DNA from: Candidatus Dojkabacteria bacterium
GTDB lineage: Bacteria > Patescibacteriota > Dojkabacteria > SC72
Assembly: GCA_012842045.1 (NCBI GenBank)
Contig: DUTP01000005.1
Coordinates: forward strand, 77,430 to 141,429
Direction: 5' to 3'
Length of the DNA: 64,000 nucleotides
This document shows positions 1 through 64,000 of this stretch, one piece after another. The notes below the pieces were generated by a model. It saw only the letters and a program-made list of their open reading frames with translations, did no database searches and had not been told where the DNA came from. The number at the start of each line of letters is the position of its first letter. Positions within the stretch are counted from its first letter, which is position 1. Both the position numbers and the translations under genes were made by a program.

Positions 1-1521
1 GATCTTTGTGCTAGCGGGAGAGCTCTCTACAACACTAACTTCAGTCTCCACATCCTCACTTAGAGTTAAAGTTAAATCACCTTCCGTTTCAAAAAGATTC
101 TTTGCTTCAGCCTCTTTTGTTAGGAGCTCAGCTATCTTCTTTTCAAACCCATCTTTCATGTAGAAAGTTGCGGTACTTTTAATCTTAATATCCAGAGTTA
201 CATCAGTTGCTTCTTCTCCAACCTTGACGCTAGTTTTTATACTATCTTTTTCGAATTCGCTTTTAATAGAATCTTCTATTATCTGCCAAGAACCACCAGA
301 CTTATCTTTCAGTTCTTGCTCTCCTTCGTCAAATGAAATCTTCTTTAGTTCCTCCACGGCAGTATTAACATCTCCAGCTGTAAGGACGGTGTATTCCTCC
401 TTTGCTCCTCCTGTAAACGGTTGTGAGGAGATTCCTTTAATTGCTGTAGGGGCATAGTTTTGTACAGAGAATGAAGTCCCGTTTAAGTTGTATTCCTCTC
501 CTATGTCGCTAGCTACAACAGAGACACTTTTCACTCTGTCTTCATCTGAGCATGCAAGTGTTACACTTGCTTCTGTTTTGAAAATCTTACCAGCATCAGA
601 TGTTAATGTGTGTCCTGCTGGCAATGTTACTGGTTCAGAACAGTTTTCGGTGTCGATGTAGTAGATAGAAACAGTTCCCTTAGCTTTTTCACCCTTGTAT
701 GCTTTACCCGTAGCTCTAATGTTTGAGGATCTCTCTTTTTCAACAGTTTCTGTTTTTATAGGAATCTTATCTGCTTCAAAATCTATTTCTTTAATATTCT
801 CATCTCCAGTTAATACTTTTTCGACATTTGCTTCTTTTGATTCTAGATATATTCTAATTCTGACAAATGGAGCTGTTTTGTAGTAGATGAAGAGGATCAA
901 AAATGCTATTAGAGAGAGACCAACCCCTCCTACAATAAAGAACTTTTTGTTTCTTTGCCACCACTCTTTCTTACCCTCTTGCTTTAGAGTAATTCCCCTC
1001 TCTCTCTTTTCAGTCTTATCTTGTTCTTTGTGGATAGTACTAAAATCTTTTGTAGATAAATCTGGTTTGTCTACCGGCATATCCTCGTCTACGACTTCTG
1101 GTATGTCTTCATCAATCATAATTAAACCTTTTCCTTGTTCTCCATCATCTTTTGAGGTACTTTCTTTTTTCTCTACTTTGATTGGTTTTTCTTTTGTTAA
1201 TCTTTCTGCTCTTTTTTCGATTTCTCTTTCCCAAATATCTTCAGTGGGTAAAGCTGTAGTCTCTATTACTGTGATACCAGCTAAATTGGCATTTCTTACC
1301 CCTGTTGGGTTTTTAATAATTTGAGCTATTAAGTATTTCTCCTGTTCATCGGCTGTTTCTAGGATGACTTTTAGATTTATTGGGCTAATCAGCAGATCGG
1401 AATCTTCGGCAAAAGTTAATACAATCCTTTCGTTTTTTGATTCTATAATACTTGTTATGATATCAGTAAGTTCATCTTCCTTACTTATTACCACTTTTGT
1501 AATTTTTTTATTTTCTTCCAT
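1..1521 (-). CDS. Hypothetical membrane protein, C-terminal part truncated by the window edge (over 500 aa): ~190-aa cytoplasmic N-domain, one TM helix (FFIVGGVGLSLIAFLILFIYY), large Thr/Glu-rich ectodomain
   Basis: Reverse-complement reading frame is open from the ATG at 1521-1519 to position 1 (checked at 60-1 and 660-601). It is absent from the ORF track because no stop falls inside the window. Only short antisense ORFs exist on the plus strand here. The start overlaps the stop of the upstream actin-like ATPase gene by 14 nt. Confidence 0.6.
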   Translation of the reverse strand, partial: MEENKKITKVVISKEDELTDIITSIIESKNERIVLTFAEDSDLLISPINLKVILETADEQEKYLIAQIIKNPTGVRNANLAGITVIETTALPTEDIWEREIEKRAERLTKEKPIKVEKKESTSKDDGEQGKGLIMIDEDIPEVVDEDMPVDKPDLSTKDFSTIHKEQDKTEKRERGITLKQEGKKEWWQRNKKFFIVGGVGLSLIAFLILFIYYKTAPFVRIRIYLESKEANVEKVLTGDENIKEIDFEADKIPIKTETVEKERSSNIRATGKAYKGEKAKGTVSIYYIDTENCSEPVTLPAGHTLTSDAGKIFKTEASVTLACSDEDRVKSVSVVASDIGEEYNLNGTSFSVQNYAPTAIKGISSQPFTGGAKEEYTVLTAGDVNTAVEELKKISFDEGEQELKDKSGGSWQIIEDSIKSEFEKDSIKTSVKVGEEATDVTLDIKIKSTATFYMKDGFEKKIAELLTKEAEAKNLFETEGDLTLTLSEDVETEVSVVESSPASTKI

Positions 1522-2755
1522 CTGTTATGTCCTCCTTTTTAATATCATATACGAATTTTGCCAAAGAAGCAGGTGTAATATCAAATACATTTCTTAAATC
1601 TTTACTAGTATCTGTAATATTCTCGAGCTTTTCTGGTGTAAAGAACTCAATTTTAGGAACAACAGCGAAAGGTAAAACCTTTTTCCATGGAAATTCAAGC
1701 ATGACTTCTTTGATTTCTGGCAAGAGAGAACCTCCACCGCATAGATATATTTGAGGGGGGAAGGAAGAGATGCCTTGGCACGATTCCAGTGCTGTTTTTA
1801 CTGTTTTCATCCATAATCTTCCTACAGGGTATACAATTTTTTGTACTTCTCTTGACAGGTCCTTGTTTAATTCTTTTTTAGAATATTTTATCTTTCTCTG
1901 TTCTGCTACTCTGTATTCTAAGTTTAGGATTTTTGCAAGTTCTTTTGTAAATGTTCTACCTCCAAAGGCAAACATTTTCGTCTCTACTACATTACCTTTC
2001 TCTACAATGGCAATATCTGTTGTGCCGCCGCCCACATCCATGAAAATTGCAGAGAAATCTCTGTTAGAAGATCCTGTAAATGCTCTTGCTACTGCAAATG
2101 GTTGCGATACTATACCGATAACATTTAGTTCTAGTTCAGATGCCACTTTTCTTAGAGATTCCACATACGTTTTTGGCGCAAAAGAAGCATAGTAATGAAG
2201 TTTTACATCTTTACCTTTGTATCCGACAAGAGAATCTACGGGCATTCCCCCTATCTCTACTCCAGTTTTTGTTAGATGTAAGAACTCAATATCCTCATTA
2301 ACCAATCCTATCCTCTGCCCTAAATCTTCTTTACCATGAGCTTCTATCTTTGTTTCTATCTGTCCAATAATTTTGGCTTCTTCTCTCTCAGTCACTTCTT
2401 TTTCATAGTTTTCATCTCTTTGATAGTTTACAGAGATGGATACACCTTGGATATATTCACCAGCTATTCCCATTACGATATGTCTAGGATATTCTTCTTC
2501 ATCTAGTCTGTCTGTAAGGGAGGTCATAGTTAACCTACAGTTTGTTAGTACTGTATCTAGGTTTGTAATGATGCCGCTTCTCATGGCATGTTGTTGCTGT
2601 TCTATTCGAGAAACAGTTTTTATATTTGCACCTAATGTATCAATATTAAAAAGGACACCCTTCAACTGTTCTGTCCCGATATCTAAGGCTACAATATTAT
2701 CTTTCTTGTTTAATTTGTTTTTAGAATTTTTGGTTAAAAAAGGCAGGTTAAACAT
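1508..2755 (-). CDS. ftsA: Actin-like ATPase of the FtsA/PilM family (415 aa)
   Basis: N-terminal DIGT phosphate-1 motif (NIVALDIGTEQLKGV), glycine-rich MDVGGGTTDIAIV phosphate-2 motif, overall ASKHA fold and a length matching FtsA. No ftsZ follows, so PilM-like identity is not excluded. Confidence 0.6.
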   Translation of the reverse strand: MFNLPFLTKNSKNKLNKKDNIVALDIGTEQLKGVLFNIDTLGANIKTVSRIEQQQHAMRSGIITNLDTVLTNCRLTMTSLTDRLDEEEYPRHIVMGIAGEYIQGVSISVNYQRDENYEKEVTEREEAKIIGQIETKIEAHGKEDLGQRIGLVNEDIEFLHLTKTGVEIGGMPVDSLVGYKGKDVKLHYYASFAPKTYVESLRKVASELELNVIGIVSQPFAVARAFTGSSNRDFSAIFMDVGGGTTDIAIVEKGNVVETKMFAFGGRTFTKELAKILNLEYRVAEQRKIKYSKKELNKDLSREVQKIVYPVGRLWMKTVKTALESCQGISSFPPQIYLCGGGSLLPEIKEVMLEFPWKKVLPFAVVPKIEFFTPEKLENITDTSKDLRNVFDITPASLAKFVYDIKKEDITDGRK

Positions 2756-2814
2756 ATATGGATTAGTATAGCATATTTTGGCAGAAACAAATAAACTTGC
2801 GGGTTAAATTAACG

Positions 2815-4533
2815 CTAAATGATAGCTACTGTAATTATTGGCTCTCTTTCAGTCTTTTTGTATATTAATTTGCCAACATCTTTTTCTACCATATTCTTTA
2901 GACTCTCCCAATCGTTTTTCTTCTTCGAACCTTTTTGTACATTCTGTTTCTTCCCTTGTGTTTCCAACCAGCCTCTGTGAGTATCAAAAACGACGTTAGT
3001 AATTTCTTTTAGTAGTTCTTGTGAATGTTTGAAGTAGATAAAGCCTCTGGAGAGGTATCGCGGTTTACCAAGAATTTTGTTTGTTTTTGCACTTAGGTTG
3101 AGGATGATGAAAAACATTCCGTATTCAGAAAGTTGTTTTCTATCTTTAAGTACCATGTCTCCAATATCTCCTACACCTAACCCATCTATCATAATCGGCT
3201 TGGATTCTACTTTCTTTCCTCTTTTCCAGTATTTTCCATTGTATTCCCACATCTGCCCATCATCAGTTAAGAAGATATTGTTAGGATTGAAACCTAGTTT
3301 TTCTAACTGTAGTTTATTGAAATATCTAAAGGTTAGAGAACCGTGTATAGGCATTATGTTTCTAGGTTTAATGAACTCAACCATAGCTCTAATATCATCT
3401 TGATTGCCATGTCCAGTGGAATGGATTTTCATGTCTATACTGTCTTTTATCAAATCTGCCCCTAATGCTATTAATCTGTCTGTCATTCTCTCTATGTTTG
3501 ATATATTTTCTGGGATTTCCGAAGAAGACATAATTACTAGGTCTCCCTTTTTAATTTTAATTCTAGGATGTTCGTTTAAAGAAACCCTGTTTAGTACCGC
3601 AAACCTCTCTCCTTGGCTACCTGTACAGAGGATTAAAAGTTTTTCATCTGGGTATTTGTTTATATCTTTTTCTTTAATGAACAAGTCATCTTCTACCCTG
3701 ATGTATCTTCTCTCCCTTGCAATCTTAATTGATTGATCAAGACTTCTTCCTGCAAGTAGAACCTTTCTGTCAGTCTTTTTTGCTATTTCTATTAGCGAGT
3801 AGAGTCTTGTTATTAATGAAGAGAAAGCAGAAACAATTACTCTCCCCTTGTGTTTCGATATTATCTCTTCTAGATTTTTTGAAACTTCACTTTCCGAAGG
3901 AGCTTTTCCTGGTACTGTAGCATTAGTGCTTTCTATTAAGGCTAAATCCACTCTTCCTCTTAACTCTTTTAGTTTTTCGTAGTCTGATTGTGGTTCGTTT
4001 GCAGGTTTTGTATCAAATTTGAAGTCTCCAGAGAAGAAAATATTTCCTTTTGGAGATTCTATGAAGATAGAGAAAGAATCAGGAATACTGTGATTGATAC
4101 CTATGAAGGTTGCTTTGAAATACTTACCAATTCTAATCTTTGATTTTCTGTCAACACCGACAATCTTAACCTTCTTTTCCATCTTGTACTCCTTCATTTT
4201 TGTCTCTATGAGTGCTTTTGCAAAACCTCCTGCATAGATTGGAGGATAGTCTAATTCTGGTAAAATCCATCTTAGAGCTCCTATATGATCTAAGTGCCCG
4301 TGTGTTATGAGGACAGCTTTAATATTCTTTTTTTGTTTTTTAAGATATGAGACATTAGGGATTAGATAGTCTATGCCGTACATCTCTTGTCCTGGGAAGG
4401 AATATCCAGCATCTATCATTACAATCTCATCTTTGTATTGGACAAAATTACTGTTTCTACCAATTTCAGTTGTTCCTGATAATGTGCATAGTTTTAGCAA
4501 ATCCTGACCTCTTGAGTGATTTTTTCTTTTCAT
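2815..4533 (-). CDS. rnj: Ribonuclease J (metallo-beta-lactamase / beta-CASP family)
   Basis: 572 aa. HGHLDHIG zinc motif near the N-terminus, beta-CASP core and a C-terminal domain; overall RNase J architecture. Confidence 0.8.
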   Translation of the reverse strand: MKRKNHSRGQDLLKLCTLSGTTEIGRNSNFVQYKDEIVMIDAGYSFPGQEMYGIDYLIPNVSYLKKQKKNIKAVLITHGHLDHIGALRWILPELDYPPIYAGGFAKALIETKMKEYKMEKKVKIVGVDRKSKIRIGKYFKATFIGINHSIPDSFSIFIESPKGNIFFSGDFKFDTKPANEPQSDYEKLKELRGRVDLALIESTNATVPGKAPSESEVSKNLEEIISKHKGRVIVSAFSSLITRLYSLIEIAKKTDRKVLLAGRSLDQSIKIARERRYIRVEDDLFIKEKDINKYPDEKLLILCTGSQGERFAVLNRVSLNEHPRIKIKKGDLVIMSSSEIPENISNIERMTDRLIALGADLIKDSIDMKIHSTGHGNQDDIRAMVEFIKPRNIMPIHGSLTFRYFNKLQLEKLGFNPNNIFLTDDGQMWEYNGKYWKRGKKVESKPIMIDGLGVGDIGDMVLKDRKQLSEYGMFFIILNLSAKTNKILGKPRYLSRGFIYFKHSQELLKEITNVVFDTHRGWLETQGKKQNVQKGSKKKNDWESLKNMVEKDVGKLIYKKTEREPIITVAII

Positions 4534-4749
4534 ATCTCGGGTATTATATCATGTTCTTCAAGGTGAGGTATGATGCATATGAACATTGCAGAATTGTTTC
4601 AGAATCCATGTAAGGAAAATGGTGGTATAAAGGTGTTTTTTGCAAGTTCGTTTCATGAGAGACTGTTTTTGGCTGAAGAATAAGCTTTTTATAGTTTCGT
4701 GAGAGATAACTGTTGTTTTTAGGTTGTTTTGTACTATAAACAATTTTCT

Positions 4750-4758
4750 TGATATAAT
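4750..4758 (+). promoter_or_regulatory. Extended -10 element TGaTATAAT lying 6 nt upstream of the valS ATG (predicted leaderless transcript)
   Basis: Sequence cttGATATAATccgattATG; seen directly. Confidence 0.45.
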
Positions 4759-4764
4759 CCGATT

Positions 4765-7041
4765 ATGCAAAAAGAAATCTCTAAAACATTTGAATCTGGA
4801 AAGAGGGAGGTTGAGATATACCAGCTCTGGGAAAAATCTGGACTTTCAAACCCAGATATTATGAAGGAATACCTAGAAAAGGAAGGTTTTGAAGTTAAAT
4901 CTCCTTTTACAATAACATTGCCTCCTCCTAATGCGAATGGTACACCCCATCTAGGTCATATGTGTGGCTATGCTTTCCATGATGTTATTGGTAGGTACAA
5001 CAGAATGACTGGTCATCCAACACTTTTACTACCAGGAAAAGACCATGCTGGAATTCAAACGGAAGTTGTATTTACAAAGCACTTGGCATCTCAGGGAATT
5101 GACAAACAGAAGATGGGGCGGGAGGAATTCTACAAAGAATGTTATGAATTCTGTATCGTGAACATGAAAGAGGCCAGAGAATACGAACAGAGGATAGGTC
5201 TTTCTGCAGATTTTTCAAGAGAGATTTTCACGCTAGATGAGAGGTTAACAAAGATAGTGTACGAAACTTTTTACAAGATGTACGAGGATGGTTTGGTGTA
5301 TAGGGATAAAAGGATTGTTAATCAGTGTCCTAATTGTAAAACTGCTTTGGCTGATATTGATACAGAACATGAAGAAAGGAGAGGAATTTTTGCATATATA
5401 ATCTATCCTTTTGTTAATGAAGAGGGTAAAAAGTTAGCGAAGGAAAAGTTCGGAGTAGAAGGCATTACAATTGCAACAACAAGACCTGAAACAATGTTGG
5501 GAGACACTGCTATTGCTGTAAACCCAAATGATGGGAGATACAAGGAATTTATCGGTAAAAAAGTTCTTCTGCCGATTGCAAATAGAGAAATTCCAGTGAT
5601 TGCAGAGGAAGAAACAGATATTGAAACAGGAACAGGTGCTTTGAAGATAACACCAGCTCATTCTCCAATAGACTTTGAGATAGGAAAGAAACATGATTTG
5701 CCAATAGTGAATGTGATAGATGAAGATGCAAGAATGACTGGAGATATTCCAGAGAGGTTTAAGGGAATGGGAACAATTGATTGCTCTAAAGCTTTGGTAA
5801 AAGAGTTAGATGAAATGGGTCTTCTTGTTAAAATTGAGAATATTAAGCATGAGGTTGCTATTTGTGAAAGGTGTAAAACAGCCATTGAACCAATTATCTC
5901 CAATCAGTGGTACTTAAATGTAGAATCTTTGGCGCAAAGGGCGTTAGAGGCTCTTAAAAAGGGTGGTATTAGTGTAATACCACCTGGTCAACAGAAAGCT
6001 TTGGAACATTTTTATGAAAACATCCAACCTTGGTGCATTTCACGACAGTTATGGTGGGGTCAAAGAATACCTGTTTGGTATAGCGGTGGTAAGAAAATGT
6101 TTGATTGGTTAAATGAAAACAAGGGTAAGAGCATTCAGGATTTTGAAAAAGAATTTAATACAAAAGCAACAGGAAGTGGAGAGATATTCTTAGGTGAAGA
6201 TATGCCGGAATCCCAAAATGGTGAGATTTGGGAACAGGAAACAGATGTGTTTGATACTTGGTTTAGTTCGGGTCAGTGGCCGTATACTACTCTTGGAGGA
6301 CCTGATGGAGAGGATTTTAAGAAATACTATCCAACACAGATGATGATTCATGGGAGAGATATTCTTTTCTGGTGGACAGCTAGAATGTTAATGTTTGGTC
6401 TTTACAGAACGGATCAGGTACCGTATTCATTAGCTTTGTTAACAGGGATAATACTTGCACCTGATGGTTCTAAAATGTCTAAATCTAAAGGAAACGGTGT
6501 TGAGCCTAGTGAGGTTTTTGAAAAATATGGTGCGGATGCTTTGAGAATGTGGTATTACTCTGATGCACTACCAGGGTCAAATTCTCCACTGAGAGAAGAG
6601 AAGATCAAAGGAAACAGGAATTTTGTTACAAAGATTTGGAATGCAAGTAGATTTATTTTAATGAATATTGATGATTCTGAAGTTGAAGTGATTGTTAATG
6701 CTAAAGTTAATGAAACCGAGAGAGTTAAATCCACCAAAGCACATGTGAAGAAAGTTAAGAAATATATTGAAAAATGTCAGTTTAACCTAGGTGCTGAAGA
6801 AATAAGGGGGTTCTTCTGGCATCAAGTTTGTGATGTTTGGATTGAGGAAGTTAAAGCTGAAATCAAAGACCACGAGATTGGGAGCAAAGTAAGAATTGAG
6901 AAGCTGACTGAATTGCTTTATATTTTAAAGGAAAATCTTAAGATTATGCATCCTTTTATTCCTTTTGTTACTGAAGGAGTGTGGCAGGAACTTGTCAAAC
7001 TAGGCTTAGCTAAAGGACTTTTGATGTCTCAACAGATATAA
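4765..7041 (+). CDS. valS: Valine--tRNA ligase (class I aaRS, short form, 758 aa)
   Basis: PPPNANGTPHLGH (HIGH-type), KMSKSKGN, DTWFSSGQWP ValRS signature and a CP1 editing region. No C-terminal coiled coil. Confidence 0.8.
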   Translation: MQKEISKTFESGKREVEIYQLWEKSGLSNPDIMKEYLEKEGFEVKSPFTITLPPPNANGTPHLGHMCGYAFHDVIGRYNRMTGHPTLLLPGKDHAGIQTEVVFTKHLASQGIDKQKMGREEFYKECYEFCIVNMKEAREYEQRIGLSADFSREIFTLDERLTKIVYETFYKMYEDGLVYRDKRIVNQCPNCKTALADIDTEHEERRGIFAYIIYPFVNEEGKKLAKEKFGVEGITIATTRPETMLGDTAIAVNPNDGRYKEFIGKKVLLPIANREIPVIAEEETDIETGTGALKITPAHSPIDFEIGKKHDLPIVNVIDEDARMTGDIPERFKGMGTIDCSKALVKELDEMGLLVKIENIKHEVAICERCKTAIEPIISNQWYLNVESLAQRALEALKKGGISVIPPGQQKALEHFYENIQPWCISRQLWWGQRIPVWYSGGKKMFDWLNENKGKSIQDFEKEFNTKATGSGEIFLGEDMPESQNGEIWEQETDVFDTWFSSGQWPYTTLGGPDGEDFKKYYPTQMMIHGRDILFWWTARMLMFGLYRTDQVPYSLALLTGIILAPDGSKMSKSKGNGVEPSEVFEKYGADALRMWYYSDALPGSNSPLREEKIKGNRNFVTKIWNASRFILMNIDDSEVEVIVNAKVNETERVKSTKAHVKKVKKYIEKCQFNLGAEEIRGFFWHQVCDVWIEEVKAEIKDHEIGSKVRIEKLTELLYILKENLKIMHPFIPFVTEGVWQELVKLGLAKGLLMSQQI

Positions 7042-7113
7042 TACTCATATTCTGTTTCACATGCGCCTATAGTCTATTAAATTTTTTAGAAAAATGCTCT
7101 ATAGTCCTTTTAT

Positions 7114-7150
7114 GGCAAGGGTTTCTATGTGAGGTAACCTTGCTCCTTTT
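7114..7150 (+). terminator. Intrinsic terminator downstream of valS
   Basis: GGCAAGG...CCTTGC stem followed by a TCCTTTT run. Confidence 0.4.
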
Positions 7151-7156
7151 CTATTA

Positions 7157-7165
7157 TGGTATAAT
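7157..7165 (+). promoter_or_regulatory. Extended -10 TGGTATAAT lying 7 nt upstream of the metG ATG (leaderless)
   Basis: tatTATGGTATAATcgggaatATG. The ORF-track start at 7140 lies inside this promoter, so the true start is more likely 7173. Confidence 0.5.
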
Positions 7166-7172
7166 CGGGAAT

Positions 7173-8615
7173 ATGAAGAAACTATACATAACAACAACCT
7201 TACCTTATGTTAATGCAGAGCCTCATATTGGTCATGCATTGGAATTTGTTCAGGCAGATGCCATTGCTAGGTATTTTAAAATGAAATTAGGGAATGATAA
7301 TGTTTTTTTTAATGTGGGAACGGATGAGCATGGTCAGAAGATTTGGGAAAAGGCTCAGGAGGAAGGGCTTTCAGTTCAGGATTTTGTAGATAAGTATGCT
7401 CAGAGATTTAAGGATTACTGTAAGCTTTTTTTTGTGGAGTATGATAACTTTTACAGAACTTCAGATAAGGATCATGTAAAAGTAGTTCATGCTTTTTGGA
7501 ATGCATGTAAGAAGTCCGGAGATATATACAAGAAAAGATATATTGGAAAGTACTGTGTAGGTTGTGAAAGATATGTTACAGAGAGAGAACTAGTTGATGG
7601 CAAATGTCCAGACCATGATAAAGTGCCAGAAGAGAGGGATGAGGAAAACTATTTCTTTTCGTTATCTAAGTACAAAAAAGATTTGTTGGAGTGGCTTGAT
7701 GAAAATCCAGATGTATTGAAACCAAAGCAAAAGTTGGGTGAACTCAAAAAGATTATTGACGAGATTGAAGATTTTAGTATTTCGAGATTGAGGAAGAATC
7801 TCTCATGGGGAATAGAAGTTCCTGATGATCCAGAACATGTTGTGTATGTTTGGTTTGATGCTTTAGCAAACTATGTTGCTGCGGTTGGTTATGCTACTGA
7901 TGAGAAGAAATTTAATGAGTGGTGGCCGGCTATCCAAATTTTTGGTCCAGACAACTTAAGATTTCAGGCTGTGATATGGCAAGGTATGTTGAAATCAGCA
8001 GGTCTTGCTCACTCTAGAAAACTTCTTGAGCATGGTATGGTTTTAGCTGCAGATGGTAGGAAAATGGCCAAGACATTGGGGAATGTTGTTTCACCTTTTG
8101 ATCAAGAGAAGAAATATGGTGCAGAGATAGTTAGATTCTATCTCTTGACAGGCATTTCTACATTTGCCGATTCGGCATACAAGGAAGATGACTTGGTCAA
8201 TATGTATAACTCGAGACTTGCAAACAATTTTGGAAACTTACTGAACAGGGTTATTCATCTTGCAAACTCTAAGAATGTAGAAATAAACAAAGAGAAAGCT
8301 GTTGAAAAAGAGTTTAAAGGGATAGTTGATAAATATAGGGAGGATATAGAAGGGTTGTATGATGAATATGAGATTGCTTTGGCCGGTGAAAAGATAGATG
8401 AGCTTGCGGATTGGGGAAATAAATATATTACAGAAAAAGAACCCTGGAGCAAGGATGTGAACTTAGGGGATGCTAAAAAGATTCTAAACAATCTAAGCTA
8501 TCTACTAAAAGTTGTTATACAGCTTTATGTCCCAATAATTCCTGTCAGTGCTGCGAAAGCAGGGGAGGCTCTAAACAAAAAAGAAAAAATCATTCTGTTT
8601 CAAAAGATAGTATAA
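7173..8615 (+). CDS. metG: Methionine--tRNA ligase (core form without C-terminal tRNA-binding domain)
   Basis: Begins MKKLYITTTLPYVNAEPHIGHALE (HIGH motif). Contains CxxC...CPDH zinc knuckle and a KMAKTLGN KMSKS variant. Confidence 0.8.
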   Translation: MKKLYITTTLPYVNAEPHIGHALEFVQADAIARYFKMKLGNDNVFFNVGTDEHGQKIWEKAQEEGLSVQDFVDKYAQRFKDYCKLFFVEYDNFYRTSDKDHVKVVHAFWNACKKSGDIYKKRYIGKYCVGCERYVTERELVDGKCPDHDKVPEERDEENYFFSLSKYKKDLLEWLDENPDVLKPKQKLGELKKIIDEIEDFSISRLRKNLSWGIEVPDDPEHVVYVWFDALANYVAAVGYATDEKKFNEWWPAIQIFGPDNLRFQAVIWQGMLKSAGLAHSRKLLEHGMVLAADGRKMAKTLGNVVSPFDQEKKYGAEIVRFYLLTGISTFADSAYKEDDLVNMYNSRLANNFGNLLNRVIHLANSKNVEINKEKAVEKEFKGIVDKYREDIEGLYDEYEIALAGEKIDELADWGNKYITEKEPWSKDVNLGDAKKILNNLSYLLKVVIQLYVPIIPVSAAKAGEALNKKEKIILFQKIV

Positions 8616-8654
8616 TATGTGCTATACTGAAATCAGATAAACTAAAAGCTGCCC

Positions 8655-9209
8655 ATGCTTAAACGAAGAAAAAAAAGAAAATTTATCAACTTGTTAAATC
8701 CAGTGTATTCTCCTAATGAAGGTTTTGTGAAGGTTTATGAGTGGTTAACATCTGTTGGAAAGTATATGCTGATTGTTGTTGAAATTGTAGCTTTAGCAGT
8801 CTTTATGTCGAGATTTATACTTGATAAAGAAAACAATGATTTAACAGAGGAGATTAATTCGAAGATATCAGTACTTAGTACTGAGCCTTGGAGAAGTAAT
8901 AATATATTTTATGAGAATTATCACAAACTTATTTCTGATGTGTCGGTTGTAAGTAGTAAGCAAGAATTAAATTCTAACGTTGTTAGTGAGATTATTAGCA
9001 GTGTTCCTTTAACTCTTCATTTGCAGACATTTTCTCTGAATGGAGGAAGAGTTTCTCTCACTTTTTCTGCTAGCAATTTGAATGATGTTAGGATATACGA
9101 GTCTGCACTTAAGAGTAATCAACTGTATGATGATGTGACATTTGGTATTTCAAAAGAGGAGTCTGAAATTCAGGTTAACGTAACATTTAATATTAAAGAA
9201 ACTGTATAG
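8655..9209 (+). CDS. pilN: PilN-like type IV pilus assembly protein
   Basis: 184 aa. N-terminal cytoplasmic FINLLNP (the INLLP PilM-binding motif), a single TM helix, then a periplasmic domain. Confidence 0.55.
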   Translation: MLKRRKKRKFINLLNPVYSPNEGFVKVYEWLTSVGKYMLIVVEIVALAVFMSRFILDKENNDLTEEINSKISVLSTEPWRSNNIFYENYHKLISDVSVVSSKQELNSNVVSEIISSVPLTLHLQTFSLNGGRVSLTFSASNLNDVRIYESALKSNQLYDDVTFGISKEESEIQVNVTFNIKETV

Positions 9210-9211
9210 AA

Positions 9212-9826
9212 GTGGCGCAGCAACGAAAGTCTGTTGGACTATTAACAACTATTAGAGAGTCTGCTGAAAAAAGAAATTCATATGCTTCTTTTGCTGTTAG
9301 TTTGTTGATATCAATAGTTTTAATCGTCTTTGCTGTTAAACCGACGATATCTACAATTATTCAGATTAGACAAGGTGTTAAAGAGAAAACGAGAGTGAAT
9401 CAACAGATCCAAGGTAGAATAGATGCTATTTCCAAATTAGATGCGCAGATACAGGAGGAGCAAGAGAAGTTTGAAGCTTTGGAGATGATATTTCCGTCGG
9501 AGAGAGAGTACATTTTACTCCTTGCCAATATAGATGCGGTTATTGCTAGAAATGGGTTTACTTTAATGTCAGTAGGTTTTGACAATCATGATAATGAAAA
9601 TTATAAACTTACAACCCCTATTTTGACTCCGTCAGTTTTGAGATTAAATGTTTCAGGTAAGTATTCTAGTTTTATTAACTTATTGAAAGACTTGGAATCT
9701 CTTCCTATGTGTGCGGTTGTTGAGAATATATCATTTTCTACACAAAAGGATGAAAAGTCTAACTCTTATTTTTCGTTGAGTCTAAGGGTTTATAGTATAG
9801 AGCAAGCTAATTTTTATAAACAGTAG
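9212..9826 (+). CDS. pilO: PilO-like type IV pilus assembly protein
   Basis: 204 aa. TM helix, coiled-coil segment (QQIQGRIDAISKLDAQIQEEQEKFEALE) and a C-terminal domain. Begins 2 nt after the pilN-like gene. Confidence 0.45.
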   Translation: MAQQRKSVGLLTTIRESAEKRNSYASFAVSLLISIVLIVFAVKPTISTIIQIRQGVKEKTRVNQQIQGRIDAISKLDAQIQEEQEKFEALEMIFPSEREYILLLANIDAVIARNGFTLMSVGFDNHDNENYKLTTPILTPSVLRLNVSGKYSSFINLLKDLESLPMCAVVENISFSTQKDEKSNSYFSLSLRVYSIEQANFYKQ

Positions 9827-9827
9827 T

Positions 9828-10064
9828 ATGGAGATACTAAGAAAATATATCTGGGCAATCTTTCTGTTGTTTGCAGTTGTTGTGGTTTGGCTAGGTATAA
9901 CTTTTTTTATTGATGCTAGACAGAAGAGTATTGTTGGAGATATTAATCAGTATACTAGTGTGATTGAAAGTAGTTTTAATATGGATGTTGTTAACTTGGT
10001 ATACGAAAGGTCAGAGAAGACGCTTCCTGAAACACCAAAAGAGTTTTTACTCTCAGTTCAGTAA
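9828..10064 (+). CDS. Small membrane protein (78 aa), third gene of the pilN/pilO-like operon
   Basis: One TM helix (IWAIFLLFAVVVVWLGITFFI). Begins 1 nt after the pilO-like gene. Confidence 0.4.
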   Translation: MEILRKYIWAIFLLFAVVVVWLGITFFIDARQKSIVGDINQYTSVIESSFNMDVVNLVYERSEKTLPETPKEFLLSVQ

Positions 10065-10070
10065 GAGATG

Positions 10071-11150
10071 CTATTCAATATAATCATCAAGTTTTTGTTG
10101 CTCGGATTTCTCTTTGAGTTTTTTTAGTGCTTTTGCTTCTATTTGTCTAATTCTCTCCCTTGTTACACCAAACTCTTTTCCTACCTCTTCTAATGTTCTT
10201 GATACTCCATCTTCTAGTCCAAATCTTAAAGAGAGCACTCTTCTTTCTCTATCTTGTAATCCGTCTAGGATTTCATGTAACTGATTTTTTAGATATTCTG
10301 TTGTGGCATATTCTTCTGGTGATTCTGACCAATCATCTGGGATTAAGTCTTGTAATTTACTATCTTTTTCTTCACCTATTGGTGTTGAGAGAGATGCTGG
10401 ATTTTGGTTAATCTTTTTAATTTCTGCTATTTTTTCTACTTCAACGTCCATTTCTTTGGCAATTTCTTCGTCTGTCGCTGGTCTTCCTAATCTTGTTGCA
10501 AGAATGTTGTTTGTTTTATTGTATTTGTTAATAGTTTCAATCATATGGACAGGGACTCTAATAGTTCTTGCTTGATCTGCAATGGCTCGTGTAATTGCTT
10601 GTCTAATCCACCAAGTAGCATATGTTGAGAATTTGAAACCTTTATTATGGTCAAATTTCTCTACCGCTCTCATTAACCCAATATTTCCCTCTTGTATGAG
10701 GTCTAGAAGCTCTAGATTGGACTTACTATACTTTTTAGCTATACTGACAACCAGTCTTAAATTCGCAGTTGTGAGAAGCTGTACAGCCTCTTCATCCTTG
10801 TTTTCTATCCTCTTGGCTAGAATAACTTCTTCCTCTTTTGTTAAAAGAGGTATTTTTCCAATTTCTGACAAATATGATCTAATGGCATCTGTGGAAAGAG
10901 TAGATTGGATAGATTTAAGTATTTTAATTTTACTCTCAAGAGATAATTCCTCTTGTTCTTGTGGAGGTGCGCTATCCTCTGGTTCTAGCAGTTCTATTTC
11001 ACTTTCCTGTAATTTCACAAAGATTTTATCAAGTAGTTCTATGTTTTCTTCTATTGTTGGAAAAACATCTAAAAGATCTTCCTGTGTAAGAAAACCTTGT
11101 TCTTTTCCTTTTTTTATTAAGAAACTTATTGCTTTCTCGTTACTACCCAT
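10071..11150 (-). CDS. rpoD: RNA polymerase primary sigma factor (sigma-70 family)
   Basis: Region 2 signature [43 protein letters not shown], plus regions 3 and 4. An acidic N-terminal region 1. Confidence 0.9.
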
Positions 11151-11160
11151 TGATTATTTA

Positions 11161-11169
11161 TGGTATAAT
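11161..11169 (+). promoter_or_regulatory. Extended -10 TGGTATAAT lying 6 nt upstream of the ATG at 11176 (leaderless)
   Basis: ttaTGGTATAATttatatATGgac. Confidence 0.45.
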
Positions 11170-11175
11170 TTATAT

Positions 11176-11514
11176 ATGGACAGTGTTAGTAATGCCTTGT
11201 TGCAAAAGAAACAATTTTTTATCGATTCAGTTGCAAAATTTTGTGATAAATGTGGCACCCCTTATACTGTCGATGATCTTAATATCGTCCAGAGCACTGG
11301 AGCTGGGACGATTATACACTTTTCTTGTCAAAATTGTAAGTCTAAACACGTTGCTTCTTTGGTAATGCCTTTGGGATTATCCCAAAGAATGCCTGTTAAT
11401 ATGGATTTGGACAGTTCTGAGATGGAGAAGTTTATGTCACAAAAAGAGTTGACTAAACAGAATATACTTGAAGCTTATGAAGAACTTAAGGATTTGAAAA
11501 CCATAACTCTTTAA
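11176..11514 (+). CDS. Small zinc-ribbon protein (112 aa, CxxC-N24-CxxC), divergent from rpoD
   Basis: The only non-antisense part of the 310-aa track ORF 10582..11514. Sequence MDSVSNALLQKKQFFIDSVAKFCDKCGTPYTVDDLNIVQSTGAGTIIHFSCQNCKSKH. Has its own extended -10. Confidence 0.5.
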   Translation: MDSVSNALLQKKQFFIDSVAKFCDKCGTPYTVDDLNIVQSTGAGTIIHFSCQNCKSKHVASLVMPLGLSQRMPVNMDLDSSEMEKFMSQKELTKQNILEAYEELKDLKTITL

Positions 11515-14500
11515 GATGGTTTGTTCCACATAAGTTTGTATTGCATGTCTCTACTGAGATCAAATCTTCCAGATAGTTGGTTACTAATGGTGTTAAGTCT
11601 TGCTGATTCTACCAGAACCCATGTTGAAGGGAAGATAATATCAAGTTTGTAGGCATGTTTTCTCTCTCCTGCTTGTTTAAATATGTCTAAATCAAAGAAG
11701 ATAGCAGATTCCTCTTCGACTAACGGGAATGTAGAACCCATGTCTCCTCTGTGTAATTGATATGAAATTTCTAATGTGGAGATTTCTCCTACTGGAACAT
11801 TAAACCAACCTCCTATTATCTTAAAACCGCTTTCCCTGTAAATTGAGTGTTTTTCCTCATCCATACCGACGACTTTTAATATTTGTGCTTCAGGAGGAAT
11901 ATACACTCTCTGGTAGTTTTTGTAATCTCCCTGAGGGTATGAATTTGATGTGGAGGTGTTTTCGACAGAAAGTGTGTATTGAAAGGTTATTGTATCTTCG
12001 TCTTTAATATTTACTAAGAGTGCATGACTTTTGTTTAGATATTGATTAGCTTTGTTGCCACCCCAGTTCCAATCAACAAGGACAGGAGCCTCTTTGTATC
12101 TGTTGTCTAAGCTACCGGCCCAATTTCTACTGTTAAAGAAGTTAAATGCTTTGTTGTTTTCAAATGCTACTTGTAGATGTTTTTCATTTAGAGAACTTTC
12201 TAGCACATCGCTAATACTAAGAATCTCTTGGAAGTTCATCGAGAGGAGTTTTTTAATAATTTCATTTGCTAGATTGGCTAAGAAGGTAGTTTTTTGAGTT
12301 GAGCCAGGTGTGAATTCTCTATGCATTTCAAAGACCTTTTCATTAATATTCTGAGCTGTAATTAGCTCGTCCTCACCAGGAACTTCTATCCCTCCCCACT
12401 TGTCTAATAGTTTTTGGAAGAATGCTATGTCAATAGTTATTATCCCATCTATCTTATTTCCTTTTCCTAAATCTGAAATGAATTGCTCTGCTTTGACTCT
12501 TGTTTCTGTTAGATCGGGACTCCAGTTCACTAGTGAGAAAGTCCAATCTCTTAGCTCCAGGGCTTCCATCATAGAGGTTGGTGCTGGGTATTTCTTTCCT
12601 TGTATTTTCAGAGTGCCCTCAGCGTTGTAAATATCATCAACAAAGAGCTCTCTAATCTGTCCTCCTTCTATACCTACAACCCCATAGCTAGTTATCCATC
12701 CTCCGGTAGATCTAATCTCGGACTCGTTTTGTAGGAGAACTAAGTATCTTTTCCTCTCTTCTACACCAAGAATGTCGGGTAGGAATGTAACGGCTTCTTG
12801 ATATGTGACTGTTGCTTCTCCAGCTTTTTTAACAATATCCTTAATTTCTAGTACTTTATCTTGTGCAAATTTAGGAAAAACAGAGGTGTTTACATTTTTC
12901 AATAACTGGTCGGCAAATTGAATTTTATATGCTGCATCTTCTATTTTATGCTTATTTCTATCAATTTCTCTTAGTTGCTCTCTATATTCTCTTGTGGTCG
13001 ATGCGGTACTATCCTGAAATGTCACTGCAGGTTCAAACTCTCTAATATAGGACATTAACGGCGATATCGCCTCTGTGAGTTGTCTCCCTCCCTCTATTGT
13101 ATTTTCTCCTGCAATGAAAACCCGTGAGATGTTACTGTAAACATCTTCTTTCCCGAAGATTGTGAACATCCAAGACATATTGTTAAAGCTATCTGCTGTT
13201 CTAGCTATGCTCTTTTCTAAGCGATCGAAGCTTTTGTTAACATCTGTATCCTGAGCATTGTTTATGGAGTCGAGAATTTTGGTTGCTTTTGATTTAACAG
13301 AGATTAGGCCAAATGTTGTTCCAAGTGTAGGATAGACAACAAAGTATGAGAAAAGTGTTAGAAGGAGTACAATGAAGAGGTTCTTCAAGATGGCTTTGGG
13401 AGTTGGTTTGGAAGTACTTCTGTATGCTTTGATTTTTCTAAAAGGTTCTCCCAATTTATATATTAATGCTCCTAATTCAGTCTTTGTTTCTTTTATATGT
13501 TTTTTGGGCTTTATTCCTATCTTTTTAGGAGATTCTTTCTTAGTAATATCCCAAGATTTGTTGATGTTATCATAATATACTTGTATCTGTTCAATCATTG
13601 CCTTTTCTAGTGTGATTTGTTGAGTCCAACCGTATTTTGTAGCGTGTGGTGCTGGTACATAGAGGTCTTGTATGAGGAAGTTTTCTTCTGGATTGTCTAC
13701 GAATCTAATACTTTGAGCTTCTGTGTTTAATTCCAAGAGTTTATATGCTAACGAGAGCAGTGTGTAATCATTTTTGTTTGCCAAAGATATTACTTCTCCT
13801 TTTGTTTTGTTTGAGAAGGTAAGTTTAAGTATTCCGTATACGGCATCATCTTCGTGTATTAAGTTGTAAATATCTAAACCTTCTCCTCTGATGGTTATCT
13901 GTACATCATCTGTAGCCTCTTTGAAGAGTCGATCTAAAGTAGTATCTTTTATTTTATCAACACCTTTCCCAATTAGTGTTCCAACTCTTAAGATTCTAGC
14001 ATTTATATTAGATTTATCTTTAAATTCTGCAACAAGTGTTTCGCAATATTTTTGTAATTCTATATTAGAATACGGAGTGGGTGTTGCTAGCTTTGTATTA
14101 TTAATCCTGTTCGCTAGTTCCCTGTTAAGTCCTAATGATGTTATTAAAGAGAATTTAGCGTCATTCTTCTTGGCTTGAGTTAGGGCTAATTCTAACTGTT
14201 TTGTTTCTGACAGAAATTCTTTACTATCAAACTCTGTCTGTGAAAGCTTATCTTCCAAGAGGTAGTAAACATAATCGAATCTTTTTATGTTTTTAAATAC
14301 AGAGTCAAAACCTTTAAAGTCAAAGAAATCTACCAAATCAGATCTTTTTAATTCTGAAACATATTTCCTTGTTTCTGAGTTAAATTTATCAATTACTACC
14401 ACATATCCTTTTTGATCGACAAGTGCTTTTGCTAGTTTGTAACCTAACCTATTTCCTCCATGAATGATCAAAGTGATAGGTGTGTTGCTTTTAACTTTAT

Positions 14501-14519
14501 TGAATCTTAAATTACTCAT
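11511..14519 (-). CDS. 1002-aa fusion protein: N-terminal NAD(P)-binding epimerase/dehydratase-like Rossmann domain, one TM helix, ~600-aa extracytoplasmic domain of unknown function
   Basis: TLIIHGGNRLGYKLAKAL glycine-rich dinucleotide-binding loop; TM NLFIVLLLTLFSYFVVY at about residue 380; large C-terminal domain. ATGA 4-nt overlap with the upstream PEGA gene. Confidence 0.55.
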   Translation of the reverse strand: MSNLRFNKVKSNTPITLIIHGGNRLGYKLAKALVDQKGYVVVIDKFNSETRKYVSELKRSDLVDFFDFKGFDSVFKNIKRFDYVYYLLEDKLSQTEFDSKEFLSETKQLELALTQAKKNDAKFSLITSLGLNRELANRINNTKLATPTPYSNIELQKYCETLVAEFKDKSNINARILRVGTLIGKGVDKIKDTTLDRLFKEATDDVQITIRGEGLDIYNLIHEDDAVYGILKLTFSNKTKGEVISLANKNDYTLLSLAYKLLELNTEAQSIRFVDNPEENFLIQDLYVPAPHATKYGWTQQITLEKAMIEQIQVYYDNINKSWDITKKESPKKIGIKPKKHIKETKTELGALIYKLGEPFRKIKAYRSTSKPTPKAILKNLFIVLLLTLFSYFVVYPTLGTTFGLISVKSKATKILDSINNAQDTDVNKSFDRLEKSIARTADSFNNMSWMFTIFGKEDVYSNISRVFIAGENTIEGGRQLTEAISPLMSYIREFEPAVTFQDSTASTTREYREQLREIDRNKHKIEDAAYKIQFADQLLKNVNTSVFPKFAQDKVLEIKDIVKKAGEATVTYQEAVTFLPDILGVEERKRYLVLLQNESEIRSTGGWITSYGVVGIEGGQIRELFVDDIYNAEGTLKIQGKKYPAPTSMMEALELRDWTFSLVNWSPDLTETRVKAEQFISDLGKGNKIDGIITIDIAFFQKLLDKWGGIEVPGEDELITAQNINEKVFEMHREFTPGSTQKTTFLANLANEIIKKLLSMNFQEILSISDVLESSLNEKHLQVAFENNKAFNFFNSRNWAGSLDNRYKEAPVLVDWNWGGNKANQYLNKSHALLVNIKDEDTITFQYTLSVENTSTSNSYPQGDYKNYQRVYIPPEAQILKVVGMDEEKHSIYRESGFKIIGGWFNVPVGEISTLEISYQLHRGDMGSTFPLVEEESAIFFDLDIFKQAGERKHAYKLDIIFPSTWVLVESARLNTISNQLSGRFDLSRDMQYKLMWNKPS

Positions 14520-15166
14520 ACTTCATTTGCTTCCACAATATCCTCGGTTGTTGGGATAGGGAATTGGTAAACCTTTAAGTTTAATTGATATTTTTCTCGT
14601 ACTAGTATTGGAATCTCAATTGGAAGATATCCTTCACTTTCGATTCTTATCTTGTGCTCTCCTTCCGTTAACTCTAAATTTGTGATGGAAGATCTGTTCA
14701 TAAATTCTTTGTCTACATATATTTTAGCATCAGAAGAATTCCCAGTTATTGTTAAAAATCCTTTTTCAGCAGGACTTCTCATTGGTGTATAGTAGAGTAT
14801 TGTCCCATGTAGCAGCTCTTCTGGACCAATCTCTAAATCAATTCTAGCAGATGTGTTTTTTGCAAGTTCTATATTAAAAGAATGTTTTTTGTAGAATGAG
14901 TTCTCTGGAGCAATTCTCTCAAGGTCAACAACATATTTTCCTTCAGGTAAATCTTCTATGGTGACTGGAGTTTCTCCTTCATCTTTTTCGTTGATTTGTA
15001 CTTTTGCTTTGCCATTTTGTACAACGACCTCTAATGTTGTGTTATTGTAGAATCTGTTGAGGAAAGGTAATTTTCCTATTAGTTTGCTGGGTGGGAAGAA
15101 GTAGAAAAGTACAGATAGTACAACGATGGAAACTATTATGATTATGGCAGTTTTTATTTTCTTCAT
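14516..15166 (-). CDS. PEGA-domain membrane-anchored protein
   Basis: N-terminal TM followed by two PEGA-like motifs (LPEGKYVVD; LTEGEHKIRIESEGY). Confidence 0.55.
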   Translation of the reverse strand: MKKIKTAIIIIVSIVVLSVLFYFFPPSKLIGKLPFLNRFYNNTTLEVVVQNGKAKVQINEKDEGETPVTIEDLPEGKYVVDLERIAPENSFYKKHSFNIELAKNTSARIDLEIGPEELLHGTILYYTPMRSPAEKGFLTITGNSSDAKIYVDKEFMNRSSITNLELTEGEHKIRIESEGYLPIEIPILVREKYQLNLKVYQFPIPTTEDIVEANEV

Positions 15167-15198
15167 ACTTTCATTATATGAACAACTCTATCTTTTGT

Positions 15199-15870
15199 CT
15201 ATGGTTGCTTACTAATGAATGAAGAGTATTTAGCTAACTCTTCTCTGAGGTTTCTATCTATGACTAATCCGCTCCACCCATCTTCTTTTCTAACAACATT
15301 TACTACAACAATATCTGCACCGTTGAATAGGGCTGACTGAAGCTCTTTTTGATCTATTCCGCCAGCTGCTCCCACAACAACATTCCATTTACCCTTTATT
15401 TTGGCTATATTTCTGTATTGGATGATTTCACCATAACTGTTTTCTTCATCTCTTCCTCTGTGTATACAGACAACATCAGGGATTATATCTGCTTTCCAGA
15501 GAGATCTTAGAGGATCAGGTGTATTTATCATATCAATCACAGACTTAATATCATTCTTTTTACAAACATCTACAAAAATTCTTAAAGTCTCTTCAGAAGC
15601 ATTGCCTAGAGCAGTAATATAGTCTGCACCAGCTGCTTTTGCCATCTCGACCTCTGCTTTCGCACCATCAACAACTTTGATATCTGCGCATATTAATCCG
15701 CTCCACAGAGATCTCATTCTTCTAACAACATCAATACCTTCCTTTTTGATTAATGGGGTTCCAGCTTCGATTATTATGTTAGGATTCTTTGGAATATATG
15801 GAAGTACAGAAAAAAAGTCTTGAAAAGAAGAGTTAAATGCTAGTTGTAAAAACCTTTTATTTCTTGCCAT
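15199..15870 (-). CDS. 3-hexulose-6-phosphate synthase / KGPDC (OMP-decarboxylase suprafamily) protein
   Basis: IIEAGTPLIKKEG and the DIKVVDGA (DxKxxD) motif. Confidence 0.5.
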   Translation of the reverse strand: MARNKRFLQLAFNSSFQDFFSVLPYIPKNPNIIIEAGTPLIKKEGIDVVRRMRSLWSGLICADIKVVDGAKAEVEMAKAAGADYITALGNASEETLRIFVDVCKKNDIKSVIDMINTPDPLRSLWKADIIPDVVCIHRGRDEENSYGEIIQYRNIAKIKGKWNVVVGAAGGIDQKELQSALFNGADIVVVNVVRKEDGWSGLVIDRNLREELAKYSSFISKQP

Positions 15871-16639
15871 TCCTTACAATACTTTCTACTCCATCAAAAA
15901 AGTTTGTTGGCATTGCAATAATGATTTTTTCTGATGGGTCAGCTGAAATTTCCTTTAGAGTTTGTAATGTTCTTAGAGATAGTGCTCCAGGAGCTTGAGA
16001 GAGTGTCATGGATGCTTCTGCTAGTTTAACAGCAGCTTCTTTTTCACCTTCTGCTTTGATGATTCTTGCTTTTCTATCTCTTTCTGCTTCTGCCTGTTGA
16101 GCCATAGCTCTTTTCATATCTGCAGGAATTTCAATGTTTTGAATTTCAATTGCTGCAATATCTACACCCCATCCTTCTGCTGCACTATCTACGATATTCT
16201 TAATTTCTTCTGCAATTTTAGTTCTTTGAGAAAGTAATGCATCTAATGTAACACTACCGATAATGTCTCTTAGTGCTGTTTGAGATTTAGCAGATATTTG
16301 ATTGATGTAGTGCTGAACTTTAAAAATAGCAACACTAGGATTTACGACTTGGAATCTAACAATACCATCGACCATACATGAGACATTGTCCAAAGTGATA
16401 GCTTCTTGAGTAGGAATGTCCATAACTTGCTCTCGAATATCAACTTTTTGTAGTTTTTCCGCAAATGGGATGATAAAGTTGATACCAGGAGTGACCGTTC
16501 TATTGTATTTCCCAAATCGAACAACCAGTGCATGATATCCTTCTGGAACAATTTTTATAAAAGTTACCAGAACAATTAGAACCAAAACAACAAGAATTAT
16601 AATTCCTTCCATGATATTTAAAAGGTTAATATTAAACAA
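15857..16639 (-). CDS. SPFH/band-7 (stomatin-like) membrane protein
   Basis: N-terminal TM, SPFH core (IVPEGYHALVVRFGKY...), C-terminal AQQAEAERDRKARIIKAEGEKEAA coiled coil. Confidence 0.85.
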   Translation of the reverse strand: MFNINLLNIMEGIIILVVLVLIVLVTFIKIVPEGYHALVVRFGKYNRTVTPGINFIIPFAEKLQKVDIREQVMDIPTQEAITLDNVSCMVDGIVRFQVVNPSVAIFKVQHYINQISAKSQTALRDIIGSVTLDALLSQRTKIAEEIKNIVDSAAEGWGVDIAAIEIQNIEIPADMKRAMAQQAEAERDRKARIIKAEGEKEAAVKLAEASMTLSQAPGALSLRTLQTLKEISADPSEKIIIAMPTNFFDGVESIVRNGKK

Positions 16640-16677
16640 AACTATTGTATTCTAATAACTCAATATTTGCAATTAAT

Positions 16678-17886
16678 CTAGTAGGAAAATCTAGATTCTG
16701 GTGATTCTGTCTTCTTTTTCTCTTTCCTTTTTTTAGATGCTCGAATATTTGTGTAGAGTATTAATCCTATACCTAAAGCAAGGGAAAGAACTAAAGCGAA
16801 ATATCTCACAGCACCAGCAGTAAGAATGGCAAATGATCCAAAGAAGAGAGTGATGATGATCTCAACGAGCACTATCTGAGTTCTTGATAATCCCAGCTTT
16901 ATTAATTGATGATGAAAATGTTCTGGTCCACTAATCCGCATTAAATCTAGTAGGTTTTTAGGCTTATGTATTATATATCTTCTGATAACGACATATGCGA
17001 AATCCAGTAATGGCAGAGTTAAGAGAATTAAGGTGGTTGAGAGTTTAGCATCAGTAACTATTGAAAGCACACAGATTAAAAAGCCGTATACGCTCTTACC
17101 TGCCGAACCAGTCATGATTTTTTGAGGTGGTAGGGCGAAGATAAAGAAGACTAGCATACCTCCTGCTATGAGGATTGATAGTGCTGATGAAAATAGGGAT
17201 TGTGTTCTTACTCCGATAATAAAAATTAGTAAAAAGATAATTAATGAATTTCCTTCGATGATACCAGGAGAGCCAGCTGTCCATTTGAATGCATTTATAC
17301 AAACAATTATCCAAAGTATTAGTATTAAATCTCCTGGGAAAACAAAAGATTGTTGTAATCCAAATATAGAGAAGTTCCAAGTGTATGCATCCAATGGTAG
17401 GTTAATAATGGAAAGATTAGTGAGATTAATTATTGAAAAAGCAATGATGATTGCAGCTATTGTTTGATAGAGAAATTGTATTTTGGCAGGCAAATTAAAA
17501 ATATCATCTAAAGCTGAACCAACTACAAGCACTAGTATTGCTATAAATATTGGAATGGTAAAACTATTCATCTCAAAGAACAGAGGTATTGCTACTAATA
17601 CAGGTATGGTAATAGCTAATCCTCCTAGAGATGGTGTAATACCCTCATGTAAAGCTTTCTTCTCATTCTCAAAATCTTTACCCAACCTTTTCTCTTTGGG
17701 TTTGTAGGTAATATCGTATTTTAGTGCTATATGACCGATTAATGGTGTTAAGATAAGTGAAACTATCGCTCCGATTAAGAATATTGGGAGATATTTTAGA
17801 TAGGCGACCCAAACTTCAGATAATGTGGAAAAATCAATAAGTTCTAGTGTTTTAAGTAAGAGTACTGTACTTCTTGACCAGTCCAT
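16678..17886 (-). CDS. Polyprenyl-phosphate sugar-1-phosphate transferase (MraY/WecA, GT4 family)
   Basis: About ten TM helices, a DDxxN-type cytoplasmic loop (ALDDIFNLPAK) and an HHxxLIKLG loop. Confidence 0.65.
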   Translation of the reverse strand: MDWSRSTVLLLKTLELIDFSTLSEVWVAYLKYLPIFLIGAIVSLILTPLIGHIALKYDITYKPKEKRLGKDFENEKKALHEGITPSLGGLAITIPVLVAIPLFFEMNSFTIPIFIAILVLVVGSALDDIFNLPAKIQFLYQTIAAIIIAFSIINLTNLSIINLPLDAYTWNFSIFGLQQSFVFPGDLILILWIIVCINAFKWTAGSPGIIEGNSLIIFLLIFIIGVRTQSLFSSALSILIAGGMLVFFIFALPPQKIMTGSAGKSVYGFLICVLSIVTDAKLSTTLILLTLPLLDFAYVVIRRYIIHKPKNLLDLMRISGPEHFHHQLIKLGLSRTQIVLVEIIITLFFGSFAILTAGAVRYFALVLSLALGIGLILYTNIRASKKRKEKKKTESPESRFSY

Positions 17887-18357
17887 TTAGTTATTTACTA
17901 AATTAACTAAAATCACAGTCAGCGAGATTATAGCGATTATTATACTTACAAGCAAAAGTTTTGTTAAATGTTTTTCTCTGCTGTAGTTTCTAGATGCAAA
18001 AATAAATGTGGGGACTGAGATAGTAGTTGAGATAATAGGGTATAAGTAAATCATTTCCTTTGGTGTGAGTATATTTTTGGGGTTTATATAAAACTTGAAA
18101 ATAGGAAGAGATGTTGGAAGCGAATTAATATTTGTAGAAATAATATATACTTGATAGAGAGTTAAAATAAGAAAAGCCATTAAAGCAGCCCACACAAGAG
18201 GGTCTTTCAAAAACTTTACAACCTCCAACTTGATAACAACATCATCAAAGTCTTTTTTGATTTTATAGAATCTATTTTTAAAAGGCTCTTCTATCTCTAA
18301 ATCTAATTGTTTATATTGTTCCTCTTCTGTTTTTCCTTTTTTAGAAACTTTTTTCAT
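17887..18357 (-). CDS. Hypothetical membrane protein (156 aa)
   Basis: ORF with several TM helices, directly abutting the transferase gene. Confidence 0.4.
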   Translation of the reverse strand: MKKVSKKGKTEEEQYKQLDLEIEEPFKNRFYKIKKDFDDVVIKLEVVKFLKDPLVWAALMAFLILTLYQVYIISTNINSLPTSLPIFKFYINPKNILTPKEMIYLYPIISTTISVPTFIFASRNYSREKHLTKLLLVSIIIAIISLTVILVNLVNN

Positions 18358-18380
18358 AGCTGTATTATATCAAAAACACA

Positions 18381-19166
18381 TCATTTTGCTCTTTTTGAAA
18401 AAAGAAACAGATAATCTTCTATTGTTAGATGTTGTGGTCGTAAGTTTAAAAGTTCTTTCGCTTTCTCTCCTATTTCGTATGGGAAATAGCTTTTTAAGTT
18501 GTTTTGTAGCTTCTTTCGTGGTTGTTTGTATGCTTGGAGAAGGAAGTTTTCGAAGTTTTCTGCTTCTTCTTTTGATTGAAAGAAAGTTTTCTCCTGAGGT
18601 GTAAACATGATAAATGAGCTCACAACTTTTGGTTTTGGTTTAAATGACTCAGGTGATATATCAAAAAGTTTCTTACATGTAGCATATATTTCGGTTTTTA
18701 AGGAAAGAAAGGTTGTATCTGGTGTGTTTGCTGTGTACTTTTCTGCAACTTCCTTCTGGATTATGAAATATGCTGACATATTGAAGAAGTTTGATTCTAT
18801 TACTTTTGATATAATTCTCTTACTTATATTGTATGGCAGAGAACCAAAGAAAAGAATTTTCTTTCCTTTAAACTTCTCTAATTGAGAGAAATCCCACTCT
18901 AAGAAATCTATATTGACAACTTCTTGTTCAGGGTAATGGTTTAAAAGTCCCTCTGCTAAAGTATTATCTTTCTCTACTAAAAGTAGTTTTTTACCTCCTT
19001 GCTGCAAAAGTGAAGAGAAATATCCATGCCCAGGACCTATCTCAACTATTAGTTCCGGATTTTCTACTAAAACTGTATCAACAATTTTCTTCGCGAGATT
19101 CTCATTAACAAAGAAATTCTGTCCTAGAGATCTTTTAGGTTCTATCATTGTACTCTGAAATCCCAA
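18381..19166 (-). CDS. rsmA: 16S rRNA (adenine1518/1519-N6)-dimethyltransferase
   Basis: SLGQNFFVN...EIGPGHGYFS KsgA motifs. Confidence 0.85.
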   Translation of the reverse strand: MGFQSTMIEPKRSLGQNFFVNENLAKKIVDTVLVENPELIVEIGPGHGYFSSLLQQGGKKLLLVEKDNTLAEGLLNHYPEQEVVNIDFLEWDFSQLEKFKGKKILFFGSLPYNISKRIISKVIESNFFNMSAYFIIQKEVAEKYTANTPDTTFLSLKTEIYATCKKLFDISPESFKPKPKVVSSFIMFTPQEKTFFQSKEEAENFENFLLQAYKQPRKKLQNNLKSYFPYEIGEKAKELLNLRPQHLTIEDYLFLFSKRAK

Positions 19167-20092
19167 ACATTATCTTTTTTCTCAAATGTGATATTACATT
19201 TTTTGCAACTTGCACTATCTTGTTCGATTTCTAGATTCCCTTTACACTGAGGACAACAAAGTATATCTTCAATCTTTGCATATTTTTCTTCCTGTTTATC
19301 TTCTTTCTTAAGTATTGTGTCAAAAACAACACTAGGTGGAATATTTGTCCAAGAGAATATACTTCTTGCAATTTTTTCAAGAAAGAGTAGGGTATCATCA
19401 TTGAAGAGTTTCTTTAAGAGTGGAGATCTAAGGAAAGAACAACCTCTCTTCTTCTTGACAGTAAAACCTTGTTCCATGAGAAGTTTTTTAACATGTTTGG
19501 GGTGGAAGTTGTAGAAAATACCTTCTACATTATCTGATCCTTCGGCCATTGTGAGAGCTGGTTGTGCGTATGGTTCTTGGGAGAAAAACTTAAAGTTTCC
19601 TTTTAACAGAGCTCGAACTGTGGCTTTGATATGTACTTTATTTGCAAATTCCTGTACATATTCAGCATCATTTGTAAGTATTCTTCTTAATTCTTTGTAG
19701 TAACTTTCTGGATGTTCTATATGATGCAGTACTCTCACCATTAATGCCCCATCAAACACATTTTCCTTAAAAGGCATTTTGTATGCATTTGCTGCAATTA
19801 ATTCTGTGTTAGGATACTTATTTTTAATTATTTCCCAATTGTTTCTTAATGTTTTTGCTGAGTAATCAAGAATGATAGGATGTTGGTATTTTGAGTAGTA
19901 GCTGTTGGTTAACCTTCCATATGATCCACCAACATCTAAAAACCAATCACCTCTTTTCCCATCAAAAATATTATCTAACAGTGTTTTTTCAGCTAAGTCT
20001 TCATATCTTCTCTTTTTCCAATATTGAGAGTAGTCATAGCTAAATTGATCATAATCCGAGACATTGTATGTAAACTGTTTTGTATTACTCAT
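19145..20092 (-). CDS. Class I SAM-dependent methyltransferase fused to a C-terminal Trm112-like zinc ribbon
   Basis: Motif I FLDVGGSYG; C-terminal CCPQCKGNL...CKKCN ribbon. 22-nt overlap with rsmA. Confidence 0.6.
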   Translation of the reverse strand: MSNTKQFTYNVSDYDQFSYDYSQYWKKRRYEDLAEKTLLDNIFDGKRGDWFLDVGGSYGRLTNSYYSKYQHPIILDYSAKTLRNNWEIIKNKYPNTELIAANAYKMPFKENVFDGALMVRVLHHIEHPESYYKELRRILTNDAEYVQEFANKVHIKATVRALLKGNFKFFSQEPYAQPALTMAEGSDNVEGIFYNFHPKHVKKLLMEQGFTVKKKRGCSFLRSPLLKKLFNDDTLLFLEKIARSIFSWTNIPPSVVFDTILKKEDKQEEKYAKIEDILCCPQCKGNLEIEQDSASCKKCNITFEKKDNVWDFRVQ

Positions 20093-21818
20093 TTTTGATT
20101 TTTTGTAAAACTTTAGTTACTTCTTGTAGCTTACTTAAAGCATGAGCTTTTTCATCTTCTTTTTCAAGTTCTTCACTTATACTAATTTGAGAAGCTAGGT
20201 TTTTTTGTATACCTTCATAGTAAGTTACCCTAATTCTTTTCATCGTTTGGTGAATATCTTCTGCTATGTCTTGTTGCTCTGTTGGTAGAGTTTTAGCATT
20301 GAAAATCATGTCTTCAAGTAATGGAGCTACATGAGCATCAGTACTTAGTTCTTCAAAAAGTTTTGTTCTATTAATTTTTGGTAAATTCTTCTTTATAGTT
20401 AAATATATTTTCTTAAGATGTTTATCTGTAATGTATTTTGAGTCGAGGATGAAGGAGTCTTCGATTTTTTCTACAAAGAGTAATAGTTGAATGTAACGAG
20501 TTGTTAAGTCTTCAGTTTTAGACCTTTTAATCTTTTTTGTCTCTGTCTTTTTATCTTTATAATTAGGCTTACTATCAATGATTTTTTCATCATCTAGTTG
20601 TATTCCTGTAACTCTGTAAAGCTTTTTCAAGTAGAGGTTTTTAGTATTTCTATCTTTCACAGAGTCAAGAATCGGTTTAATTTCTTTTCTAATTGTATTA
20701 ACATCACTTAATTTGTTCATATCTTTTCCTTTTGTGATCTCTGCAAGTATGTAGGAAAATGCTTCTTTCTTTTCTTTTATTATTTTTTCGAATTTCTCTG
20801 GTTCTTTTTGTAGCAGGTCATCAATATCTTTGTATGGTGCAGTACTTGCTGCATACGGATTCATACTTAGTTCTGAGGCTAAGATGAAACCTCGAATAAG
20901 TGCTTGTTGACCAGCCCTGTCAGAGTCAAAAAGGAAGAGTATATTCTTAGTGAGAGGTATGATGGATTCTAATTGTTTGGATGTGAGACTAGTTCCTAGT
21001 GGAGCTACTACATTTTTAACTCCATGTTGGTGTGCTGAGATAACATCGGTAGAACCTTCGCTTATTATAGCGAGGTCTGATTTTCTCATTTCTTGTCTTG
21101 ATTCGTATTGTGCAAAAAGATTATATGACTTATGAAATATTGGTGTCTCGGGAGAGTTCATATATTTAGGGCCATATTCATTTGTACCACTCTGTCTTGC
21201 TGTAAAAGCTATTACATCTCCTTTTCTAGATCTAATTGGAAACATTATCCTGTCAAAGAACTTCTCTCTTAATACACCATTTTTTTCTACAAATAGTCCT
21301 GTTTGAAGAAGCGTTCCCTTACTGTATGCACCTGATTTTTTAACTTGTTCTAGAAGTTTTGGGTATTTTGGTGAGTATCCAATTGCAAAATTCTTAATTG
21401 ATTCTCTGTTTATACCTCTGTTTAATACATATTCAAGAGCAGTTTTATCTCTTAGTAATGCATTGTAGTAATATTTCGTTGCTATGTAGTGAATATCTTT
21501 TAATTCTTTATACTTTTTGTTTCCTTGGGTCTTTTTTAACTGAACTCCTGCCACTTTTGCTAGCTTTTCTAAAGCTTCTACAAAATCAATATGTTCTATC
21601 TCTTGCAGAAAGTTAAATATGTCTCCAGATTTACCACAACCAAAACACTTGTATCTTTGAATATCTGGACTGACAATGAAAGATGGGGTTTTTTCTTTGT
21701 GAAAAGGGCATAGACCTGAGAAGTTTTTTCCTGCTTGTTTTAAGTGAACATATTTCTGAACAACTTGGACAATATCTACCTTATCTTTAATTTCTTCTAT
21801 CTGATTGTTAGGCTCCAT
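20085..21818 (-). CDS. dnaG: DNA primase
   Basis: CHC2 zinc finger CPFHKEKTPSF...CFGCG, TOPRIM (EGSTDV...DSDRAGQ), C-terminal helicase-interaction region. Confidence 0.85.
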   Translation of the reverse strand: MEPNNQIEEIKDKVDIVQVVQKYVHLKQAGKNFSGLCPFHKEKTPSFIVSPDIQRYKCFGCGKSGDIFNFLQEIEHIDFVEALEKLAKVAGVQLKKTQGNKKYKELKDIHYIATKYYYNALLRDKTALEYVLNRGINRESIKNFAIGYSPKYPKLLEQVKKSGAYSKGTLLQTGLFVEKNGVLREKFFDRIMFPIRSRKGDVIAFTARQSGTNEYGPKYMNSPETPIFHKSYNLFAQYESRQEMRKSDLAIISEGSTDVISAHQHGVKNVVAPLGTSLTSKQLESIIPLTKNILFLFDSDRAGQQALIRGFILASELSMNPYAASTAPYKDIDDLLQKEPEKFEKIIKEKKEAFSYILAEITKGKDMNKLSDVNTIRKEIKPILDSVKDRNTKNLYLKKLYRVTGIQLDDEKIIDSKPNYKDKKTETKKIKRSKTEDLTTRYIQLLLFVEKIEDSFILDSKYITDKHLKKIYLTIKKNLPKINRTKLFEELSTDAHVAPLLEDMIFNAKTLPTEQQDIAEDIHQTMKRIRVTYYEGIQKNLASQISISEELEKEDEKAHALSKLQEVTKVLQKIKNE

Positions 21819-21860
21819 TTGATTGATTATATCATTTAGAGCAGTATTTTCCTCTTTTAA

Positions 21861-22790
21861 CTATTTACACTCTAATGAATTCTCAACGATGACACATTCC
21901 ATATCTACAACACCTTTAGATGAGGATGTAGGTAATTGGATTTCTTTCTCATTAAAATACAGTTTGGTATTACTAATTCTTCCAGATATGATATGCAACT
22001 TGTTTTGAATTTCAAACTCTTTTTTAGTCGGTTCTAATACTTGTGCAATTACATTTACATCGTCAATATCAAGTTTTATCCAAGTAGCTGTCTCAAAAAT
22101 CTCTAAAACCACCTTATTAATCTTCACTTCTTCGGGTTTCTCTTCTTCATTTTTTGGAATATATGTAATATTTAATGTCTCAACAGTTTCAAGAATATTG
22201 TTGTTATTCTTCTGTGCTTTGATAGTAACAAGATTCCTTCCTTCTGTTAGTGTTATCTCTTTTTCAAAATTTCCTTCATCATCTACATCCGTACTGATAT
22301 CATTAATCTGGATAACGATGCCTTTTTCCGTCTTCCCTTTGATTGTAATCTTCTCGTTTTCCACTGTACTTTCCTTAGGTGGTTCAAATATTTCTAGCTT
22401 TGGAGGTGTTTGGAATTTGTATATTTGAGATATTATGTATCCTGCAATGAGTAATGTGAAAAGTGATACTAGAATGATAACAACAGTTTTTGGTGTGATG
22501 ACTAGTTTTTTTCTTTCTATTTTTTGTGGTGTTTTTTGTATCTCTTTCTCTGTACTTACAGGATTAGTTCTTCTGTAGAGTGCTAGGATTTTCTTAATAT
22601 CCAATCCTAGATACTTTGCATATATTTTGATGAAGCCTGTAAGGAAGACTTCTGATTGAAAAGGTGTGAATATGTTTTTTTCAATTGATTGGAGAAATCT
22701 TTTTTGTATTTTAGTATCAGCAGAGGCTTTCTCTAAGCTAATTCTTAATCTTTCTCTTTTGTTTTTTAATACTTCTCCTACTGTTATCAT
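21861..22790 (-). CDS. rodZ: RodZ-like protein (N-terminal HTH, TM, C-terminal beta-rich domain)
   Basis: XRE-type HTH (ITVGEVLKNKRERLRISLEKASADTKI), TM (VVIILVSLFTLLIAGYII), extracytoplasmic C-terminal domain. Confidence 0.55.
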   Translation of the reverse strand: MITVGEVLKNKRERLRISLEKASADTKIQKRFLQSIEKNIFTPFQSEVFLTGFIKIYAKYLGLDIKKILALYRRTNPVSTEKEIQKTPQKIERKKLVITPKTVVIILVSLFTLLIAGYIISQIYKFQTPPKLEIFEPPKESTVENEKITIKGKTEKGIVIQINDISTDVDDEGNFEKEITLTEGRNLVTIKAQKNNNNILETVETLNITYIPKNEEEKPEEVKINKVVLEIFETATWIKLDIDDVNVIAQVLEPTKKEFEIQNKLHIISGRISNTKLYFNEKEIQLPTSSSKGVVDMECVIVENSLECK

Positions 22791-22842
22791 AGTTGTATTC
22801 TACTACTATTTGTTGTTATTAGAAAGGTTGAGGGTTTATGCA

Positions 22843-22866
22843 AGGCTTATAGCGTGGTATGGTATA
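22843..22866 (+). promoter_or_regulatory. Conserved 24-nt promoter-like motif AGGCTTATAGCGTGGTATGGTATA (copy 1), containing extended -10 TGGTATGGT
   Basis: Near-identical to 25297..25320 (22 of 24 nt). Confidence 0.35.
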
Positions 22867-22897
22867 GATAGGGTATAAGGAATTAGAATTTGGGGAA

Positions 22898-22920
22898 GGC
22901 TCTTAAATGAGCCCTTTTTT
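22898..22920 (+). terminator. Hairpin GGCTC-ttaaat-GAGCC followed by CTTTTTT, oriented to terminate a plus-strand transcript; overlaps the ftsK stop codon
   Basis: Seen directly. No T-run follows in the minus-strand orientation. Confidence 0.35.
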
Positions 22921-25180
22921 AATATTCATCCTCTACATCGCCACCTAAGATCTCGGAAACATCTTCTACCAAGACTTTTCTAGGTTTAGAACCATCTTGA
23001 GGGCCAATAGCACCTGCGTCATAGAGCTGGTCTATTAATCTAGCAGCTTTGTTGTACCCAATCTTCATCTTCCTTTGTAGGAATGAAGCAGAAGCTTTTT
23101 GAGTAAGTACTACAACTTCTAATGCTTTCTCAAAATCAGGGTCTCTTTCATTCTCTGAACCTAATGCTCCTCCATCGGTACCTTTTTCAATTGCATCTGT
23201 TAGAGCGGTAGAGTACTCAGGTTCACTATCTTTTACTTGCTCCTTGATTGCATTAACAATGCTTTCTGTGTCTCCAGTTGATGTGTAAGTTCCTTGTATT
23301 CTAATTGGTTTAGGAGTTGTTTGGTCTTTGTAAAGCATATCTCCACTACCTAGTAGTGTTTCTGCACCAGCTTCGTCAAGTATGACTCTGGAGTCCATTA
23401 AGGTTGAAACAGCAAAGGCCATTCTTCCAGGAATGTTTGACTTAATTAGTCCTGTAATGACGTCAACCGTTGGTTTCTGTGTTGCTAGTATTAAGTGGAT
23501 ACCAACGGCTCTTCCCATCTGTGCTAATCTCTGTATCTTAGTTTCAACTTCTATCCCTGAGGTGAGCATAAGGTCTGCCATCTCGTCGATTACTACAACA
23601 ATATATGGCATTGCTACATACCCCATTTTCGCATTGTATTCAGCTAGTTTCTTTGCGTGTACTTGTTTTAGTTGTGTATACCTTTTCATCATTTCTCCAA
23701 TTGTCCATTCCAATGCATTGGTAACAAGAGCAGAATCAGTTATTACAGGTGTAAGTAAGTGTGGAATACCATTATACATACCCATCTCTACACCCATTTT
23801 AGGGTCTACTAGAATGAATTTAACTTCATCTGGTGTTTTTGTCATCAAAAGTCCTGTTAGTAAGGAGTTAATAGCTACAGACTTACCAGTACCTGTTGCT
23901 CCTGCTACCAATAGGTGAGGTATCTTTCCTAAGTCCGTTATCATTGTTTTTCCGGTAATATCTTTCCCTAGTATTAAAGGTAGTTCATACTTATCTACCT
24001 CTGGTCTAAGTTTCTTAATCATATCTCTTGTGTAAACAAAGTTTGGAGTAGGGTTTGGTACTTCAATACCTACATATGGTGTACCTGGTATTGGGGCTTC
24101 AATTCTAATAGATGCTGTTTGAGAAGCTAATGCTAGTGCTAAGTCGTTACTTAAACTCTTTACTCTTGAGACTTTAGTTCCTGTACTTATGCTTAAGGAG
24201 AATCTTAAAACAGTTGGACCTACTGCAATCGAAACTACTTTGGCTTGTATACCGAAGTTCATTAGAGTTCTTTGTATGATTAAAGCCTTCTCTTTGTAAA
24301 GTTTAGCATCTTGTTTATGAACCTCTTTTTCTTGCAACAAGCTTATATCAGGAAAAACCCAGTCTGTGTATTTTGGTTGTTGTGGCTGTTCATCCTTAGT
24401 ATCTTTAACTACTTCCCCCTCAAGTTCAATATCTTCTTCATTCTTCTTCTCTCGATGTAAAATTTCGTCGATTTTCTTCTCTATATCAACAGTTTCTTCC
24501 ATTTCTGGTTCTTCTGGTACGTCACTTACAGCCTCTCCACTTATCTTGATATCATCCTCTTTTTTGCTAATTCTAAGCCTCTCTAGGACTGATTGTAATA
24601 CGGAAGGTTTCTCAGTCAGGTCTTCTTTTTGAGGCTCTGGTATTGATCCTTCAATGAAATCTCTTATTTGCTCAATTGTAGTTCCTGTAATTAAGGAGAA
24701 TGCAAGGATTAAGAAGATAATAACCACAAGGATCTCGATTAGGTTGCCAAGAACACCGTTTAGGGATGTGTGTAGTAATTTGCCTAACTCTCCCCCAGCA
24801 CCTCTTAAAGCGTCAGGGTTTGTGTATTGTTCTGGGTTTTGCCAGAACGACAGAAGAATAGATATGCAGAGTGAAAAGAAGAGTATACCTACAGCTTGTT
24901 TTGCTGATACAAATTTTTTGTTTTTGAATAGTAGGAAGAAAGAAGTATATATTAATAGTATACCCCATGGTATTGCTCCATACCCTAGAAGTAAGGAAAC
25001 TTTGGCAAAAAGAGTTGCTTGGTCTTGAATAAATGGAGATATTAACACAGCTATTCCACCTACAAAAAGTATTGTACCAAAGAGTATTTTGGTCTCACTG
25101 CTTTTAATTGTTAGCTTTTCTTTTTTCTTCTTTGTTGCCATGTATGTAAATATCATAATGGATAGTAGTGGATATTTCAA
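22919..25180 (-). CDS. ftsK: DNA translocase FtsK/SpoIIIE
   Basis: N-terminal 4-5 TM helices, linker, Walker A VAGATGTGKS, C-terminal gamma winged-helix (ASFLQRKMKIGYNKAARLIDQL). Confidence 0.9.
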   Translation of the reverse strand: MKYPLLSIMIFTYMATKKKKEKLTIKSSETKILFGTILFVGGIAVLISPFIQDQATLFAKVSLLLGYGAIPWGILLIYTSFFLLFKNKKFVSAKQAVGILFFSLCISILLSFWQNPEQYTNPDALRGAGGELGKLLHTSLNGVLGNLIEILVVIIFLILAFSLITGTTIEQIRDFIEGSIPEPQKEDLTEKPSVLQSVLERLRISKKEDDIKISGEAVSDVPEEPEMEETVDIEKKIDEILHREKKNEEDIELEGEVVKDTKDEQPQQPKYTDWVFPDISLLQEKEVHKQDAKLYKEKALIIQRTLMNFGIQAKVVSIAVGPTVLRFSLSISTGTKVSRVKSLSNDLALALASQTASIRIEAPIPGTPYVGIEVPNPTPNFVYTRDMIKKLRPEVDKYELPLILGKDITGKTMITDLGKIPHLLVAGATGTGKSVAINSLLTGLLMTKTPDEVKFILVDPKMGVEMGMYNGIPHLLTPVITDSALVTNALEWTIGEMMKRYTQLKQVHAKKLAEYNAKMGYVAMPYIVVVIDEMADLMLTSGIEVETKIQRLAQMGRAVGIHLILATQKPTVDVITGLIKSNIPGRMAFAVSTLMDSRVILDEAGAETLLGSGDMLYKDQTTPKPIRIQGTYTSTGDTESIVNAIKEQVKDSEPEYSTALTDAIEKGTDGGALGSENERDPDFEKALEVVVLTQKASASFLQRKMKIGYNKAARLIDQLYDAGAIGPQDGSKPRKVLVEDVSEILGGDVEDEY

Positions 25181-25296
25181 AGGTTTGATTGTTTAGATAA
25201 TGTCTAAATATTATAATCACACATACTAATTTTAAAAACATCAATCTTAAATGGAGTATATTGCAGCTAGAGCACTGCTTTTCAGTATGGACCGAG

Positions 25297-25320
25297 AGGC
25301 TTATAGTGTGGTATAATATA
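25297..25320 (+). promoter_or_regulatory. Conserved 24-nt motif copy 2 AGGCTTATAGTGTGGTATAATATA (extended -10 TGGTATAAT at 25309-25317)
   Basis: Duplicate of 22843..22866. Lies ~180 nt upstream of the plus-strand gene at 25495. Confidence 0.4.
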
Positions 25321-25395
25321 AGTAGATATCTAGTGATAGATATATTGCTCTTTAAAAAGACAAAGGTTGCATTCTCTTAAATATATTTGTTTTTC

Positions 25396-25446
25396 CTATG
25401 CTACATAGAGTTCTTAATCTAATGTTGAGGGTTGTATGTAGCATAG
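25396..25446 (+). promoter_or_regulatory. Perfect 12-bp stem (CTATGCTACATA / TATGTAGCATAG) with a 27-nt loop in the 5' leader of the gene at 25495
   Basis: Seen directly. The loop contains GTTGAGGGTTG, which also occurs at 22828-22840. Confidence 0.4.
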
Positions 25447-25494
25447 CTATAAAACAAAAAATATATCCCTAATAGGGAGAAAGAGGAAATTAAA

Positions 25495-25977
25495 ATGGAA
25501 GAAAAAAAGAAAGAAAATTATTTTACTAGGTTTGTCAAGGAGCGTTGGAGAGCATCTTGGCAATATATTCTTGTATGTCTCCTCTTCGTTTTGTTGGCAT
25601 GGTTGGAAACGAAAGTTCCCCTAATCGCCTATATACATATGTATATATTTTTTGCAGGAGTAATCCTTTTCGTTTTAGGTTTGTTGTGTGTTTTCGTGCT
25701 TGCCAGGCTTATTGATGCTCACTGGTATTTAGACCAGTCAGTGATTTTGCGATATAGGGAGGATAAAAGTTATGAAAACTACGAGAGGCTTCTGAAGACT
25801 ATATTCATATGGAGCACATATGCTCTAAGTGGTATCCTGGTGATGTGGCAATTCACTAAGTGGTATTGGACCTTCGTTGTAACCGACAAGCCTGTCGTGC
25901 TTGTTGGAATTGTTTGGTTTGCAATTATGTCGTCCTTTCTGGCCTGCCTCATCATCTTATGGTGGAAGGAGAGATAG
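25495..25977 (+). CDS. Hypothetical membrane protein (160 aa, about four TM helices)
   Basis: ORF with hydrophobic helices; Trp-rich. Confidence 0.4.
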   Translation: MEEKKKENYFTRFVKERWRASWQYILVCLLFVLLAWLETKVPLIAYIHMYIFFAGVILFVLGLLCVFVLARLIDAHWYLDQSVILRYREDKSYENYERLLKTIFIWSTYALSGILVMWQFTKWYWTFVVTDKPVVLVGIVWFAIMSSFLACLIILWWKER

Positions 25978-26003
25978 ATAGCTTTTCCTTTGTCTTAGTA
26001 GTG

Positions 26004-26041
26004 GGACTCCTAAATTTGTTTTTTAACACTTAGGAGTCCTG
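26004..26041 (+). promoter_or_regulatory. Perfect 10-bp inverted repeat GGACTCCTAA...TTAGGAGTCC (16-nt T-rich loop) downstream of the 25495 gene and upstream of rpoB
   Basis: Seen directly. No 3' U-tract after the stem. Confidence 0.3.
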
Positions 26042-26235
26042 CTCAAATATTCTAACTCTCTAAAAATCCTAAAATATCCTACTAAATCGTTGACTTTACA
26101 TATATTATGTGGTAAACTTCCGAAAGTCGCTTGATTTTTTGATCAAAAAAGTGGTAACACAAAAGTCTTTTCTTTATGTTTTGTGGTTATCGCTTATCAA
26201 GTAAAATGTTATAACATAACCAAACAATTTACCCT

Positions 26236-29200
26236 ATGTTAAAACCTAAAACTAATCACTCTGGTAGGTTAAATTTGGGTCTTGAGTACTCCGGAGAGTT
26301 TGAGTTCCCAAATTTAATAGAAGCCCAGATTAATTCCTTTGAGGCTTTTAAGAAAGATGGTTTCCAAGAGATCTTTAATGAGATTAGCCCCGTTAAAGAT
26401 AATATGGAAAAGATGTGGACTCTGGAATTTAAAGATTTTAGATATGGAGATCCATATAGAGATATAGATGAGGCGATTAAGAAGGGTCTTTCCTACGAAG
26501 TTCCTGTTTATGCAACAGTCCAGTTAATGAATAATAAAACTGGAGAGATAAAGGAGCAAGAGATTTTTATTGCAGATTTACCAATAATGACAGACGATGG
26601 TGTCTTTGTTTTTAATGGTGTAAGAAGGGTTGTTACCCACCAAATTGTTAGGGCGGAGGGTGTTTTGTATGAAGAGGCAGACAGATTGCCTATGAGGACT
26701 CTTTACAAAGCAAGGTTGATGCCTGGCCAGGGTCCATGGTATGAGATAGATACAAACAGACATAGTGTAATCTCTATGAGAATTCTTCCAAAGAGACCTA
26801 AAGTTTTGATAACAGAGCTTTTAAGGGTGTTTGGTTGGGAAACAGATGAGGAGATTAAAAAGCTGTTTACTGATGTTGATACACATGAAGAGTATAAATA
26901 TATTGAAGCTACACTTGCCAGAGATTTTACAAAGAGTAAAGAAGAAGCAGTGATCAGTATTTACAACAAATTAAGACCAGACGAGTCTGTCACATTAGAA
27001 AGTGCAGAGAGATATGTTAAGAGTAACTTCTTTAATGTGAGAAAGTTTAATCTTGGTAAAATTGGTAGGTACCAATTAAATAGAAAGCTTGGTACCACAT
27101 ATGATGTTAACAATCCAGAACAGGCAGTTTTCTATGCTAGTGATATGGTTTTGATTATTAAGAGGTTAATTCAGCTAAATAATGGAGAAGTACAGCCTGA
27201 TGATATTGATCACCTTTCTAACAGGAGAATTAGGAGCGTAGGTGAGATATTAGCAAGGCAGTTAAATGGTGCTGTCAGGAGATTGGAAAAGAATATTAAA
27301 GATAAGATGAGTTTGTATGGCCAGGATTCAAAAGTCACACCTTCTATGTTGGTAAGTACAAAACCTATTTCAGCATCTATTCAATCATTCTTTGGTTCAA
27401 ACGCCTTGTCTACATTTATGGATCAAGTAAATGTGTTGGCGGAATTGGAGAACAAGAGGAAGGTTACTGCAGGTGGTCCTGGTGGTATTGCAAAGGAAAG
27501 GGCTACTTTCTCAATTAGAGAGGTTCATAACTCACATTATTCTAAGTTTGACCCAGTAACCAGTCCAGAATCTGCAAGTATTGGTGTTGTTGTGCAGTTA
27601 GCAATGTTAGCCAGGATAAATGAATATGGTTTTTTAGAGGCTCCTTACAGAGAAATCCGACATAAGGTTGGTAATAATAAAAAGGAGTTATTGAATAGAA
27701 TTTTATCTGAAGATATCAAGAAAATTGCTAAAGCTGGTGATTTCGTAGATGAAAAGTTAGCAGAAAAGATTATCAAGGAGAAGAGTGTTAAAGAGATTTC
27801 TGTTAAACCTTTTGTTACAGAGAATGTAGAGTATCTTGATGCTATGGATGAGGAGAATTTTAGAATTTCTTCAGCAACAATAGCAAAGGATGAGTATGGA
27901 AATATTACAGATACACTTTTGCCTATTAGGTATAAAGGAGAATTTCTTCTTGAAGATGCTTCTAGTGTAAACTATATAGATGCACTTGCTGGTCAGCAAG
28001 CTGGTCTTGGTATGGCTTTGATTCCTTTTATTTCTCACAATGATGCTATGAGAGCATTGACAGGAGCAAACCAGCAAAGACAGGCAGTTCCTCTTGTTAA
28101 ACAAGAAGCTCCTTTAATAGGAACAGGAATGGAAGAGGTTGTTGCAAGACAGTCTATTTGGGGTGTATTTGCCAAAGAAGCAGGAGAAGTTCTTTCTGTT
28201 GACGCTAACAAAGTGACTGTTAAGTATGAAAAAGAGGGTGTTGAGGATTACAAATTGACCTCTTTCTATAGAAGTAACGATAACACCTGTTTTGTACAGA
28301 AACCCATTTTGAATGTAGGTGATAAATTTAAGAAAGGTGATGCTATTGTTGATGGGCCAACTATGGTGAATGGAGAGATTTCTATTGGTACAAACCTAAG
28401 AGCAGCATTAATGTTCTTTGAAGGTTACAACTATGAAGACTCCGTTATCATTTCAGATAGGATTGTAAAGGATGACCTTTTAACCTCTATTAATATTAGA
28501 GAACATACTGTAGATATTAGAGATACAGAACTTGGACCCGAGATAATTACTGCAGATATTCCACATGTTAATGACAGAATATTACAGAAATTAGATGCAG
28601 AAGGTATTGTAATGTCTGGTACTCAGGTTAAATCAGGAGATATTCTTGTTGGAGTTGTTGCACCTAGAGGAGAGAAAGAGTTGACAGCAGAAGAAAGATT
28701 GTTAAGAGCAATCTTTGGAGAATCTGCAAGTGATGTTAGGGATAACTCACTAAGAGTTCCCCACGGAGAAGGTGGTATTGTAATTAGAAGTATTGTGCTT
28801 TCTGCAGATAAAGGAGATAAATTAGCACCAGGTGTTTTGCATCAGGTGAAAGTTTGGGTTGCAGAAACAAAGAAGATTGGTTTTGGAGATAAGATTGCAG
28901 GTCGACACGGAGATAAGAATACAATTGCAGCTGTCAGACCTGTTGAAGATATGCCTTTCACAGAAGATGGAGAACCTGTTGATATTATCCTAACTCCAAC
29001 ATTCCTTAAAAGAATGAATATGGCACAAGCTACAGAGGTTCATTTTGCTAAATATGCACACGACTTAGGTGTCAAGTTTGCTTTCCCAATATTTGAGGGT
29101 GAAAACATGGAGTGGTTAGAAGCAGAGATGAAGAAGCATGGTAAAAATATGGACCAGAGAGTAGACCTTTACGATGGTAGAACTGGTAAGAAGTTCCCAA

Positions 29201-29601
29201 GTAAGGTTACCGTAGGTATGAAATATGTTCTTAAACTCAAACATATTGCAGATGAGAAGGTACATGCAAGATCTACAGGACCATACACTGCAGTATCTCA
29301 ACAGCCACTTGGTGGGAAAGCACAGATGGGTGGACAGAGATTTGGGGAAATGGAAGTCTGGGCACTAGAAGCTCACAGTGCTCCTTATGCACTACAAGAA
29401 ATGCTTACAATTAAATCAGATGATATCAAGGGAAGATCATCTGCATACAAAGCTATTATCCATGGGGATAAGATAGAGAATGTAAATGTCCCTGAATCAT
29501 TCAAAGTCTTAGTCAAAGAACTAAATGCACTTTGTTTGAATATTGATTTAATTTCAAACCAAACAGAAGAAGAGGAGGTTGTAGAAAATGAGGACAAGTA
29601 A
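26236..29601 (+). CDS. rpoB: DNA-directed RNA polymerase subunit beta
   Basis: 1121 aa with conserved RpoB blocks throughout. Confidence 0.95.
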   Translation: MLKPKTNHSGRLNLGLEYSGEFEFPNLIEAQINSFEAFKKDGFQEIFNEISPVKDNMEKMWTLEFKDFRYGDPYRDIDEAIKKGLSYEVPVYATVQLMNNKTGEIKEQEIFIADLPIMTDDGVFVFNGVRRVVTHQIVRAEGVLYEEADRLPMRTLYKARLMPGQGPWYEIDTNRHSVISMRILPKRPKVLITELLRVFGWETDEEIKKLFTDVDTHEEYKYIEATLARDFTKSKEEAVISIYNKLRPDESVTLESAERYVKSNFFNVRKFNLGKIGRYQLNRKLGTTYDVNNPEQAVFYASDMVLIIKRLIQLNNGEVQPDDIDHLSNRRIRSVGEILARQLNGAVRRLEKNIKDKMSLYGQDSKVTPSMLVSTKPISASIQSFFGSNALSTFMDQVNVLAELENKRKVTAGGPGGIAKERATFSIREVHNSHYSKFDPVTSPESASIGVVVQLAMLARINEYGFLEAPYREIRHKVGNNKKELLNRILSEDIKKIAKAGDFVDEKLAEKIIKEKSVKEISVKPFVTENVEYLDAMDEENFRISSATIAKDEYGNITDTLLPIRYKGEFLLEDASSVNYIDALAGQQAGLGMALIPFISHNDAMRALTGANQQRQAVPLVKQEAPLIGTGMEEVVARQSIWGVFAKEAGEVLSVDANKVTVKYEKEGVEDYKLTSFYRSNDNTCFVQKPILNVGDKFKKGDAIVDGPTMVNGEISIGTNLRAALMFFEGYNYEDSVIISDRIVKDDLLTSINIREHTVDIRDTELGPEIITADIPHVNDRILQKLDAEGIVMSGTQVKSGDILVGVVAPRGEKELTAEERLLRAIFGESASDVRDNSLRVPHGEGGIVIRSIVLSADKGDKLAPGVLHQVKVWVAETKKIGFGDKIAGRHGDKNTIAAVRPVEDMPFTEDGEPVDIILTPTFLKRMNMAQATEVHFAKYAHDLGVKFAFPIFEGENMEWLEAEMKKHGKNMDQRVDLYDGRTGKKFPSKVTVGMKYVLKLKHIADEKVHARSTGPYTAVSQQPLGGKAQMGGQRFGEMEVWALEAHSAPYALQEMLTIKSDDIKGRSSAYKAIIHGDKIENVNVPESFKVLVKELNALCLNIDLISNQTEEEEVVENEDK

Positions 29602-32600
29602 AAATAAATTTGGAGACTTTGATGTCTTAAAAATTACTTTAGCATCTCCTGACCAGATATTAAACTGGTCATATGGTGAGGTTACAAAAGCTGAAACTAT
29701 TAACTACAGAACATTTAGGGCAGAGCCAGATGGTCTCTTCTGTGAAAAGATTTTTGGTCCAACAAAGAACTATGAGTGTTACTGTGGGAAATATAAAAAG
29801 ATTAGATACAAGGGAATTGTTTGTGATAAGTGTGGAGTAGAAGTAACAACCTCTGATGTAAGAAGAGAGAGAATGGGTCATATTGATTTAGCAATTCCTG
29901 TTGCACATGTTTGGTATGCATTTGGGATTCCTAATAAAATGTCTATAACCTTGAATATTCCACATAAGAAAATTCTGTCAGTTGTATATTACACAAGATA
30001 CATGGTAATTACTCTGGATGATGAGAAAAGAAAGGAGACTCTTGAGAAGGTTTTGGCTTTAAAGGATACAGAACTAAAAGATTTGAAAGAAGATTTAGAG
30101 AATGAGTTGGTTTTGGTTGCAGATAGTTTTGAAGATGAAATTAAATCTTTGAAGAAATCAAAAGAAAAGGGTGCTGAACTAAAATTAAGCCAGAGTGAAC
30201 ATAGAAGAAAACAGGCATTAGCAAAAGTTAGGAGAGATTTTGCAGAGAGAGAGGAAGAACTGGAAGCTTTCTATTCAAAACTTTATCAGTTGGTTGAGAA
30301 AATGACTGTTGGTACAGTTCTTTCTGAAGATGAATATTCTGATTTGGTGGATAGAGAGCTAGTATTCTTCGAGGCAATGATGGGTGCAGAAGCTATTGAA
30401 AAGTTATTAGAGAATTTAGATCTTGAAGGAGAACTTAAGGCATTGAAAAAACTTTCAACAAAGGAAAAAGGAGAAAAGAGAATGGCAACTATTAGGAGGA
30501 TTCAATATCTTGAAGGTTTCTTGAAGAATGGTATAAAACCTGGATGGATGGTGCTAAGGACACTACCCGTACTTCCTCCAGAGTTAAGACCAATAATTCC
30601 TCTTTCTGGAGGTAAATTTGCGACTTCAGATCTTAATGACCTTTATAGAAGAATTATTAATAGGAATAATAGATTAAACAGATTAATTGAAATTGGTGCT
30701 CCTGATGTTATTCTTAGAAATGAGAAGAGGATGTTACAGGAGGCTGTTGATGCCTTGATAGATAACTCTCATAGGCCTTCTAAACCTATGATGAACAATA
30801 AGAGATTACCATATCAATCATTGACTGATGATTTAAGAGGCAAGAAAGGTATCTTTAGGAAGAATCTTTTAGGCAAGAGAGTCGACTATTCAGGTAGGGC
30901 TGTCATTGATGGTGATCCAAGTCTTAAGTTTGATCAGTGTGGTATTCCAAAGTCAGTAGCATTAGAGATGTTTAAACCTTTTGTGATTTTTAAACTTTTA
31001 GATAAAGAACTAGCTCCTAATGTAAGAGTTGCAAGGGAGATGATTGAAGAGGAAGAAGATGTCATTTGGGACTTATTAGAAGAAGTAATTAAGAATAAAC
31101 CAGTGTTACTAAATAGAGCACCAACACTACATAAATATAGTGTACAGGCTTTCTATCCTAAACTTGTGGAAGGTGAAGCTATTAGAATCCACCCATTGGT
31201 ATGTAAGGCTTTTAATGCAGACTTCGATGGAGACCAGATGGCTGTTCATGTACTTTTGACAGATGAAGCGATTGAGGAAGCTAAGAAAGAAATGATGAGT
31301 TCTTTGAATATTGTTAACATCTCAAATGGTCAGGTATTAGCATCTCCAGCAAAAGATATGTTGATAGGTTTCTACTTAATGACAGATTTAGTAAAGAGTA
31401 AAAAACCTAAGATATTTGCAACTGAGAACTTAGCTAGAAAGGCTTATGAAAGAGATGAGATTTCTATCAGTGAAGAGATAATTGTTGGAATAGGTGGGAA
31501 AGCTGTAAACACTTCAGTGGGAAGAGTTATATTTAACAGTGTTCTTCCAGAAGGTATTGAGTTTGTAAATGAGAAGATAGGTATTAAGGGGATAAGAAAG
31601 ATAGTTGATAAAGTGAAGAACACTCACGAATTATCAGATTTGGTTGAATTGTTAGATGATATGAAATCTCTTGGGTTTAAGTATGCTACTGATTTAGCCT
31701 TTTCTTTCGCAATGGAAGATTGCAATATAGATTTTGATGCTAAAACTGAGATTAAGAAGATGGAGGAGAAAGATGAACAATTGCAGGAGAACTACATGCA
31801 AGGTTTGATGACAAAACGAGAGATGATTAATATCTCAACGAAGATGTGGGATGATTTCTCAGACGAGTTAGCAGAGCAAGCATGGCAGACATTATCTGAA
31901 GATAATTCAGTATATCAGATGGTAGAATCAGGTGGTAATGGAGGTAAGATTCAAGCAAGACAGGTTTTAACAATCAAAGGTGTTGTTAGAGACTCAAGAG
32001 GTAATCTTGTTGCTATGCCAATTAAGAGTAACTATAGAGATGGTTTAAGTGCATTTGAGTATTTTGTAGCTGCAAACGGTGGTAGGAAAGGTATTGCAGA
32101 TAGATCGCTTAAGACATCTTCTTCTGGTTACTTAACAAGAAAACTTGTTGATGTAGCTCATGATGTGATTATAAGACAAGACGATTGTGGTTATGATGGT
32201 CATGGACTTTCAATAGGAAGGAATGATAATAGAAGAATTGAATTTAAGGATAGAATCTTTGGAAGAGTCTTAGCTCAAGATGTTATTTTGAATAAGGAAG
32301 TTATTGGTAAAAAGAACCAGATTATCGATCAGGAACTATCCGAGAAGATTGATGAGTCAGGTATTGAGGAGGTCTTTGTAAGAAGTCCTCTTACATGTAA
32401 ATCACCTCTTGGTATGTGTAAGAAGTGCTATGGTTTGAATCTTGAAAATAACAAAGAAATTGCAATGGGTAGAGCGGTAGGTGTAATTGCTGCTCAGTCT
32501 ATTGGAGAACCAGGAACACAGATGACAATGCAAACATTCCATAGGGGAGGTGTTGCAAAGGTTGATATTACTCAAGGTCTACCTAGGATAGAAGAATTGT

Positions 32601-33469
32601 TTGAAGCTATGACACCAAAGGCAGAAGCAGAATTAGCTTCCATTGATGGAAAGGTACATATCGAACATGCTGAAGATGATTCTGCAACAATATTCATTTC
32701 TGGGGAGAAGAAGATTACAAGGAAATTTGTTGTTTCTAAAGCAAAGAAGGTATTAGTAGAAGATAAACAGGAAGTTAAGTTAGGACAGGTAATGTATATT
32801 GATTCTGATGAGACAGAGAAACAGGCACCTGTGGATGGAATTGTATCTCTTGAAGGAGGAATTCTAACCGTAATAGGAAGTAGCAAGGCAGAAGAAACAA
32901 TCTCTGTTTTACCAGGTATTGGGATATTAGTAGAGGAAGGTACAACAGTTGTGGCAGGAACTCAACTAACAGAAGGATCTTTAGATCCTAAGAAACTTGC
33001 TGAAGTTACAGAGATGTCGAATGTTCAGAAATACATATTAGATGAAGTTCAGAAGGTGTTTAATGACCAGGGTGTATCTATTGATGATATCCATATAGAG
33101 ATAATCCTAAGACAGATGGTAAGGCTGGGTAGAGTTGTAGATGCGGGAGATTCTGGCTACTTGGTTGGTTCCTATGTAAACAGATTTATAGCAGATCTCA
33201 AGAATGAGATGTTGGTCAAGGAAGGGAAAAACAAGGCTTTGATTCTGCCTAGACTGTATGGTATAAAGAAATCGTCTTTGAATACGGAAAGTTTCCTCTC
33301 TGCGATGTCATTCCAGGAGCAGGTAAGAGTTCTAACACACTCCGCAATCTTGGGTAAAACAGATTATCTAAGAGGTATGAAAGAGAATGTTATCATTGGT
33401 AAATTAATACCATCTGGAGAAGAAGCAGAGATAGAAAATGTATATGAGCTCGAAGAGCTTCAAGTTTAA
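29588..33469 (+). CDS. rpoC: DNA-directed RNA polymerase subunit beta'
   Basis: 1293 aa. Zinc-binding CxxC...CxxC at the N-terminus and the NADFDGD catalytic motif. 14-nt overlap with rpoB. Confidence 0.95.
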   Translation: MRTSKNKFGDFDVLKITLASPDQILNWSYGEVTKAETINYRTFRAEPDGLFCEKIFGPTKNYECYCGKYKKIRYKGIVCDKCGVEVTTSDVRRERMGHIDLAIPVAHVWYAFGIPNKMSITLNIPHKKILSVVYYTRYMVITLDDEKRKETLEKVLALKDTELKDLKEDLENELVLVADSFEDEIKSLKKSKEKGAELKLSQSEHRRKQALAKVRRDFAEREEELEAFYSKLYQLVEKMTVGTVLSEDEYSDLVDRELVFFEAMMGAEAIEKLLENLDLEGELKALKKLSTKEKGEKRMATIRRIQYLEGFLKNGIKPGWMVLRTLPVLPPELRPIIPLSGGKFATSDLNDLYRRIINRNNRLNRLIEIGAPDVILRNEKRMLQEAVDALIDNSHRPSKPMMNNKRLPYQSLTDDLRGKKGIFRKNLLGKRVDYSGRAVIDGDPSLKFDQCGIPKSVALEMFKPFVIFKLLDKELAPNVRVAREMIEEEEDVIWDLLEEVIKNKPVLLNRAPTLHKYSVQAFYPKLVEGEAIRIHPLVCKAFNADFDGDQMAVHVLLTDEAIEEAKKEMMSSLNIVNISNGQVLASPAKDMLIGFYLMTDLVKSKKPKIFATENLARKAYERDEISISEEIIVGIGGKAVNTSVGRVIFNSVLPEGIEFVNEKIGIKGIRKIVDKVKNTHELSDLVELLDDMKSLGFKYATDLAFSFAMEDCNIDFDAKTEIKKMEEKDEQLQENYMQGLMTKREMINISTKMWDDFSDELAEQAWQTLSEDNSVYQMVESGGNGGKIQARQVLTIKGVVRDSRGNLVAMPIKSNYRDGLSAFEYFVAANGGRKGIADRSLKTSSSGYLTRKLVDVAHDVIIRQDDCGYDGHGLSIGRNDNRRIEFKDRIFGRVLAQDVILNKEVIGKKNQIIDQELSEKIDESGIEEVFVRSPLTCKSPLGMCKKCYGLNLENNKEIAMGRAVGVIAAQSIGEPGTQMTMQTFHRGGVAKVDITQGLPRIEELFEAMTPKAEAELASIDGKVHIEHAEDDSATIFISGEKKITRKFVVSKAKKVLVEDKQEVKLGQVMYIDSDETEKQAPVDGIVSLEGGILTVIGSSKAEETISVLPGIGILVEEGTTVVAGTQLTEGSLDPKKLAEVTEMSNVQKYILDEVQKVFNDQGVSIDDIHIEIILRQMVRLGRVVDAGDSGYLVGSYVNRFIADLKNEMLVKEGKNKALILPRLYGIKKSSLNTESFLSAMSFQEQVRVLTHSAILGKTDYLRGMKENVIIGKLIPSGEEAEIENVYELEELQV

Positions 33470-33494
33470 TTGATTTTGTTGTATAATACACACC

Positions 33495-33917
33495 ATGCCA
33501 ACAATAAACCAGTTAGTAAGAAAACCTAGAAAATCTGCAAAGAAGAAGACTAAGCATATTCAACTTGCTAGGAACTTCAATCCTTTGAAGAACAGATATA
33601 AAAGTACATCTAATCCTTTTAAGAGAGGTGTATGTCTTCAGGTAAGAACAATGACACCTAAGAAGCCTAACTCAGCACTTCGAAAGGTTGCTAGGGTAAG
33701 GATATCTAACGGAATGGAAGTAACTGCTTACATTCCAGGAGAAGGTCATAATCTTCAAGAGCACTCCGTTGTTTTACTTAAAGCAGGGAAGAAGAGAGAC
33801 TTACCAGGTGTAAAGTATATTGTAGTACGAGGTAAGTATGATGCTGCAGGTGTTAAGGGGAGGAAGAAAGCAAGATCTAAATATGGAGTTAAAAGAGAGG
33901 AGACAGAGTCTGAATAG
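33495..33917 (+). CDS. rpsL: 30S ribosomal protein S12 (140 aa, with a ~15-aa insertion relative to typical S12)
   Basis: [10 protein letters not shown]...[47 protein letters not shown] box at 33482-33487 lies 7 nt upstream of the ATG. Confidence 0.9.
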
Positions 33918-33938
33918 TTTTAATTATGTATTTTTAAT

Positions 33939-34409
33939 ATGAGAGGAAAAAGAGCTAAAAAAAGAGAGATAAAGTTAGATAGGAAATATTCCAACCCTAT
34001 CATTGCAAGATTTATCAGCAAAGTTATGTTAGATGGAAAGAAGAGTCTTTCAGAGGCTTTGGTGTATGCAGCTATTGAAAGTGGAGCAGAAGCAGTCAAA
34101 GAGAAGGATGTTGTAGCTTTTGTTGATAAAGCTATTGATAATGTAAGACCAGCACTTGAGATTAAAGCAAGAAGGGTAGGTGGTGCTAACTATCAAGTTC
34201 CAGTGCCTGTTTCTCCAAAGAGACAAGAAGTATTGGCTGTTAGATGGATAGTGGATGCTTCTAGAAAGAAGAGTGGTAAATCTTTTGATGAAATATTGAA
34301 AGATTTACTAATAGATTCGTATAAGGGAGAAGGTGATGCTGTTAAGAAGAAAGAAGAAGTTGAGAGAATGGCGGAAGCTAACAAAGCATTTGCACACTTT
34401 AGATGGTAG
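33939..34409 (+). CDS. rpsG: 30S ribosomal protein S7
   Basis: 156 aa with the S7 fold and a conserved C-terminus (...FAHFRW). Confidence 0.9.
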   Translation: MRGKRAKKREIKLDRKYSNPIIARFISKVMLDGKKSLSEALVYAAIESGAEAVKEKDVVAFVDKAIDNVRPALEIKARRVGGANYQVPVPVSPKRQEVLAVRWIVDASRKKSGKSFDEILKDLLIDSYKGEGDAVKKKEEVERMAEANKAFAHFRW

Positions 34410-34435
34410 TATTCATTTTAAATTAGGATTGGGAT

Positions 34436-34464
34436 GGAGAGGTGTAATAGCCTCTCTTTTTTTT
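34436..34464 (+). terminator. Intrinsic terminator after rpsG (GGAGAGG-loop-CCTCTC followed by eight T)
   Basis: Seen directly. Confidence 0.6.
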
Positions 34465-34469
34465 ACAGA

Positions 34470-34498
34470 TTGACAATCGACCGTTATACGACTATAAT
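34470..34498 (+). promoter_or_regulatory. Perfect consensus sigma-70 promoter TTGACA-N17-TATAAT, 6 nt upstream of the Fic gene ATG (leaderless)
   Basis: ttgacaatcgaccgttatacgactataatgcgactATG. Confidence 0.6.
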
Positions 34499-34504
34499 GC
34501 GACT

Positions 34505-35545
34505 ATGTTTAGACCAAAATATACTCTAACTAACTCCCTCTTAATCAACATTCGTAAAGTTGGAGAGTTAATAGGGGAGTTAAATAGTAAACAATTAACA
34601 GAAACCGTATTTTTCAACTTGGAGAAAAAGGCTAGAATACTCTCTTCTTTTACATCTACTAAAATAGAGGGGAATCCATTATCACTCACTGATGTCAAGA
34701 TTATTCTTAAAACAGAACCTAAGAATATTAAAGATACAGAGAAAGAAGTAATTAACTACAATGATGTTGTAGTAATGTTAAACGACGAGATTAAGAATAA
34801 AAAGGATTTAATTCTTTCAGATAAGTTAATTTGTAAGATACAGGGTATTGTTACAAAAGGCTTACTTCCTACTTCATATGGAGGGAAATATAGGAAAGAA
34901 CCAGTGTTTGTAAACAATCCATTAACAGGAGAAACAGTGTATTGGCCTCCTGATGCAAAAGATGTGAAAAAGTTGATGAAAGAGTTGATAGATTTTGTAA
35001 ATAAGTCTGAAGGGAAGATAGATCCTTTGATTTTAGCAGGTATTTTTCACAAACAATCAGTTGTAATTCATCCATTTATGGACGGTAATGGAAGAACTAC
35101 AAGACTGGTTACTAAAACATTACTTGCTAAATTAGGTATAAATACATTTCCTCTCTTTAGTTTTGAAAATTACTACAACAAAGATGTGTCTAAATATTTT
35201 CAAAAAGTAGGAGTAATGGGTAACTATTACGATATAGCTAATGATTTAGACTTTACAGAGTGGTTAGAATATTTTGTTGAAGGGATTTTAGATGAATTAA
35301 ATAGAGTTAAGAAAGATTTACCTAGATACAAGGAGAGATTAGAATCACACGAGAAGAAGATAGTAGAATATCTTAAAGATAATGGCTCAATATCATCTAG
35401 TGAGTATTATGATATTAGTAAGAGGGCTAAATCTACAAGAATTAAAGATTTTAGAACATTAAGAGACAAGGGTATTATTAAACCTGTTGGACAAGGAAAA
35501 GCAACATGCTATGTATTAGATAATGATTATTGGTTTTTGGAGTAA
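34505..35545 (+). CDS. Fic/Doc family protein (class II, N-terminal auto-inhibitory [ST]xxxE[GN] motif), with a C-terminal winged-helix domain
   Basis: Catalytic HPFMDGNGRTTRL; N-terminal STKIEGN inhibitory motif; C-terminal wHTH region. Confidence 0.8.
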   Translation: MFRPKYTLTNSLLINIRKVGELIGELNSKQLTETVFFNLEKKARILSSFTSTKIEGNPLSLTDVKIILKTEPKNIKDTEKEVINYNDVVVMLNDEIKNKKDLILSDKLICKIQGIVTKGLLPTSYGGKYRKEPVFVNNPLTGETVYWPPDAKDVKKLMKELIDFVNKSEGKIDPLILAGIFHKQSVVIHPFMDGNGRTTRLVTKTLLAKLGINTFPLFSFENYYNKDVSKYFQKVGVMGNYYDIANDLDFTEWLEYFVEGILDELNRVKKDLPRYKERLESHEKKIVEYLKDNGSISSSEYYDISKRAKSTRIKDFRTLRDKGIIKPVGQGKATCYVLDNDYWFLE

Positions 35546-36478
35546 TTATTTAGTACTCTCAATCCTCTCCCAACCACTTTTAGGCATATCTTTCTTGAGA
35601 ACTTTTCTTTCCCAGAATATCCTTATCCATGTAATAAGTCTTGCAGGAAAGAGCATTAAAGACCATATGAATTCTTTAAAGTTTTTAGCATATTTCAATA
35701 CAAATCCAGCATATTCTAACTCTATCCAAAAACTTCTAGTTTGTTTGTCCTTTTGAAAAACACCCATCTGTTCAAGTTGAGTAAAACCTCCTACAGATCT
35801 AACTTTCTGTTTAAGGTAATCTTTAAAATTGGCTGGGTATTTAACATAACAGATGGCTTTAGGAGCATATCCAACTTCCAAACCATTGTTTCTAACGGTG
35901 TATGAAATATATGCATCATCGGAGAGTGTATTAGATGGTAATTTAATATTTTTGTTCCTAACTGCCATGATATAGCCACTCATAGGGTAGAATGTCTCAT
36001 CGCTTACATAATAGTCTTTGACTTTTTCTGCAGTATTAATTCTTTTGTCATGTGCTGAGTCAGAGAGTAGGTGTCCCCAATATCCAAACATATTATCTCT
36101 TTTATCTTTTGATACGGGTCTTCCACCAACACCACCAACTTTGCTATCTTCAAATGGTTTGAGTAATTCTTTAACAGCATTCTTTTCAAAATGAGTATCG
36201 CCATCTGTTAGTATTAAGATATCCCCCTTAGCCTTTTTAAAAGCCATTTTTAAAGCATAAGGCTTACCTTTTCTAGGGTCTTTAATTTGGATATATTTCT
36301 TTCCTAGTCTATACTTTTTTGCTTCTCTCAAACCAGCATCTAAGGTTTCTTTATCAGGGGATACTTGTATTATTTCAAACTGTATTGGTATACCTGAGTA
36401 TTTTCGATTCCCTATTGCAGCAATACAGCGTCCAATAGTCTTGGGCTCTTTAAATGAAGTTATTATTACAGAAACCAT
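35546..36478 (-). CDS. Family 2 glycosyltransferase
   Basis: VSVIITSFKE...ILILTDGDTHF (DxD-like) GT-A fold motifs. The stop abuts the Fic gene stop. Confidence 0.7.
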   Translation of the reverse strand: MVSVIITSFKEPKTIGRCIAAIGNRKYSGIPIQFEIIQVSPDKETLDAGLREAKKYRLGKKYIQIKDPRKGKPYALKMAFKKAKGDILILTDGDTHFEKNAVKELLKPFEDSKVGGVGGRPVSKDKRDNMFGYWGHLLSDSAHDKRINTAEKVKDYYVSDETFYPMSGYIMAVRNKNIKLPSNTLSDDAYISYTVRNNGLEVGYAPKAICYVKYPANFKDYLKQKVRSVGGFTQLEQMGVFQKDKQTRSFWIELEYAGFVLKYAKNFKEFIWSLMLFPARLITWIRIFWERKVLKKDMPKSGWERIESTK

Positions 36479-36499
36479 ATTGGCTTGTTATGTAATTAA

Positions 36500-37162
36500 T
36501 TATTCTTCTGCTTTCTCCTCAGTATCTTTCTCTTCTTTTTCTTCTTCTGCACCTTCCTCACCTTCTGCTTCTTCAGTACCTTCTTCTGTTTCTTCGACAA
36601 CGACTTCTTTCTGTAACTCTGTAATTGTTACAACAGTAGCATGTTTGAGTTCTTCATTAACCAAAGTGATAGTATCCGGAATATTTAAATCACTGATAGC
36701 TATTGATTGTCCTGGATGTTCTAACTTTGAGATATCAACCTCTATAAATGGAAGGAGGTCTTTAACTTTACATCTTACCTCAATATCTTGGAGTACTTCG
36801 ACTAAAACACCAAGATTGTTTTTGACTGCTGGTGCAATACCAACAATTTCAAATGGAATAGAGAATACCATATCTTTACTCTCATCTATTTCAAAGAATG
36901 CAATATGTCTTAATTCGTCATTGACAGGATTAATATCAATCTCTTTTACAATAGCTTTAAATGTTTTACCTTCTAATTCTGCATCTAGAATGGTTGTAGA
37001 GGTTGCTTCTCTAGCTATTCTTTTTGCCGTAGTAGAGTCTAACATGATATTTTTGGATTCTGTTTTAGCATTGTATACAACAGCAGGGACGAATCCTTCG
37101 CTTAGCAAAACATTATTCTTTTTCCCATTTATATCTCTTTCGAGTAGTTTGATTGTTTCCAT
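36500..37162 (-). CDS. rplY: 50S ribosomal protein L25 / general stress protein Ctc
   Basis: L25 beta-barrel N-domain plus Ctc C-domain and an acidic tail. The likely start is at METIKLL, not the upstream M at 37201. Confidence 0.75.
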   Translation of the reverse strand: METIKLLERDINGKKNNVLLSEGFVPAVVYNAKTESKNIMLDSTTAKRIAREATSTTILDAELEGKTFKAIVKEIDINPVNDELRHIAFFEIDESKDMVFSIPFEIVGIAPAVKNNLGVLVEVLQDIEVRCKVKDLLPFIEVDISKLEHPGQSIAISDLNIPDTITLVNEELKHATVVTITELQKEVVVEETEEGTEEAEGEEGAEEEKEEKDTEEKAEE

Positions 37163-37303
37163 AATGTGTAGGAGTATAGCAGATAAATAAAGATGTAGCA
37201 ATACTTAGAATAATCTTTTACCTGTATCTACATCTACACTGGTAGCCAATAAAAAGCTATATCTAAGCATGAAGTTGTGAATATGTTAGACCTATATTTT
37301 AAT

Positions 37304-38113
37304 CTAGAGAAGATCTAGTATTTTTTTAGCTTTTTGTTGAGGATCTTGTATTTGCTCTTCTTCTTTCTTCTTTGCTAAAGACTCCTTCTCTTGCTTTTTG
37401 AATCTGTCTGACAGCTCTGACAGTTGTTCTTTAGGCCTATTGCTGAGATCATTACAATTAGCATCGAATATGATGCCAAACTCGCCACGGTCTGTTTTTA
37501 TTATCCCACGATTGTTCTCTGTTGCGTAATTTAATAATTGTGTTAACTCTTGTGATGTCAGATCTTCAACCTTTCCTATGTATGGACAGACACTCTGAAT
37601 ATGGAAATTGCCATTATCTGTGAATAGATAGGCTGGTTCCGTTGGATAATGTGTTATGTCTCCGTCTCGATCTTTATAGTATTCTCTAATAAATGCAGCT
37701 GTTGTACCATCTTCTAATACTATACGTTTAAAAGCATTTGGGTATTTCTCTAAAAGACCTTTTTTAATAGCTCTATTAAACTCTTGTCCTGGTGTCAATC
37801 CTCTCTCTACTTCTCTTTTCAGTGCTTGTTCTCTCTGTATCGCTTTGTCTATACCTTTTCCTTTTGCTACATATGCAATCTCTTCGGCATGTGCAGGATT
37901 TAGAATTTGACCATGCTTATTATAAAAACTTGTCGGTTTTTGTATTTTATCTATTTCTGTTTGAACTTCTGTCTTTGGTTCTCCGTATTCAGGAGTGTCT
38001 AAATCTTCATACTGTGTGACTAGTTTTGGTCCAGCACTTTCATTCTTTGATGGGTAACTAATACCAATATCTAGTCTTTCTCCTCCTGTCTCTAAATCAT
38101 TATCTGATACCAT
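37304..38113 (-). CDS. Hypothetical soluble protein (269 aa); no recognisable family
   Basis: ORF only. C-terminal Lys/Glu-rich tail. Confidence 0.35.
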   Translation of the reverse strand: MVSDNDLETGGERLDIGISYPSKNESAGPKLVTQYEDLDTPEYGEPKTEVQTEIDKIQKPTSFYNKHGQILNPAHAEEIAYVAKGKGIDKAIQREQALKREVERGLTPGQEFNRAIKKGLLEKYPNAFKRIVLEDGTTAAFIREYYKDRDGDITHYPTEPAYLFTDNGNFHIQSVCPYIGKVEDLTSQELTQLLNYATENNRGIIKTDRGEFGIIFDANCNDLSNRPKEQLSELSDRFKKQEKESLAKKKEEEQIQDPQQKAKKILDLL

Positions 38114-38272
38114 AGCAGTAAAAATAAAAACTTAAATTTTTATAAATTATTAAGAAGATTAACCTTCTATATCTGGTCCTTCCATAATTATATGACCATC
38201 AATTTATATACTTAATTATATATAGAATAAAATAGATATTGCAAGTAATAATATTTTATAACATCAAACCAA

Positions 38273-38335
38273 CTAGCACTTGACATACTTCTCTGCTCAC
38301 CGTATACTTTGGCAGATAATCTAATACTCTGCTAA
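38273..38335 (+). promoter_or_regulatory. hrcA promoter TTGACA(38280-85)-N17-TATACT(38303-08) flanked by two degenerate CIRCE-like inverted repeats (CTAGCACTT-N9-CTCTGCTCA; TTGGCAGAT-N9-CTCTGCTAA)
   Basis: Seen directly. The CIRCE consensus is TTAGCACTC-N9-GAGTGCTAA. Confidence 0.45.
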
Positions 38336-38337
38336 AT

Positions 38338-39063
38338 ATGGATATAACGGAAAGACAAAAAGAAATACTTAAAGCCATTATTAAAGAATTTATGGAAGAA
38401 GCAGAGGAGGTAGGTTCTCTATCGCTCGTTCAAAAATATGATTTAGGTGTAAGTCCAGCAACAATTAGAAGTGAGATGGTCAAGCTAATGGATTTAGGAC
38501 TCTTAGAGAAGAGTCACATCTCTTCTGGTAGGTTACCTACAGATCAGGCATTAAGATTTTACATATCTAATGTATTAAGTAAGAGTACTCTTAGTCCTTT
38601 AATTAGTATTGAGATTAGACAGGGGATACACAGAGACAGGTTTGATAAGGATGTTGTAGAGAAAGAAATTCTATCAATATTAGCAAAGGAAACAGAGAGT
38701 CTAGTTTTCTTAGTTACAGATAAAGAGATTAGGTTTTACGGTATTAGTAACTTACTTAAATATCCAGAGTTCAATGATTTAGAGAAGTTGAGGGTAGTAT
38801 TTGACATTTTAGAAGATGAGAACTTTTTAAGAAATCTTGTTTGTCAGTACAACAATTCGGGAACAACTCTACTCATTGGTGAGGAGACTGGTATTGAAAA
38901 CATGGCTGATTGTGCAATTGCTTTTATTAAGGTACCTTTCTGGGGGAGTAATTGTACATATGTTGGTGTTTGGGGAACAAAGAGAATGGATTACTCAGTA
39001 GTAATTCCAGTGCTATCAGAAGTAAGAGATGCTCTTGAGCAAGCTACTTCTGGTTGGAGATAA
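38338..39063 (+). CDS. hrcA: Heat-inducible transcription repressor HrcA (short form)
   Basis: N-terminal wHTH (RQKEILKAIIKEF...SPATIRSEMVKLMDLGLLEK). Confidence 0.75.
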   Translation: MDITERQKEILKAIIKEFMEEAEEVGSLSLVQKYDLGVSPATIRSEMVKLMDLGLLEKSHISSGRLPTDQALRFYISNVLSKSTLSPLISIEIRQGIHRDRFDKDVVEKEILSILAKETESLVFLVTDKEIRFYGISNLLKYPEFNDLEKLRVVFDILEDENFLRNLVCQYNNSGTTLLIGEETGIENMADCAIAFIKVPFWGSNCTYVGVWGTKRMDYSVVIPVLSEVRDALEQATSGWR

Positions 39064-39626
39064 ATTCACAAGTTTTAACGATGGGAGATTTAAAAAAGAA
39101 AAAACAGAATATTGGTGTGCAACAAAATGATGAAAAGTATGAGGAGATGAAGAAACAGATAGAGGAGTTGGCTTTGTCAATTCATAAGGTAGAGGATGAG
39201 AAAATGGTAATACAGAATCAGTTGGTTAAAGCTTTGGCTGACTATCAGAACTTACAAGCAGATATGGAGAAGAGACAGAAGGTGAGGTTCTTTCAGATGA
39301 AAAAGAGTCTCTGTGAAGAATTCATGTCTGTATTAGATGCTATGAAACTATCTCTTGAAAGTGAGAAGACATTGAAATTAGATTCAAAAGAGAAGGCTTG
39401 GTTTGAAGGAGTTGAAAATATATTTGCAGAATTTGAAAAAGTCTTGGGTGGTATAGGTTTGGAAATATATCTTCCCAAAAAGGGAGATGTGTTTGACTCA
39501 ACTATACATGATGCATTGGCTACGGTTGAAGGTGGTAAGGCAGGAGAAATTATGGAAGTAATTCAACCAGGTTATAGATTAGATGGAACAGTAATTCGAG
39601 ATGCTAAAGTGTTAGTGTCAAAATAA
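39054..39626 (+). CDS. grpE: Nucleotide exchange factor GrpE
   Basis: Coiled-coil N-terminus and the GrpE beta-domain (QPGYRLDGTVIRDAKVLVSK). Confidence 0.8.
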   Translation: MEINSQVLTMGDLKKKKQNIGVQQNDEKYEEMKKQIEELALSIHKVEDEKMVIQNQLVKALADYQNLQADMEKRQKVRFFQMKKSLCEEFMSVLDAMKLSLESEKTLKLDSKEKAWFEGVENIFAEFEKVLGGIGLEIYLPKKGDVFDSTIHDALATVEGGKAGEIMEVIQPGYRLDGTVIRDAKVLVSK

Positions 39627-39658
39627 TTAATTAGATTTAAATTTTTAATAATAAATAT

Positions 39659-41569
39659 ATGTCAAAAATAATAGGAATAGACTTAGGTACAACTAACTCT
39701 GTGATGTCTTTCATAGAGGGTGGAAAACCAAACATTATTACTAACACACAAGGAAGTAGACTTACTCCTTCTGTTGTTGCAGAGGATGATAAAGGTGAGG
39801 TTTTAGTTGGTACTCCAGCTAAAAATCAAGCAGTTGTAAATCCTGAGGGTACAATTTACTCTGTAAAGAGATTGATTGGTAGAGACTGGAACGATCCTGA
39901 GGTTAAAAGGGATAAAGACCTTCTACCTTTTGATATGAGAAAGTCTTCAAGTGGAGGTGTTGAAGTTAAGATGGGAGATAAGTGGTATACACCACAAGAG
40001 ATTTCAGCAAAACTGCTTGCAAAGATGAAAAAGGATGCTGAAGAGTATCTGGGACAAGATATTACAGATGCAGTCATTACAGTTCCAGCATATTTTGATG
40101 ACTCTCAGAGACAGGCAACTAAGGATGCTGGTAAGATTGCAGGTTTGAATGTACAAAGAATTGTGAATGAGCCAACAGCAGCTGCTCTTGCATACGGTTT
40201 GGATGATAAGAAGGATCAGAAGGTTGCTGTATTTGACTTGGGTGGTGGTACTTTTGATATCTCAATTTTAGAGATGGGAGATGGTGTCTTTGAAGTGTTA
40301 GCTACAAATGGTGATACCCATCTTGGTGGAGATGACTTTGATCAGAAGATAATTGATTACCTAGCAGATGAGTTTGAGAAGAAAGAGGGAATGGATCTTA
40401 GAGAAGATAGAACTGCACTTCAGCGATTGAGAGAAGCTGCAGAGAAAGCTAAGATAGAGCTTTCAACTTCAGAAGAGACAGAGATTAATGTCCCTTACAT
40501 TACAGCTACAGATAAAGGACCAAAGCACTTGAAAGAAAAATTAACAAGAGCAGAGTTTGAGAAACTAACATCTGATTTGATAGAACAAACAGTTAAACCT
40601 TGTGAGAAAGCAATGAAAGATGCTGGGTTGGACAAGAAGGAGATTGATGAAGTATTGTTAGTTGGTGGAATGACTAGAATGCCAGCTGTTGTTAAAAAGG
40701 TTAAAGAGATATTTGGAAAAGAACCAAATAAGGGAGTTAACCCAGATGAGGTTGTTGCAGAAGGTGCTGCAATTCAGGGTGGTGTCTTAGGTGGAGATGT
40801 TAAAGATATTACTCTTTTGGATGTAACACCTTTGTCATTAGGTCTTGAGACTTTGGGTGGAGTGTTTACAAAGTTGATTGATAGGAATACTACAATTCCT
40901 GTTGAGAAGAAGCAGGTGTTTTCAACGGCTGCAGATAATCAGCCAGGTGTAGAGATACATGTATTACAGGGGGAAAGAGAGATGGCTTCTGATAACAAGA
41001 CATTAGGTAGATTCTTACTGGACGGTATTCTTCCAGCACCAAGAGGAGTTCCTCAAATTGAAGTTACATTCTCCATTGATGCTAATGGTATTTTGAATGT
41101 TACAGCAATAGACCTTGGAACTAAGAAGGAACAGAAGATTACGATTACTGCATCTACAGGTCTTAAGGATGAGGAGATTGAAAAGATGATTGAGGAAGCA
41201 GAGCAGCATGCAGAAGAAGACAAGAAGAAAAAGATGAGAGCAGAGAAGAGGAATGATGCAGATACTTTAGCATTTAGTGCAGAGAAACTAATTGACGAGA
41301 ACAAGGATAAGGTGTCAGAAGAAGAGCAGAAGAGTATAAAGGAGAAAGCAGAAGCTCTCAAAGAGATGATTAAGAAAGATGATTTTGATGTTGATAAGGT
41401 AGAGGAGAAGACAGAGGAACTTTCTAAAGAGATGCAGGAGATTGGTAAGAAGATATATGAGGCAGCTGCAAAGGAATCTGCAGGGAAAGAGGATGAAGAA
41501 AAGAAAGAAGACTCTAAAGAAGAGAAGAAAGATAAGGATGATGTAAAAGAGGGAGAGGTAGTAGAATAA
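39659..41569 (+). CDS. dnaK: Chaperone DnaK (Hsp70)
   Basis: [18 protein letters not shown], and the substrate-binding domain plus lid. Confidence 0.95.
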
Positions 41570-41595
41570 TCTTTCGGCTTCTTTGATTTATCTTG

Positions 41596-41630
41596 AAAGG
41601 AGGGTGTTTTATCCCTCCTTTCTATTTTAT
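41596..41630. terminator. Bidirectional intrinsic terminator between dnaK and comF (AAAGGAGGG-8 nt-CCCTCCTTT, with T-runs on both sides)
   Basis: Seen directly. Confidence 0.6.
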
Positions 41631-42326
41631 ATAGTATGGTCTTCCCCTAAACAAACAAATAGCTCTAACTTTAACATCTTTATTTACCTCCCTAATACAC
41701 TTACAAATATCTTCTAATGTCTTTCCTGTGGTAATAACATCATCTACTATTATAATCTCACTAAGAGTACCTAAAAGTTTCGTATCTTGTACTTCAAAAT
41801 TAGTACTATGTAATATTCTTTCCTCTTTATCTAACAGAGATTGATGTGTACTATCACTATCAACTCTCTTCAACAGAGTGTTGTTGTACTCAATCCCTGT
41901 ATATTCAGAAACAGCTTTTGCAAAAACATCTGCTTGATTAAAACCTCTATCTCTCAATCTCGTAAGTGAGATAGGGGTAGGGACAACAAGACTTTTCTCT
42001 TCTTCCTGAATTCCTCTTACTCCACTTAACCCCTCTTTAACAAACTCTTCAAAAGTACTCTCTAAATCATATACCAAACCATACTTATACTTCTTTAATA
42101 TTTTTGAAGTAATCTCCTCATATTTCCAAAGAACTACTACTGAATCTAAACTGTTTTCTCTTTTACATAAATCATGTGTTTGATAATTAGTGGATAGTTT
42201 TCTACAGATGTAACACTCTGGTAGGTTTCTCTTAAATAACTTTTTACACTTAGAACATAGGTACTCACCATGTTTAGAACATACAGTACAAGTTTTAGGG
42301 AAGAATATATCTAAAATATTTACCAT
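41622..42326 (-). CDS. comF: ComF-family phosphoribosyltransferase with an N-terminal double zinc ribbon
   Basis: Cys-rich N-terminus; PRTase loop [12 protein letters not shown]. Confidence 0.75.
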
Positions 42327-42392
42327 GATAAATTATCTCAAGTAGTTATTAAACTTGGATTAACTCAATTATGAATTGCTAAAAATGGACTA

Positions 42393-44219
42393 ATGCCTTA
42401 TCATATTACCCATATAATTAATAAGTGTTGCACAATGTCGAATAATTCAAAGCAGAAGAACAGTGTCTACATGATGATGGCATTGCTTCTAATCACTAAA
42501 GTATTAGGTTTTCTAAAGCTAAGAATTATTGCCCAGCTCTTTGGAGCTACGCATGAATTAGATATCTTTTGGGCAGCATTCACAATACCAGATACTCTCT
42601 TTATGATAATTGTTGCAGGTTCTCTCAATGCTGCTATCATTCCTCTATTAGCATCAGTATTACATAAAGAAGGAGAGAAGAAGCTGAATGAGTTTTTTAC
42701 CAACCTAATGATTGTCATCAGTTCAATTATTGTTTTCATAGCAGTTCTTCTCTTTATCTTTGCACCTCAACTAACAAGTTTCCTGATTAGATCAGATGTA
42801 TCACAGAGTATTCTTAATTTCTCAAGTAGGATAACACAGGAAGACTTTAAGTTGTTTGTAGATTTGACTAGAATTATGATGATATCTCCTGTACTACTAG
42901 GTATTAGTACAATAGTTACAGGGTACCTTCAAACTAGAAGAGAGTTTTTCATTACATCTCTTGCACCTCTAATGTACAACCTAGCAATGGTTGTAGGACC
43001 AATTATTTTTGTAGTTGGTTTTAAAATGGGTGTGAAGGGAGTTGCAATCTGTGCAGTGCTAGGTTCGTTCCTTCATTTTGCAGTACAAATCCCTACACTT
43101 AGAAAATATTTCAAAGAAAAGGTTAAACTAACTAAGAAAAGCATTGTAAGTGCTGTGAAAGATTCTGCAATCTGGAAAGGTTTAAAGCTAGCTGTGCCAA
43201 AGATGATTTCAACCATAGGGGAACAGATAAATATTGTTGTTAATACATTGATAAGTTTTTCCTTAGCAGCAGGAGCTCTTAGTTCTTACAAGTTTGCACT
43301 TAGTCTCTATCTCTTTCCTGTTAATATAGTAGGAGGCGCTTTTGCACAGTCTGTCTTACCAGAACTGTCTTCTAAAGCAGATAAACAGAAGGAATTTAAA
43401 GATGTTTTTAACAAAACAATCCAATTAGCTCTCTTTTTAGTACTTCCAATAGTTAGTATTCTACTTGTTCTTAGATTGCCAATTGTTAGATTAACTTTTG
43501 GTGTTGGAGAATTTGACTGGAGAGCAACAGTTCTTACATCTTGGTGCTTGGTATTTCTTTCTCTTGCAATATTAAGTCAAACACTCTCACAGATACTTTT
43601 AAGAGCTTTTTATGCACTTAAAGAAACATGGAAACCTCTTCTAGCAGTGGGTGTAGGGATAGTGGTTAATATTGTTTTTGCATTCCTACTAACAAACTTC
43701 TTTAGTCATTACTACGACTGGAGACCGATACTCCAGCAGGTATTAGAACAGATTGCAACTGCGAATGGTAGTGGGGTGGTAGAGGTAATAAAATCATTTT
43801 TTGCAGATATATTTACATGGTGTACTACTCGAGGAACTTCTGATATGGCAGTGGGTGGCTTATCTATGAGTTTGAGTTTAGCTTCTTTTGTCGAATTAAT
43901 CTTGCTTTTCTGTTTACTAAACAAAGAGGTAAAAATCATTACCTACAAGGATACAGTGAAGCCTATGCTTAAGAAGGTTTTGAATGGTATCTTAATGGCG
44001 GTAGGTATGTATCTAGTATTCAAGCTTTTTGATTTCAAATTAGATACTACAAGAACAATTTCAATCATTATTCTTACAATAGTGACTTCTCTCTATGGTC
44101 TGCTTTCTTACTGGCTTGGTTCTAAAGTCTTCGAAATTAAAGAGGTTGGTCGTTTTGAAGAAAAAGTAAAAAGTGTTTGGGAAAAATTGAAGAAGAAAGT
44201 TAAGGTATGGGTAAAGTAA
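42393..44219 (+). CDS. murJ: Lipid II flippase MurJ/MviN
   Basis: 14-TM MOP-superfamily pattern (LGFLKLRIIAQLFGAT...). The true start may be the internal Met at about 42435. Confidence 0.8.
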   Translation: MPYHITHIINKCCTMSNNSKQKNSVYMMMALLLITKVLGFLKLRIIAQLFGATHELDIFWAAFTIPDTLFMIIVAGSLNAAIIPLLASVLHKEGEKKLNEFFTNLMIVISSIIVFIAVLLFIFAPQLTSFLIRSDVSQSILNFSSRITQEDFKLFVDLTRIMMISPVLLGISTIVTGYLQTRREFFITSLAPLMYNLAMVVGPIIFVVGFKMGVKGVAICAVLGSFLHFAVQIPTLRKYFKEKVKLTKKSIVSAVKDSAIWKGLKLAVPKMISTIGEQINIVVNTLISFSLAAGALSSYKFALSLYLFPVNIVGGAFAQSVLPELSSKADKQKEFKDVFNKTIQLALFLVLPIVSILLVLRLPIVRLTFGVGEFDWRATVLTSWCLVFLSLAILSQTLSQILLRAFYALKETWKPLLAVGVGIVVNIVFAFLLTNFFSHYYDWRPILQQVLEQIATANGSGVVEVIKSFFADIFTWCTTRGTSDMAVGGLSMSLSLASFVELILLFCLLNKEVKIITYKDTVKPMLKKVLNGILMAVGMYLVFKLFDFKLDTTRTISIIILTIVTSLYGLLSYWLGSKVFEIKEVGRFEEKVKSVWEKLKKKVKVWVK

Positions 44220-44803
44220 TTAAGTATATATTATTATCACTTTTAGGTTTGTTTCTACTTTTTCTTGGTTATATCGTTTCTCAATATATTTCTTGGGAGA
44301 AGGAGTTTGTGAATAATAGGGGGGAAGGGATTGTTTGTACAAAAGACGAGGAGAAGGTAGAGATGGATTTTAAGGAGAGAATTGAGAATTTCATACTTTC
44401 GGATAGTTATGCGGAATTTTTAACTTTTTCAAAAAGAGAAGCTTTGTATTTGATAGAAGAGTCTATACCAGAGACTGAAGAGTTGAAGATTGAGGAGATG
44501 TGTTTGGAGACGGACAGTGGGAAATGGAAGATATATATACAGAGTAGATTTAAATCTTTTAAACTTCCTTGGATAGCTATTGATGTTGTGAAAGATAAAA
44601 GAGAAACTGCAGAGTTGTATACACCGAGTATGTATATTGGTAATCTGAAAGTACCAGAGAAATTCTCAAAAGGTTTGTTACAGAAGATAAGTAAGGGAGT
44701 TAGTGATGCTTTAATAGTAGTTACAGAGAACAATTTTTTAGGGAAGGAGATTAAGAATATAGATATTCTTAAGGATTCTGTTGTGTTTAAGGGTGGGTTG
44801 TAG
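44207..44803 (+). CDS. Hypothetical membrane-anchored protein (198 aa)
   Basis: N-terminal TM. 13-nt overlap with murJ. Confidence 0.4.
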   Translation: MGKVIKYILLSLLGLFLLFLGYIVSQYISWEKEFVNNRGEGIVCTKDEEKVEMDFKERIENFILSDSYAEFLTFSKREALYLIEESIPETEELKIEEMCLETDSGKWKIYIQSRFKSFKLPWIAIDVVKDKRETAELYTPSMYIGNLKVPEKFSKGLLQKISKGVSDALIVVTENNFLGKEIKNIDILKDSVVFKGGL

Positions 44804-44905
44804 TGTTTTTAAATGTAATATCTTTTTGTTGTATCGTGTGTCATCCTATAGTATAATCAAGGTGTTGAGTGATAGCTCCTTGATAAAAAAAGAAAGGAGG
44901 AGAAG

Positions 44906-45265
44906 GTGAATAAAAGTTTTCTCTTTCTGGCTAAAGAAAATTTTGAGGCAGCACTGCCTCCAGAATTTTCTATTGTATCTAAGGATGAAATCATGAGGGT
45001 GTTTCATCCTATATTGGATACTTGGCTCCCACCAGAAGATCTTGTAGACAAGATTATGTCAGGTTTTCTTGTCTTAAACATCTCTGGACGGAGATACTTT
45101 ATCAGGTTCTTAGAGTGTCTCATTGACACTTTGGAGTTCGAAAATAATGATAAAGAAAAAACTCCCGAACCGGTAAGAAGGTTTCGGAGGTTGTTAACTT
45201 ACAGAAAAGAAATTTTCTGTAAGTCTGATCCAAAGCTATCACTTAGCAAACATAGACACCGTTAA
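44906..45265 (+). CDS. Hypothetical protein (119 aa), GTG start preceded by a strong AGGAGG Shine-Dalgarno sequence
   Basis: aaGAAAGGAGGAGAAGgtg. A canonical SD is otherwise rare in this window. Confidence 0.4.
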   Translation: MNKSFLFLAKENFEAALPPEFSIVSKDEIMRVFHPILDTWLPPEDLVDKIMSGFLVLNISGRRYFIRFLECLIDTLEFENNDKEKTPEPVRRFRRLLTYRKEIFCKSDPKLSLSKHRHR

Positions 45266-45396
45266 AGGTAAGACAATATCTGTTTGTTTTTATAAATACA
45301 AACGTTAGTCAAACCTAGGTGTCTTTTTGCTTTATAACACCTATATATACTCAAACCATGTGCTTTACATCTTAATATGTTACAATTAATTCCAAG

Positions 45397-46878
45397 ATGA
45401 AACTTGGTTTTGACAATGACAAATATATAAAGATACAAAGTCAAAATATTCTCAAAAGAACTAAACTTTTCGATAAACTCTATCTTGAGATAGGTGGAAA
45501 GTTATTTGATGATACTCATGCTTCAAGAGTGTTGCCTGGGTTTCAAGCAGATGTAAAAGTGAAAATGTTCCAGAAATTAAAGGAAGATATCGAAGTGGTA
45601 TTTTGTATAAGTGCTAATGATATAGAGAGGAATAAGGTTAGAGCAGAGTATGGAATAACATATGATACAGAAGTGATTAGGTTGATAGGGAACTTACAAA
45701 AGATGGGGTTCTCCATTAATTCTGTTGTAATAACTTTGTATAAAAATCAACCAACAGTTGATACTTTTATTGCTAAGCTTAAACGATATAAGATTAAGAC
45801 ATATATTCATAGGTATACAAAAGGATATCCTACAGATATAGATACAATTGTTAGTGAAGAGGGGTATGGAGCTAATCCGTATATTGAAACTAAGAAAAAG
45901 ATAATACTGGTTACTGCTCCGGGACCAGCTTCTGGTAAATTAGCAACTTGTCTCTCTCAGCTCTATCATGAACATCAAAGAGGAGTGAATGCAGGATATG
46001 CAAAGTTTGAAACTATGCCAGTATGGAATCTCCCATTGAAACATCCTTTAAATATGGCTTATGAAGCAGCCACTGCAGATCTTGGAGATGTTAGTATGTT
46101 AGACTATTTCCACTTAGAGGAATATGGTGAAAAGGCAGTTAGTTATAATAGGGACTTAGAGGTTTTTCCTGTTCTTAAGACAATATTAAACAGGATTGTA
46201 GGAAAAGATGTATACAAATCTCCAACCGATATGGGTGTGAATATGATAGGGGAGTGTATCAAGGATGATAAGGTTGTGCAGGAGGCATCGAAGAAGGAAA
46301 TTGTTAGGAGGTATTACAATGAGATGTGTAACTACAAATTAGGTATAGCTGAGTATGAAGTTCCTGAAAGGGTGAAGAAATTGATGAATGAGTTAAAGAT
46401 AGATGAGTACTATCTTGATGTTGTTAGACCTGCTTTAAAGAAGGCCAGGCGAATAGATAAACACGTTATTTCTCTTAAATTACCAAGTGGGAATATAATT
46501 ACAGGAAGAGAAACAGATCTGTTGAGTCCGGCTAGTAGCTTAATTTTAAATGCTATTAAAGAATTGTCTAATATCCCTGATAATATAAATCTGTTATCAC
46601 CTACTGTACTTAAACCGATGTTAGAACTTATTCCTAGAACAGAAGAGAGAGATGAAACATTAGGTTTAGAAGAAGTTCTAATAGCCTTAAGTATCTCTTC
46701 TGTGACTAATCCTTCTGTGGAGGAGGCTTTAAGTAGTATGAAAAAATTAGCTGGAAGTGATGCACATGCTACATATATAGTAAGTAATGGTGATCTTAAA
46801 ATGTTGAAAAGATTAAAGATTAATCTTACTTGTCAGCCAGTGTTCTATTCTAACAAAATTTATACACTGTCAAAGTGA
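45397..46878 (+). CDS. DUF1846/UPF0371 family protein
   Basis: N-terminus MKLGFDNDKYIKIQSQNILKR...GGKLFDDTHASRVLPGF resembles UPF0371 proteins as I recall them; ~490 aa is the usual size. Confidence 0.55.
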   Translation: MKLGFDNDKYIKIQSQNILKRTKLFDKLYLEIGGKLFDDTHASRVLPGFQADVKVKMFQKLKEDIEVVFCISANDIERNKVRAEYGITYDTEVIRLIGNLQKMGFSINSVVITLYKNQPTVDTFIAKLKRYKIKTYIHRYTKGYPTDIDTIVSEEGYGANPYIETKKKIILVTAPGPASGKLATCLSQLYHEHQRGVNAGYAKFETMPVWNLPLKHPLNMAYEAATADLGDVSMLDYFHLEEYGEKAVSYNRDLEVFPVLKTILNRIVGKDVYKSPTDMGVNMIGECIKDDKVVQEASKKEIVRRYYNEMCNYKLGIAEYEVPERVKKLMNELKIDEYYLDVVRPALKKARRIDKHVISLKLPSGNIITGRETDLLSPASSLILNAIKELSNIPDNINLLSPTVLKPMLELIPRTEERDETLGLEEVLIALSISSVTNPSVEEALSSMKKLAGSDAHATYIVSNGDLKMLKRLKINLTCQPVFYSNKIYTLSK

Positions 46879-46977
46879 GGTAAAAATATTCTTTCCCATC
46901 TCTGGTTTAAAAAGGCAGTATTACTAGGTGAAAAGTGCTAAAATGATGATATCTATAAATTAAGTTGTAGCACTATC

Positions 46978-47535
46978 ATGAAAAAGATTATTTATGTTAC
47001 GGGTAATGAATTTAAGGTGTTAACTGCCTCGAAAATATTAAACCCCCTGGGGTATCAGGTGGAAGCTAAAAAGATAGACTGCCCAGAGATTCAAGCAGAC
47101 ACGATTGAGGAGGTTGCTGAGTATTCTTCTAAATATGCAAGTGATTTTTTGCAGGAGTCTACATTAAAAAATGATTCTGGACTGATAATCCCCGCTCTCA
47201 AAGGCTTCCCAGGGGTTTACTCTAAATATGTAGAAAGTACAGTAGGAGAAGAGGGAATATTGAAACTTATGTTGGATGTTGAAGATAGAGAAGCTTATTT
47301 CCTTGAAGTTTTGGCGTATACGGAGAAAGGAAAAGACCCTGTTACTTTCTTGTCTAAGACAGAAGGGAGCATATCCACTGAATTATCAGGAGATTTTGGT
47401 TGGGGGTATGACAAGATTTTTATTCCAAAAGGAGAGAAGCAAACATTGGCAAACTTTGAAGATGATGTTAGATGGAAGTTCTGGAATGAGAATGCATATA
47501 AAGACTTGGCAGAGTACTTATCGGGCAGTATTTGA
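46978..47535 (+). CDS. rdgB: Non-canonical purine NTP pyrophosphatase (Ham1/RdgB ITPase family)
   Basis: IYVTGNEFKV...GFPGVYSKY motifs. Confidence 0.75.
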   Translation: MKKIIYVTGNEFKVLTASKILNPLGYQVEAKKIDCPEIQADTIEEVAEYSSKYASDFLQESTLKNDSGLIIPALKGFPGVYSKYVESTVGEEGILKLMLDVEDREAYFLEVLAYTEKGKDPVTFLSKTEGSISTELSGDFGWGYDKIFIPKGEKQTLANFEDDVRWKFWNENAYKDLAEYLSGSI

Positions 47536-47574
47536 TTCTGGCTAGTAATGTTGTTTTTAATCTTGCATAAAAGC

Positions 47575-47603
47575 TTGCACATTTGAAATTGGTATGATAT
47601 ACT
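47575..47603 (+). promoter_or_regulatory. Candidate rRNA operon promoter TTGCAC-N17-TATACT
   Basis: About 280 nt upstream of the 16S 5' end. Confidence 0.4.
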
Positions 47604-47883
47604 CCTTAGCACGAGTTTGGGAGATGTGTTAAAATGTATATGGAGAAACAGGAATCCTCTTAGAGAACTTCTCTAACGAATCCCCTGAGAAGAAATTGCT
47701 TAGTGTAATGCTATGAAGTGTTGTTAGCACCTTAAAAGTTGAAGAGTGACAGGAAGTCTAAATAAAATTTGACTTTCTGTGTGATGAGTCACACAATTCA
47801 TTTAGTCAGATGTTTTTTGATCAATCCGGCAGTGATACTGGTCGGTCACACTTAGGTGTGTTAAGTTAAGTATCTTTTCAATG

Positions 47884-49430
<1,547 letters not shown>

Positions 49431-49511
49431 AAGGAGTAACCAGATCTTCCTGTCACTTTTTAGCTTTTAAGGCTAAGTTCTTTAATTAAATAGATACTAT
49501 GTACCGAAGAG

Positions 49512-49588
49512 GGGCGCATAGCTCAGCTGGCTAGAGCGCAGTCCTGATAAGACTGAGGTCCCAAGTTCGATTCTTGGTGCGCCCACCA
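49512..49588 (+). tRNA. tRNA-Ile (anticodon GAT), CCA encoded
   Basis: Cloverleaf GGGCGCA acceptor stem, anticodon loop cctGATaag. Sits in the 16S-23S spacer. Confidence 0.85.
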
Positions 49589-49599
49589 GAATGAATGCT

Positions 49600-49673
49600 G
49601 GGCCTGTAGTTCAGTTGGCTAGAACGCTTCATTTGCAATGAAGAGGTCAGGAGTTCGACTCTCCTCAGGTCCA
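49600..49673 (+). tRNA. tRNA-Ala (anticodon TGC), CCA not encoded
   Basis: GGGCCTG acceptor stem with a G3:U70 Ala identity pair; anticodon loop ttTGCaa. Confidence 0.85.
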
Positions 49674-50422
49674 TATTGTTATCAGAAAAAGAAGAGAAAT
49701 CTTTAATTTCTGGGTCAGGATATCTGTATATATTTTTACTGTTGAGGTAGGTCGTAATGTTTTACAGTGAAGATTACAGAATCCGTAGTTGCACATTTAA
49801 AACTGAATAGAAAGTAATTTCAATTAAGCAAATTAAGGGCGTATGGTGAATGCCTTGGCACAAAAGATCGATGAAGGACGTAGTAGATTGCGATAAGCTT
49901 CGGGTAGCTGTCAAACGAGCTTTGATCCGAAGATCTCCGAATGGAGTAATCCAACTGGGATTATGCCCAGTTATCATGCAGTGAATTCATAGCTGTATAG
50001 AAGAGCACGCAGGGAAGTGAAACCTCTCAGTACCTGCAGGAAAAGAGAACAAGAGTTTATTCCCCTAGTAGTGGCGAGCGAAAAGGGAAGAGCCTAAACC
50101 TATACTGTGTAAGAGGAATACGAAGCCTGATTCGCGTTGCGATGATGGCGGACTTGAACTCGCAGGTTGCTACTCGTGCAGTATGGGTGTTGTAAGAGTT
50201 AATGGAAGTGGTAGCAAACACTTCGAGGAGTTACAAAATTCCATTTTAGTAGAATATATCTGGAAAGATATGCCATAGAGAGTGATAGCCTCGTATACGA
50301 AAATGTGGAATCTCCTTTTTAATTTCTTAAGTACCACGGAACACGTGAGATTTTGTGGGAATCAGCCGATACCACTCGGCAAGGCTAAATATCTTTTGTG
50401 ACCGATAGCGAATTAGTATAGA

Positions 50423-50466
<44 letters not shown>

Positions 50467-51975
50467 ACTGAAACCATATGCTTACAAACAGTCGTAGCTG
50501 GTATATCCAGTGGCGGCGTGCCTATTGAAGAATGACCCAGTGAGTTCGTTGTGTGTGGCAAGGTTAACCATGTTTATTGGGGAGCCGAAGCGAAAGCGAG
50601 TCCGAATAGGGCACCTTGAGTCACATGCACGAGACCCGAAACCAGGTGATCCAGCCATGAGCAGAGTGAAGTTCTGAGAAATCAGGATGGAGGCTCGAAC
50701 TCGTTAATGTTACAAAATTATGAGATGACTTGTGGCTAGCGGTAACATGCCAAACGAACCTGGTAATAGCTGGTTCTCCCCGAAATAGCTTTAGGGCTAG
50801 CGTTGTGATTTAAGATGTGGGGGTAGAGCACTGATTGAATTTGGGGCCCGAAAGGGTACCCACTTCAGTCAAACTCCGAATACCATATTGAACATCACAG
50901 CAGTTAGAGCTAGGGATCTAAGTTCCTATGCTCAAGAGGGAAACAGCCCAGATCGTCAGATAAGGACCCTAAATTTTACCTTAGTGGGAAAGGAAGTGAA
51001 ATTTCTCAGACAGTTAGGAGGTTGGCTTAGAGGCAGCCATCCTTTAAAAAATGCGTAAAAGCTTACTAATCAAGAGATTTTGCACTTAAAATTAACGGGG
51101 CTGAAGGTAAATTCCGAAGCTGCGAATTTATACATACTTCGGTATGTATGGGTGGTAGGGGAGCGTTCTATACATGACCGACTTAGCAGTCGGTAATTAG
51201 CTGCGAAGGTGGCCCGTAAGGAGTTGCTGGAGCGTATAGAAGTGAGAATGCTGGGATGAGTAACGTAAAGCAGGTGAAAACCCTGCTCGCTGAATGTCTA
51301 AGGTTTCCATGGCTATGTCAGTCAACCATGGGTTAGTCGGTCCTAAGGAGAGGCTGAAAAGCGTATCCGATGGATAACAGGTTAATATTCCTGTACTACT
51401 GATATTTGAAATGGAGTATGAGGATTGAAGATGCAGGCCCCTTATTGGTTTGGGGTGTAAGCAACAAGAGAGCTCTTCTAGGAAAATCCGGAAGAGTGTT
51501 TCCACCTCGGTGGATGAACGCGAGTTGTGATACAAAGGTGACCTTCGGGAAGCCGATTTGTAGTACTTAATTCTCCAGGAAAAACTTCTATCTTTAACTA
51601 CTTCGGTAGTTAATAAAGTATTAGTAACCGTACTGCAATCCGACACCGGTAGACTGGTGTAAAAGCACCAAGGCGTACGAGTTATGCGTTGTTAAGGAAT
51701 TCGGCAAATTGACCCCGTAAGTTCGCAAGAAGGGGGACTCTACATCATAAGTTTTTTATTTGTGGTGATTAGAGTGGCACAGAATAGGGAAGAACGACTA
51801 GTTACCAAAACTACAGGCGCTTGCAAACTCGCAAGAGGATGTATAAGTGCTGACACCTGCCCAATGCCAGAAGGTTAAGATAATTTGTTAGCTCTCTGCT
51901 GGGTGCACTTCGGTGCCCTAGTGGTTGCGAAGCAAAGAGTCGAAGCCCTGGTCAATGGCGGCTGTAACTATTAGA

Positions 51976-53064
51976 CCTGGTGGGGTAGCAATACCCTGCC
52001 AGGAATTGTAGTTGTAAAATTTGGCTATATGCTGGAACGTCTGAGTATTTCTTGCTACTCATTAGATGATATTCAAATTGTAAGAAATTTGTAATCTCTA
52101 GTAGTTAAAATGTAAGAATGCAGATAATCAGCAGGAAAGATTTGTAATGTCAGATCCTATTTTTACAGAACAATTGAAATGGTTTCTCTCTGGATTTATC
52201 GATGGAGAGGGAAGCTTTTGTCTTAATATTAAGAGTAGAAAGGACTCTAGGTATGGTTTGAGAATAGAGCCAGCTTTTTATGTTTATCAACATGAAAAAA
52301 GTGTCCATATACTTGAATTGTTAAGAAAGATGTTTGGATGTGGAAGTATCCATAGAAAAACATCACCGTATAGCGTTTTTACGTATCAGATTTCTGGTAT
52401 AAAACCTTGCTATACCAAAGTTATTCCTTTCTTTGAGAAGTATCCGTTAATCGTAAAGTCTCAGACTTTTGAAATTTTCAAAAGAGCTGTTGATTTTATG
52501 TATAAAAAGCGACATCTAACTAAGGAAGGTTTTCTTTACTTGGTGGATTTAGTATATGAGATAAACCAACAAGGGAAAGGTAAAAAATGGGATAAAGAGA
52601 CAATAATTACAAAAATCCTCAGAGACTATACGCCAAACTCCTGATAGGGAGATGAGATAGTCCGACCTGTATGGCGACATACAGATGTATATAGAAATAT
52701 ATACACGAATCTAACAAACGTTGTTAGAGGGTAACACAAGTGAACGGTGGTAGATATATATCTACTGAGATATTTGCTAATCTCGGTTTGCTATCTAAAG
52801 ATATAGGGCCGTTTTAAAATCTAGCTATATGCTGGAACATCCTAAACGATACAAGTACCAAAGAGTAACAATCTTGTATTTATGGACAATCAGCAGGAAA
52901 GATCCAAGAAATTGGAAATCCTCAGAGGCTACATGCTAGACACAATATAATATTGTGAAGATATAGTCCGACCTCTACAGTGATGTAGAGAGATACACGA
53001 AGGTGTATCCGCCTAAAAATAGGTCTTCTAGTTTAATGAACACTAGATGGAAGTAACAGAAATG
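51976..53064 (+). mobile_element. Intron in 23S rRNA carrying a homing-endonuclease gene, with an internal degenerate endonuclease-less duplicate of the intron unit (boundaries uncertain by a few nt)
   Basis: rRNA homology breaks after ...CTATTAGA and resumes at CCTAAGGTAGCG (E. coli ~1917-1926 hotspot). The repeat blocks listed under the corresponding finding occur twice. Confidence 0.7.
52147..52644 (+). CDS. LAGLIDADG homing endonuclease (single-motif, 165 aa) encoded within the 23S intron
   Basis: LSGFIDGEGSF motif. Confidence 0.85.
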   Translation: MSDPIFTEQLKWFLSGFIDGEGSFCLNIKSRKDSRYGLRIEPAFYVYQHEKSVHILELLRKMFGCGSIHRKTSPYSVFTYQISGIKPCYTKVIPFFEKYPLIVKSQTFEIFKRAVDFMYKKRHLTKEGFLYLVDLVYEINQQGKGKKWDKETIITKILRDYTPNS

Positions 53065-53633
53065 CCTAAGGTAGCGTAATACCTTGTCACTTAATTAGTG
53101 ACTTGCATGAAAGGTGTAACGATTTTTCCTCTGTCTCGACAACGTGCTCGGTGAAATTGAAATGGCTGTGAAGATGCGGCCTACCTATACCAGGACAAAA
53201 AGACCCCGTGGAGCTTTACTTCAGCTTTGCATTGAGATAAGGTCTCGGATGTATAGAATATGTGGGAGACTATGAAGCAGTTTCGTCAGGAATTGCGGAG
53301 TCGACAGTGTAATACCACTCTTTTGATATTTTATTTCTAACAGTGTCCATTATCTGGATTCTAGACAGTGCATGGTGGGAAGTTTGACTGGGGCGGTTGC
53401 TTGCTAAAGAGTACCGCAAGCGCACTAAGGTCTCCTCAACCCGGATGGAAATCGGGTGAAGAGTGCATAAGCATAAGGAGGCTTTACTGTGAGGGAGACA
53501 TCCCGATCAGTTACGAAAGTAGGTTTAAGTGACCCTTTGGTTGCGCGTGGAAGCGCCATTGTTTAACGGAGATAAGCTACCCCGGGGATAACAGGCTAGT
53601 CTTGCCCGATAGTTCATATTGACGGCAAGGTTC

Positions 53634-53665
<32 letters not shown>

Positions 53666-53698
53666 ATTGGATAAGATCCCAAGGGTTGGACTGTTCGT

Positions 53699-53729
<31 letters not shown>

Positions 53730-54186
53730 CCGGCGTAAGCCAGGTCGGTCTCTATCCGGTATAGGCGTTGTATATTTGAGAGAATCATCCCCTAGTACGA
53801 AAGGATCGGGGAATGGTAACCTCTGGTCTACCAGCTGTTCTACCAAGAGCATAGCTGGGTAGCTAAGTTGCTTTCGGATAAGCACTGAAGGCATATAAGT
53901 GCGAAGCCAAACTCAAGATTAAATATACTTGTGTAGCTTGACTACATGGAAGGTCTGTGGAAGACTACCACATTGATAGGCTCTAAGTGTGAGTATAGTG
54001 ATATACTTAGCTGAGGAGTACTAATTGACCAAAAGCTTCTTTGATTTTTTATTACTTTCTGTTCGGTTTTGAGTGTACAATTACACTCTCGCTCTTTAGA
54101 ATTAAGTCCTGAGCTCTTCGAAAGAAGAGGTCAGGCAAAAGGTATTTATATCTATCTATATATATATAGATAGATAGATTCTTTTT

Positions 54187-54305
54187 GCCTGGCGATTGTA
54201 GTGGAGTGGAACTACCTGACTCCATCCCGAACTCAGAAGTAAAACACTCTAACGCCGAAAATACTTAAACCGCAAGGCTTTGGGAAGATAGGTTATTGCC
54301 AGGAC
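54187..54305 (+). rRNA. rrf: 5S ribosomal RNA
   Basis: GCCTGGCGATTGTAGTGGAG...CCGAACTCAGAAGT...TGCCAGGAC. Confidence 0.85.
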
Positions 54306-54321
54306 TTTTTGAATTTGAAAA

Positions 54322-54346
54322 CCCACTAGAAATAGTGGGTTTTTTG
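54322..54346 (+). terminator. rRNA operon terminator (CCCACTA-gaaa-TAGTGGG followed by TTTTTTG)
   Basis: Seen directly. Confidence 0.65.
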
Positions 54347-54393
54347 TTTTAAGTAAAGAGATACTTTTAACGGTTTGACGATATGAAAGATTT

Positions 54394-55125
54394 TTACATC
54401 CTTTTTAAAATTCCTAGCGTTTCTTCTGGGTTTTTAATAATATTGATTTGTATGTCCTTAAGAGATAGAAGGGGATAGTCATTTCCGTATTTATAAAACT
54501 CATCTCCTGTGAAAGTAACATTCGTTAGAGGTATATCTAACATCCTTGCTAGTCTTACTGTATTGTCGGCTTTATTTCTACCCTTAGCTACTATATCGAT
54601 AGTAGCTCTTCCTGTTATAAACATATCAAACCTCCCTTTAAAAATTTCATCAAGATTTCTCCTTATAGATAATCTCTTACTACCGTCAGGATCCCATTTT
54701 TCTCTTACCTCGTTGGAAGCATCTTCTCCTAAACAATCCATTGCGATATACCCTGCTTTCTCTGTGATAATAACTTTCTTCTTTATTCCTTTGAGAGCTT
54801 TGTAAATAATCTCTTTGTCTTTTGGTGGTACCTGCTCTGCCTCGTAGATTAAATTAAGAGTCTTTAGATTATAATTAAATATTTTGTTTCCATAGTAAGG
54901 GCATATAAAAAGGTTGTTGTTTGTAATAGTAATATTTTTTACAAATAATTGATTTAACTGTTTTAAAGTTCTTCCACTCATAATTGCAACGTAGTTCTCT
55001 TTGGTGAGTCTAGCAGTTTCAGAGAGGATATTATCCGATGGAACCGATACAGGTTGGGCGAGTGTGTTGTCATAGTCAAAGATGAATAATTTTTTCATAA
55101 TCAAGTATATCAAAAAAGAACACAC
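54394..55125 (-). CDS. HAD-superfamily (Cof-type, HAD-IIB) phosphatase
   Basis: N-terminal FIFDYDNTL (DxD motif I), a cap domain, and C-terminal GDEFYKYGNDYPL motif IV. Confidence 0.65.
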   Translation of the reverse strand: MCSFLIYLIMKKLFIFDYDNTLAQPVSVPSDNILSETARLTKENYVAIMSGRTLKQLNQLFVKNITITNNNLFICPYYGNKIFNYNLKTLNLIYEAEQVPPKDKEIIYKALKGIKKKVIITEKAGYIAMDCLGEDASNEVREKWDPDGSKRLSIRRNLDEIFKGRFDMFITGRATIDIVAKGRNKADNTVRLARMLDIPLTNVTFTGDEFYKYGNDYPLLSLKDIQINIIKNPEETLGILKRM

Positions 55126-55464
55126 CTAGAGAACCCTAGAGAGAAAACTCTAGGGTTTGGGTTGTTGTGCTAGTGGTAAATAGAAACGTTTACTGTTGGT
55201 TGTCAATCTGTTACGAAACAAGTCTTGTAGAGGACACGAAAAGAAGGGCTTCTTTTAAGAAGTGTAACATTGTGTTTTTCTGTGGCAAAACAGGGTGTTA
55301 TATAGCATGTAAAAAATTTTACATATTTTGACAACGGTGTTCGTTTCCATCGGAAATGTTTTGGCGGCAAGCCTTGAGGTGAGAGTAAAACAATTGTACA
55401 AAACCAGGCAAAGAGAGTGGTGTGATATAATGAAGATGTATAAATTTACAATCTTCTCCTAAAA

Positions 55465-56475
55465 ATGGAAATCAAAAGCTATGGGTCGGTCTGTATTGAG
55501 GGCGGAGATCAGCTTGGTAAGGGTGATGCAACTTCTAGAATAGTTAAAGAACTTGAGGGTCGTAGTGTGAATCTAACATTTTCTTCTTTCCCAATATATG
55601 CAACTCCAATGGGTTCAGTCATACGTTCTCTTTTAAAGGATGGTATCTCAGATGCAAAATTAGAGGGAATAGATACCTTAGATGTAAGGATGGCACTCTT
55701 TGCATTAAATAGATTAGAATTTATGGATGTATATCTAAGTGATAAGAAGTACCAGAATACAATGTTAATTCTTGACAGGAGTCCGTTTAGTAATGCTGTA
55801 TCCATAGGATATTGGCTGTCTTTACAGAAAAATTGGGATGAGAAGGAAGTGACAGGATATATTGACAGAGCAATGGATTTAGAATCTCTAATGATATCAG
55901 AATTGGGGTTGGATAGATGTGTTATTCAATTGAAATCAGAAGAGAGTGAATGGAGAGATATTAGAAAGAGAGAGACAGATCAGCATGAAAAAAAAGAAGT
56001 ACAAGAGAAGAGTAGTAAGGTGTATGAAATGTACAAAAAAACTGTAGGATCTGGTTGGCATCAGGTTGTCACTAAGAGAGATGATGGCTGGCGAGATAGA
56101 GATGATATTTGGAGTGATAATAAAAGAATTCTTAAGGATACATATGGGGATATGGATGATATTAAGGATGGTTTGAGGTACGATATTGGATTTAAAGAGA
56201 TTGTGGAGAATATATATCCTGATGCTGAGTATGATATGAGGCTATATGACACTTACGATGGTGCTATTAAAGAGAATGTAAAAGAGGTGATGTATGAAAG
56301 TGGGTTGAAACTTAGTAGTCAAGTAGCTGGTAGTTGTAGTAGTATCAAATTCTCAAATGGGGAGGTAAAAAGAGAGTTTAGAAGGCTGGTAGGTATAGTC
56401 CCTGATGTGGTGAGAGTGTATGAATATTTCTTAGGTAGGGAATTTATAGGCAAATTAAAGAAAGCATTAGTATGA
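55465..56475 (+). CDS. Thymidylate-kinase-fold protein with a degenerate P-loop and a ~165-aa acidic, Trp-rich C-terminal extension
   Basis: CIEGGDQLGKGDAT (EGxDxxGK, but with G in place of S/T after the Lys) and ILDRSPFSNAVSIGYW (a DRx-type motif). Confidence 0.45.
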   Translation: MEIKSYGSVCIEGGDQLGKGDATSRIVKELEGRSVNLTFSSFPIYATPMGSVIRSLLKDGISDAKLEGIDTLDVRMALFALNRLEFMDVYLSDKKYQNTMLILDRSPFSNAVSIGYWLSLQKNWDEKEVTGYIDRAMDLESLMISELGLDRCVIQLKSEESEWRDIRKRETDQHEKKEVQEKSSKVYEMYKKTVGSGWHQVVTKRDDGWRDRDDIWSDNKRILKDTYGDMDDIKDGLRYDIGFKEIVENIYPDAEYDMRLYDTYDGAIKENVKEVMYESGLKLSSQVAGSCSSIKFSNGEVKREFRRLVGIVPDVVRVYEYFLGREFIGKLKKALV

Positions 56476-57107
56476 TGAGTAGGAGGGATGTGGCTATCAA
56501 ATTACTATCTGAAGTAGAGAAACTCTTTCCAGAGGCTTCTACAGAGCTTGCAAATTGGAAGGATGACTTTCAGTTTTTAGTTGCTGTAATTCTTTCTGCA
56601 CAGACAACTGATATGCAGGTGAATAAGGTTACCCCAAAACTTTTCAGAAAATATCCAAGTGCTAGAAGATTGGCTAGTGCTAATATAAAAGATTTAGAGT
56701 ATACCCTAGGGGGTATTAATTACTTTAGAACAAAATCCAAGAATATTAAGAAGATGGCTAAGATTTTGGTTGAACAGTATGAAGGGCAGCCCCCTAAGTC
56801 GCTGAAGAAGCTTGTTGAACTGCCAGGGGTAGGTTACAAGACTGCAAATGTTTTTCTAAATGAGAGGTATAGAGCTAATGAGGGAATTGCTGTAGATACA
56901 CATGTTTTGAGGGTAGCTAGGGCGTATGGTCTTACTAAGAATATAGATCCAACTAAGGTAGCTCATGATTTAGAGAAACTCTACCCAAAGAAAGATTGGT
57001 ACAAGGTTAATTCGGTGTTTGTTTTGTATGGAAGGTATATCTTAAAGGCTAGAAAACCAGATATGGACAGGGTTGTCCTAAGAGAATATTTGGTGAATGG
57101 AAATTAA
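56472..57107 (+). CDS. nth: HhH-GPD base-excision DNA glycosylase (endonuclease III-like, no C-terminal Fe-S cysteine cluster)
   Basis: LVAVILSAQTTD...LPGVGYKTANVFL HhH-GPD motifs and a catalytic Asp in VDTHV. ATGA overlap with the upstream gene. Confidence 0.7.
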   Translation: MMSRRDVAIKLLSEVEKLFPEASTELANWKDDFQFLVAVILSAQTTDMQVNKVTPKLFRKYPSARRLASANIKDLEYTLGGINYFRTKSKNIKKMAKILVEQYEGQPPKSLKKLVELPGVGYKTANVFLNERYRANEGIAVDTHVLRVARAYGLTKNIDPTKVAHDLEKLYPKKDWYKVNSVFVLYGRYILKARKPDMDRVVLREYLVNGN

Positions 57108-57111
57108 AGCT

Positions 57112-60100
57112 TTATTTGTTCTCTTCTTGTTTTCTCTTGTATATGTTATATCCCAAGAGTATTGTTAATAGGACAATTAGGGCAATCAACCAGTAAACGT
57201 ATGTTGGTATTATTACTTTTTCTAGTTTTACATTTATCTCCATCTCTTCTTCTCCATCGCTGACTAGATTAATTTTCTTTTCAGCCCTATACCCATTATA
57301 TGAAATAATCATTGTATGTAAACCTGTTTCTAGATTTTCAAAATATACCTCTCCATTTTCATCAGTAATTCCTGTTCTAACATCTGAGTGTATTTCAACT
57401 GTTACACCTACAAGAGGTTCTCCAGACTCACTGTATATCTTTATCTTCAGACTCTTAGATTGAGTAGAGGAAGCAGGTTCCTTAGTTATGTCTAAAGTTT
57501 CCTCTGCAGCTTTAGTATTTTCTTCTTTTTCGTTTTCAATGATAGGGTTGATATATTTAGCAAACAGATTCTTTGGTTTTACAACAGGTTTGGGATCTAA
57601 TGGTGTGGGAATAATTGGTTTTGGAGGTTCTTCTTCATCTGGTTGTTCTGGTTCTTCCTCTTCTACAATATATGTCACAGAGTTATCAGTAGAGGTAGAT
57701 GCAACGTTATTATTCCCAGCTAAATCAGTTAATACATCAGCAGGAATAGTTGCTGTTACTGTTTCACCGTTTGTTAGGTTCTCAATCTCAACTTCATACT
57801 CTGTTTCACTAATTTTTGTAATACCTTTTACTTTAGCAGTTGTACTTCCAGATATTAGTATATCTTCATGAGTAAATGTATCTTCTTTTATTGGTTCAGA
57901 AAAGATAACGATGTATTTAATGGAGTTAATATCTGTTGGGTCAGGTTGAGTTGAGGATTGATTAATAGTTACAGAGGGTGGAATATTATCATATGTAATA
58001 GAGTTGTCAGTACTGGTTGATGCAATGTTTTTGTTTCCAGCAAGGTCTTCCACAGTATCAACAGGTAGGATGAGTAAGACTGTTTCTCCAGATACCATAC
58101 CATTTACATATGCTGTATATGTTGTGTCGTTTACATTTGTTAATAGTAATACTTTAGCTGTACTACTACCAGATATATTTAAATCATCTCTTGTAAATGT
58201 ATCTCCATTTATTGGTTCTGAGAAAATAATTGTAAATTTAATTATATCTTCATTAGTAGGATCAGCTTGGTCATCAGCTTGGTTTACTGTAACTGTTGGG
58301 GAAGTAGCATCATATGTTACTGAATTGTCAGTAGAAGTTGAGGCAGTATTCGTATTTCCAGCAGAATCTTCAACTCTATTAGCAGGTAGAGAGAGTGATA
58401 CAGTTTCTCCAGATAGCATACCCGTTACAACTGCAGTATATGTTGTGCTATTTACTGTTTGTAATTGTGATACAGTAGCAGTACTACTACCTGATATGAG
58501 TAGGTCTTCTTTGATAAAAGTGTCTCCATTAATTGGTTTGGAGAAGACAACTGTATATTTAATGGAGTTTATATTGGTAGGATCTACTTGGTCATTAGTT
58601 TGATTTACTGTAACAGTTGGTTTTTCTTTATCAAATGTTACTGCACTTGATTCTACTTCTGCAGTATTCCAGTTACCAAGAACATCTTGGTATGTATGAG
58701 CAGGGGAGAATACTGTAATGCTTGCCTTTTGATTCACTATGCCTGACACAGAGAGGGTATATTTCTTATTATTGATACTTGTTACCTCTGTAACTTTAGC
58801 TGTTGTAATAACACCATCTTCCTTAATCTTAAAACCATTTGCATCTAAGGTATCATCTTTTAGAGGTTCAGAGAATGTTGCATGGAAGATAATAGGTTGT
58901 TGATTAGTTGGATTTGGTTGTCCAGTTGCAGGTGTAATTGAAGTAATGTATGGAGGAGTAATATCAATTATTAGTTGGCCTGTGATTTCACTACTGTTTT
59001 CAGCAGAATCAGTAGCAGTTATTGTTAAATTGTATGTTTTTGTTGTTAGGTTTGTAATGTCTCCAGCAGATACAGTCCAAGTACCATTTTGATTGCTTGC
59101 AGCATTGATTATTTGTCCAGTTTCTACAATTTCAACTGTTACGGTAGCATTTTTATCATTTACCGTACCTGTAAGTTCAGGGGAGGGATTATTTGTACTT
59201 AAATCTTCATATCCTAATACTGGAGCGACGGTGTCTTTCAATAGCTCTTTGGTGTCTTCTCCTTTGTTTCCAACATCATCTGTCTGTGATGCATAGACAA
59301 CGACAGTACCATCGGGTTGTGCTGATAGGTCTAGTTCAGTACTCCAAGTATTATCGTTTTGACATTCTGCTACATATGGTTGTTCTGCTATAACTGTAAT
59401 GATATTGTTGTCTCCAAAAGTACATGTACCTCCTAGGGTATAGTGGGTTCTGTTTGCTCTGTTTATTGGTGCTGTGCTGGTTATGGAAATTGCTGGTGGG
59501 ATCCTGTCTATGATATATCCTTCTTTGGTTTCAGTAATACTGTTTCCTGCTTTGTCCTTGGCTGTTATAGCAAGGTTCCCTGATTCTATGATTGTTATTG
59601 TACAATTAATAATATTTTTATCTCCAGTATCAGCAGTACATTCCAAATTCTCAGCCATTCCTGTTGAACTTGCAGCTATCTCAATATCTGCAGGATATAT
59701 TTCAACAGCATCTGTTACAGTAATTGTAGTATCAGTAATATTATCCTTCTTCTTCTTGGTAGGAGCATTGATAGTTATTACAGGGTCAACAGTATCAATT
59801 GTATACATATGTGAGTTGTATCCTGTTGCTCTATTATTAGTATCTTCTGCTTGTATTATAATTGTTCCACTTTTATTAATATTTCTAATATTACAAGTTA
59901 CGTATGTAGTATATGGAGCATTATGTTCTCCATCTGCATCTGCACAATTTTCAAGAGTAACACCTTCAGATGCTGTTCCTGAGATTTCAATATTATCAAT
60001 CTCATGTCCTGCGATAGGGGCAGTAATTGTTACAGTTGAATCGCTAATTGGTTGGTTACTAAGAACAGTAGGGGCATTGAATACGACTTCTGGAGGGAAA

Positions 60101-63100
60101 ATGGTTTGCTTTTCAGTAGTATTGCCCACTAAGTCGTAGGCGATAACTGTAATGGTGTGTTGATTTTCCCCAGCGTAAAGTTCAAGAGTTCTTTGTATAA
60201 CACCAGGTTTTGTATACTCTATTTCATCAACTTTGTTTAATCCATCACTTCCAACATATTTAATCTCATACTTTTGCATTCCTACAGCATCAGTAGCTTC
60301 AAATTCAATAATTGGTTTGTCTATACCATATGTTAAAGTATCAATACTTGATGTTATAAAGGTTGGGGGAACCTGGTCAACAACATATCCATCTTTGAAA
60401 GCAGTTGAGCTTAGTCCAGCATTATCAGTAGCTTTCAAAACTAATCTTCCAGAAGTTTTTATACGAATAGTACAATTCATTTCTATATGGTTTTCTGGAT
60501 CAGGTGGATCAGCTTCATGTGGGAAGGGTGGAGTACATACAATATTATCCGCAGTAGCTATACTGGATTCATCTACTTCAACAGAAGCGATAGAGAAACG
60601 ATCGCTTACTTTAAATGTAGTATCAGTGATAGGGGCATTGGACATAGTAGTTCCTTGATTAATAGTGATTTCCGGAGGTAAATCATCAACATCAAGTACA
60701 GTAATAACGAAGATTTCTTCGGTATATAGATTAGTTGAGTCCGTAGCTCTTACTCTAATTGTATATTTATTTTTATCATCAGGGTCAGCTGTTCCTGTTG
60801 GATTTTCATAGTCTGGAGGTTCTAGGAAAGCTAAAGCACCAGTAGTAGGATTAAGAGCAAACTTAGAGTTATCTCCACTTCCTTCACCAGATACAAGAGA
60901 GTAGATTATAGCTGTTTCATCAGTTGCAGAGATTGTGCCGACTTCTGTAGTGTTTTCTTCGATTTCATCTGGAAATAGTTTTAAGTTTTGTGGTGGACAG
61001 TTTTGACCAGCATCATTAATTCGCCAATTTTTAGGCGCACTAGTTAAAGTATTCCTAGCATCTCCACCTTGACAATAATAAACACCAACGGCATCAAGAT
61101 ATAAATTTGGTTTTACTGTTTTAGTACTCCAAGAATTTAATAATTTGTCATAATTATATGGATGCAGAGCAGTATAATTAAGAAAATAACTAATTCTTCC
61201 TACATTACCTATATTCCAATTCGAGATATCTTGATCAAAGGAAGTAGCATTGTTGAACATATACATCATATTTGTGACATTAGATGTATCCCAACTACCT
61301 ATTGGTTGATTGAATGAAGTAGCTGCACTGAACATATATGACATATCTTGGACATTACCAGTTTGCCAGCCACTGATATCTTGATTAAATCCAGAAGCAC
61401 GATCAAACATACGCGTCATATTTGTAACACTTGCCGTATTCCAATTGTCACCAAACGGTTGGTTAAACTCATAAGCACGGTCAAACATATATGACATATT
61501 TGAAACTTTAACAGTATTCCAGTTTAATGGCTTACTCTCATCACCAGGCTCAGCGCCATTGTTAAAAACATTGGCATTTTGAAACATATATGCCATGCTT
61601 TCAACATTTGCTGTATTCCAATCACCAATATATTGATTAAAACTTCTTGCCTGTCTAAACATATCTGCCATAGTCTTGACATTTGCTGTAGTCCACTTAG
61701 GCCCAAATGCTTGATTAAAGTCTCTTGCTACAAACATGGCATACATATTATCAACCTTTGATGTATCCAAATCTAATGGATTATTACTGCCTCCGGGAAC
61801 ATCGCCGTTATTAAAAACCGTAGCTCCGTTGAACATGTGCATCATGCTAGTAACTTTTCCGGTATTCCAGCTGTTAAGGTTCTGATTGAAAGAACTAGCA
61901 TTCATAAACATGCCGAGCATACCAGTTACATTGCTCGTATTCCAAGAGCCGATGTTTTGATTAAATGCTTTAGCATTTAAAAACATATATGTTACATACT
62001 TAAGACTTTTAGTGTCCCAATTCATGGTATTGCTACTTTCGCCTGGTGCTTCACCGTTATTGAAAACGGTTGCACCTTGAAACATGTTAGACATATTAGT
62101 AACCACACCAGTATCCCAACCACCAATATATTGATTAAACGCACTAGCCTCTCGAAACATAAGAGACATGCTTTCAACCTTTGTTGTAACCCAATCCATA
62201 GTATTTTGACTTTCACCTGGTGCTTCACCATTATTAAAGGCTGTGGCTTGTCTAAACATGTTAGACATATTAGTAACCGCACCAGTATTCCAACCACCGA
62301 TGTTTTGATTGAAAACTGAGGCCTGATTAAACATAGAGCCCATATTAATAACCTCACTAGTGTTCCATCCACCAATATTCTGATTGAATACAGTCGCACC
62401 AGCAAACATGGCATACATATCTTTAACGCTACCAGTCTGCCAGTTATTTATGTCTTGATTGAATGAAGAAGCTTTATTAAACATCTGTTTCATATTAGTT
62501 ACACTGCTAGTATTCCATTCTAGGGGTTTAGTGCTTGCACCTGGAGTTTCACCATTATTAAATTTATCTGCCTCAAAAAACATGTATGCCATACTTTCAA
62601 CTGCACCAGTTTTCCATTTGCCGATATATTGATTAAAGTTTGTGGCACGGTAAAACATTGAATTCATAGTAGTAACTGCACTTGTATCCCAATTACCGAT
62701 AGGGGCATTAAAATTTGTGGCATCTACAAATGTATTAGCCATATTTTTAACACCACTAGTATTCCAACTATCCATAGATCCATTACCAGTGAAGTTTGTA
62801 GCACCTTGAAAAGTAGAAGACATATCTGTAACTTGTGATAAATCAGGGGCATCAGTAGCAGTTAACTGCATGTTCACCATCCCTTTAAAAGCAGATCCAA
62901 AACTTGACCATGGGATAGTACCCCATTGTTTAATCTCTAATAGTTTAGCTTTTTCATCATCAGCTAAATCAGGGGAATAGAAACGGAGTGGGGCAGTAGA
63001 TCTAACGCAAACATCGTATGTACCTGGTGTCGGATAATTATGTGTAGCTAAGCTAGTGTAAAACAGTTCATAATCATCATCACAATTCCAAGATACTTCA

Positions 63101-63327
63101 TAAGTATCGGTAGCTACTTTCAAAAATCTTAAAGTGACTTTATTTGGTTCAGTTGCTCCATCTACATCAGTTTGCCATGTGGTTACAAATAGGTCGGAAG
63201 AGTAGGCATGAGTTTTAAAACCTTTGTTTTTAACTAAAAAGGTTGTAAAACCTACAACTAACAAAAGAGTACTAATGAAAAAGAAAATTCTCTTTACATG
63301 TGGATATTGGACAGAATTTTTAATCAT
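57112..63327 (-). CDS. Giant surface protein (2071 aa): N-terminal signal/TM, DUF285-type repeats, cadherin-like domain, Ig-like domains, three tandem ~95-aa repeats, C-terminal TM anchor
   Basis: Many FxxA(T/S)xFNQxIGxWNT(S/G)xVTNMxxMF repeats; LDYE...VLDVDD cadherin motif; repeats ...AGNTNTASTSTDNSVTYD...; C-terminus YVYWLIALIVLLTILLGYNIYKRK. Confidence 0.8.
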   Translation of the reverse strand: MIKNSVQYPHVKRIFFFISTLLLVVGFTTFLVKNKGFKTHAYSSDLFVTTWQTDVDGATEPNKVTLRFLKVATDTYEVSWNCDDDYELFYTSLATHNYPTPGTYDVCVRSTAPLRFYSPDLADDEKAKLLEIKQWGTIPWSSFGSAFKGMVNMQLTATDAPDLSQVTDMSSTFQGATNFTGNGSMDSWNTSGVKNMANTFVDATNFNAPIGNWDTSAVTTMNSMFYRATNFNQYIGKWKTGAVESMAYMFFEADKFNNGETPGASTKPLEWNTSSVTNMKQMFNKASSFNQDINNWQTGSVKDMYAMFAGATVFNQNIGGWNTSEVINMGSMFNQASVFNQNIGGWNTGAVTNMSNMFRQATAFNNGEAPGESQNTMDWVTTKVESMSLMFREASAFNQYIGGWDTGVVTNMSNMFQGATVFNNGEAPGESSNTMNWDTKSLKYVTYMFLNAKAFNQNIGSWNTSNVTGMLGMFMNASSFNQNLNSWNTGKVTSMMHMFNGATVFNNGDVPGGSNNPLDLDTSKVDNMYAMFVARDFNQAFGPKWTTANVKTMADMFRQARSFNQYIGDWNTANVESMAYMFQNANVFNNGAEPGDESKPLNWNTVKVSNMSYMFDRAYEFNQPFGDNWNTASVTNMTRMFDRASGFNQDISGWQTGNVQDMSYMFSAATSFNQPIGSWDTSNVTNMMYMFNNATSFDQDISNWNIGNVGRISYFLNYTALHPYNYDKLLNSWSTKTVKPNLYLDAVGVYYCQGGDARNTLTSAPKNWRINDAGQNCPPQNLKLFPDEIEENTTEVGTISATDETAIIYSLVSGEGSGDNSKFALNPTTGALAFLEPPDYENPTGTADPDDKNKYTIRVRATDSTNLYTEEIFVITVLDVDDLPPEITINQGTTMSNAPITDTTFKVSDRFSIASVEVDESSIATADNIVCTPPFPHEADPPDPENHIEMNCTIRIKTSGRLVLKATDNAGLSSTAFKDGYVVDQVPPTFITSSIDTLTYGIDKPIIEFEATDAVGMQKYEIKYVGSDGLNKVDEIEYTKPGVIQRTLELYAGENQHTITVIAYDLVGNTTEKQTIFPPEVVFNAPTVLSNQPISDSTVTITAPIAGHEIDNIEISGTASEGVTLENCADADGEHNAPYTTYVTCNIRNINKSGTIIIQAEDTNNRATGYNSHMYTIDTVDPVITINAPTKKKKDNITDTTITVTDAVEIYPADIEIAASSTGMAENLECTADTGDKNIINCTITIIESGNLAITAKDKAGNSITETKEGYIIDRIPPAISITSTAPINRANRTHYTLGGTCTFGDNNIITVIAEQPYVAECQNDNTWSTELDLSAQPDGTVVVYASQTDDVGNKGEDTKELLKDTVAPVLGYEDLSTNNPSPELTGTVNDKNATVTVEIVETGQIINAASNQNGTWTVSAGDITNLTTKTYNLTITATDSAENSSEITGQLIIDITPPYITSITPATGQPNPTNQQPIIFHATFSEPLKDDTLDANGFKIKEDGVITTAKVTEVTSINNKKYTLSVSGIVNQKASITVFSPAHTYQDVLGNWNTAEVESSAVTFDKEKPTVTVNQTNDQVDPTNINSIKYTVVFSKPINGDTFIKEDLLISGSSTATVSQLQTVNSTTYTAVVTGMLSGETVSLSLPANRVEDSAGNTNTASTSTDNSVTYDATSPTVTVNQADDQADPTNEDIIKFTIIFSEPINGDTFTRDDLNISGSSTAKVLLLTNVNDTTYTAYVNGMVSGETVLLILPVDTVEDLAGNKNIASTSTDNSITYDNIPPSVTINQSSTQPDPTDINSIKYIVIFSEPIKEDTFTHEDILISGSTTAKVKGITKISETEYEVEIENLTNGETVTATIPADVLTDLAGNNNVASTSTDNSVTYIVEEEEPEQPDEEEPPKPIIPTPLDPKPVVKPKNLFAKYINPIIENEKEENTKAAEETLDITKEPASSTQSKSLKIKIYSESGEPLVGVTVEIHSDVRTGITDENGEVYFENLETGLHTMIISYNGYRAEKKINLVSDGEEEMEINVKLEKVIIPTYVYWLIALIVLLTILLGYNIYKRKQEENK
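57690..58600. repeat. Three diverged tandem ~285-bp repeats (Ig-like domain repeats) inside the giant gene
   Basis: Repeated protein segments, and similar antisense ORF translations at 57488..57871 and 58004..58603. Confidence 0.6.
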
Positions 63328-63360
63328 AACCTCAAATTTGTAGCATACTTACTTTATCTA

Positions 63361-64000
63361 TCAGTTTTTATCTTCTTTCTTCTTCTTGTATATGAAGTAT
63401 CCAAAGAGTATTACCAGTAGCACAATCAATACTATCCACCAGTAGTTTGGTTTACTTACTTTTTCTAACTGTACATTAATCTCTATCTCTGCTTCCTCTT
63501 CATTGTCATTGGTTAAGTCAATTGTTCTTTCATCCTTCTGTCCTTTGTATGAGACAATCATGGTATGTGAACCAATATCTACATTCTCAAAGTATGCTTC
63601 TCCATTCTTGTCTGTAATCTCTGTTCTAACTTTAGAATGTATCTCAACAGTTGCACCTTTGATAGGTTTCTTTGATTTGTCATATACCTTTACTCTTAGA
63701 TTTTTGTATAGAGTGGGGTAGGTAGTCTTTTCTACTGTCTTAGAGGCTTCCTCTTCGGTTTGTTCTTCTGTAGTAGTCTCTTCTTCCTCCTCAATTATTG
63801 GATTAAGGAATTTATTATATGGATTTCTTGGTTTTACAATGGGTTTTGAAATAATTGGTTTGGGTGGCTCTGGTACTTCTGGCTCTTTCTCTTCTACAAA
63901 ATACTTCACACTATTATCAGTAGAGGTACTGGCTGGGTTTCTATTTCCTGCTAGGTCTTCTACCATATTAGCGGGTAGGGAAAGTGTTACTGTTTCTCCT
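63361..64000 (-). CDS. Second giant surface-protein paralog; only the C-terminal ~210 aa lie in the window (N-terminus beyond the window end)
   Basis: The C-terminal module aligns with that of the 57112..63327 protein (...STSTDNSV.Y...TVEIHS.VRT.ITD.NGE.YFEN......I.LEKV + TM + KKKE). The frame stays open to position 64000. Confidence 0.7.
   Translation of the reverse strand, partial: GETVTLSLPANMVEDLAGNRNPASTSTDNSVKYFVEEKEPEVPEPPKPIISKPIVKPRNPYNKFLNPIIEEEEETTTEEQTEEEASKTVEKTTYPTLYKNLRVKVYDKSKKPIKGATVEIHSKVRTEITDKNGEAYFENVDIGSHTMIVSYKGQKDERTIDLTNDNEEEAEIEINVQLEKVSKPNYWWIVLIVLLVILFGYFIYKKKKEDKN

Follow-up and report, generated by a model that had tools for sequence, protein, structure and literature searches.

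The locus studied here lies on a 64-kb stretch of DNA from Candidatus Dojkabacteria of the CPR, hereafter the window, and consists of five open reading frames, all on the minus strand, the coordinates of which hold upon an ORF check:

11511-14519, minus strand: fusion gene, an ORF of 1002 aa with Pfam Epimerase and DUF4012 matches
14516-15166, minus strand: PEGA gene, 216 aa, Pfam PEGA, its stop overlapping the fusion start (ATGA)
15199-15870, minus strand: HPS-like gene, 223 aa, OMPdecase/HUMPS
15857-16639, minus strand: SPFH gene, 260 aa, Band_7
16678-17886, minus strand: GT4 gene, 402 aa, Glycos_transf_4
15199..16639, minus strand: SPFH and HPS-like genes as an overlapping two-gene cassette, a position unique to the window and locus L001
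15173..15201, minus strand: promoter-like TAGACA-17-TATAAT in the gap between the HPS-like and PEGA genes, 11/12 matches, from a scan that overall was not above chance

The ORF coordinates place an ATGA overlap at 14516-14519 and a 14-nt overlap at 15857-15870, and the letters of the gene junction were inspected directly (...GAAGTATGAGTAAT...). Coordinates and junction sequence thus bear out the five ORFs and both overlaps described in an earlier note on this DNA, and Pfam matches do the same for every domain that it assigned; the Patescibacteria origin that it presumed is likewise confirmed. Its further claim of one operon and one module stands with respect to the tight packing, but not with respect to its membership, as the SPFH and HPS-like genes are a separate cassette and the GT4 adjacency is confined to Dojkabacteria-like synteny.

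Abutting or overlapping gene spacing persists upstream of the block through TM156, KsgA, a methyltransferase and DnaG, and the tight same-strand run reaches from DnaG through the fusion gene with housekeeping genes inside. As the same spacing continues upstream, packing does not set the five-gene block apart. When all genes of the window were searched by tblastn in 78 genome loci, nearly all of these showed the gene order MT-KsgA-TM156-GT4-PEGA-FUS-(Zn ribbon)-RpoD, and RpoD, MetRS and KsgA together with the whole surrounding region are syntenic among Dojkabacteria. A promoter and terminator scan gave a result at chance level; TAGACA-17-TATAAT is a possible, if weak, candidate for a promoter of the PEGA-fusion pair of its own. 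Taken together, the block is composed of three separate units located side by side in a compact Dojkabacteria genome, namely a GT4 transferase of divergent WecA/TagO-like type, the SPFH-HPS cassette and the conserved pair of PEGA and fusion genes. The apparent five-gene envelope operon is an artefact of compact-genome packing combined with one transposed cassette.

The SPFH protein matches Band_7 (PF01145; E 1e-41, 143 bits) and possesses a transmembrane segment at residues 13-31, with scores against the HflK and HflC equivalog models below the cut-offs. The HPS-like protein is a clear member of the OMPdecase/HUMPS superfamily (PF00215, E 2.5e-17), while the HPS-type NCBIfam models, with matches down to 2e-42, all remain below their cut-offs, including the best one, NF009833 (HPS half; 145 bits versus a cut-off of 274), and HxlA TIGR03128 (108.5 bits versus 200). 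Among the 78 loci, the two genes lie between GT4 and PEGA in the window and in its 91% relative L001 only, being missing there in the others, and in two other Dojkabacteria (L087, L088) a GH3 gene precedes an overlapping Band_7-OMPdecase pair. HPS homologues are common throughout the CPR. With its position limited to the window and L001 and its location elsewhere in other Dojkabacteria, the pair falls outside the conserved unit; it is an independent cassette that arrived recently at the locus and is functionally unrelated to the PEGA-fusion pair.

The transferase of WecA/MraY type noted earlier just upstream is confirmed by its PF00953 match (E 2e-15, 57.5 bits versus a cut-off of 27). The protein is polytopic with about 10-11 hydrophobic segments and reaches 53.5 bits (E 2e-14) against WecA TIGR02380, the cut-off of which is 326, so that, as judged from its sequence, it is predicted to be a divergent WecA/TagO-like polyprenyl-phosphate sugar-1-phosphate transferase. 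GT4 adjoins PEGA in nearly all Dojkabacteria loci and also in L083 and L089-L093, and does not adjoin the PEGA-fusion pair in L081 and L084-L086; passive synteny may account for the adjacency. Near the block, the 64-kb window contains neither Wzx nor Wzy nor other glycan genes.

The PEGA protein carries an N-terminal membrane anchor (residues 6-24) followed by two PEGA beta-sandwich domains, recognized by Pfam as two stretches (PF08308; E 7e-18, 64.8 bits versus a cut-off of 20.8), a domain typical of S-layer and surface proteins. Its gene is located directly upstream of the fusion gene in essentially every Dojkabacteria locus where the upstream flank is present, as well as in L089-L093. The adjacency, often with an overlap of the two genes, is maintained at a spacing of -7 to +38 nt where the neighbours are otherwise unlike, namely in five contexts (L081, L083-L086) that include UvrC, the ribosomal proteins S9/L13 and LepA. 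The conserved unit of the block is therefore the PEGA gene together with the 1002-aa fusion, and the two are probably translationally coupled.

Full-length homologues of the fusion, with 35-91% identity, occur in 78 GTDB species loci. Pfam recognizes an Epimerase domain (PF01370, residues 25-243, E 9e-8, 32 bits versus a cut-off of 20.9) and DUF4012 (PF13196, residues 588-726, E 3e-18, 67-68 bits versus a cut-off of 28), the latter above the gathering score, which substantiates the DUF4012 resemblance of the ectodomain that had been put forward tentatively. The protein is built as follows:

13560..14477, minus strand: extended-SDR domain, residues ~15-320, by PDB profile matches, Foldseek and residue mapping
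13323..13391, minus strand: single transmembrane helix, residues ~377-399, by hydropathy scan, and in the AF2 model a long helix that begins at residue 374
12771..13307, minus strand: helical stalk, residues ~405-583, a membrane-proximal long-helix bundle in the AF2 model
12084..12758, minus strand: DUF4012 alpha/beta core, residues ~588-812, by PF13196 and invariant columns
11514..12083, minus strand: C-terminal beta-sandwich, residues ~813-1002, by AF2 model

The hydropathy scan finds one hydrophobic segment only (residues 377-395), and a Lys/Arg-rich stretch precedes it on the N-terminal side, so that an N-in, C-out orientation fits. The fusion is a single-pass membrane protein with a cytoplasmic N-domain and an outside C-domain, the topology that had been proposed from the sequence.

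With respect to the N-domain, a profile search against the PDB matches 8rdg and UXS, and Foldseek with the domain model retrieves GME/UXS/GalE (TMt 0.5-0.67, ~330 columns). The proposal that this domain is an active NAD(P)-dependent nucleotide-sugar epimerase/dehydratase feeding GT4, with the five genes as one glycan-assembly operon, can draw on the PF01370 match above the gathering score, the extended-SDR fold, the conservation of D44 (end of beta-2) and S128 and the tight packing of the genes, but fails at the residues required for catalysis. These were mapped via the WWE3 relative P0198, which aligns with hUXS1 at E 9e-42 and gapless over the Tyr/Lys stretch; hUXS1 Thr118, Ser119, Glu120, Tyr147 and Lys151 correspond to S128, L129, G130, N152 and Q156 of the window protein. 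The triad of hUXS1 has been defined, its Y147F variant is inactive, and Ser119, Glu120 and Arg277 are UXS-specific residues beyond the triad (PMC3438964). Of the Ser/Thr...YxxxK triad only S128 is kept, with Asn152 in place of Tyr and Gln156 in place of Lys; the Lys position is Gln in 72/72 and Tyr at 152 is present in 0/72 Dojkabacteria loci, the two YxxxK strings of the domain (Y27, Y228) are off the catalytic register, and the UXS-specific Ser119 and Glu120 are replaced. Instead of TGxxGxxG, the NAD loop reads I-H20-G-G-N23-R-L-G26, in which the first and second motif glycines, two of three, are His and Asn; Gly20 is found in 3/72 and Gly23 in 0/72 loci. The domain derives from a UDP-glucuronate decarboxylase (UXS); with its catalytic Tyr and Lys replaced and only one of three NAD-loop glycines left, it appears to be a catalytically dead pseudoenzyme. 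The reading as an epimerase/dehydratase-like enzyme thus does not survive the missing YxxxK, a motif that the earlier note had itself named beforehand as decisive, and, with the SPFH-HPS pair a transposed cassette, an active epimerase within a single operon is highly improbable.

Of the proteins with solved structures, UXS (hUXS1; PDB 2b69, 4gll) is one of those closest in sequence to the N-domain, and it is the top match for the WWE3-type domain. Both share the extended-SDR two-subdomain fold, but the window N-domain is tethered to a membrane protein and catalysis is not expected.

The AF2 model of the ectodomain (pLDDT 82.8, pTM 0.78) shows a stalk of ~180 residues, which in a PDB sequence profile search matches coiled-coil or designed bundles only. 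DUF4012 is, to our knowledge, without assigned function or solved structure, and the core of the ectodomain finds no sequence match in the PDB and none among the Foldseek matches listed. Foldseek on the beta-sandwich retrieves generic folds only (M1 aminopeptidase domain I, human OST chain E, ITIH1; TMq ~0.2). No HMM or structural match was found to LCP (LytR-CpsA-Psr), penicillin-binding or Wzz proteins, nor to any enzyme family by Pfam/HMM, PDB profile search and the Foldseek matches listed. The DUF4012 HMM is matched by all 24 diverse ectodomain relatives. E601, R603, G606, G607, G620, Y631 and N665 of the core are invariant family-wide and D629 nearly so, and the beta-sandwich bears an invariant D-W-N-W-G-G-N-K-x-N motif along with Y866/N868/Y869 and a nearly invariant R871; the invariant residue types comprise Glu, Asp, Arg, Lys, Asn, Trp and Tyr.

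This architecture also bears on whether the ectodomain could be non-enzymatic and serve the envelope or S-layer as a structural spacer or anchor, with its polar residues binding peptidoglycan or the S-layer and PEGA as a structural co-anchor. The long helical stalk and beta-sandwich of the AF2 model, the lack of a matched enzyme family and the established occurrence of PEGA domains on surface proteins are consistent with such a role. However, a compact charged and polar set is invariant family-wide, with E601, R603, N665, N818, K823, Y866 and K948 retained even though the sequences are only 22-48% identical, which makes an active or ligand site likelier than a spacer; we consider a purely structural role rather unlikely.

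The fusion had been regarded as unusual, a view that its relatives do not bear out. The ectodomain matches 8132 representative clusters (50% identity), and within the top 150 of these SDR-TM-DUF4012 is the dominant architecture, present in 120/126 long representatives. NCBI and JGI already carry annotations of it for Patescibacteria, WWE3 and Microgenomates among them. These CPR proteins, labelled 'NAD-dependent epimerase/dehydratase family protein' or 'DUF4012 domain-containing protein', share with the window fusion the three-part architecture, a length of ~950-1100 aa, the topology and the invariant ectodomain motifs. In the relatives from WWE3 and other groups, the catalytic Tyr is mostly missing, as it is in the window fusion, and those examined are all without an upstream PEGA gene. 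They retain, however, a GGAGFIG NAD loop in 22/27 and the catalytic Lys in 17/27, both lost in the subfamily of the window, which is PEGA-paired in essentially all loci. By sequence comparison two subfamilies can thus be discerned, one with an intact NAD loop without PEGA and one with a degenerate NAD loop and PEGA.

DUF4012 is a very large family; it is reported to be enriched among Gram-positive bacteria and to occur across the groups of the CPR (PMC6744442). In the EPS/CPS cluster of Bifidobacterium longum 105-A, the DUF4012 gene BL105A_0406 (1730 bp), annotated only as 'auxiliary protein', has the priming phosphoglycosyl transferase on one side and Wzz on the other (PMC5412050). This setting has its counterparts in the GT4 neighbour of the present locus and in the 2-TM Wzz-like protein that adjoins WWE3 homologues of the fusion, and these three placements together support a link to glycans. 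Unlike the window fusion, the B. longum protein is, with ~576 aa deduced from 1730 bp, too short for the ~340-residue SDR domain, and no PEGA gene is listed beside it.

Our preferred explanation of the locus as a whole, to which we would assign an even chance of being correct, is the three-unit composite in which PEGA and the pseudo-UXS-TM-DUF4012 protein handle a surface glycopolymer. The DUF4012 head, raised off the membrane by the stalk, would bind or process a cell-surface glycopolymer with its PEGA partner; synthesis of this polymer would begin with a GT4-type enzyme acting on polyprenyl phosphate. In the cytoplasm, the dead SDR domain would serve for docking or ligand sensing rather than as an enzyme, its target perhaps being a UDP-sugar or the precursor machinery. 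For PEGA and the fusion, without the SPFH-HPS cassette, the earlier description as a cell-surface or glycan system that is poorly characterised remains the best reading.

In two WWE3 genomes, PrgI-like, TraC-like and VirB4/TraG-like genes follow the fusion at ≤20 nt on the same strand, a hint that its role may be different or broader. Fusion and PEGA might accordingly be part of the machinery by which episymbiont-type bacteria contact other cells, a pilus or a type-IV-secretion-like system, the DUF4012 head being a wall-spanning scaffold or wall-remodelling factor uninvolved in glycan assembly. PilN/PilO-like genes indeed occur in the window at a distance of ~2 kb, and in L085 they lie next to the PEGA-fusion pair. 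However, homologues of PrgI, TraC and VirB4 were not found in the 64-kb window, PilN/PilO lie on the opposite strand with rpoD in between and travel with rpoD as general synteny, and L081, L082, L084, L086 and L170 are without such neighbours; a contact apparatus is accordingly improbable. Returning to the glycopolymer reading, its widest form, a speculation that we consider doubtful, would see the PEGA and pseudo-UXS-TM-DUF4012 pair as a CPR-wide trans-envelope device, in which a nucleotide-sugar enzyme turned cytoplasmic sensor or docking domain reports or recruits precursor supply to the extracellular DUF4012 head, itself a new carbohydrate-active enzyme fold that builds or attaches surface glycopolymer for the envelope or host contact of minimal monoderms.

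For the window itself the outcome is mostly corrective, with the five-gene operon not upheld and the fusion a routine member of a family already annotated. For DUF4012, reported to be shared by CPR and Gram-positive lineages (PMC6744442), three testable handles emerge: its usual joining in CPR to a UXS-derived domain without catalysis, the division into two subfamilies by NAD loop and PEGA partner, and a small set of ectodomain residues, invariant family-wide, that can be targeted by mutagenesis.

A further comparison concerns SDR proteins of the WbpM/PglF/CapD type (Polysacc_synt_2), which are likewise membrane-attached nucleotide-sugar SDRs beside glycan-initiating enzymes. These are active enzymes with N-terminal transmembrane segments and no ectodomain, unlike the window protein, in which the SDR domain is N-terminal, apparently dead and followed by a 600-aa ectodomain. 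Precomputed PF02719 matches are recorded for the WWE3 relatives.

The block consists of five genes: two form a conserved unit, one encodes a syntenic transferase and two make up a transposed metabolic/SPFH cassette. Its genes are the following:

11511-14519, minus strand: fusion protein of 1002 aa with an SDR-like N-terminal domain, a single transmembrane (TM) helix and a DUF4012 ectodomain (ORF)
14516-15166, minus strand: PEGA protein of 216 aa (ORF)
15199-15870, minus strand: HPS-like protein of 223 aa (ORF)
15857-16639, minus strand: SPFH protein of 260 aa (ORF)
16678-17886, minus strand: GT4, a WecA/MraY-type transferase of 402 aa (ORF)

All five placements agree with those of the earlier note, and the ATGA overlap at 14516-14519 and the 14-nt overlap at 15857-15870, implied by the coordinates, are also seen in the junction sequences. 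Each of its domain assignments is borne out by Pfam, with Epimerase at residues 25-243 of the fusion (E 9e-8), two PEGA stretches (E 7e-18), OMPdecase/HUMPS (E 2.5e-17), Band_7 (E 1e-41) and Glycos_transf_4 (E 2e-15), while a tentative guess of DUF4012 proved correct (fusion residues 588-726, E 3e-18). The 223-aa protein is nearest to 3-hexulose-6-phosphate synthases and GT4 to WecA, both scoring well under the NCBIfam equivalog cut-off. The fusion possesses one hydrophobic segment (377-395), with a Lys/Arg-rich stretch in front of it, and an N-terminal anchor is present in both the PEGA and the SPFH protein.

All window genes were searched by tblastn in 78 related genome loci, each from a different GTDB species and with a fusion protein 35-91% identical to that of the window. 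Nearly all loci displayed the order methyltransferase-KsgA-TM156 (a 156-aa membrane protein)-GT4-PEGA-fusion-(small Zn-ribbon gene)-RpoD. SPFH and HPS are located between GT4 and PEGA only in the window and its 91% relative (L001); in the 85% relative (L002) both are absent from the site and PEGA directly follows GT4. HPS homologues are widespread in CPR bacteria, and the Band_7-OMPdecase pair recurs in two more Dojkabacteria contigs, where it comes after a GH3 gene and its surroundings are unrelated. This site distribution and the presence of the pair elsewhere indicate that SPFH and HPS constitute a self-contained cassette transposed into the GT4/PEGA gap in the window lineage. SPFH genes are usually paired with NfeD; here, a membrane scaffold is coupled to a sugar-phosphate enzyme, with the two genes overlapping by 14-17 nt (window 15199-16639; L087 4262-5663; L088 4256-5663).

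The conserved unit is PEGA and the fusion. PEGA is located directly upstream of distant fusion relatives in five out of five contexts in public assemblies (-7 to +38 nt; L081, L083-L086), the flanks of which differ (UvrA/UvrC, ribosomal proteins S9/L13, LepA, with sigma-70 on the other side). As GT4 stays with the pair only in loci that retain the wider synteny of the Dojkabacteria type (L083, L089-L093), its linkage may be passive. Of the single module proposed earlier, the PEGA-fusion pair is the conserved unit; GT4 is a syntenic neighbour and SPFH-HPS a transposed cassette. A literature search on PEGA in CPR envelopes retrieved nothing.

Co-directional packing continues past the block, as TM156 abuts GT4 and the run goes on upstream through KsgA, a methyltransferase and DnaG, where genes overlap by 22 and 8 nt; the overlapping boundaries are therefore a trait of a compact genome and no evidence for one five-gene operon. 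A promoter and terminator scan gave counts at or under the shuffled expectation, including one weak putative promoter at 15173-15201 in the HPS-PEGA gap. TM156 (17887-18357), the stop codon of which abuts the GT4 start codon, matches no family significantly, MFS_1 falling below threshold; it is found ahead of GT4 in L083 and in essentially all loci of Dojkabacteria, and may be a GT4 partner. At the other end, a 310-aa ORF (10582-11514, plus strand) is spurious, running mostly antisense to rpoD, and only its last 112 codons (11176-11514, plus strand) are a real gene. This gene encodes a zinc-ribbon protein (CxxC...CxxC) without a Pfam match, converges on the fusion gene with a 4-nt overlap and accompanies rpoD in L083, L085 and L086.

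The N-terminal domain of the fusion is a predicted pseudoenzyme derived from UDP-glucuronate decarboxylase (UXS), its catalytic residues being lost. The family profile matches Pyrococcus UDP-galactose 4-epimerase (8rdg/8rdi) and UXS in the PDB, and the N-domain of P0198, a WWE3 relative of the fusion, aligns with human UXS1 (hUXS1) at E 9e-42, ungapped over the catalytic Tyr/Lys stretch. The full-length model has an extended-SDR fold, with GME, UXS and GalE retrieved by Foldseek at TMt 0.5-0.67. The catalytic centre of hUXS1 comprises Thr118/Tyr147/Lys151 and the UXS-specific Ser119, Glu120 and Arg277, and its Y147F mutant is inactive (PMC3438964). For residue mapping, the hUXS1 alignment of P0198 was carried over to the window protein.

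Alignment mapping of hUXS1 residues to the window protein
Thr118: Ser128
Ser119: Leu129
Glu120: Gly130
Tyr147: Asn152
Lys151: Gln156

The TGxxGxxG loop reads I-H20-G-G-N23-R-L-G26. Throughout the 72 Dojkabacteria genome loci the catalytic-Lys position is Gln (72/72) and the catalytic-Tyr position never Tyr, while Gly20 is kept in 3/72 and Gly23 in 0/72; active-site residues were tallied separately in an independent set of 53 loci. The earlier note had itself named loss of YxxxK as speaking against an epimerase. The Pfam Epimerase match and the SDR fold agree with an operon around an active enzyme, yet YxxxK is absent from the catalytic register (Asn152, Gln156) and the remaining YxxxK strings at Y27 and Y228 sit in non-catalytic helices; an active-epimerase operon is judged highly improbable. 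Reading Y150xxxE154 as a YxxxK-to-YxxxE change was rejected, since the hUXS1 alignment gives the N152/Q156 register, with Y150 opposite a UXS Ala.

Two subfamilies can be distinguished, 82 PEGA-linked loci (72 Dojkabacteria and 10 others) and 27 PEGA-less loci from WWE3 and other Patescibacteria. The NAD glycine loop is degenerate in the former (Gly20 in 3/82, Gly23 in 0/82) versus canonical G-G-G in 22/27 of the latter; the catalytic-Lys position is Gln in 81/82 versus Lys in 17/27; and the catalytic-Tyr position is never Tyr in PEGA-linked proteins and Tyr in 2/27 PEGA-less ones, mostly being Leu, His or Ala. From these residue counts the entire fusion family appears catalytically compromised; about half of it probably still binds a dinucleotide, and the window's branch probably does not.

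The fusion, considered unusual in the earlier note, is no one-off, but a fresh member of a large, already annotated family lacking an assigned function. With only the ectodomain as phmmer query, 8132 clusters in a set of 1.84 billion representative proteins were matched at E <= 1e-3; among the best 150 of these matches, 126 have a length of 800 aa or more, and 120 of the 126 have an N-terminal domain homologous to the SDR-like domain of the window. A search seeded with one SDR-DUF4012 relative gave more than 100 proteins of about 1000-1100 aa, assigned, where the organism is named, to candidate division WWE3 or unclassified Patescibacteria, with precomputed Pfam matches including Epimerase, GDP_Man_Dehyd, Polysacc_synt_2 and DUF4012. 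Relatives are called "NAD-dependent epimerase/dehydratase family protein" or "DUF4012 domain-containing protein" by NCBI and, in some cases, "UDP-glucuronate decarboxylase" by JGI, and public records name the fusion homologues Candidatus Dojkabacteria (candidate division WS6). Nearly all complete genes in 80 sampled metagenome loci (22-48% identity) encode the SDR-like N-domain. Non-fusion DUF4012 contexts (L169, L170) are short or CPR contigs. In L170 (511-3129), a 586-aa DUF4012 protein without SDR domain, its start overlapped by a 130-aa ORF, shares the RNase H ... L25 context with the full-length fusion of L082 (2070-5659), and its N-domain may have been lost secondarily or split off. In a Dojkabacteria MAG (L072 7983-11227) the fusion frame runs for 384 codons before a stop, and tblastn picks up the match again about 1 kb on, possibly due to an insertion, a frameshift or an assembly error.

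The ectodomain (residues 405-1002) was modelled by AlphaFold2 from an alignment of 60 Dojkabacteria sequences (mean pLDDT 82.8, pTM 0.78), with three predicted parts:

about residues 405-583: bundle of long helices
about residues 588-812: alpha/beta domain including the Pfam DUF4012 region
about residues 813-1002: beta-sandwich

No Pfam family beyond DUF4012 was found at E up to 10 for the window ectodomain and 24 diverse ectodomains, sequence profiles run against the PDB gave no solved relative of the DUF4012 core, and PDB profile searches with full-length and diverse-ectodomain profiles retrieved only SDR matches and coiled-coil noise. Among the structures listed by Foldseek from the PDB and BFVD, similarity was confined to the beta-sandwich; M1 aminopeptidase domain I, a human OST complex subunit (chain E) and ITIH1 were set aside as generic sandwiches, with no function inferred. 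None of the Pfam, profile and Foldseek searches assigned the ectodomain to LCP, PBP or Wzz. A purely structural envelope spacer would be in line with the long helices and generic sandwiches, and is judged unlikely. Invariant at 22-48% identity are, among others, E601, R603, G606, G607, G620, Y631, N665, N818, K823, G864, Y866, K948 and G951, with D629, W666, N724, K743, N825 and R871 nearly invariant; these conserved acidic, basic, amide and aromatic residues are compatible with a candidate sugar- or phosphate-binding site, although diagnostic of nothing.

The anatomy and evolution of the locus, including the composite block, the pairing, the topology, UXS ancestry with catalytic loss, the three-part ectodomain and family size and distribution, are put forward with high confidence. 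With respect to function, we tentatively suggest that the DUF4012 head, lifted from the membrane by its stalk of helices and with the membrane-anchored PEGA protein as helper, might bind or process a surface glycopolymer built up on polyprenyl phosphate, and that the dead SDR domain would serve as a cytoplasmic docking or ligand-sensing module. Recurrent priming-transferase/Wzz-like neighbours in three lineages and restriction of the family to monoderm-type bacteria point to this glycopolymer role. DUF4012 is reported to be enriched in Gram-positive bacteria and found across CPR groups (PMC6744442), and in the Bifidobacterium longum EPS cluster it is located between the priming transferase and Wzz (PMC5412050); in the searchable literature, where DUF4012 is mentioned by only three papers and PF13196 by none, there is no functional study of the family. 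In WWE3-type loci (fusion with PrgI/TraC/VirB4-like genes at L079 10175-14896 and L080 10153-15241), PrgI-like, TraC-like and VirB4/TraG-like genes directly follow the fusion within 20 nt, and a ~200-aa two-TM protein, with a weak Wzz match in L080, and an RNase H gene are located just upstream on the opposite strand. The downstream genes would fit a fusion working in a T4SS-like or pilus contact apparatus; PrgI/TraC/VirB4 genes are absent from the 64-kb window, and such a role is regarded as quite improbable. The remaining interest is in the DUF4012 family itself: the pseudoenzyme finding, the split between PEGA-linked and NAD-loop-intact proteins and the invariant ectodomain residues open an abundant CPR/monoderm DUF to experiment.

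The remainder of the window is housekeeping (PilM/FtsA-like, RNase J, LeuRS, MetRS, PilN/PilO-like, RpoD, DnaG, RodZ-like, FtsK, RpoB/C, DnaK/GrpE/HrcA and MurJ). In this gene content no Wzx, Wzy or glycosyltransferase cluster adjoins the block, and the only other envelope-glycan candidates are 20-30 kb off: a GT2 glycosyltransferase (35546-36478), a MurJ-type flippase (42393-44219) and a DUF1846 protein (45397-46878). Type IV pilus assembly components are PilM/FtsA-like (1508-2755), PilN-like (8655-9209), PilO-like (9212-9826) and a 78-aa membrane protein (9828-10064); the PilN/PilO-like and 78-aa genes are kept beside rpoD across Dojkabacteria loci and, in L085, PilN/PilO-like genes directly adjoin the PEGA-fusion pair. 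The rRNA operon contains a 23S gene (49822-54044) of ~4.2 kb compared with a 2.9-kb model, with a LAGLIDADG endonuclease ORF and a group I intron match inside (52147-52644, 52762-52990), indicating that the LSU rRNA contains one or more introns or insertions. Finally, a 2071-aa predicted surface protein (57112-63327) carries seven DUF285 repeats, Big_12/Big_13 and a CarboxypepD_reg at its C-terminus, and the gene directly before it encodes a 201-aa protein with CarboxypepD_reg (63361-63966). With a small beta-sandwich protein ahead of a large exoprotein, this arrangement echoes the PEGA-fusion layout.

Follow-up and report, generated by a model that had tools for sequence, protein, structure and literature searches.

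We analysed a 64-kb stretch of DNA, here called the window, from a Candidatus Dojkabacteria genome of the candidate phyla (CPR), in which the following genes and signals mark out the locus:

26236–29601, rpoB
29588–33469, rpoC
33495–33917, + strand, rpsL (ribosomal protein S12; Pfam PF00164, 9e-34)
33939–34409, + strand, rpsG (ribosomal protein S7; Pfam PF00177, 1.4e-49), closing the rpoBC-rpsLG block
34436–34465, + strand, intrinsic terminator of rpsG, stem GGAGAGG/CCTCTC(T), then T8
34505–35545, + strand, Fic gene, 346 amino acids, class II with a predicted C-terminal winged helix-turn-helix (wHTH) (Pfam Fic PF02661, 7.7e-18)
35546–36478, − strand, GT2 glycosyltransferase (Pfam GT2 families), convergent with the Fic gene
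36500–37201, − strand, rplY/ctc, L25 general stress protein (Pfam and NCBIfam), upstream of the GT2 gene

The initial annotation had described an intact rpoB-rpoC-rpsL-rpsG series followed directly by a terminator, and both elements were recovered: all four genes were located, the S12 and S7 assignments being backed by Pfam, and the terminator comprises an 8-bp stem (34436–34457) plus T8, whose hairpin appears in the minimum-free-energy as well as the centroid fold (z = −2.0) and whose stem is kept in the related loci L083, L084, and L085. The closest relatives of the rpsG product are from Dojkabacteria. Downstream, the GT2 stop codon directly adjoins that of the Fic gene (TAA/TTA; intergenic distance 0 nt), again as had been described, and the order rplY/ctc-GT2 is the same in L084. 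A tblastn search (E ≤ 1e-5) found no similarity to EF-G or EF-Tu within the 64 kb, which result agrees with the earlier statement that the genes for those factors are absent from the locus. Look-ups of the exact proteins encoded at the ends of the window, by which fusA and tuf might have been traced beyond it, matched no record. The window thus resembles the canonical str operon (rpsL-rpsG-fusA-tuf) in having rpsL and rpsG adjacent after rpoB-rpoC, but differs from it in that the fusA and tuf expected directly 3' of rpsG are missing, both here and in three other Dojkabacteria loci.

The Fic protein displays the following elements:

34655–34672, + strand, inhibitory motif S51-T-K-I-E55-G56, of the form (S/T)xxxE(G/N), N-terminal to the active site
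35069–35104, + strand, catalytic Fic motif H189-P-F-M-D-G-N-G-R-T-T-R200
35345–35518, + strand, predicted wHTH domain, residues 281–338 (DSSP topology, Foldseek)
35429–35467, + strand, predicted recognition helix, residues 309–321
35441–35443, + strand, residue I313, linked to specificity by its covariation with the repeat core described below

The catalytic motif conforms to HxFx(D/E)GNGRxxR on a Fido fold, which places the protein among the Fic/Fido nucleotidyl transferases. Residues H189, F191, D193, G194, N195, G196, R197, and R200, plus P190 and T198, are invariant in 42 homologues, among which M192 and T199 vary; the catalytic loop of the initial annotation was accordingly upheld by the Pfam profile search, and the inactivating substitutions that the same annotation had contemplated occur at none of the motif-defining positions. 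The inhibitory motif, located in the same chain at the end of a predicted helix (residues 33–54), assigns the protein to class II—whose definition is reportedly that of the classification of Engel et al. 2012—and with S51, T52, E55, G56, and N57 likewise invariant in the 42 homologues, the proposal of an auto-inhibited class II enzyme stands. The 34505 start is backed by the family-wide N-terminus MFxPxYxxT; longer database versions (369 and 391 amino acids) were rejected because of that N-terminus and because they cross the promoter and terminator or overlap rpsG.

In the AlphaFold model (pLDDT 87.7) of the monomer, a long N-terminal helix (residues 10–28), the element by which SoFic/CccR-like proteins homodimerise, precedes the inhibitory helix, and the full-length fold matches 4RGL, Coxiella Fic2, 7XUX, and SoFic with TM scores of 0.58–0.68. 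The best PDB sequence match is 7XUX (6e-15), which entry, from its 380-residue length and its release date, we take to be CccR. [quoted passage not shown] Nevertheless, the identity to SoFic is ~17%, and the score against the NCBIfam SoFic equivalog NF046030 (66.3 bits versus a cutoff of 550) lies below the threshold, so that the protein is not a SoFic orthologue, although the SoFic architecture is kept.

The C-terminal domain is modelled as helices 281–293, 298–305, and 309–321 followed by strands 325–328 and 335–338, and, when modelled alone, is matched by Foldseek to AspA, ArsR, MarR, MftR, and the C-terminus of Coxiella Fic2 (TM ~0.7). The Pfam search with this domain of the window protein stayed below thresholds (E ~0.1), and homologues 65% identical to the protein match HTH_24 and HVO_A0114. 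The structure prediction together with the Pfam matches of those homologues bears out the C-terminal wHTH of the initial annotation.

The upstream region of the Fic gene contains two sets of elements, in part superimposed:

34470–34475, + strand, −35 hexamer TTGACA, invariant in four relatives
34477–34487, + strand, repeat R1 (TCGACCGTTAT), in the promoter spacer, a degenerate version of the 11-bp unit
34488–34498, + strand, repeat R2 (ACGACTATAAT), holding the −10 hexamer
34493–34498, + strand, −10 hexamer TATAAT, inside R2
34499–34509, + strand, repeat R3 (GCGACTATGTT), spanning the start codon ATG (34505) along with the predicted +1 site

The promoter TTGACA-N17-TATAAT (34470–34498) is the sole 12/12 consensus match in the 64 kb, where 0.05 would be expected; 6 nt separate its −10 box from the ATG, as had been pointed out, and the gene has no Shine–Dalgarno sequence. 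The entire promoter is invariant in the four relatives, down to a Fic identity of 74%, while among 30 family loci the spacer measures 17 nt in 29, and the −10 box ends 6–9 nt from the start in 22. A promoter of the same type is found at another place in the Dojkabacteria genome CP129478, 5' of nusA-infB. From this geometry, the Fic mRNA would be leaderless, with transcription starting at about 34505. The geometry on which the initial annotation had based its leaderless start is indeed present, but does not set the Fic gene apart, since 13 of the 41 window genes have a −10 box so placed—among them rpsL, with a TATAAT 7 nt 5' of its own ATG—versus 4.6% of background ATGs. This Dojkabacteria genome appears to lean heavily on leaderless-type promoters, a subject on which a literature search combining Dojkabacteria and leaderless returned no relevant paper.

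Superimposed on the promoter, from just 3' of the −35 box through to the ATG, are three tandem 11-bp direct repeats whose core in the window, CGACTAT, recurs every 11 bp on the same face of the helix, R1 being the degenerate member (7/11 match to R2). Tandem repeats with a period of exactly 11 nt lie just upstream of the start codon or overlap it in 28 of the 30 family loci, with a median self-match of 17/22 as against 10/22 at 185 control gene starts (Mann–Whitney p = 1.5e-17). According to lineage, the core reads CGACTA, CGTCTA, or CGGCTA, the copies within one locus changing in concert; and the base at the variable position follows without exception from residue 313 of the protein: I, V, or R goes with A; N, A, or S with T; and K with G. 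Among all 346 columns of the protein, that of residue 313 has the highest mutual information in three subsets of the data. The covariation was obtained from 26 related sequences, so that phylogenetic non-independence is reduced rather than removed; a tree of the Fic domain alone has A-type operators arising in at least four lineages. The tracking of the core base by a residue of the predicted recognition helix suggests autorepression, and the Fic product, as far as sequence comparison allows, probably represses its own promoter through these repeats.

An alternative that we regard as improbable is that the repeats are no operator, but a by-product of the promoter in the form of reiterated −10-like TATAAT, or the sites of another factor, in which circumstance the wHTH would serve protein–protein or other DNA contacts. 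Since R2 embeds the −10 box and R3 the start codon, part of the conservation could in fact reflect a constraint from promoter function or initiation; but the part that is conserved in a lineage-specific manner is the CGNCTA core, which belongs to no promoter element, the three cores change together and covary with one recognition-helix residue, and the repeats persist where a leader of 25–38 nt parts them from the start codon. Among distant Fic-wHTH homologues (~30% identity), tandem repeats were found in just 7 of 40, with other units and periods; the 11-bp triple repeat is therefore a trait of the subfamily, and we rejected its generality for all Fic-wHTH proteins. No further copies of the paired repeat occur in the 64-kb window, so that no wider regulon is seen there.

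For the winged helices of the PhoB/OmpR type, the pho box comprises 7-bp repeats separated by 4-bp spacers, for a period of 11 bp. The candidate operator has that same layout—a 7-bp core plus a 4-bp spacer, head-to-tail at 11 bp, as for tandem wHTH binding—but PhoB and OmpR are response-regulator activators from another wHTH subfamily, whereas the wHTH of the window is fused to an enzyme; and as the sites cover the region from −35 to +1, repression rather than activation is implied. Autoregulation among Fic proteins has, to our knowledge, been shown so far only for CccR and suggested for SoFic. CccR of Yersinia pseudotuberculosis, for its part, carries an inhibitory motif of the same type (S59ARIEG) and uses its HTH to repress its own promoter (PMC9755527), as the window protein would; the repeats that it binds overlap both the −35 and the −10 box, and its regulatory and enzymatic activities are separable. 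The two proteins share ~21% identity, and their operators differ: that of CccR consists of two inverted 10-bp repeats 26 bp apart, read by a dimer, whereas the candidate here consists of three direct repeats that at an 11-bp phasing run into a leaderless start codon. The reading of three head-to-tail sites by a SoFic-like dimer would fit the CccR precedent poorly. Moreover, CccR is a T6SS-secreted effector acting on FtsZ, whereas the window protein has no sign of secretion. [quoted passage not shown] What is new here is the set of promoter repeats and their covariation with residue 313: the subfamily offers a candidate operator with sharp limits and a specificity rule of one residue to one base, which features make Fic autoregulation directly testable by gel shift and specificity swap.

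With respect to the history of the locus, we compared the synteny of 80 S7 loci, of which 77 were informative. The rpsG-fusA linkage is kept in 72 of those 77, including nine other CPR genomes, whereas all three other Dojkabacteria loci of the comparison (L003, L004, and L037) have no fusA after rpsG; the notion of a str operon broken by an insertion in the window is thus not sustained. The uncoupling of rpsLG from fusA-tuf appears to extend to Dojkabacteria as a whole. The opposite possibility considered at the outset, an ancestral rpsG-Fic adjacency with fusA elsewhere, is nearly matched by this clade-wide lack of fusA after rpsG. In L004 (RpoC 72% identical), a terminator and then, in convergent orientation, an orthologue of GT2 (65% identical) come after rpsG, and no Fic gene lies between, which arrangement contradicts the insertion of a Fic-GT2 pair: judged from these sequences, the GT2 gene is an ancestral neighbour of rpsG and lies outside the inserted unit. 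Nor would the insertion be recent, as had been supposed, the rpsG-Fic adjacency and the identical promoter being shared with three relatives at Fic identities of 95, 81, and 74%. Compared by eye, the intergenic stretches of L004 and of the window were not alike enough to place the insertion boundaries.

We accordingly propose—though the steps are deduced—that the rpsG-fusA linkage would already have been broken in the Dojkabacteria ancestor, leaving the order rpsG, terminator, and convergent GT2; that the Fic module (~1.1 kb) alone would have been gained between rpsG and GT2 by the ancestor of a subclade of genus rank; and that it would then have been inherited vertically, diverging with its host. 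The presence of a Fic gene where EF-G and EF-Tu are expected would on this proposal come from nothing more unusual than an operon break that is old and clade-wide, followed later by the insertion of a single gene. The choice between a gain and a loss from L003 and L004 is one of parsimony on a few genomes, and would go to the gain. That the Fic gene after rpsG was ancestral to a wider group and lost from those two is unlikely: the region 3' of rpsG is admittedly prone to rearrangement—the window and L084 have GT2 there, L083 a HAD hydrolase, L003 Wzy/YidC/Jag, and L037 an HD protein plus RnpA—and the Fic proteins of the window clade group with that of another Dojkabacteria genome, L086; but the latter gene lies at a different locus, the L004 junction is compact with no Fic remnant, and Fic presence cleanly tracks RpoC distance (96.7% and 81.4% identity in relatives that have the Fic gene; 77.9%, 72.3%, and 43% in those that lack it), all positives being at or above 81% and all negatives at or below 78%.

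Taken as a whole, we favour, with a probability of about 0.68, a self-contained, autorepressed class II Fic-wHTH module that was a later gain within a Dojkabacteria subclade. The module would be a single gene of ~1.08 kb (34470–35545), composed of a sigma-70 promoter, three 11-bp repeats, and the leaderless Fic-wHTH gene. RNA polymerase would start, from the geometry, at about 34505, so that the mRNA would begin at the ATG. The wHTH of the product would bind the three repeats, as conservation and protein–DNA covariation suggest, and since these stretch from just 3' of the −35 box over the −10 box to the start codon, the bound wHTH would shut off its own strong promoter. By analogy with known Fic enzymes, the site HxFxDGNGRxxR would be gated by Glu55 in an AMPylation-incompetent, possibly deAMPylating state, until some signal released the Fic domain to nucleotidylate a target protein, for which EF-Tu, FtsZ, or another essential protein may be candidates; EF-Tu is a legitimate candidate only by analogy with SoFic (bioRxiv 10.64898/2026.07.09.737422).

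The module resembles the class I Fic toxin–antitoxin pairs (VbhT/VbhA, FicT/FicA) in that a Fido-fold enzyme is checked by a helix containing an inhibitory Glu. Those pairs and Doc/Phd also have autoregulated promoters, and Doc modifies EF-Tu; there, however, a separate antitoxin gene inhibits the enzyme and supplies the DNA binding, whereas in the window protein the inhibitor, the enzyme, and the DNA-binding domain are in one chain. Correspondingly, the separate adjacent antitoxin gene that characterizes type II systems was not found at the Fic locus, whose flanks—95 nt on the 5' side, filled by terminator and promoter, and 0 nt on the 3' side—contain no partner ORF; and across 23 family loci there was no conserved partner gene, antitoxin, or defence island, the 71 neighbouring ORFs containing 89 Pfam families, none in more than two of those ORFs. 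This heterogeneity goes against the positional link to elongation factors drawn in the initial annotation, and the place of the Fic gene beside translation genes is most likely incidental.

The physiological role allows more than one reading. A coupling to translation, by which EF-Tu or some other translation factor would be modified by the Fic enzyme and the location of the gene would reflect co-regulation with the translation apparatus or its surveillance, is in our estimation quite unlikely. SoFic, a structural relative, does AMPylate switch I of EF-Tu and inhibit translation, and EF-Tu is phosphorylated by Doc (bioRxiv 10.64898/2026.07.09.737422); both Dojkabacteria contexts seen (rpsG; nusA-infB) adjoin information-processing operons, and the neighbours of other family members include LepA, S2, and a GTP_EFTU-domain protein. 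Nevertheless, the target of CccR, the best PDB sequence match, is FtsZ and not EF-Tu (PMC9755527), SoFic is a distant relative at ~17% identity, the Fic gene is insulated from rpsG by the terminator and has its own promoter, and with neighbours as heterogeneous as those above, translation genes among them are expected by chance because the small CPR genomes are packed with housekeeping genes.

SoFic defence systems often lie in defence islands, and EcSoFic has a small downstream antitoxin, AS1. That the Fic gene serves in abortive infection against phages, as SoFic does, its product being a latent toxin set free when a phage infects, is a possibility of some weight, if still a minority one; this reading bears on the role and does not conflict with the proposed mechanism, the autorepression merely keeping the dose low. 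The PADLOC defence model speaks for it, as do the protection of E. coli against phage by SoFic homologues, with a toxicity that depends on dimerisation (PMC12249575), and the patchy, mobile-like distribution with a portable promoter. The window gene, however, unlike EcSoFic, has neither a defence-island context—its neighbours are housekeeping genes—nor an AS1-like small downstream gene, for which the 0-nt junction with GT2 leaves no space; in the subclade it has kept to one site through stable vertical inheritance; and the records of phages and plasmids contain only distant Fic proteins, the best at 34% and 28% identity, which lack of close relatives leaves a known mobile vector unsupported.

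The most far-reaching reading, to which we give little credence, is that the CPR-centred Fic-wHTH proteins are a portable promoter-operator-enzyme cassette with a residue-313 code, a translation-GTPase target such as EF-Tu, and a functional placement. If this were true, one recognition-helix position would read three head-to-tail sites in a re-programmable protein–DNA code, and it would be for reasons of function, not by accident, that the gene recurs beside operons for translation and transcription (rpsG, nusA-infB). A literature search for Fic, AMPylation, and Patescibacteria combined found no paper; the Fic-wHTH subfamily to which the window protein belongs is an uncharacterised one, abundant in metagenomes, whose few named members come mostly from the candidate phyla.

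The Fic gene lies in an AT-rich window (about 35% GC) whose S7 protein has its nearest relatives, at 81% and 72% identity, in Candidatus Dojkabacteria (WS6, CPR); the contig is present in SRR2420280 and JGI 3300002837. The gene order around it, in window positions, is:

upstream end, minus strand: ftsK
25495-25977: 160-aa ORF between ftsK and rpoB, unannotated, without Pfam match
26236-29601: rpoB
29588-33469: rpoC
33495-33917: rpsL
33939-34409: rpsG
34436-34457: stem of the terminator after rpsG, then T8
34470-34498: Fic promoter TTGACA-N17-TATAAT, its -10 ending 6 nt before the ATG
34505-35545: Fic
35546-36478, minus strand: GT2 (glycosyltransferase)
36500-37201, minus strand: L25/Ctc
37304-38113, minus strand: 269-aa ORF between L25 and hrcA, without Pfam or NCBIfam match
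thereafter, plus strand: hrcA-grpE-dnaK

The observation made in the initial annotation was thus confirmed in all its details, since the terminator and the consensus promoter are present as described, the Fic stop codon (TAA, 35543-35545) directly abuts that of the convergent GT2, and tblastn with EF-G and EF-Tu gave no match within the window. Further ORFs without Pfam or NCBIfam match occur at 44207-44803 and 8655-9209, both on the plus strand, and in L084, a relative with the same rpsG-Fic adjacency, smaller ORFs (61 and 161 aa) stand in the position of the 269-aa ORF.

The Fic promoter is the sole perfect TTGACA-N17-TATAAT match in the 64 kb, where 0.05 would be expected. The leaderless geometry, for its part, is not special to Fic but widespread in the window: a -10-like hexamer, often TGATATAAT, ends 5-10 nt before the start in 13 of the 41 window genes, against 4.6% of all ATGs, with dnaG among those genes and with further examples at 4765 (a class I aminoacyl-tRNA synthetase), 14516-15166, 17887-18357 and 20085-21818 (all three on the minus strand), and 33495 (rpsL). 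A Shine-Dalgarno sequence precedes few of the window genes, even though CCTCC is present at the 16S rRNA 3' end; a literature search found no paper describing leaderless geometry in Dojkabacteria.

In the 346-aa protein the inhibitory motif (S/T)xxxE(G/N), in the form S51-TKI-E55-G56, lies on the N-terminal side of the catalytic motif H189-PFMDGNGRTT-R200; the defining residues of both motifs are invariant in 42 homologues. With an intact catalytic loop and the inhibitory motif in the same chain, the arrangement is that of class II. The AlphaFold model of the whole protein (pLDDT 87.7) has as its top PDB fold matches the full-length Fic-wHTH proteins 4RGL, Coxiella Fic2, 7XUX and SoFic (Shewanella oneidensis). 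Residues 268-346, when modelled alone (pLDDT 80), resemble the wHTH domains of AspA, ArsR, MarR and MftR with a TM of about 0.7, so that the structure prediction bears out the C-terminal wHTH as a predicted domain. The nearest solved relative by sequence is 7XUX (6e-15), which, going by its length and release date, we take to be CccR of Yersinia pseudotuberculosis. The PADLOC SoFic model matches the window Fic (8.5e-45), which falls far below the cutoff of the NCBIfam SoFic equivalog. A 90%-clustered database yielded 3,937 matches—the top 120 all with at least 54% identity and about 341-346 aa—and a 50%-clustered one 9,795 representative clusters at E<=1e-3 with just 106 at E<=1e-30; the named family members belong mostly to CPR or candidate phyla (Dojkabacteria, Parcubacteria, Roizmanbacteria, Saganbacteria). 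The Fic protein is a member of a new CPR-centred subfamily of the known class II Fic-wHTH (SoFic/CccR-like) proteins, and its candidate operator architecture is distinct and well defined. That candidate operator consists of three tandem direct repeats of 11 bp:

34477-34487: R1, TCGACCGTTAT
34488-34498: R2, ACGACTATAAT, including the -10 box
34499-34509: R3, GCGACTATGTT, including the ATG

No second copy of the paired repeat unit was found elsewhere in the 64 kb. In an alignment of the rpsG-Fic intergenic region from four relatives, the -35, the 17-nt spacing, the -10 and the 6 nt to the ATG are all invariant at coding-sequence identities down to 74%, and a 62% homologue in a different context has TTGACT-N17-TATAAT-N6-ATG made of three perfect copies of ACGACTATAAT. 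We surveyed 30 family loci (44-100% identity), with 185 other gene starts from the same loci as controls, and found tandem direct repeats with a period of exactly 11 nt, just upstream of or overlapping the start, in 28 of the 30. The median self-match was 17 of 22 positions in the family loci versus 10 in the controls (p = 1.5e-17), only three of which reached 15. The promoter spacer measures 17 nt in 29 of the 30 loci; in 22 of them, 6-9 nt lie between the -10 and the start, and seven have a leader of 25-38 nt. Distant Fic-wHTH homologues (about 30% identity) have other repeat sets beside their start codons, namely three copies of AGGTTGTCATTT with a period of 12 (L121, L124, L135, L147), ATGGGTA units with a period of 11 (L128) or paired GATACTATCA with a period of 13 (L158, L162-L165), which differences suggest that lineage-specific operators may be common across the wider family.

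The 6-7 bp core of the repeats is CGACTA, CGTCTA or CGGCTA according to lineage, and the copies within one locus change in concert. When each column of the protein alignment was compared with the variable core base in three data subsets, residue 313 ranked first in all three and predicted that base perfectly: A with I, V or R; T with N, A or S; and G with K. This residue lies within the predicted recognition helix (309-321). As a neighbour-joining tree of the Fic domain alone places A-type operators in four or more separate lineages, the covariation does not reflect one inherited event; it constitutes the strongest evidence in this analysis, from which we infer that the wHTH reads R1-R3. Since the sites begin right behind the -35 box and extend to +1, their occupation should repress transcription, which arrangement points to autorepression: transcription would start at about 34505 to give a leaderless mRNA, the wHTH of whose product would bind R1-R3 and shut down its own promoter, with Glu55 presumably gating a switch between AMPylation and deAMPylation. 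The value of the finding resides in this directly testable prediction of operator and specificity. The head-to-tail repeats, with their 7-bp core and 4-bp spacer, recall the geometry of the pho boxes, which are sites of tandem wHTH binding. As experimental precedent among the known class II proteins, CccR uses its HTH to repress its own promoter, at an operator of two inverted 10-bp repeats separated by 26 bp (PMC9755527), and dimeric SoFic binds the 100-bp stretch that precedes its start codon (bioRxiv 10.64898/2026.07.09.737422); CccR and the window Fic thus both have promoter repeats, but those of the latter are direct, with an 11-bp period.

Insertion of Fic did not cause the interruption of the str operon, to judge by the synteny of 80 loci encoding S7 relatives, whose flanks we searched with EF-G and EF-Tu. 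fusA starts within about 1.2 kb of rpsG in 72 of the 77 informative loci—in one, L082, as a match to only the C-terminal part of EF-G—including nine other CPR genomes (Magasanikbacteria, Moraniibacteria, Saccharibacteria, Paceibacterota, Veblenbacteria and one unclassified Patescibacteria-group genome). The loci lacking it are two unrelated genomes (L035, L036) and all three Dojkabacteria (L003, L004, L037), none of which has Fic there, so that the break is a clade trait. What follows rpsG is a Wzy fragment, YidC and Jag in L003 (yidC-jag region, 4969-6901 of that locus), an HD-domain protein and RnpA in L037 (3377-4438), and a terminator and a convergent GT2 in L004, which suggests that the rpsG boundary has been joined repeatedly to differing regions. 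Two of the three thus have origin-type genes at this site, yidC-jag and rnpA being usually located near the replication origin. The lack of fusA in all three Dojkabacteria, together with the differing genes after rpsG, argues for an early uncoupling of rpsLG from fusA-tuf in the class, the site having remained a rearrangement-prone boundary. Upstream of rpoB (25181-26235) only the divergent ftsK and the 160-aa ORF are found, with no preceding rplK-rplA-rplJ-rplL, so that the rpoBC-rpsLG block stands detached on either side.

Nor was a Fic-GT2 pair the unit inserted. In L004, whose RpoC and GT2 are 72% and 65% identical to those of the window, rpsG is followed by a hairpin bordered by runs of A and T, a spacer of about 40 nt and the GT2 stop codon, without Fic; GT2 is thus the older neighbour of rpsG and Fic the sole addition. 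That hairpin could terminate transcription in both directions. The rpsG-Fic adjacency is common to three relatives:

L083: Fic 95% and RpoC 96.7% identical; Fic followed by a HAD hydrolase
L084: Fic 81% identical, rpoC beyond the contig end; Fic followed by GT2-L25-...-hrcA-grpE, as in the window
L085: Fic 74% and RpoC 81.4% identical; Fic followed by a partial ORF on the minus strand

The presence of Fic after rpsG tracks RpoC distance (Fic occurs at RpoC identities of 81% or more and is missing at 78% or less), which distribution is consistent with a single acquisition by a genus-level ancestor and vertical descent thereafter, so that the insertion was no recent event. The complete Dojkabacteria genome CP129478.1 has a 62%-identical Fic in another setting, with a large hypothetical gene on one side and nusA-ylxR-infB on the other. 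An old break of the operon across the clade, and the later insertion of a single gene, account for the unusual synteny. At the 3' side, the stops of Fic and GT2 (34505-36478) are 0 nt apart, and neither strand showed an intrinsic terminator at the junction, so their convergent transcripts may overlap as antisense; a similarly tight junction (1 nt) recurs in the three relatives, even with a different downstream gene.

A positional tie of Fic to the elongation factors finds no echo among the neighbours of 23 family members: their 71 flanking ORFs contain 89 Pfam families, none in more than two ORFs, and include no conserved partner, antitoxin-like small gene or defence island. Because these neighbours are heterogeneous, because a terminator insulates the gene from rpsG and a promoter of its own drives it, and because its leaderless geometry is not special, we conclude that its location at the usual elongation-factor site is most probably incidental. 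By analogy with SoFic, EF-Tu would count as one candidate target; the target of CccR is FtsZ (PMC9755527).

Elsewhere in the window, the 23S rRNA gene (49822-54044) exceeds the Rfam model by about 1.3 kb and, in a low-GC segment, contains:

52147-52644: LAGLIDADG homing-endonuclease ORF (Pfam, 3.1e-20)
52762-52990: group I intron (78.8 bits)

Finally, the minus strand encodes, at 57112-63327, a probable large surface protein of 2,071 aa in which seven DUF285 repeats are combined with Ig-like and CarboxypepD_reg domains; after it comes a 201-aa CarboxypepD_reg protein.

Follow-up and report, generated by a model that had tools for sequence, protein, structure and literature searches.

The window, the whole 64-kb stretch of DNA analysed here, from a Dojkabacteria-like bacterium of a candidate phylum, contains a 23S rRNA gene that is interrupted in helix 69 (H69) by a 1.09-kb insert, in which a LAGLIDADG open reading frame (ORF) is accompanied by sequence blocks that occur twice. 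This arrangement raises the question of whether the insert is one intron followed by a decayed copy of itself or a pair of introns with separate histories, and of how the endonuclease gene reached its present position. The preliminary description of this DNA offered two readings, namely a pair of introns in tandem at neighbouring sites in H69, one of them without an endonuclease gene, and an internal duplication; the first was upheld, with the sites identified as L1917 and L1923, and the second was not.

Layout of the insert

The 23S rRNA gene is 4,223 nt long, compared with 2,925 nt for the RF02541 model, and its features are listed in Table 1. Comparison with relatives resolves the 1.09-kb insert into two separate group I introns located 6 bases apart, at L1917 and L1923, rather than the one continuous insert previously supposed, and assigns the intervening AACGGT to the exon. 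The upstream 23S homology, formerly thought to end at 51975, was found from relatives to end at 51971 (...GTAACTAT, U1917), the 5′ splice site of intron 1, where uninterrupted relatives read GTAACTAT directly followed by AACGGT; the previously proposed exon restart at 53065 was correct. The exonic nature of AACGGT is deduced from the 23S sequences of relatives, which read ACTAT-AACGGT-(intron) or (intron)G-AACGGT-CCTAAGG. The order ACTAT-AACGGT-(L1923 intron with a homing endonuclease gene, HEG)-CCTAAGG, with no other intron at H69, is seen in at least seven distinct relatives, and at least about 60 genomes among the matches listed show ACTAT-(L1917 intron)G-AACGGTCCTAAGG, the intron starting right after the T of U1917. 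The resulting mini-exon covers H69 from the 3′ portion of its loop to the start of its 3′ strand, and in its entirety forms the predicted P1 5′ strand of intron 2.

Table 1. Positions of features of the 23S rRNA gene and its two introns in the window.
Feature	Position	Strand	Basis or remark
Host 23S rRNA gene	49822..54044	+	Rfam RF02541, 2257 bits, model positions 1-2925
Last six exon bases AACUAU (E. coli 1912-1917)	51966..51971	+	Predicted intron 1 P1 5′ strand
Intron 1, group I at L1917, 771 nt	51972..52742	+	Family signatures and RF00028
Intron 1 internal guide sequence GUAGUU	52008..52013	+	GTAGTT invariant across the L1917 family
Intron 1 P3/P4 core block GCTATATGCTGGAAC (repeat block 1)	52024..52038	+	Rfam model P3-P4 alignment
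Intron 1 P4′/P6 core block AATCAGCAGGAAAGAT (repeat block 2)	52126..52141	+	Upstream boundary of the putatively exchanged module
P6 and endonuclease module, L1923 type, probably exchanged	52142..52612	+	85-86% identity to L008 and L007 modules
Single-motif LAGLIDADG homing endonuclease gene, 165 aa	52147..52644	+	ORF and PF00961
Intron 1 P6′/J6-7/P7/P3′ core, L1917 type (…GACTATACGCC)	52613..52638	+	Downstream boundary of the module
Intron 1 P7′ strand (ATAGTC) and P9 hairpin CTGTATGGCGACATACAG (repeat block 3)	52656..52685	+	Rfam alignment and repeats
Mini-exon AACGGU (6 nt, E. coli 1918-1923)	52743..52748	+	Comparison with relatives
Intron 2, group I at L1923, 316 nt, without ORF	52749..53064	+	RF00028 and arm identity
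Intron 2 internal guide sequence GCCGUU	52808..52813	+	GGGCCGTT conserved in all L1923 relatives
Intron 2 P6 hairpin TCCAA-GAAA-TTGGA, L1917 type, no ORF	52903..52916	+	Stem type comparison
Exon restart CCTAAGGTAGCG (E. coli C1924 onward)	53065..53076	+	23S alignment

Both introns end in an omega-G (G52742 of intron 1, …GTAACACAAGTG; G53064 of intron 2, …GTAACAGAAATG). The guide sequence GUAGUU of intron 1 is predicted to pair with the exon bases AACUAU, and GCCGUU of intron 2 with AACGGU, each pairing placing a U·G at the splice site. Because neither intron shares its guide sequence or its terminal G with the other, removal of both would restore the universal ACUAU-AACGGU-CCUAAGG, and the joined exons, GGCUGUAACUAUAACGGUCCUAAGGUAGCG, are identical to those of uninterrupted relatives. 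Both introns are expected, from their sequences, to be self-splicing and to be excised individually.

The three blocks described as occurring twice in the same order do so, GCTATATGCTGGAAC at 52024 and 52824, AATCAGCAGGAAAGAT at 52126 and 52888, and (G/T)ATAGTCCGACCT at 52656 and 52962 with a hairpin after each; none is found elsewhere in the 64 kb, and approximately zero matches are expected from shuffled sequences. The blocks are attributable to the conserved catalytic core common to two widespread site-specific intron families. Two stretches of intron 2 had also been read as the ends of a lost ORF. The supposed last ~10 codons (AAATCCTCAGAGGCTACATGC, 52916-52941) correspond in the Rfam alignment to the P6′/J6-7/P7/P3′ core, and a core matching this stretch is also present in ORF-less L1917 introns of many phyla, while the supposed first codons are a 15-nt, 87% match, at chance level, to the P5 region at 52082 and not to the ORF. 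Neither self-comparison nor the Rfam alignment revealed ORF remnants in intron 2.

Family assignment of the two introns

A search with the group I model RF00028, which had been proposed as a check for a single hit spanning the insert, gave separate matches to the two introns (threshold, 50 bits). Intron 2 scored 78.8 bits at 52762-52990 over the full model (1-253), indicating a complete group I core, and intron 1 scored 37.8 bits over its 3′ half only, because the 471-nt module splits P6. An ORF-less allele of intron 1 at L137 (L-numbers such as L137 and L008 denote loci of related genomes), with arms 97-98% identical and a short P6, scored 69.1 bits over the full model, and it is through this allele that the group I core of intron 1 is recognized. 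The alignment of intron 1 to the L137 allele breaks exactly 3′ of ...GGAAAGAT, and 12 nt stand in the allele in place of the module.

Intron 1 is assigned to the L1917 family, which is represented in bacteria and organelles, by its site after U1917 and by signatures in both arms, including TTGTAGTTGTAAAAYTYGGCTATATGCTGG, GAGTAT…CTACT in P5, GACTATACGCC, GATGAGATAGTCCGA, ATGGCGAC and the end GTAACAnnnnG; besides their near identity to L137, its arms are 77-83% identical to those of other L1917 introns and 58-76% identical to those of L1923 introns. Intron 2 is assigned to the L1923 family, since it shares the start GGTAGATAWATATCTAC and the end GTAACAGRAATG with the L1923 introns of relatives, and its arms are 84-89% identical to those of their HEG-bearing L1923 introns. 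As the literature differs on the subgroup (IA3, IB4 or IC1-like), no subgroup label is applied to either intron.

The P10 helix of intron 1 comprises only ~2 bp (AA/UU) in the lineage of the window. An interpretation of this weak P10 as an adaptation to the shared mini-exon was dropped, as P10 is equally weak at L077 and L020, which have no L1923 neighbour. Because the P10 of intron 1 and the P1 of intron 2 would both draw on these 6 nt in competition, efficient splicing is not self-evident.

The endonuclease gene and its module

The LAGLIDADG ORF was confirmed at the position given previously. Its product matches PF00961 (LAGLIDADG_1) with an E value of 3e-20 and 73.4 bits (cut-off, 23.1), and with one motif, LSGFIDGEGSF, and a length within ~160-170 aa it is of the single-motif, homodimer type; matches in the PDB were to one domain at a time of two-domain enzymes and also to the homodimeric I-CeuI. 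The ORF begins within the P6 5′ strand, crosses P6′, J6/7, P7 and P3′, and stops at a TGA in P8. An AGGA motif resembling a Shine-Dalgarno sequence lies inside the AATCAGCAGGAAAGAT block of intron 1. The reading frame is intact, and the dN/dS ratio of 0.07-0.16 against L1923 homologues indicates that purifying selection acts on the enzyme.

The clade of the endonuclease, as judged by protein comparison, is that of L1923 and does not match its L1917 host intron. The enzyme is 63-85% identical to L1923 HEG products and 19-34% identical to those of 23 other L1917 HEGs, and in a neighbour-joining tree it stands beside L008 and L007, nested within the L1923 clade, rather than in the L1917 HEG clade expected of a resident of an L1917 intron. 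The nearest L1923 HEG lies at a dS of ~0.74, which suggests that the actual donor is outside the sampled L1923 HEGs. The L1923 ancestry of the module is not visible from the sequence of the window alone.

The same mismatch extends to the P6 stem-loop as a whole. The identity of the P6/HEG module of intron 1 to L1917 HEG modules is 63-66%, well below its identity to the L1923 modules of L008 and L007 (Table 1), and its 8-bp P6 stem, TTTGTAAT (52141-52148) with ATTACAAA (52606-52613), is of the type YTTGYAA/TTRCAAR, which is found in almost all HEG-bearing L1923 introns, L003 departing from it at two positions. Intron 2 lacks this L1923 trait of a YTTGYAA/TTRCAAR stem enclosing a LAGLIDADG gene, both parts of which are found in intron 1. 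Its L6 is instead a clean 14-nt GNRA hairpin, and its 17-nt P6 module is also present in the L1917 introns of L137, L148 and L149, that of L137 being 100% identical; the stem type TCCAAA/TTTGGA borders the native HEG of the L1917 introns L142 and L104. P6 stem types sort by family, with the window/L064 and L144 as exceptions, and among 59 distinct P6 modules a mean of 6.6 bp is formed with the module's own partner versus 2.9 bp with mismatched partners, as expected of a real helix.

A trace of the transfer may also be seen at the 3′ end of the ORF. The L1923 ORFs end at the TAA in GACTAAACGC, with the C-terminus …RILRD/G; in the window this stop (GACTAA) is lost in the L1917-type core (GACTAT), and the ORF is extended by five codons (YTPNS) because the L1917-type core forms the 3′ junction.

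Distribution among relatives

A genome scan with the pattern GGCGGCYGTAACTATNND matched at least 120 loci, and the counts derived from it are lower bounds and not a census. Approximately half of the listed matches did not belong to the L1917 family (apparent chance matches outside rRNA or other insertions), and a core-motif filter was applied; the exon-resumption pattern TAAGGTAGC misses loci with an L1931 intron, which were included by a revised pattern, and the metagenome matches L141 and L155, with no exon anchor upstream, were left out. On this basis, at least about 60 of the at least 120 loci listed carry L1917 introns, in many bacterial phyla; an L1931 intron often accompanies them in tandem, and at least about 16 genomes among the matches listed carry this L1917 and L1931 pair. 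The L1917 signature is also present at the Coxiella endosymbiont locus L071.

Five states of the H69 region were sampled: an L1923 intron alone (state A); both introns with their own genes (state B), as in L142 and L150, where an L1917 intron with its own gene stands beside an L1923 intron; both introns without genes (state C), as in L137, where neither has an ORF; the gene in the “wrong” intron (state D), as in the window; and a decayed partner (state E), as in L144, where a 161-nt, core-less L1923 relic lies beside the L1917 intron. The same intron pair thus occurs among relatives with and without the gene, in agreement with the earlier suggestion of a link to the gain and loss cycle of homing endonucleases.

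The window differs from L064 at 64 of 2,154 exon positions, 4 of 771 positions in intron 1 and 0 of 316 in intron 2, and from L137 at 115 of 2,151 and 26 of 980 exon positions and 0 of 316 positions in intron 2. The introns are therefore ~99.5-100% identical between genomes with ~3-5% divergence of the 23S exons, which suggests that the intron pair probably spreads as one unit, although in principle cross-strain metagenome assembly, rather than transfer, could also produce such identity.

Alternative explanations

A tandem or internal duplication of one intron, followed by loss of the endonuclease core from the second copy with ORF stubs left behind, would account for the four colinear blocks common to both introns (71-95% identity) and for their similar overall architecture, in which P6 holds an ORF or a hairpin. 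It is scarcely credible, however, that intron 2 is such a degenerate, endonuclease-deleted copy, as the preliminary description proposed. With P6 set aside, the identity between the two introns is only 62-73%, while intron 1 is 77-97% and intron 2 84-89% identical to different families; the guide sequences differ, as do the P1, P2, P5 and P9.x regions; intron 2 is orthologous to the sole intron of at least seven distinct relatives; its 14-nt L6 hairpin holds no ORF remnant; and L1917 introns of many phyla, ORF-less ones included, conserve the shared blocks to the same degree. Another possible history is that the gene is native to intron 1, an HEG-bearing L1917 intron having invaded a genome with an ORF-less L1923 intron, and that the likeness to L1923 reflects ancient common ancestry. 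LAGLIDADG genes in P6 are common among L1917 introns, and the state B genomes demonstrate that an HEG-bearing L1917 intron can adjoin an L1923 intron. This history nevertheless appears very unlikely, given that the window enzyme lies within the L1923 clade (85% identity to L008) and that each of the 15 remaining distinct L1917 enzymes of the tree, those of the Dojkabacteria-like L142 and L104 among them, falls in the other clade; moreover, the P6 stem around the gene is of the L1923 type, the loss of the stop codon is the mark of a transplanted 3′ junction, and an L1917-type hairpin is present in intron 2.

All of the sequences derive from metagenome assemblies, and the joints coincide with repeated blocks, as they would if reads of different strains or introns had been mis-joined at the shared core. 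Such an artefact is hardly conceivable here, since the same architecture is present in three independent assemblies: it is found in a 752-kb NCBI contig of a metagenome-assembled genome (MAG), in an independent Logan assembly of SRR2420280 that is 100% identical over 2,887 nt, and, with 64 exon differences, in a Dojkabacteria MAG. Exact matches between the shared blocks also extend to 15-16 nt at most, less than the usual assembly k-mers, and the reading frame of the ORF continues unbroken through the 3′ joint. It is likewise highly improbable that the insert, or intron 2 alone, goes unspliced, whether as a retained expansion segment or as a segment excised by RNase to leave a fragmented 23S rRNA. 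Many non-intron insertions are described for CPR rRNAs in the part of the literature drawn on here (PMC11270868), and the L144 relic, having no ribozyme core, must be tolerated or otherwise removed. Both window introns, on the other hand, have complete cores, guides capable of U·G pairing and a terminal G, and intron 2 exceeds the Rfam gathering score. H69 is an essential intersubunit bridge, and the location of the insert in its loop and stem makes retention unlikely.

A model of module exchange

The explanation that we consider very probable is that two independent introns, at L1917 and L1923, have had their P6/endonuclease modules exchanged by recombination in the shared core blocks. In Dojkabacteria-like sister lineages, the L1923 family is the sole H69 intron and carries this LAGLIDADG gene in its P6 loop; in the lineage of the window, according to this model, the L1923-type P6 with its gene would have entered the L1917 intron, and a gene-less L1917-type P6 hairpin the L1923 intron. 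The mechanism was most likely homologous recombination or gene conversion, for which the core blocks flanking P6 and common to both families, CAGCAGGAAAGA upstream and AATCCTCAGAG downstream, would have served as handles. The events may have been a reciprocal swap or two separate conversions through an intermediate with both introns ORF-less, such as L137; the sampled states fit a passage from D to C or from C to D equally, each requiring two events.

The enzyme probably still cuts the uninterrupted H69 target GGCTGTAACTATAACGGTCCTAAGGTAGCG, as I-CeuI-type enzymes do, and because both introns interrupt this target, the host copy would be immune. Indirect support for such cleavage comes from the low dN/dS and from the much greater likeness of introns than of exons between genomes. 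When an empty allele is cut, repair would be expected to copy both introns together by co-conversion, and the intron pair would then form a composite homing element served by one endonuclease. A broader proposal, which we regard as possible but somewhat doubtful, is that the mobile unit is the P6 stem-loop together with its gene, hopping, possibly reciprocally, between neighbouring introns via the core blocks, and that one endonuclease drives a two-ribozyme element. The 6-nt exon would in that case serve both as the P1 substrate of intron 2 and as the P10 partner of intron 1, so that splicing would have to be ordered or cooperative, and the L144 relic would represent the end point, a dependent or dead partner intron.

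Relation to known systems

A known bacterial 23S rRNA gene with more than one group I intron at H69-H71 is that of Synechococcus sp. C9, which has introns at L1917, L1931 and L2593 (Haugen et al., 2007, PMC1995217). As in the window, its single-motif LAGLIDADG genes begin in P6 and extend into the ribozyme core, its L1917 intron is of the same family, and a short exon (14 nt in C9) separates the neighbours; the second site in the window is L1923, hence an exon of only 6 nt. In the Synechococcus study the intron and endonuclease clades match the site, unlike the L1923 enzyme in the L1917 intron described here. On the archaeal contig KP308720.1, group I introns at LSU/1923 (21440-21763) and LSU/1931 (21772-22514) imply an exon of 8 nt (Nawrocki et al., 2018, PMC6125680). 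This is likewise a tandem at the same hotspot with a tiny exon, and its L1923 intron also lies outside organelles, but the domain of life and the pair of sites differ, and no exchange of modules between the introns was reported there.

The window enzyme resembles I-CeuI, of the Chlamydomonas chloroplast L1923 intron, in being a single-motif, homodimer-type LAGLIDADG protein of the L1923 site family (E value of 7.7e-14 to PDB chain 2ex5). The similarity is distant, and the best PDB matches are to I-OnuI-type monomeric enzymes, one domain at a time; the host here is bacterial rather than a chloroplast, the gene lies outside the L1923 intron, and the target specificity is a prediction. The published I-CeuI target, which we take to be TAACTATAACGGTCCTAAGGTAGCGA, spans both 1917 and 1923. 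Coxiella burnetii is also said to combine an L1917 intron of the same family, Cbu.L1917, reportedly without an ORF, with a second intron, Cbu.L1951, at a distance given as 34 nt of exon; the second intron in the window is at L1923 instead, and we know of no module exchange in the Coxiella introns.

Among CPR bacteria, to which the present host belongs, insertions were reported in 82% of 23S genes in a study of the endonuclease I-ShaI, the cited part of which describes single-domain LAGLIDADG_1 genes at 1917 and other sites, with ORF-bearing and ORF-less versions at one site (Tsurumaki et al., 2024, PMC11270868). Closely related LAGLIDADG proteins were found there at different sites, and ectopic transposition was suggested by the authors; the sites named in the same part of the article do not include position 1923, and no case is resolved as to which part moved. 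In the window, unlike those cases, the moved unit would be the P6 stem-loop with its gene, with a reciprocal hairpin in the neighbouring intron. Movement of HEGs is also described for nuclear rDNA, from one intron to another at the same site or a neighbouring one (Haugen et al., 2004, as cited in PMC1299323). There an HEG can become established in the intron of a nearby site since the DNA target of its enzyme is unchanged, and, as proposed here, the gene moves separately from the intron that carries it. According to the passages cited, those are His-Cys box genes of eukaryotic nuclear rDNA, and their movement was inferred across distant species, whereas the present case concerns a bacterial LAGLIDADG gene and a move of 6 nt within one gene, with states A, B, C and E also sampled.

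Implications

The finding agrees with what is currently understood about group I introns and LAGLIDADG enzymes and leaves the view of how they work unchanged, being a tidy yet unsurprising case of selfish-gene shuffling. For annotation, one “insertion” in H69 can be two introns and a 6-nt exon, and gene callers lengthen such ORFs at either end. The sampled states illustrate, at nucleotide resolution, how an HEG could switch its host intron and yet keep its predicted DNA target, the conserved ribozyme core itself being the probable recombination handle.

Organization of the Insert in the 23S rRNA Gene

The window is gene-dense, with a G+C content of ~35%, and contains a single rRNA operon (16S, tRNA-Ile, tRNA-Ala, 23S and 5S), in which the helix 69 (H69) region of the 23S rRNA gene is, almost certainly, interrupted by two group I introns separated by a mini-exon. 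This anatomy was derived from the DNA around endonuclease homologues and from a scan of species genomes.

Features of the 23S rRNA gene (window coordinates; intron sites in E. coli numbering)
Feature	Position	Length	Site or sequence
23S rRNA gene	49822-54044	4223 nt	
Last exon base before intron 1	51971		…GTAACTAT, E. coli U1917
Intron 1	51972-52742	771 nt	L1917
P1-extending hairpin of intron 1	51976-52003		CCTGGTGGGGTAGCAATACCCTGCCAGG
AGGA motif	52134-52137		P4'/P6 core
5' strand of P6 stem, intron 1	52141-52149 region		8-bp stem
Start codon	52147-52149		
LAGLIDADG ORF	52147-52644	165 aa	
Mini-exon	52743-52748	6 exon bases	AACGGT, E. coli 1918-1923
Intron 2	52749-53064	316 nt	L1923

Every distinct endonuclease-bearing relative reads …GTAACTAT AACGGT, then an intron of the form GGTAGATA(A/T)ATATCTAC … GTAACAGGAATG, then CCTAAGGTAGCG; these relatives carry a single intron after U1923, with the endonuclease gene inside, and no insertion after U1917. 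When 185,579 species genomes were scanned with the pattern GGCGGCYGTAACTATNND, at least 120 loci matched; in about 60 of the 120 listed, one intron family, ending in …GTAACAnnnnG and followed by AACGGTCCTAAGG, lies directly after U1917. The window therefore contains intron 1, the mini-exon and intron 2. As read from the sequence, the guides GUAGUU (intron 1) and GCCGUU (intron 2) pair with the preceding six exon bases, AACUAU and AACGGU, respectively, each with a U·G at the splice site; the last base of both introns is G, and taking out both restores the universal H69 sequence. The preliminary description had ended 23S homology at 51975, beyond the actual exon end, and had taken the insert as continuous, whereas the six mini-exon bases interrupt it. 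In the Rfam group I search that it had proposed, intron 2 scored 78.8 bits, above threshold, but intron 1 scored only 37.8 bits, because a 471-nt module splits its P6; the ORF-less allele of intron 1 in the related locus L137 scored 69.1 bits.

Without both introns, the gene retains 3136 nt (4223 - 771 - 316), ~210 nt above the 2925-nt bacterial model, and a similar length was found in the relative L003 (3933 - 791 = 3142 nt); the 23S gene of the window and its relatives must therefore contain further short lineage-wide insertions beyond the introns.

Identity of the Repeated Blocks

Three blocks occur twice in the same order, as originally described: the copies are exact or nearly so and absent elsewhere in the window, and shuffled sequences gave an expectation of ~0 matches. 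For an insert described as carrying a LAGLIDADG gene plus an endonuclease-deleted degenerate copy of itself, two readings had been offered, namely tandem introns at adjacent H69 sites, one without its endonuclease gene, or an internal duplication. Rfam alignments identify the repeats as the ribozyme core (P3/P4, P4'/P6, P6'/J6-7/P7 and P7'/P9), which is kept in both site families, across phyla and in ORF-less introns. What had been taken for the 5' end of an ORF in intron 2 matches P5 over 15 nt, and the supposed 3' remnant is the P6'/J6-7/P7/P3' core, into which the ORF of intron 1 extends; L1917 introns with an ORF reaching into the ribozyme core are already known (PMC1995217). P6 of intron 2, with its L6 loop, is a clean hairpin, TCCAA-GAAA-TTGGA. 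Tandem introns at L1917 and L1923 thus stand, and the degenerate self-copy with ORF stubs falls. The preliminary description is, as a whole, partly confirmed in its observations and partly supported in its interpretation.

An L1923-Type Endonuclease Module in an L1917 Intron

The predicted LAGLIDADG ORF is present and intact (dN/dS 0.07-0.16) and encodes a single-motif protein (PF00961, E 3e-20) with many PDB relatives, including I-CeuI. Its product is 63-85% identical to L1923-intron enzymes and only 19-34% identical to 23 enzymes from other L1917 introns. In a neighbour-joining tree, the enzymes form two clades by site. The window enzyme and that of L064, a locus with the same intron architecture and a 98.8% identical endonuclease, nest within the L1923 clade next to L008 and L007; the L1917 clade takes in L142 and L104, two loci with L1917 introns closely similar to that of the window.

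Segment identities reveal a mosaic. The arms of intron 1 are 77-83% identical to L1917 introns (97-98% to L137) and 58-76% to L1923 introns, and its P6/endonuclease module 63-66% and 85-86%, respectively; the arms of intron 2 are 59-75% identical to L1917 and 84-89% to L1923 introns, and its 17-nt P6 module is identical to that of the L137 L1917 intron. The P6 stems support this pattern: in nearly every L1923 intron with a gene the stem is YTTGYAA…TTRCAAR, the window L1917 intron has TTTGTAAT…ATTACAAA (8 bp paired), the L142 and L104 L1917 introns enclose their own gene in TCCAAA…TTTGGA, and the window L1923 intron has TCCAA-GAAA-TTGGA. P6 is a genuine covarying helix, with own partners pairing over a mean of 6.6 bp versus 2.9 bp for shuffled partners (59 distinct modules). 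L1923 ORFs stop at the TAA in GACTAAACGC; because the L1917-type core (GACTATACGCC) lacks this stop at the 3' joint, the window ORF runs on for five more residues (YTPNS) to a stop in P8.

Two bases of the start codon, A and T, lie within the 5' strand of P6, and the sole Shine-Dalgarno-like motif, AGGA, belongs to the P4'/P6 core; judged from these positions, ribozyme folding and endonuclease translation should be mutually exclusive. In several L1923 introns (L003, L010, L142 intron 2), the endonuclease frame extends upstream without a stop as far as the first base of the intron, so that proteins P0006, P0013 and similar are called at 187-228 aa with an N-terminal extension over P1-P5; the conserved part of these endonucleases begins only near P6. 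The P1-extending hairpin of intron 1 (CCTAGTGAAAGCTAGG in L137) is a second small module polymorphism between alleles otherwise 97-98% identical.

Intron States in Relatives

Arrangements at L1917 and L1923 in the window and related 23S loci
State	Arrangement	Loci
A	L1923 intron alone, gene-bearing	Many loci
B	L1917 intron with L1917-type gene (…FYIVGFVDGEGSFNISF…), L1923 intron with L1923-type gene; both LAGLIDADG genes full; 6-nt mini-exon as in the window	L142:2737-4279 (Ga0116186_1008353), L150 (ERZ795049 NODE_3795)
C	No ORF in either intron; P6 hairpins of the two introns identical; intron 2 100% identical to the window's	L137, L148, L149
D	Window arrangement	Window, L002, L064
E	ORF-less L1917 intron with L1923-type P6 stem, 161-nt core-less L1923 relic	L144

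Essentially one difference, the P6 module of intron 1, separates the window from state C. In L144:1517-1997 (metagenome contig LDZU01003249.1), the L1917 intron (314 nt; RF00028, 59.3 bits) has the P6 stem GCTTGTA…TACAAG; the relic has kept its 5' hairpins, its P7'/P9 region and its end, GTAACAGAATG, and, because the guide sequence and the entire P3-P7 core are missing, should, on sequence grounds, be unable to self-splice out of H69.

Among the approximately 60 L1917-intron genomes listed, about 16 carry a second intron directly after AACGGTCCTAAGGT (L1931; 14-nt exon), in Solirubrobacterales, Nitrospira, Gemmatimonadota and other hosts (L021, L024, L031, L034, L050, L060, L070, L072, L078, L084, L099, L109, L123, L125, L128 and others). 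Tandem introns at the H69 hotspot seem common in uncultured bacteria.

Comparison with Known Systems

Multiple LAGLIDADG-bearing group I introns are known in bacterial 23S rRNA genes at L1917, L1931 and L2593, where both the introns and their enzymes group according to insertion site (PMC1995217), whereas the window has an L1923-clade enzyme inside an L1917 intron. An archaeal contig has L1923 and L1931 introns 8 nt apart (PMC6125680). For the Candidate Phyla Radiation (CPR), one survey reports insertions in 82% of 23S genes, catalogues rRNA insertions with single-domain LAGLIDADG genes, with site cleavage shown for one enzyme, and remarks on related enzymes at differing rRNA sites (PMC11270868). 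In nuclear rDNA, endonuclease genes are documented to shift to introns at neighbouring sites (PMC1299323). Given these known tandem introns, CPR insertions and endonuclease gene movements, the window introns and endonuclease are new members of known families; P6-module exchange resolved between adjacent introns, with several relative states, was not found in the literature compared.

Probable Module Exchange and Spread

The core blocks …CAGCAGGAAAGA(T) and AAATCCTCAGAG… on either side of the P6 module are the same in both introns and, being common to both, would allow the module to move by homologous recombination or gene conversion, from intron to intron or with incoming DNA. Such transfer of the module is probable; a reciprocal swap may have come first, or two conversions may have passed through an intermediate with both introns ORF-less.

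The window differs from L064 at 64/2154 exon positions, 4/771 in intron 1 and 0/316 in intron 2, and from L137 at 141/~3130 exon positions, yet intron 2 is identical; introns more alike than exons are consistent with a recent lateral spread in which the pair moved as a single unit. In Chlamydomonas chloroplasts, the L1923 enzyme is I-CeuI, which has a published target that covers both 1917 and 1923. On this model, the target would be lost with either intron alone, and repair of a cut empty allele would copy the two introns into it together; we give even chances to homing as such a composite two-intron unit. In state B, two different endonucleases would target overlapping sites 6 bp apart. The endonuclease module is a presence/absence polymorphism among close relatives, which bears out the link to homing-endonuclease turnover drawn at the outset.

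Follow-up and report, generated by a model that had tools for sequence, protein, structure and literature searches.

The window analyzed here, a 64-kb stretch of DNA from Candidatus Dojkabacteria (CPR), contained two overlapping genes on the + strand, one for a 336-aa kinase-family protein (tmkL) and the next for a 211-aa glycosylase (nth) (Table 1). Both open reading frames and an ATGA overlap of the tmkL stop with the nth start had been described in an earlier reading made from the letters alone (the sequence-only reading), and both were found as described: the TGA of tmkL occupied 56473–56475 and the ATG of nth 56472–56474, with an additional in-frame ATG for nth at 56475. Junctions at which tmkL and nth overlap or abut also occurred in the relatives. 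The two genes are probably translationally coupled, and tmkL would be co-transcribed with nth. A generic promoter and terminator scan showed no enrichment compared with shuffled controls.

Table 1. Features of the tmkL–nth locus (positions in the window)
Feature	Position	Strand	Evidence
Possible extended -10 promoter element TGATATAAT (putative), 34 nt 5' of the tmkL start codon	55423..55431	+	Sequence match only
tmkL, long-form thymidylate-kinase-family gene, 336 aa	55465..56475	+	ORF list, Pfam PF02223
Complete TMK (P-loop NMP kinase) domain, residues 1–228	55465..56148	+	AF2 model, Foldseek, PRK07933
P-loop EGGDQLGKGD, residues 12–21; Lys19 kept, K+1 Gly, K+2 Asp	55498..55527	+	Sequence read, family alignment
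LID region and D-x-x-E / Q motif, residues 159–181 (W163, R167, D172, E175, Q180)	55939..56007	+	Alignment A1
Extra all-helical domain, residues 229–336, 108 aa; conserved Y251, N271, K273, Y277	56149..56472	+	AF2 models
ATGA stop/start overlap of tmkL and nth	56472..56475	+	Sequence read directly
nth, endonuclease III homologue without [4Fe-4S] cluster, 211 aa	56472..57107	+	TIGR01083, Pfam HhH-GPD
Helix-hairpin-helix motif LVELPGVGYKTANVFL; catalytic Lys123 at 56838–56840	56811..56858	+	Alignment with LPGVGRKTANV of solved EndoIII
Catalytic Asp142 (VDTHV)	56895..56897	+	Alignment to orthologues and EndoIII structures
Remnant of the Fe-S cluster loop, GRYILKARKPDMDRVVLREYL; hydrophobic residues at the Cys ligand positions	57030..57092	+	Alignment to 1P59

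The kinase was 100% identical to a Candidatus Dojkabacteria database protein, is named "hypothetical" by NCBI, and belonged to a family of 95 clusters, nearly all of 330–350 aa, members of which are named "thymidylate kinase" by IMG and UniRef. It matched Pfam Thymidylate_kin (PF02223) with 35.5 bits (cutoff, 27), and this match, which covered only profile positions 1–94, bore out the dTMP kinase signature that had been recognized in the N-terminal half. The best full-length match among NCBIfam models was the actinobacterial-type PRK07933, with residues 9–204 of the kinase aligned to model positions 3–197 of 213. The scores of the kinase with PRK07933 and TIGR00041 were 34 and 26.1 bits, below the equivalog cutoffs of 193 and 83.25, respectively; scores so far below cutoff count against a housekeeping tmk. 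The AF2 model of the full-length kinase had a pLDDT of 93.2 and a pTM of 0.92. In a Foldseek search with this model, whole TMK chains of 189–216 residues from Plasmodium falciparum, human, yeast, Thermotoga maritima, Aquifex aeolicus, and Mycobacterium tuberculosis were aligned to residues 1 to approximately 228, with target TM-scores of 0.64–0.76, and the predicted fold included the LID and the adenine-binding C-terminal part. A profile built from the kinase family retrieved solved TMKs with E-values down to 4e-11. The sequence-only reading had ended the kinase domain early and assigned the remainder to a 165-aa acidic, Trp-rich tail; in the AF2 and Foldseek results, the WRDRDDIW stretch formed the LID and the C-terminal half of the kinase fold, and only residues 229–336 were extra.

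The extra domain consisted of six helices, modeled confidently both in the full-length protein and alone (pLDDT 90.5). No Pfam or PHROGs family matched it, and Foldseek searches against PDB and BFVD gave no structural relative, the best E-values being 4 and 2, respectively. Its median identity to the window protein was 29%. The helical domain would be packed onto the kinase, and an accessory role is probable. This extra domain is a further point against a housekeeping tmk.

The residue following the Walker Lys is Gly, as the sequence-only reading had stated, but its description of the P-loop as degenerate did not hold. The motif EGGDQ[VIL]GK[GA]D was present in 90 of 93 members of the kinase family, so the loop has not decayed, and its Gly, Lys19, and Asp15 were invariant in the kinase alignment. 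A residue other than Ser or Thr at K+1 is usual in this branch of TMKs: just 1 of the 23 nearest ordinary-length TMKs had Ser/Thr there, and the P-loop of the active M. tuberculosis TMPK (PDB ID: 1G3U) reads GKRT. The position that set the family apart was K+2, which was Thr in 22 of the 23 ordinary-length TMKs, whereas 23 of 24 representatives of the core family carried Asp there. On the aligned sequences, the lineage-specific oddity of this P-loop is the replacement of Thr by Asp at K+2, not the Gly at K+1. We know of no characterized TMK with Asp at this position, and this residue also counts against an ordinary housekeeping enzyme. Asp21, in place of Thr, may coordinate Mg2+ or a Mg-bound water through its carboxylate.

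In an alignment of 43 kinase sequences with 30–82% identity (A1), E12, G13, D15, G18, K19, Y45, R83, D104, R105, S109, Y116, D172, E175, and Q180 were invariant, and in the LID region the columns of W163, R167, D172, E175, and Q180 were invariant or nearly so. D9, Y39, F70, R74, D94, R95, S99, N100, Y103, D163, and E166 of M. tuberculosis TMPK were each aligned to an equivalent residue of the kinase. The pairs (kinase/M. tuberculosis) were F79/F70, R83/R74, N110/N100, D104-R105/D94-R95, Y116/Y103, and Y45/Y39; D172 and E175 were aligned with D163 and E166 of M. tuberculosis TMPK, and E175 and Q180 with E152 and Q157 of human TMK. In the M. tuberculosis enzyme, Y103 acts at the 2' position, and D163 and E166 also have functional roles. 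The roles of D9, Y39, F70, R74, R95, and N100 in its dTMP site have been described (PMC3619541). Residues 1–228 of the kinase would bind dTMP in the manner of the M. tuberculosis enzyme: the thymine would be stacked by Phe79 and the base read by Arg83 and Asn110, Asp15 would hold the 3'-OH, Tyr45 and Arg105 would hold the phosphate, and Tyr116 would exclude ribonucleotides. Phosphate transfer from ATP would use Lys19, Arg167 of the LID, and the Asp172/Glu175 pair.

M. tuberculosis TMPK (1G3U/1GSI) and the kinase thus had in common the TMK fold, the FPxY motif (Tyr39 corresponding to Tyr45), the stacking Phe, the base readers Arg74/Asn100, Asp9 at the 3'-OH, the DR motif, the LID motif D-x-Y/H-E, and a P-loop without Ser/Thr after the Walker Lys. 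However, the M. tuberculosis enzyme has 214 aa, lacks the C-terminal domain, and has Thr at K+2, in the Dojkabacteria kinase three inserted residues separate Ser-Asn-Ala from the equivalent of Tyr103, and overall identity was only about 19%. The best profile and Foldseek matches were type I TMKs, namely those of P. falciparum (2WWF), human (1E2D), yeast (1TMK), and vaccinia (2V54). The motifs FP..T.iG, LF.aNR.E, and DRy.fS were common to the type I enzymes and the kinase, and the numbering of E12, G13, D15, and K19 was identical to that of human TMK. In the Dojkabacteria kinase, the P-loop Arg16 and Arg45 of type I TMKs are replaced by Gln and Tyr, respectively, and GKST by GKGD, and none of these four enzymes carries the extra C-terminal domain.

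The product of nth matched TIGR01083 with 209 bits over positions 5–191 of 192, just under the cutoff of 211.7, and Pfam HhH-GPD with 79.5 bits; NCBI names its orthologues "endonuclease III." It was aligned from end to end with Geobacillus stearothermophilus EndoIII (1P59/1ORN; E = 2e-38 for 1P59) and with Escherichia coli Nth (2ABK; E = 1e-28), and it has kept both catalytic residues, the Lys within a helix-hairpin-helix motif and the Asp, as well as an Fe-S loop of equal length. K123 (GVGYKTANV) and D142 were conserved in 7/7 aligned orthologues; judged from these residues, Nth is a bifunctional glycosylase/lyase with its catalytic residues intact. Unlike the E. coli and G. stearothermophilus enzymes, the Dojkabacteria Nth has hydrophobic residues in place of the four cluster cysteines, and this agrees with the earlier description of an endonuclease III-like glycosylase without the C-terminal 4-Cys cluster. 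The protein contains no cysteine at all: the Cys-x6-Cys-x2-Cys-x5-Cys cluster is absent, Leu, Met, and other hydrophobic residues stand there, and GRYhCKAqsPqC of 1P59 is paired with GRYiLKArkPdM. The orthologues had the same Cys-free loop, one of them terminating earlier, and no Fe-S Pfam domain was listed for any of the 120 closest Nth homologues. Saccharomyces cerevisiae Ntg1 provides a precedent: this endonuclease III homologue is functional and naturally has no iron-sulfur center (PMC4666366). Ntg1 differs in being eukaryotic, in having lost the cluster independently, and in having no linked kinase gene.

To place the pair in its genomic surroundings, 57 loci from GTDB species-representative genomes were compared, most genomes contributing one locus and all loci being titled Dojkabacteria, WS6, or generic Patescibacteria-type names. 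Of 54 loci, 52 had nth directly 3' of tmkL; the two exceptions were assembly artefacts. This was the tightest adjacency of the region: nth and rpsA were directly adjacent in 22/40 loci, and an upstream HAD hydrolase was present in 10/20. The surrounding genes were housekeeping genes (the rRNA operon, rpsA, clpC, radA, and rho), with tmkL just downstream of the rRNA operon in 7/7 loci checked and clpC within 7 kb in 26/30. The sequence-only reading would have been refuted by a pair kept together in no related genome; this was clearly not the case, and conservation of the pair extended across the whole class. The tmkL–nth pair is probably an ancient class-wide operon that joins DNA precursor supply to base-excision repair beside the single rRNA operon. 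A literature search for Dojkabacteria or CPR thymidylate kinases or a tmk–nth operon found nothing relevant. The median identity was 39% for tmkL versus 68% for nth, and nth was the more conserved gene in 53/53 loci; evolution so much faster than that of nth is another point against a housekeeping tmk. Two apparent anomalies were rejected. A TMK–Nth fusion (locus L065) was a single ORF passing through a stretch of N, and a tmkL pseudogene (locus L067), which might have indicated dispensability, had both frameshifts in A7–A8 homopolymers and three intact neighbors; these frameshifts likely arose from sequencing error. A defense or phage origin of the pair was also rejected: in PADLOC scans the kinase had no match and the sole match of Nth was a generic "type II nicking endonuclease" HhH model (E = 7e-11), and in PHROGs the kinase gave nothing beyond a weak match to thymidylate kinase (E = 0.017).

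A search for another TMK-family ORF in the 64-kb window and in approximately 750 kb from the 57 Dojkabacteria loci, with 10-kb flanks that covered the conserved neighborhood, gave none. Outside the family, second-tier long TMK-like proteins (P0245–P0304 and others) of 280–460 aa shared the TMK domain, several also having a related helical domain at the C terminus that ends in YPE[IL], and the family profile aligned them out to position 332. A profile search aimed at the taxonomy of these second-tier proteins gave only 9 proteins. Their P-loops were GKNE, GKNT, GKHT, or GKNY, in contrast to GK[GA]D in the Dojkabacteria family. The three second-tier loci examined had no adjacent nth and had nrdR, uvrC, and NUDIX genes as neighbors. 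Distant long-form relatives lay immediately downstream of uvrC or close to NUDIX, DNA_alkylation, and AlkZ-like genes, and such neighbors count against a housekeeping tmk. So does the finding of a second TMK-family gene 850 bp from a long-form relative at one locus (L068). This second protein (201 aa, 44.5 bits) lacked the P-loop Asp, the Arg83 equivalent, and the DR motif. As proof of paralogy through a canonical tmk it is weakened by being degenerate itself, and it cannot be taken to mark the long form as the non-housekeeping copy.

Taken together, we consider it probable (about 60%) that the 336-aa protein is a divergent, lineage-specific long-form dTMP kinase of Dojkabacteria, that is, the housekeeping tmk, in an operon with nth, and not part of a modified-base system. 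We infer that it has dTMP kinase activity and that tmkL is the sole tmk of the genome. We regard the locus as ordinary housekeeping genes in an unusual form rather than as a new system. Of the two possibilities raised by the sequence-only reading, a divergent tmk gained from the complete fold and the conserved dTMP site, whereas a role in the metabolism of modified nucleotides found no direct support, given the housekeeping surroundings and the lack of a PADLOC match.

It is possible, but unlikely, that tmkL encodes a specialized paralogue: a TMK-derived kinase for damaged, modified, or non-thymine (d)NMPs that works with base-excision repair or pool sanitation, possibly tethered to Nth by its C-terminal domain, while a separate ordinary tmk makes dTDP. 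The strictness of the tmkL–nth adjacency, the repair genes beside distant long forms, and the genome with two TMK-family genes would all fit such a kinase, as would the Asp at K+2 and the 3-residue insertion before Tyr116, which set the family apart from ordinary TMKs, and the predicted charges of the two proteins (pI 5.2 for the acidic kinase versus 9.8 for the basic Nth). However, the residues that contact thymine, deoxyribose, and phosphate in bona fide TMKs are all kept, the second TMK at L068 is itself degenerate, and the three distant relatives have no adjacent nth. Moreover, the products of the Nth reaction need no kinase, as is established in the chemistry of base-excision repair, and the genomes are of approximately 0.75 Mb, which makes redundancy unlikely. 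A related and still less probable proposal is that the C-terminal domain docks the long-form TMK onto the Fe-S-less endonuclease III or onto repair machinery. The result would be a kinase–glycosylase module linking excision of damaged pyrimidines to a local supply of thymidine nucleotides or to their quality control, or else a kinase for a non-canonical pyrimidine nucleotide. If this were true, the long TMK-like proteins beside uvrC, NUDIX, and alkylation-repair genes would be an unrecognized class of repair-associated nucleotide kinases.

That the pairing has no functional meaning, with unrelated housekeeping genes frozen together in small, slowly rearranging genomes, appears very unlikely. 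The wider block of the rRNA operon, tmkL, nth, rpsA, clpC, radA, and rho is indeed largely conserved, and dTMP kinase and Nth have no mechanistic need for each other. Nevertheless, the tmkL–nth adjacency is stricter than any neighboring one, and the overlapping or abutting junction is kept in nearly all lineages, down to 28–30% kinase identity, which speaks at least for selected co-expression. Least probable of all is a pseudokinase, a dead TMK fold with an impaired P-loop acting as a nucleotide-sensing or scaffold partner of Nth, because, although the usual hydroxyls after Lys are missing at K+1 and K+2 and conservation is low relative to Nth, the Asp at K+2 could plausibly bind a metal and Lys19, Asp15, Asp104/Arg105, Arg167, and Asp172/Glu175 show no or almost no variation down to 30% identity, a pattern that fits an active enzyme and not a scaffold.

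The partner gene has a significance of its own. A whole bacterial class carries an endonuclease III with hydrophobic residues in place of its four Fe-S ligands, and with this Fe-S-free Nth nature provides a clean test of whether the cluster serves structure or function in the endonuclease III family; loss of the cluster is in keeping with economy of iron or Fe-S clusters where genomes are very small. If tmkL is the housekeeping dTMP kinase, dTDP in Dojkabacteria would be made by a TMK that is annotated inconsistently, which would affect metabolic reconstructions of CPR bacteria, and both the replacement of Thr by Asp at K+2 and the new domain of 108 residues would be natural experiments on Mg-ATP binding and the gain of accessory modules in P-loop NMP kinases.

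The tmkL gene, a long-form member of the thymidylate kinase (TMK) family, and the downstream gene nth, encoding an endonuclease III homologue, were both identified at the coordinates and with the ATGA stop/start overlap that the sequence-only reading had proposed, and a further in-frame ATG directly followed the overlap. The best-supported reading, with a probability of roughly 0.6, is that tmkL serves Dojkabacteria as their housekeeping tmk in a divergent form, carrying an added domain and forming an ancient operon with an Fe-S-free nth. The main rival, in which the tmkL product is a specialised repair-linked paralogue and a canonical tmk lies elsewhere in the genome, is considerably less probable; no second TMK-family ORF accompanied tmkL in the 64-kb window or in the ~750 kb of Dojkabacteria loci examined.

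The tmkL product matched a Candidatus Dojkabacteria (CPR/Patescibacteria) MAG protein, encoded on a contig of 752,854 bp, at 100% identity. It scored 35.5 bits against Pfam Thymidylate_kin (cutoff, 27), matching via its N-terminal half only, and was far under the NCBIfam dTMP-kinase equivalog cutoffs. The AlphaFold2 model, computed from an alignment of 43 family members with 30–82% identity, had a pLDDT of 93 and a pTM of 0.92. In Foldseek, entire thymidylate kinases of 189–216 residues, including those of P. falciparum, human, yeast, vaccinia, T. maritima, A. aeolicus, and M. tuberculosis, aligned to residues 1 to ~228 with target TM-scores of 0.64–0.76. Therefore, most of the 165 residues previously taken for a Trp-rich tail belong to the TMK fold itself, as its LID and C-terminal half, and W163, W198, and W209 were conserved core or LID residues in the alignment. 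The true addition was residues 229–336, modelled as six helices plus a single short strand; Tyr251, Asn271, Lys273, and Tyr277 were conserved in it. This C-domain was also modelled confidently by itself (pLDDT 90.5); it had no structural relative in Foldseek searches of PDB and BFVD (best E-values, 4 and 2) and no Pfam or PHROGs family.

The P-loop motif EGGDQ[VIL]GK[GA]D was present in 90 of 93 family sequences, none of which had Ser/Thr after the lysine; the motif is under selection rather than decayed. Replacement of Ser/Thr by Gly after the P-loop lysine (Lys19), as noted from the sequence, thus held throughout the family motif as [GA]. The description of the P-loop as degenerate did not hold, because the motif is kept and residues other than Ser/Thr are common at this position (K+1) in the nearest TMKs. 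Among the 23 ordinary-length TMKs nearest the family profile, one had Ser/Thr at K+1 and 22 had Thr at the second position after the lysine (K+2), and the crystallised, active M. tuberculosis TMPK (PDB ID: 1G3U) has GKRT; Gly at K+1 is therefore not exceptional among TMKs of this branch. The family-specific feature was Asp at K+2 (23 of 24 core Dojkabacteria-family representatives), whose carboxylate may take over a metal- or water-ligand role.

Glu12, Gly13, Asp15, and Lys19 had the same numbering as in human TMPK. In an alignment with M. tuberculosis TMPK containing a three-residue insertion after Ser-Asn-Ala, Asp15, Tyr45, Phe79, Arg83, Asp104/Arg105, Ser109/Asn110, Tyr116, Asp172, and Glu175 corresponded to Asp9, Tyr39, Phe70, Arg74, Asp94/Arg95, Ser99/Asn100, Tyr103, Asp163, and Glu166, respectively. 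In dTMP complexes of the M. tuberculosis enzyme, Phe70 stacks on thymine, Arg74 and Asn100 hydrogen-bond thymine, Asp9 binds the 3'-OH, and Arg95, Tyr39, and Mg2+ contact the phosphate (PMC3619541). Nearly all equivalent positions were invariant in the 43 sequences, a pattern that, as judged from the alignment, points to a working dTMP kinase and not to a pseudokinase or a remodelled base pocket. A pseudokinase is unlikely because the catalytic residues are invariant. Nothing supported the modified-nucleotide role suggested earlier, or an anti-phage role.

Conservation of the pair in relatives was borne out. In eight look-ups covering kinase identities from 100% to 30%, an HhH-GPD gene always came after the kinase gene, with a small antisense ORF between them in one. 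A scan of GTDB species-representative genomes gave 57 loci, every one from a record named as Dojkabacteria or WS6 or bearing a generic CPR label. Of the 54 loci with enough sequence downstream, 52 had nth directly after tmkL in the same orientation; the exceptions were one truncated nth and one N-run artefact. The neighbouring adjacencies were looser: rpsA was directly next to nth in 22/40 loci and within 3 kb in 32/40, clpC was within 7 kb in 26/30, and an upstream HAD hydrolase was found in 10/20. Median identity to the window protein was 39% for the kinase (TMK domain, 43%; C-domain, 29%) and 68% for Nth, which was more conserved in 53/53 loci; the kinase is the faster evolving. Two MAGs, JAXGWV01 (L018, L021) and DAOOVU01 (L025, L028), each had a pair of distinct tmkL-nth loci, one per contig, probably reflecting a strain or species mix in the bin, not true duplication.

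In all seven loci checked, tmkL-nth was on the same strand as, and just downstream of, a complete rRNA operon, with a gap from 5S to tmkL of usually 370–490 bp, so that read-through from the rRNA promoter is conceivable. The short same-strand gap is the arrangement of most Dojkabacteria lineages, as seen in L006, L008, L037, L047, L056, and L064; in the window's own lineage an oppositely oriented HAD-IIB hydrolase gene is inserted there. L012 had the same 23S group I intron as the window, and the rRNA operon of L006, from a related Dojkabacteria, contained LAGLIDADG and GIY-YIG ORFs. A Ham1/RdgB-type nucleotide-pool sanitising enzyme was encoded ~8 kb from tmkL-nth, and a Fic/DOC-domain protein occupied the usual fusA (EF-G) place of the str operon. 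The surface protein converging on nth had DUF285 repeats, Big_12/Big_13, CarboxypepD_reg, and a C-terminal transmembrane helix; its counterpart in a 71%-identical relative was 1716 aa or broken into several genes, indicating a variable giant adhesin-like locus.

Coordinates of features in the window and in two loci of long TMK-like proteins
Feature	Position	Strand	Remarks
rpsL (S12), rpsG (S7), Fic/DOC-domain protein	33495-35545		Fic/DOC, 346 aa, last
DUF1846 protein, Ham1/RdgB-type non-canonical NTP pyrophosphatase	45397-47535		493 and 185 aa; directly upstream of rRNA operon
rRNA operon	47877-54304		16S, tRNA-Ile, tRNA-Ala, 23S, 5S
23S rRNA gene	49822-54044		4.2 kb vs 2.9-kb model
LAGLIDADG homing-endonuclease ORF	52147-52644		in 23S rRNA gene
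Group I intron match	52762-52990		in 23S rRNA gene
HAD-IIB hydrolase	54394-55125	-	
tmkL	55465-56475	+	336 aa
nth	56472-57107	+	211 aa
Predicted surface protein	57112-63327	-	2071 aa; 4-bp gap to nth
Second interval listed with surface-protein locus	63361-63966	-	
L068 TMK-family gene	8551-9156	-	201 aa; GCA_054922035.1
L068 long-form TMK-like gene	10001-11050	+	349 aa; P-loop GKNE; GCA_054922035.1
L070 interval with uvrC-linked long-form TMK-like gene	8344-11125		374 aa; 53 bp past uvrC, same strand

When 1.84 billion representative proteins were searched with the family profile, 35 core-family matches had E <= 1e-30. Next came long TMK-like proteins (280–460 aa) that are uncharacterised and form a second tier, several of which aligned as far as the C-domain end and had the YPE[IL] motif in common; ordinary TMKs (210–230 aa) entered only at ~E = 1e-13. 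The three second-tier loci examined had no nth, and their neighbours were nrdR, class II RNR, uvrC, NUDIX, and DNA_alkylation or AlkZ-like genes. In L070, nrdR and class II ribonucleotide reductase were ~5 kb upstream. In L068, on a 1.13-Mb contig, two aberrant TMK-family genes, 850 bp apart, flanked nrdR. The shorter one does not mark long forms as the non-housekeeping copy, since its 201-aa product (44.5 bits) has neither the P-loop Asp nor the Arg83 equivalent nor the DR motif. The long form keeps the P-loop Asp, base-reading Arg, and DR motif and, if anything, looks like the competent enzyme there.

The nth product, an HhH-GPD protein, scored 209 bits against the nth equivalog, just under the cutoff of 211.7, and aligned end to end with the G. 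stearothermophilus (PDB ID: 1P59; E = 2e-38) and E. coli (PDB ID: 2ABK; E = 1e-28) enzymes. The HhH lysine Lys123 and catalytic Asp142 were both present. The Fe-S-less assignment made from the sequence was upheld: the cluster loop kept its length, with GRYhCKAqsPqC of 1P59 replaced by GRYiLKArkPdM, and the protein had no cysteine at all. The four-Cys motif was absent from 7/7 orthologues examined, and no Fe-S Pfam domain was listed for the 120 closest homologues (203–221 aa), of which those with a named source were called endonuclease III of Dojkabacteria. Fe-S loss in endonuclease III is notable but has precedent in S. cerevisiae Ntg1, an active homologue that likewise lacks the Fe-S centre (PMC4666366).

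No description of the tmk-nth operon or of the Dojkabacteria-type TMK form was found in the literature. What is new is a TMK form that combines Asp at K+2 with a novel C-terminal domain, and a class-wide Fe-S-less endonuclease III within a conserved overlapping operon. The pair is useful for the annotation of CPR metabolism and offers a natural experiment both on the chemistry of the P-loop and on the role of the endonuclease III cluster.
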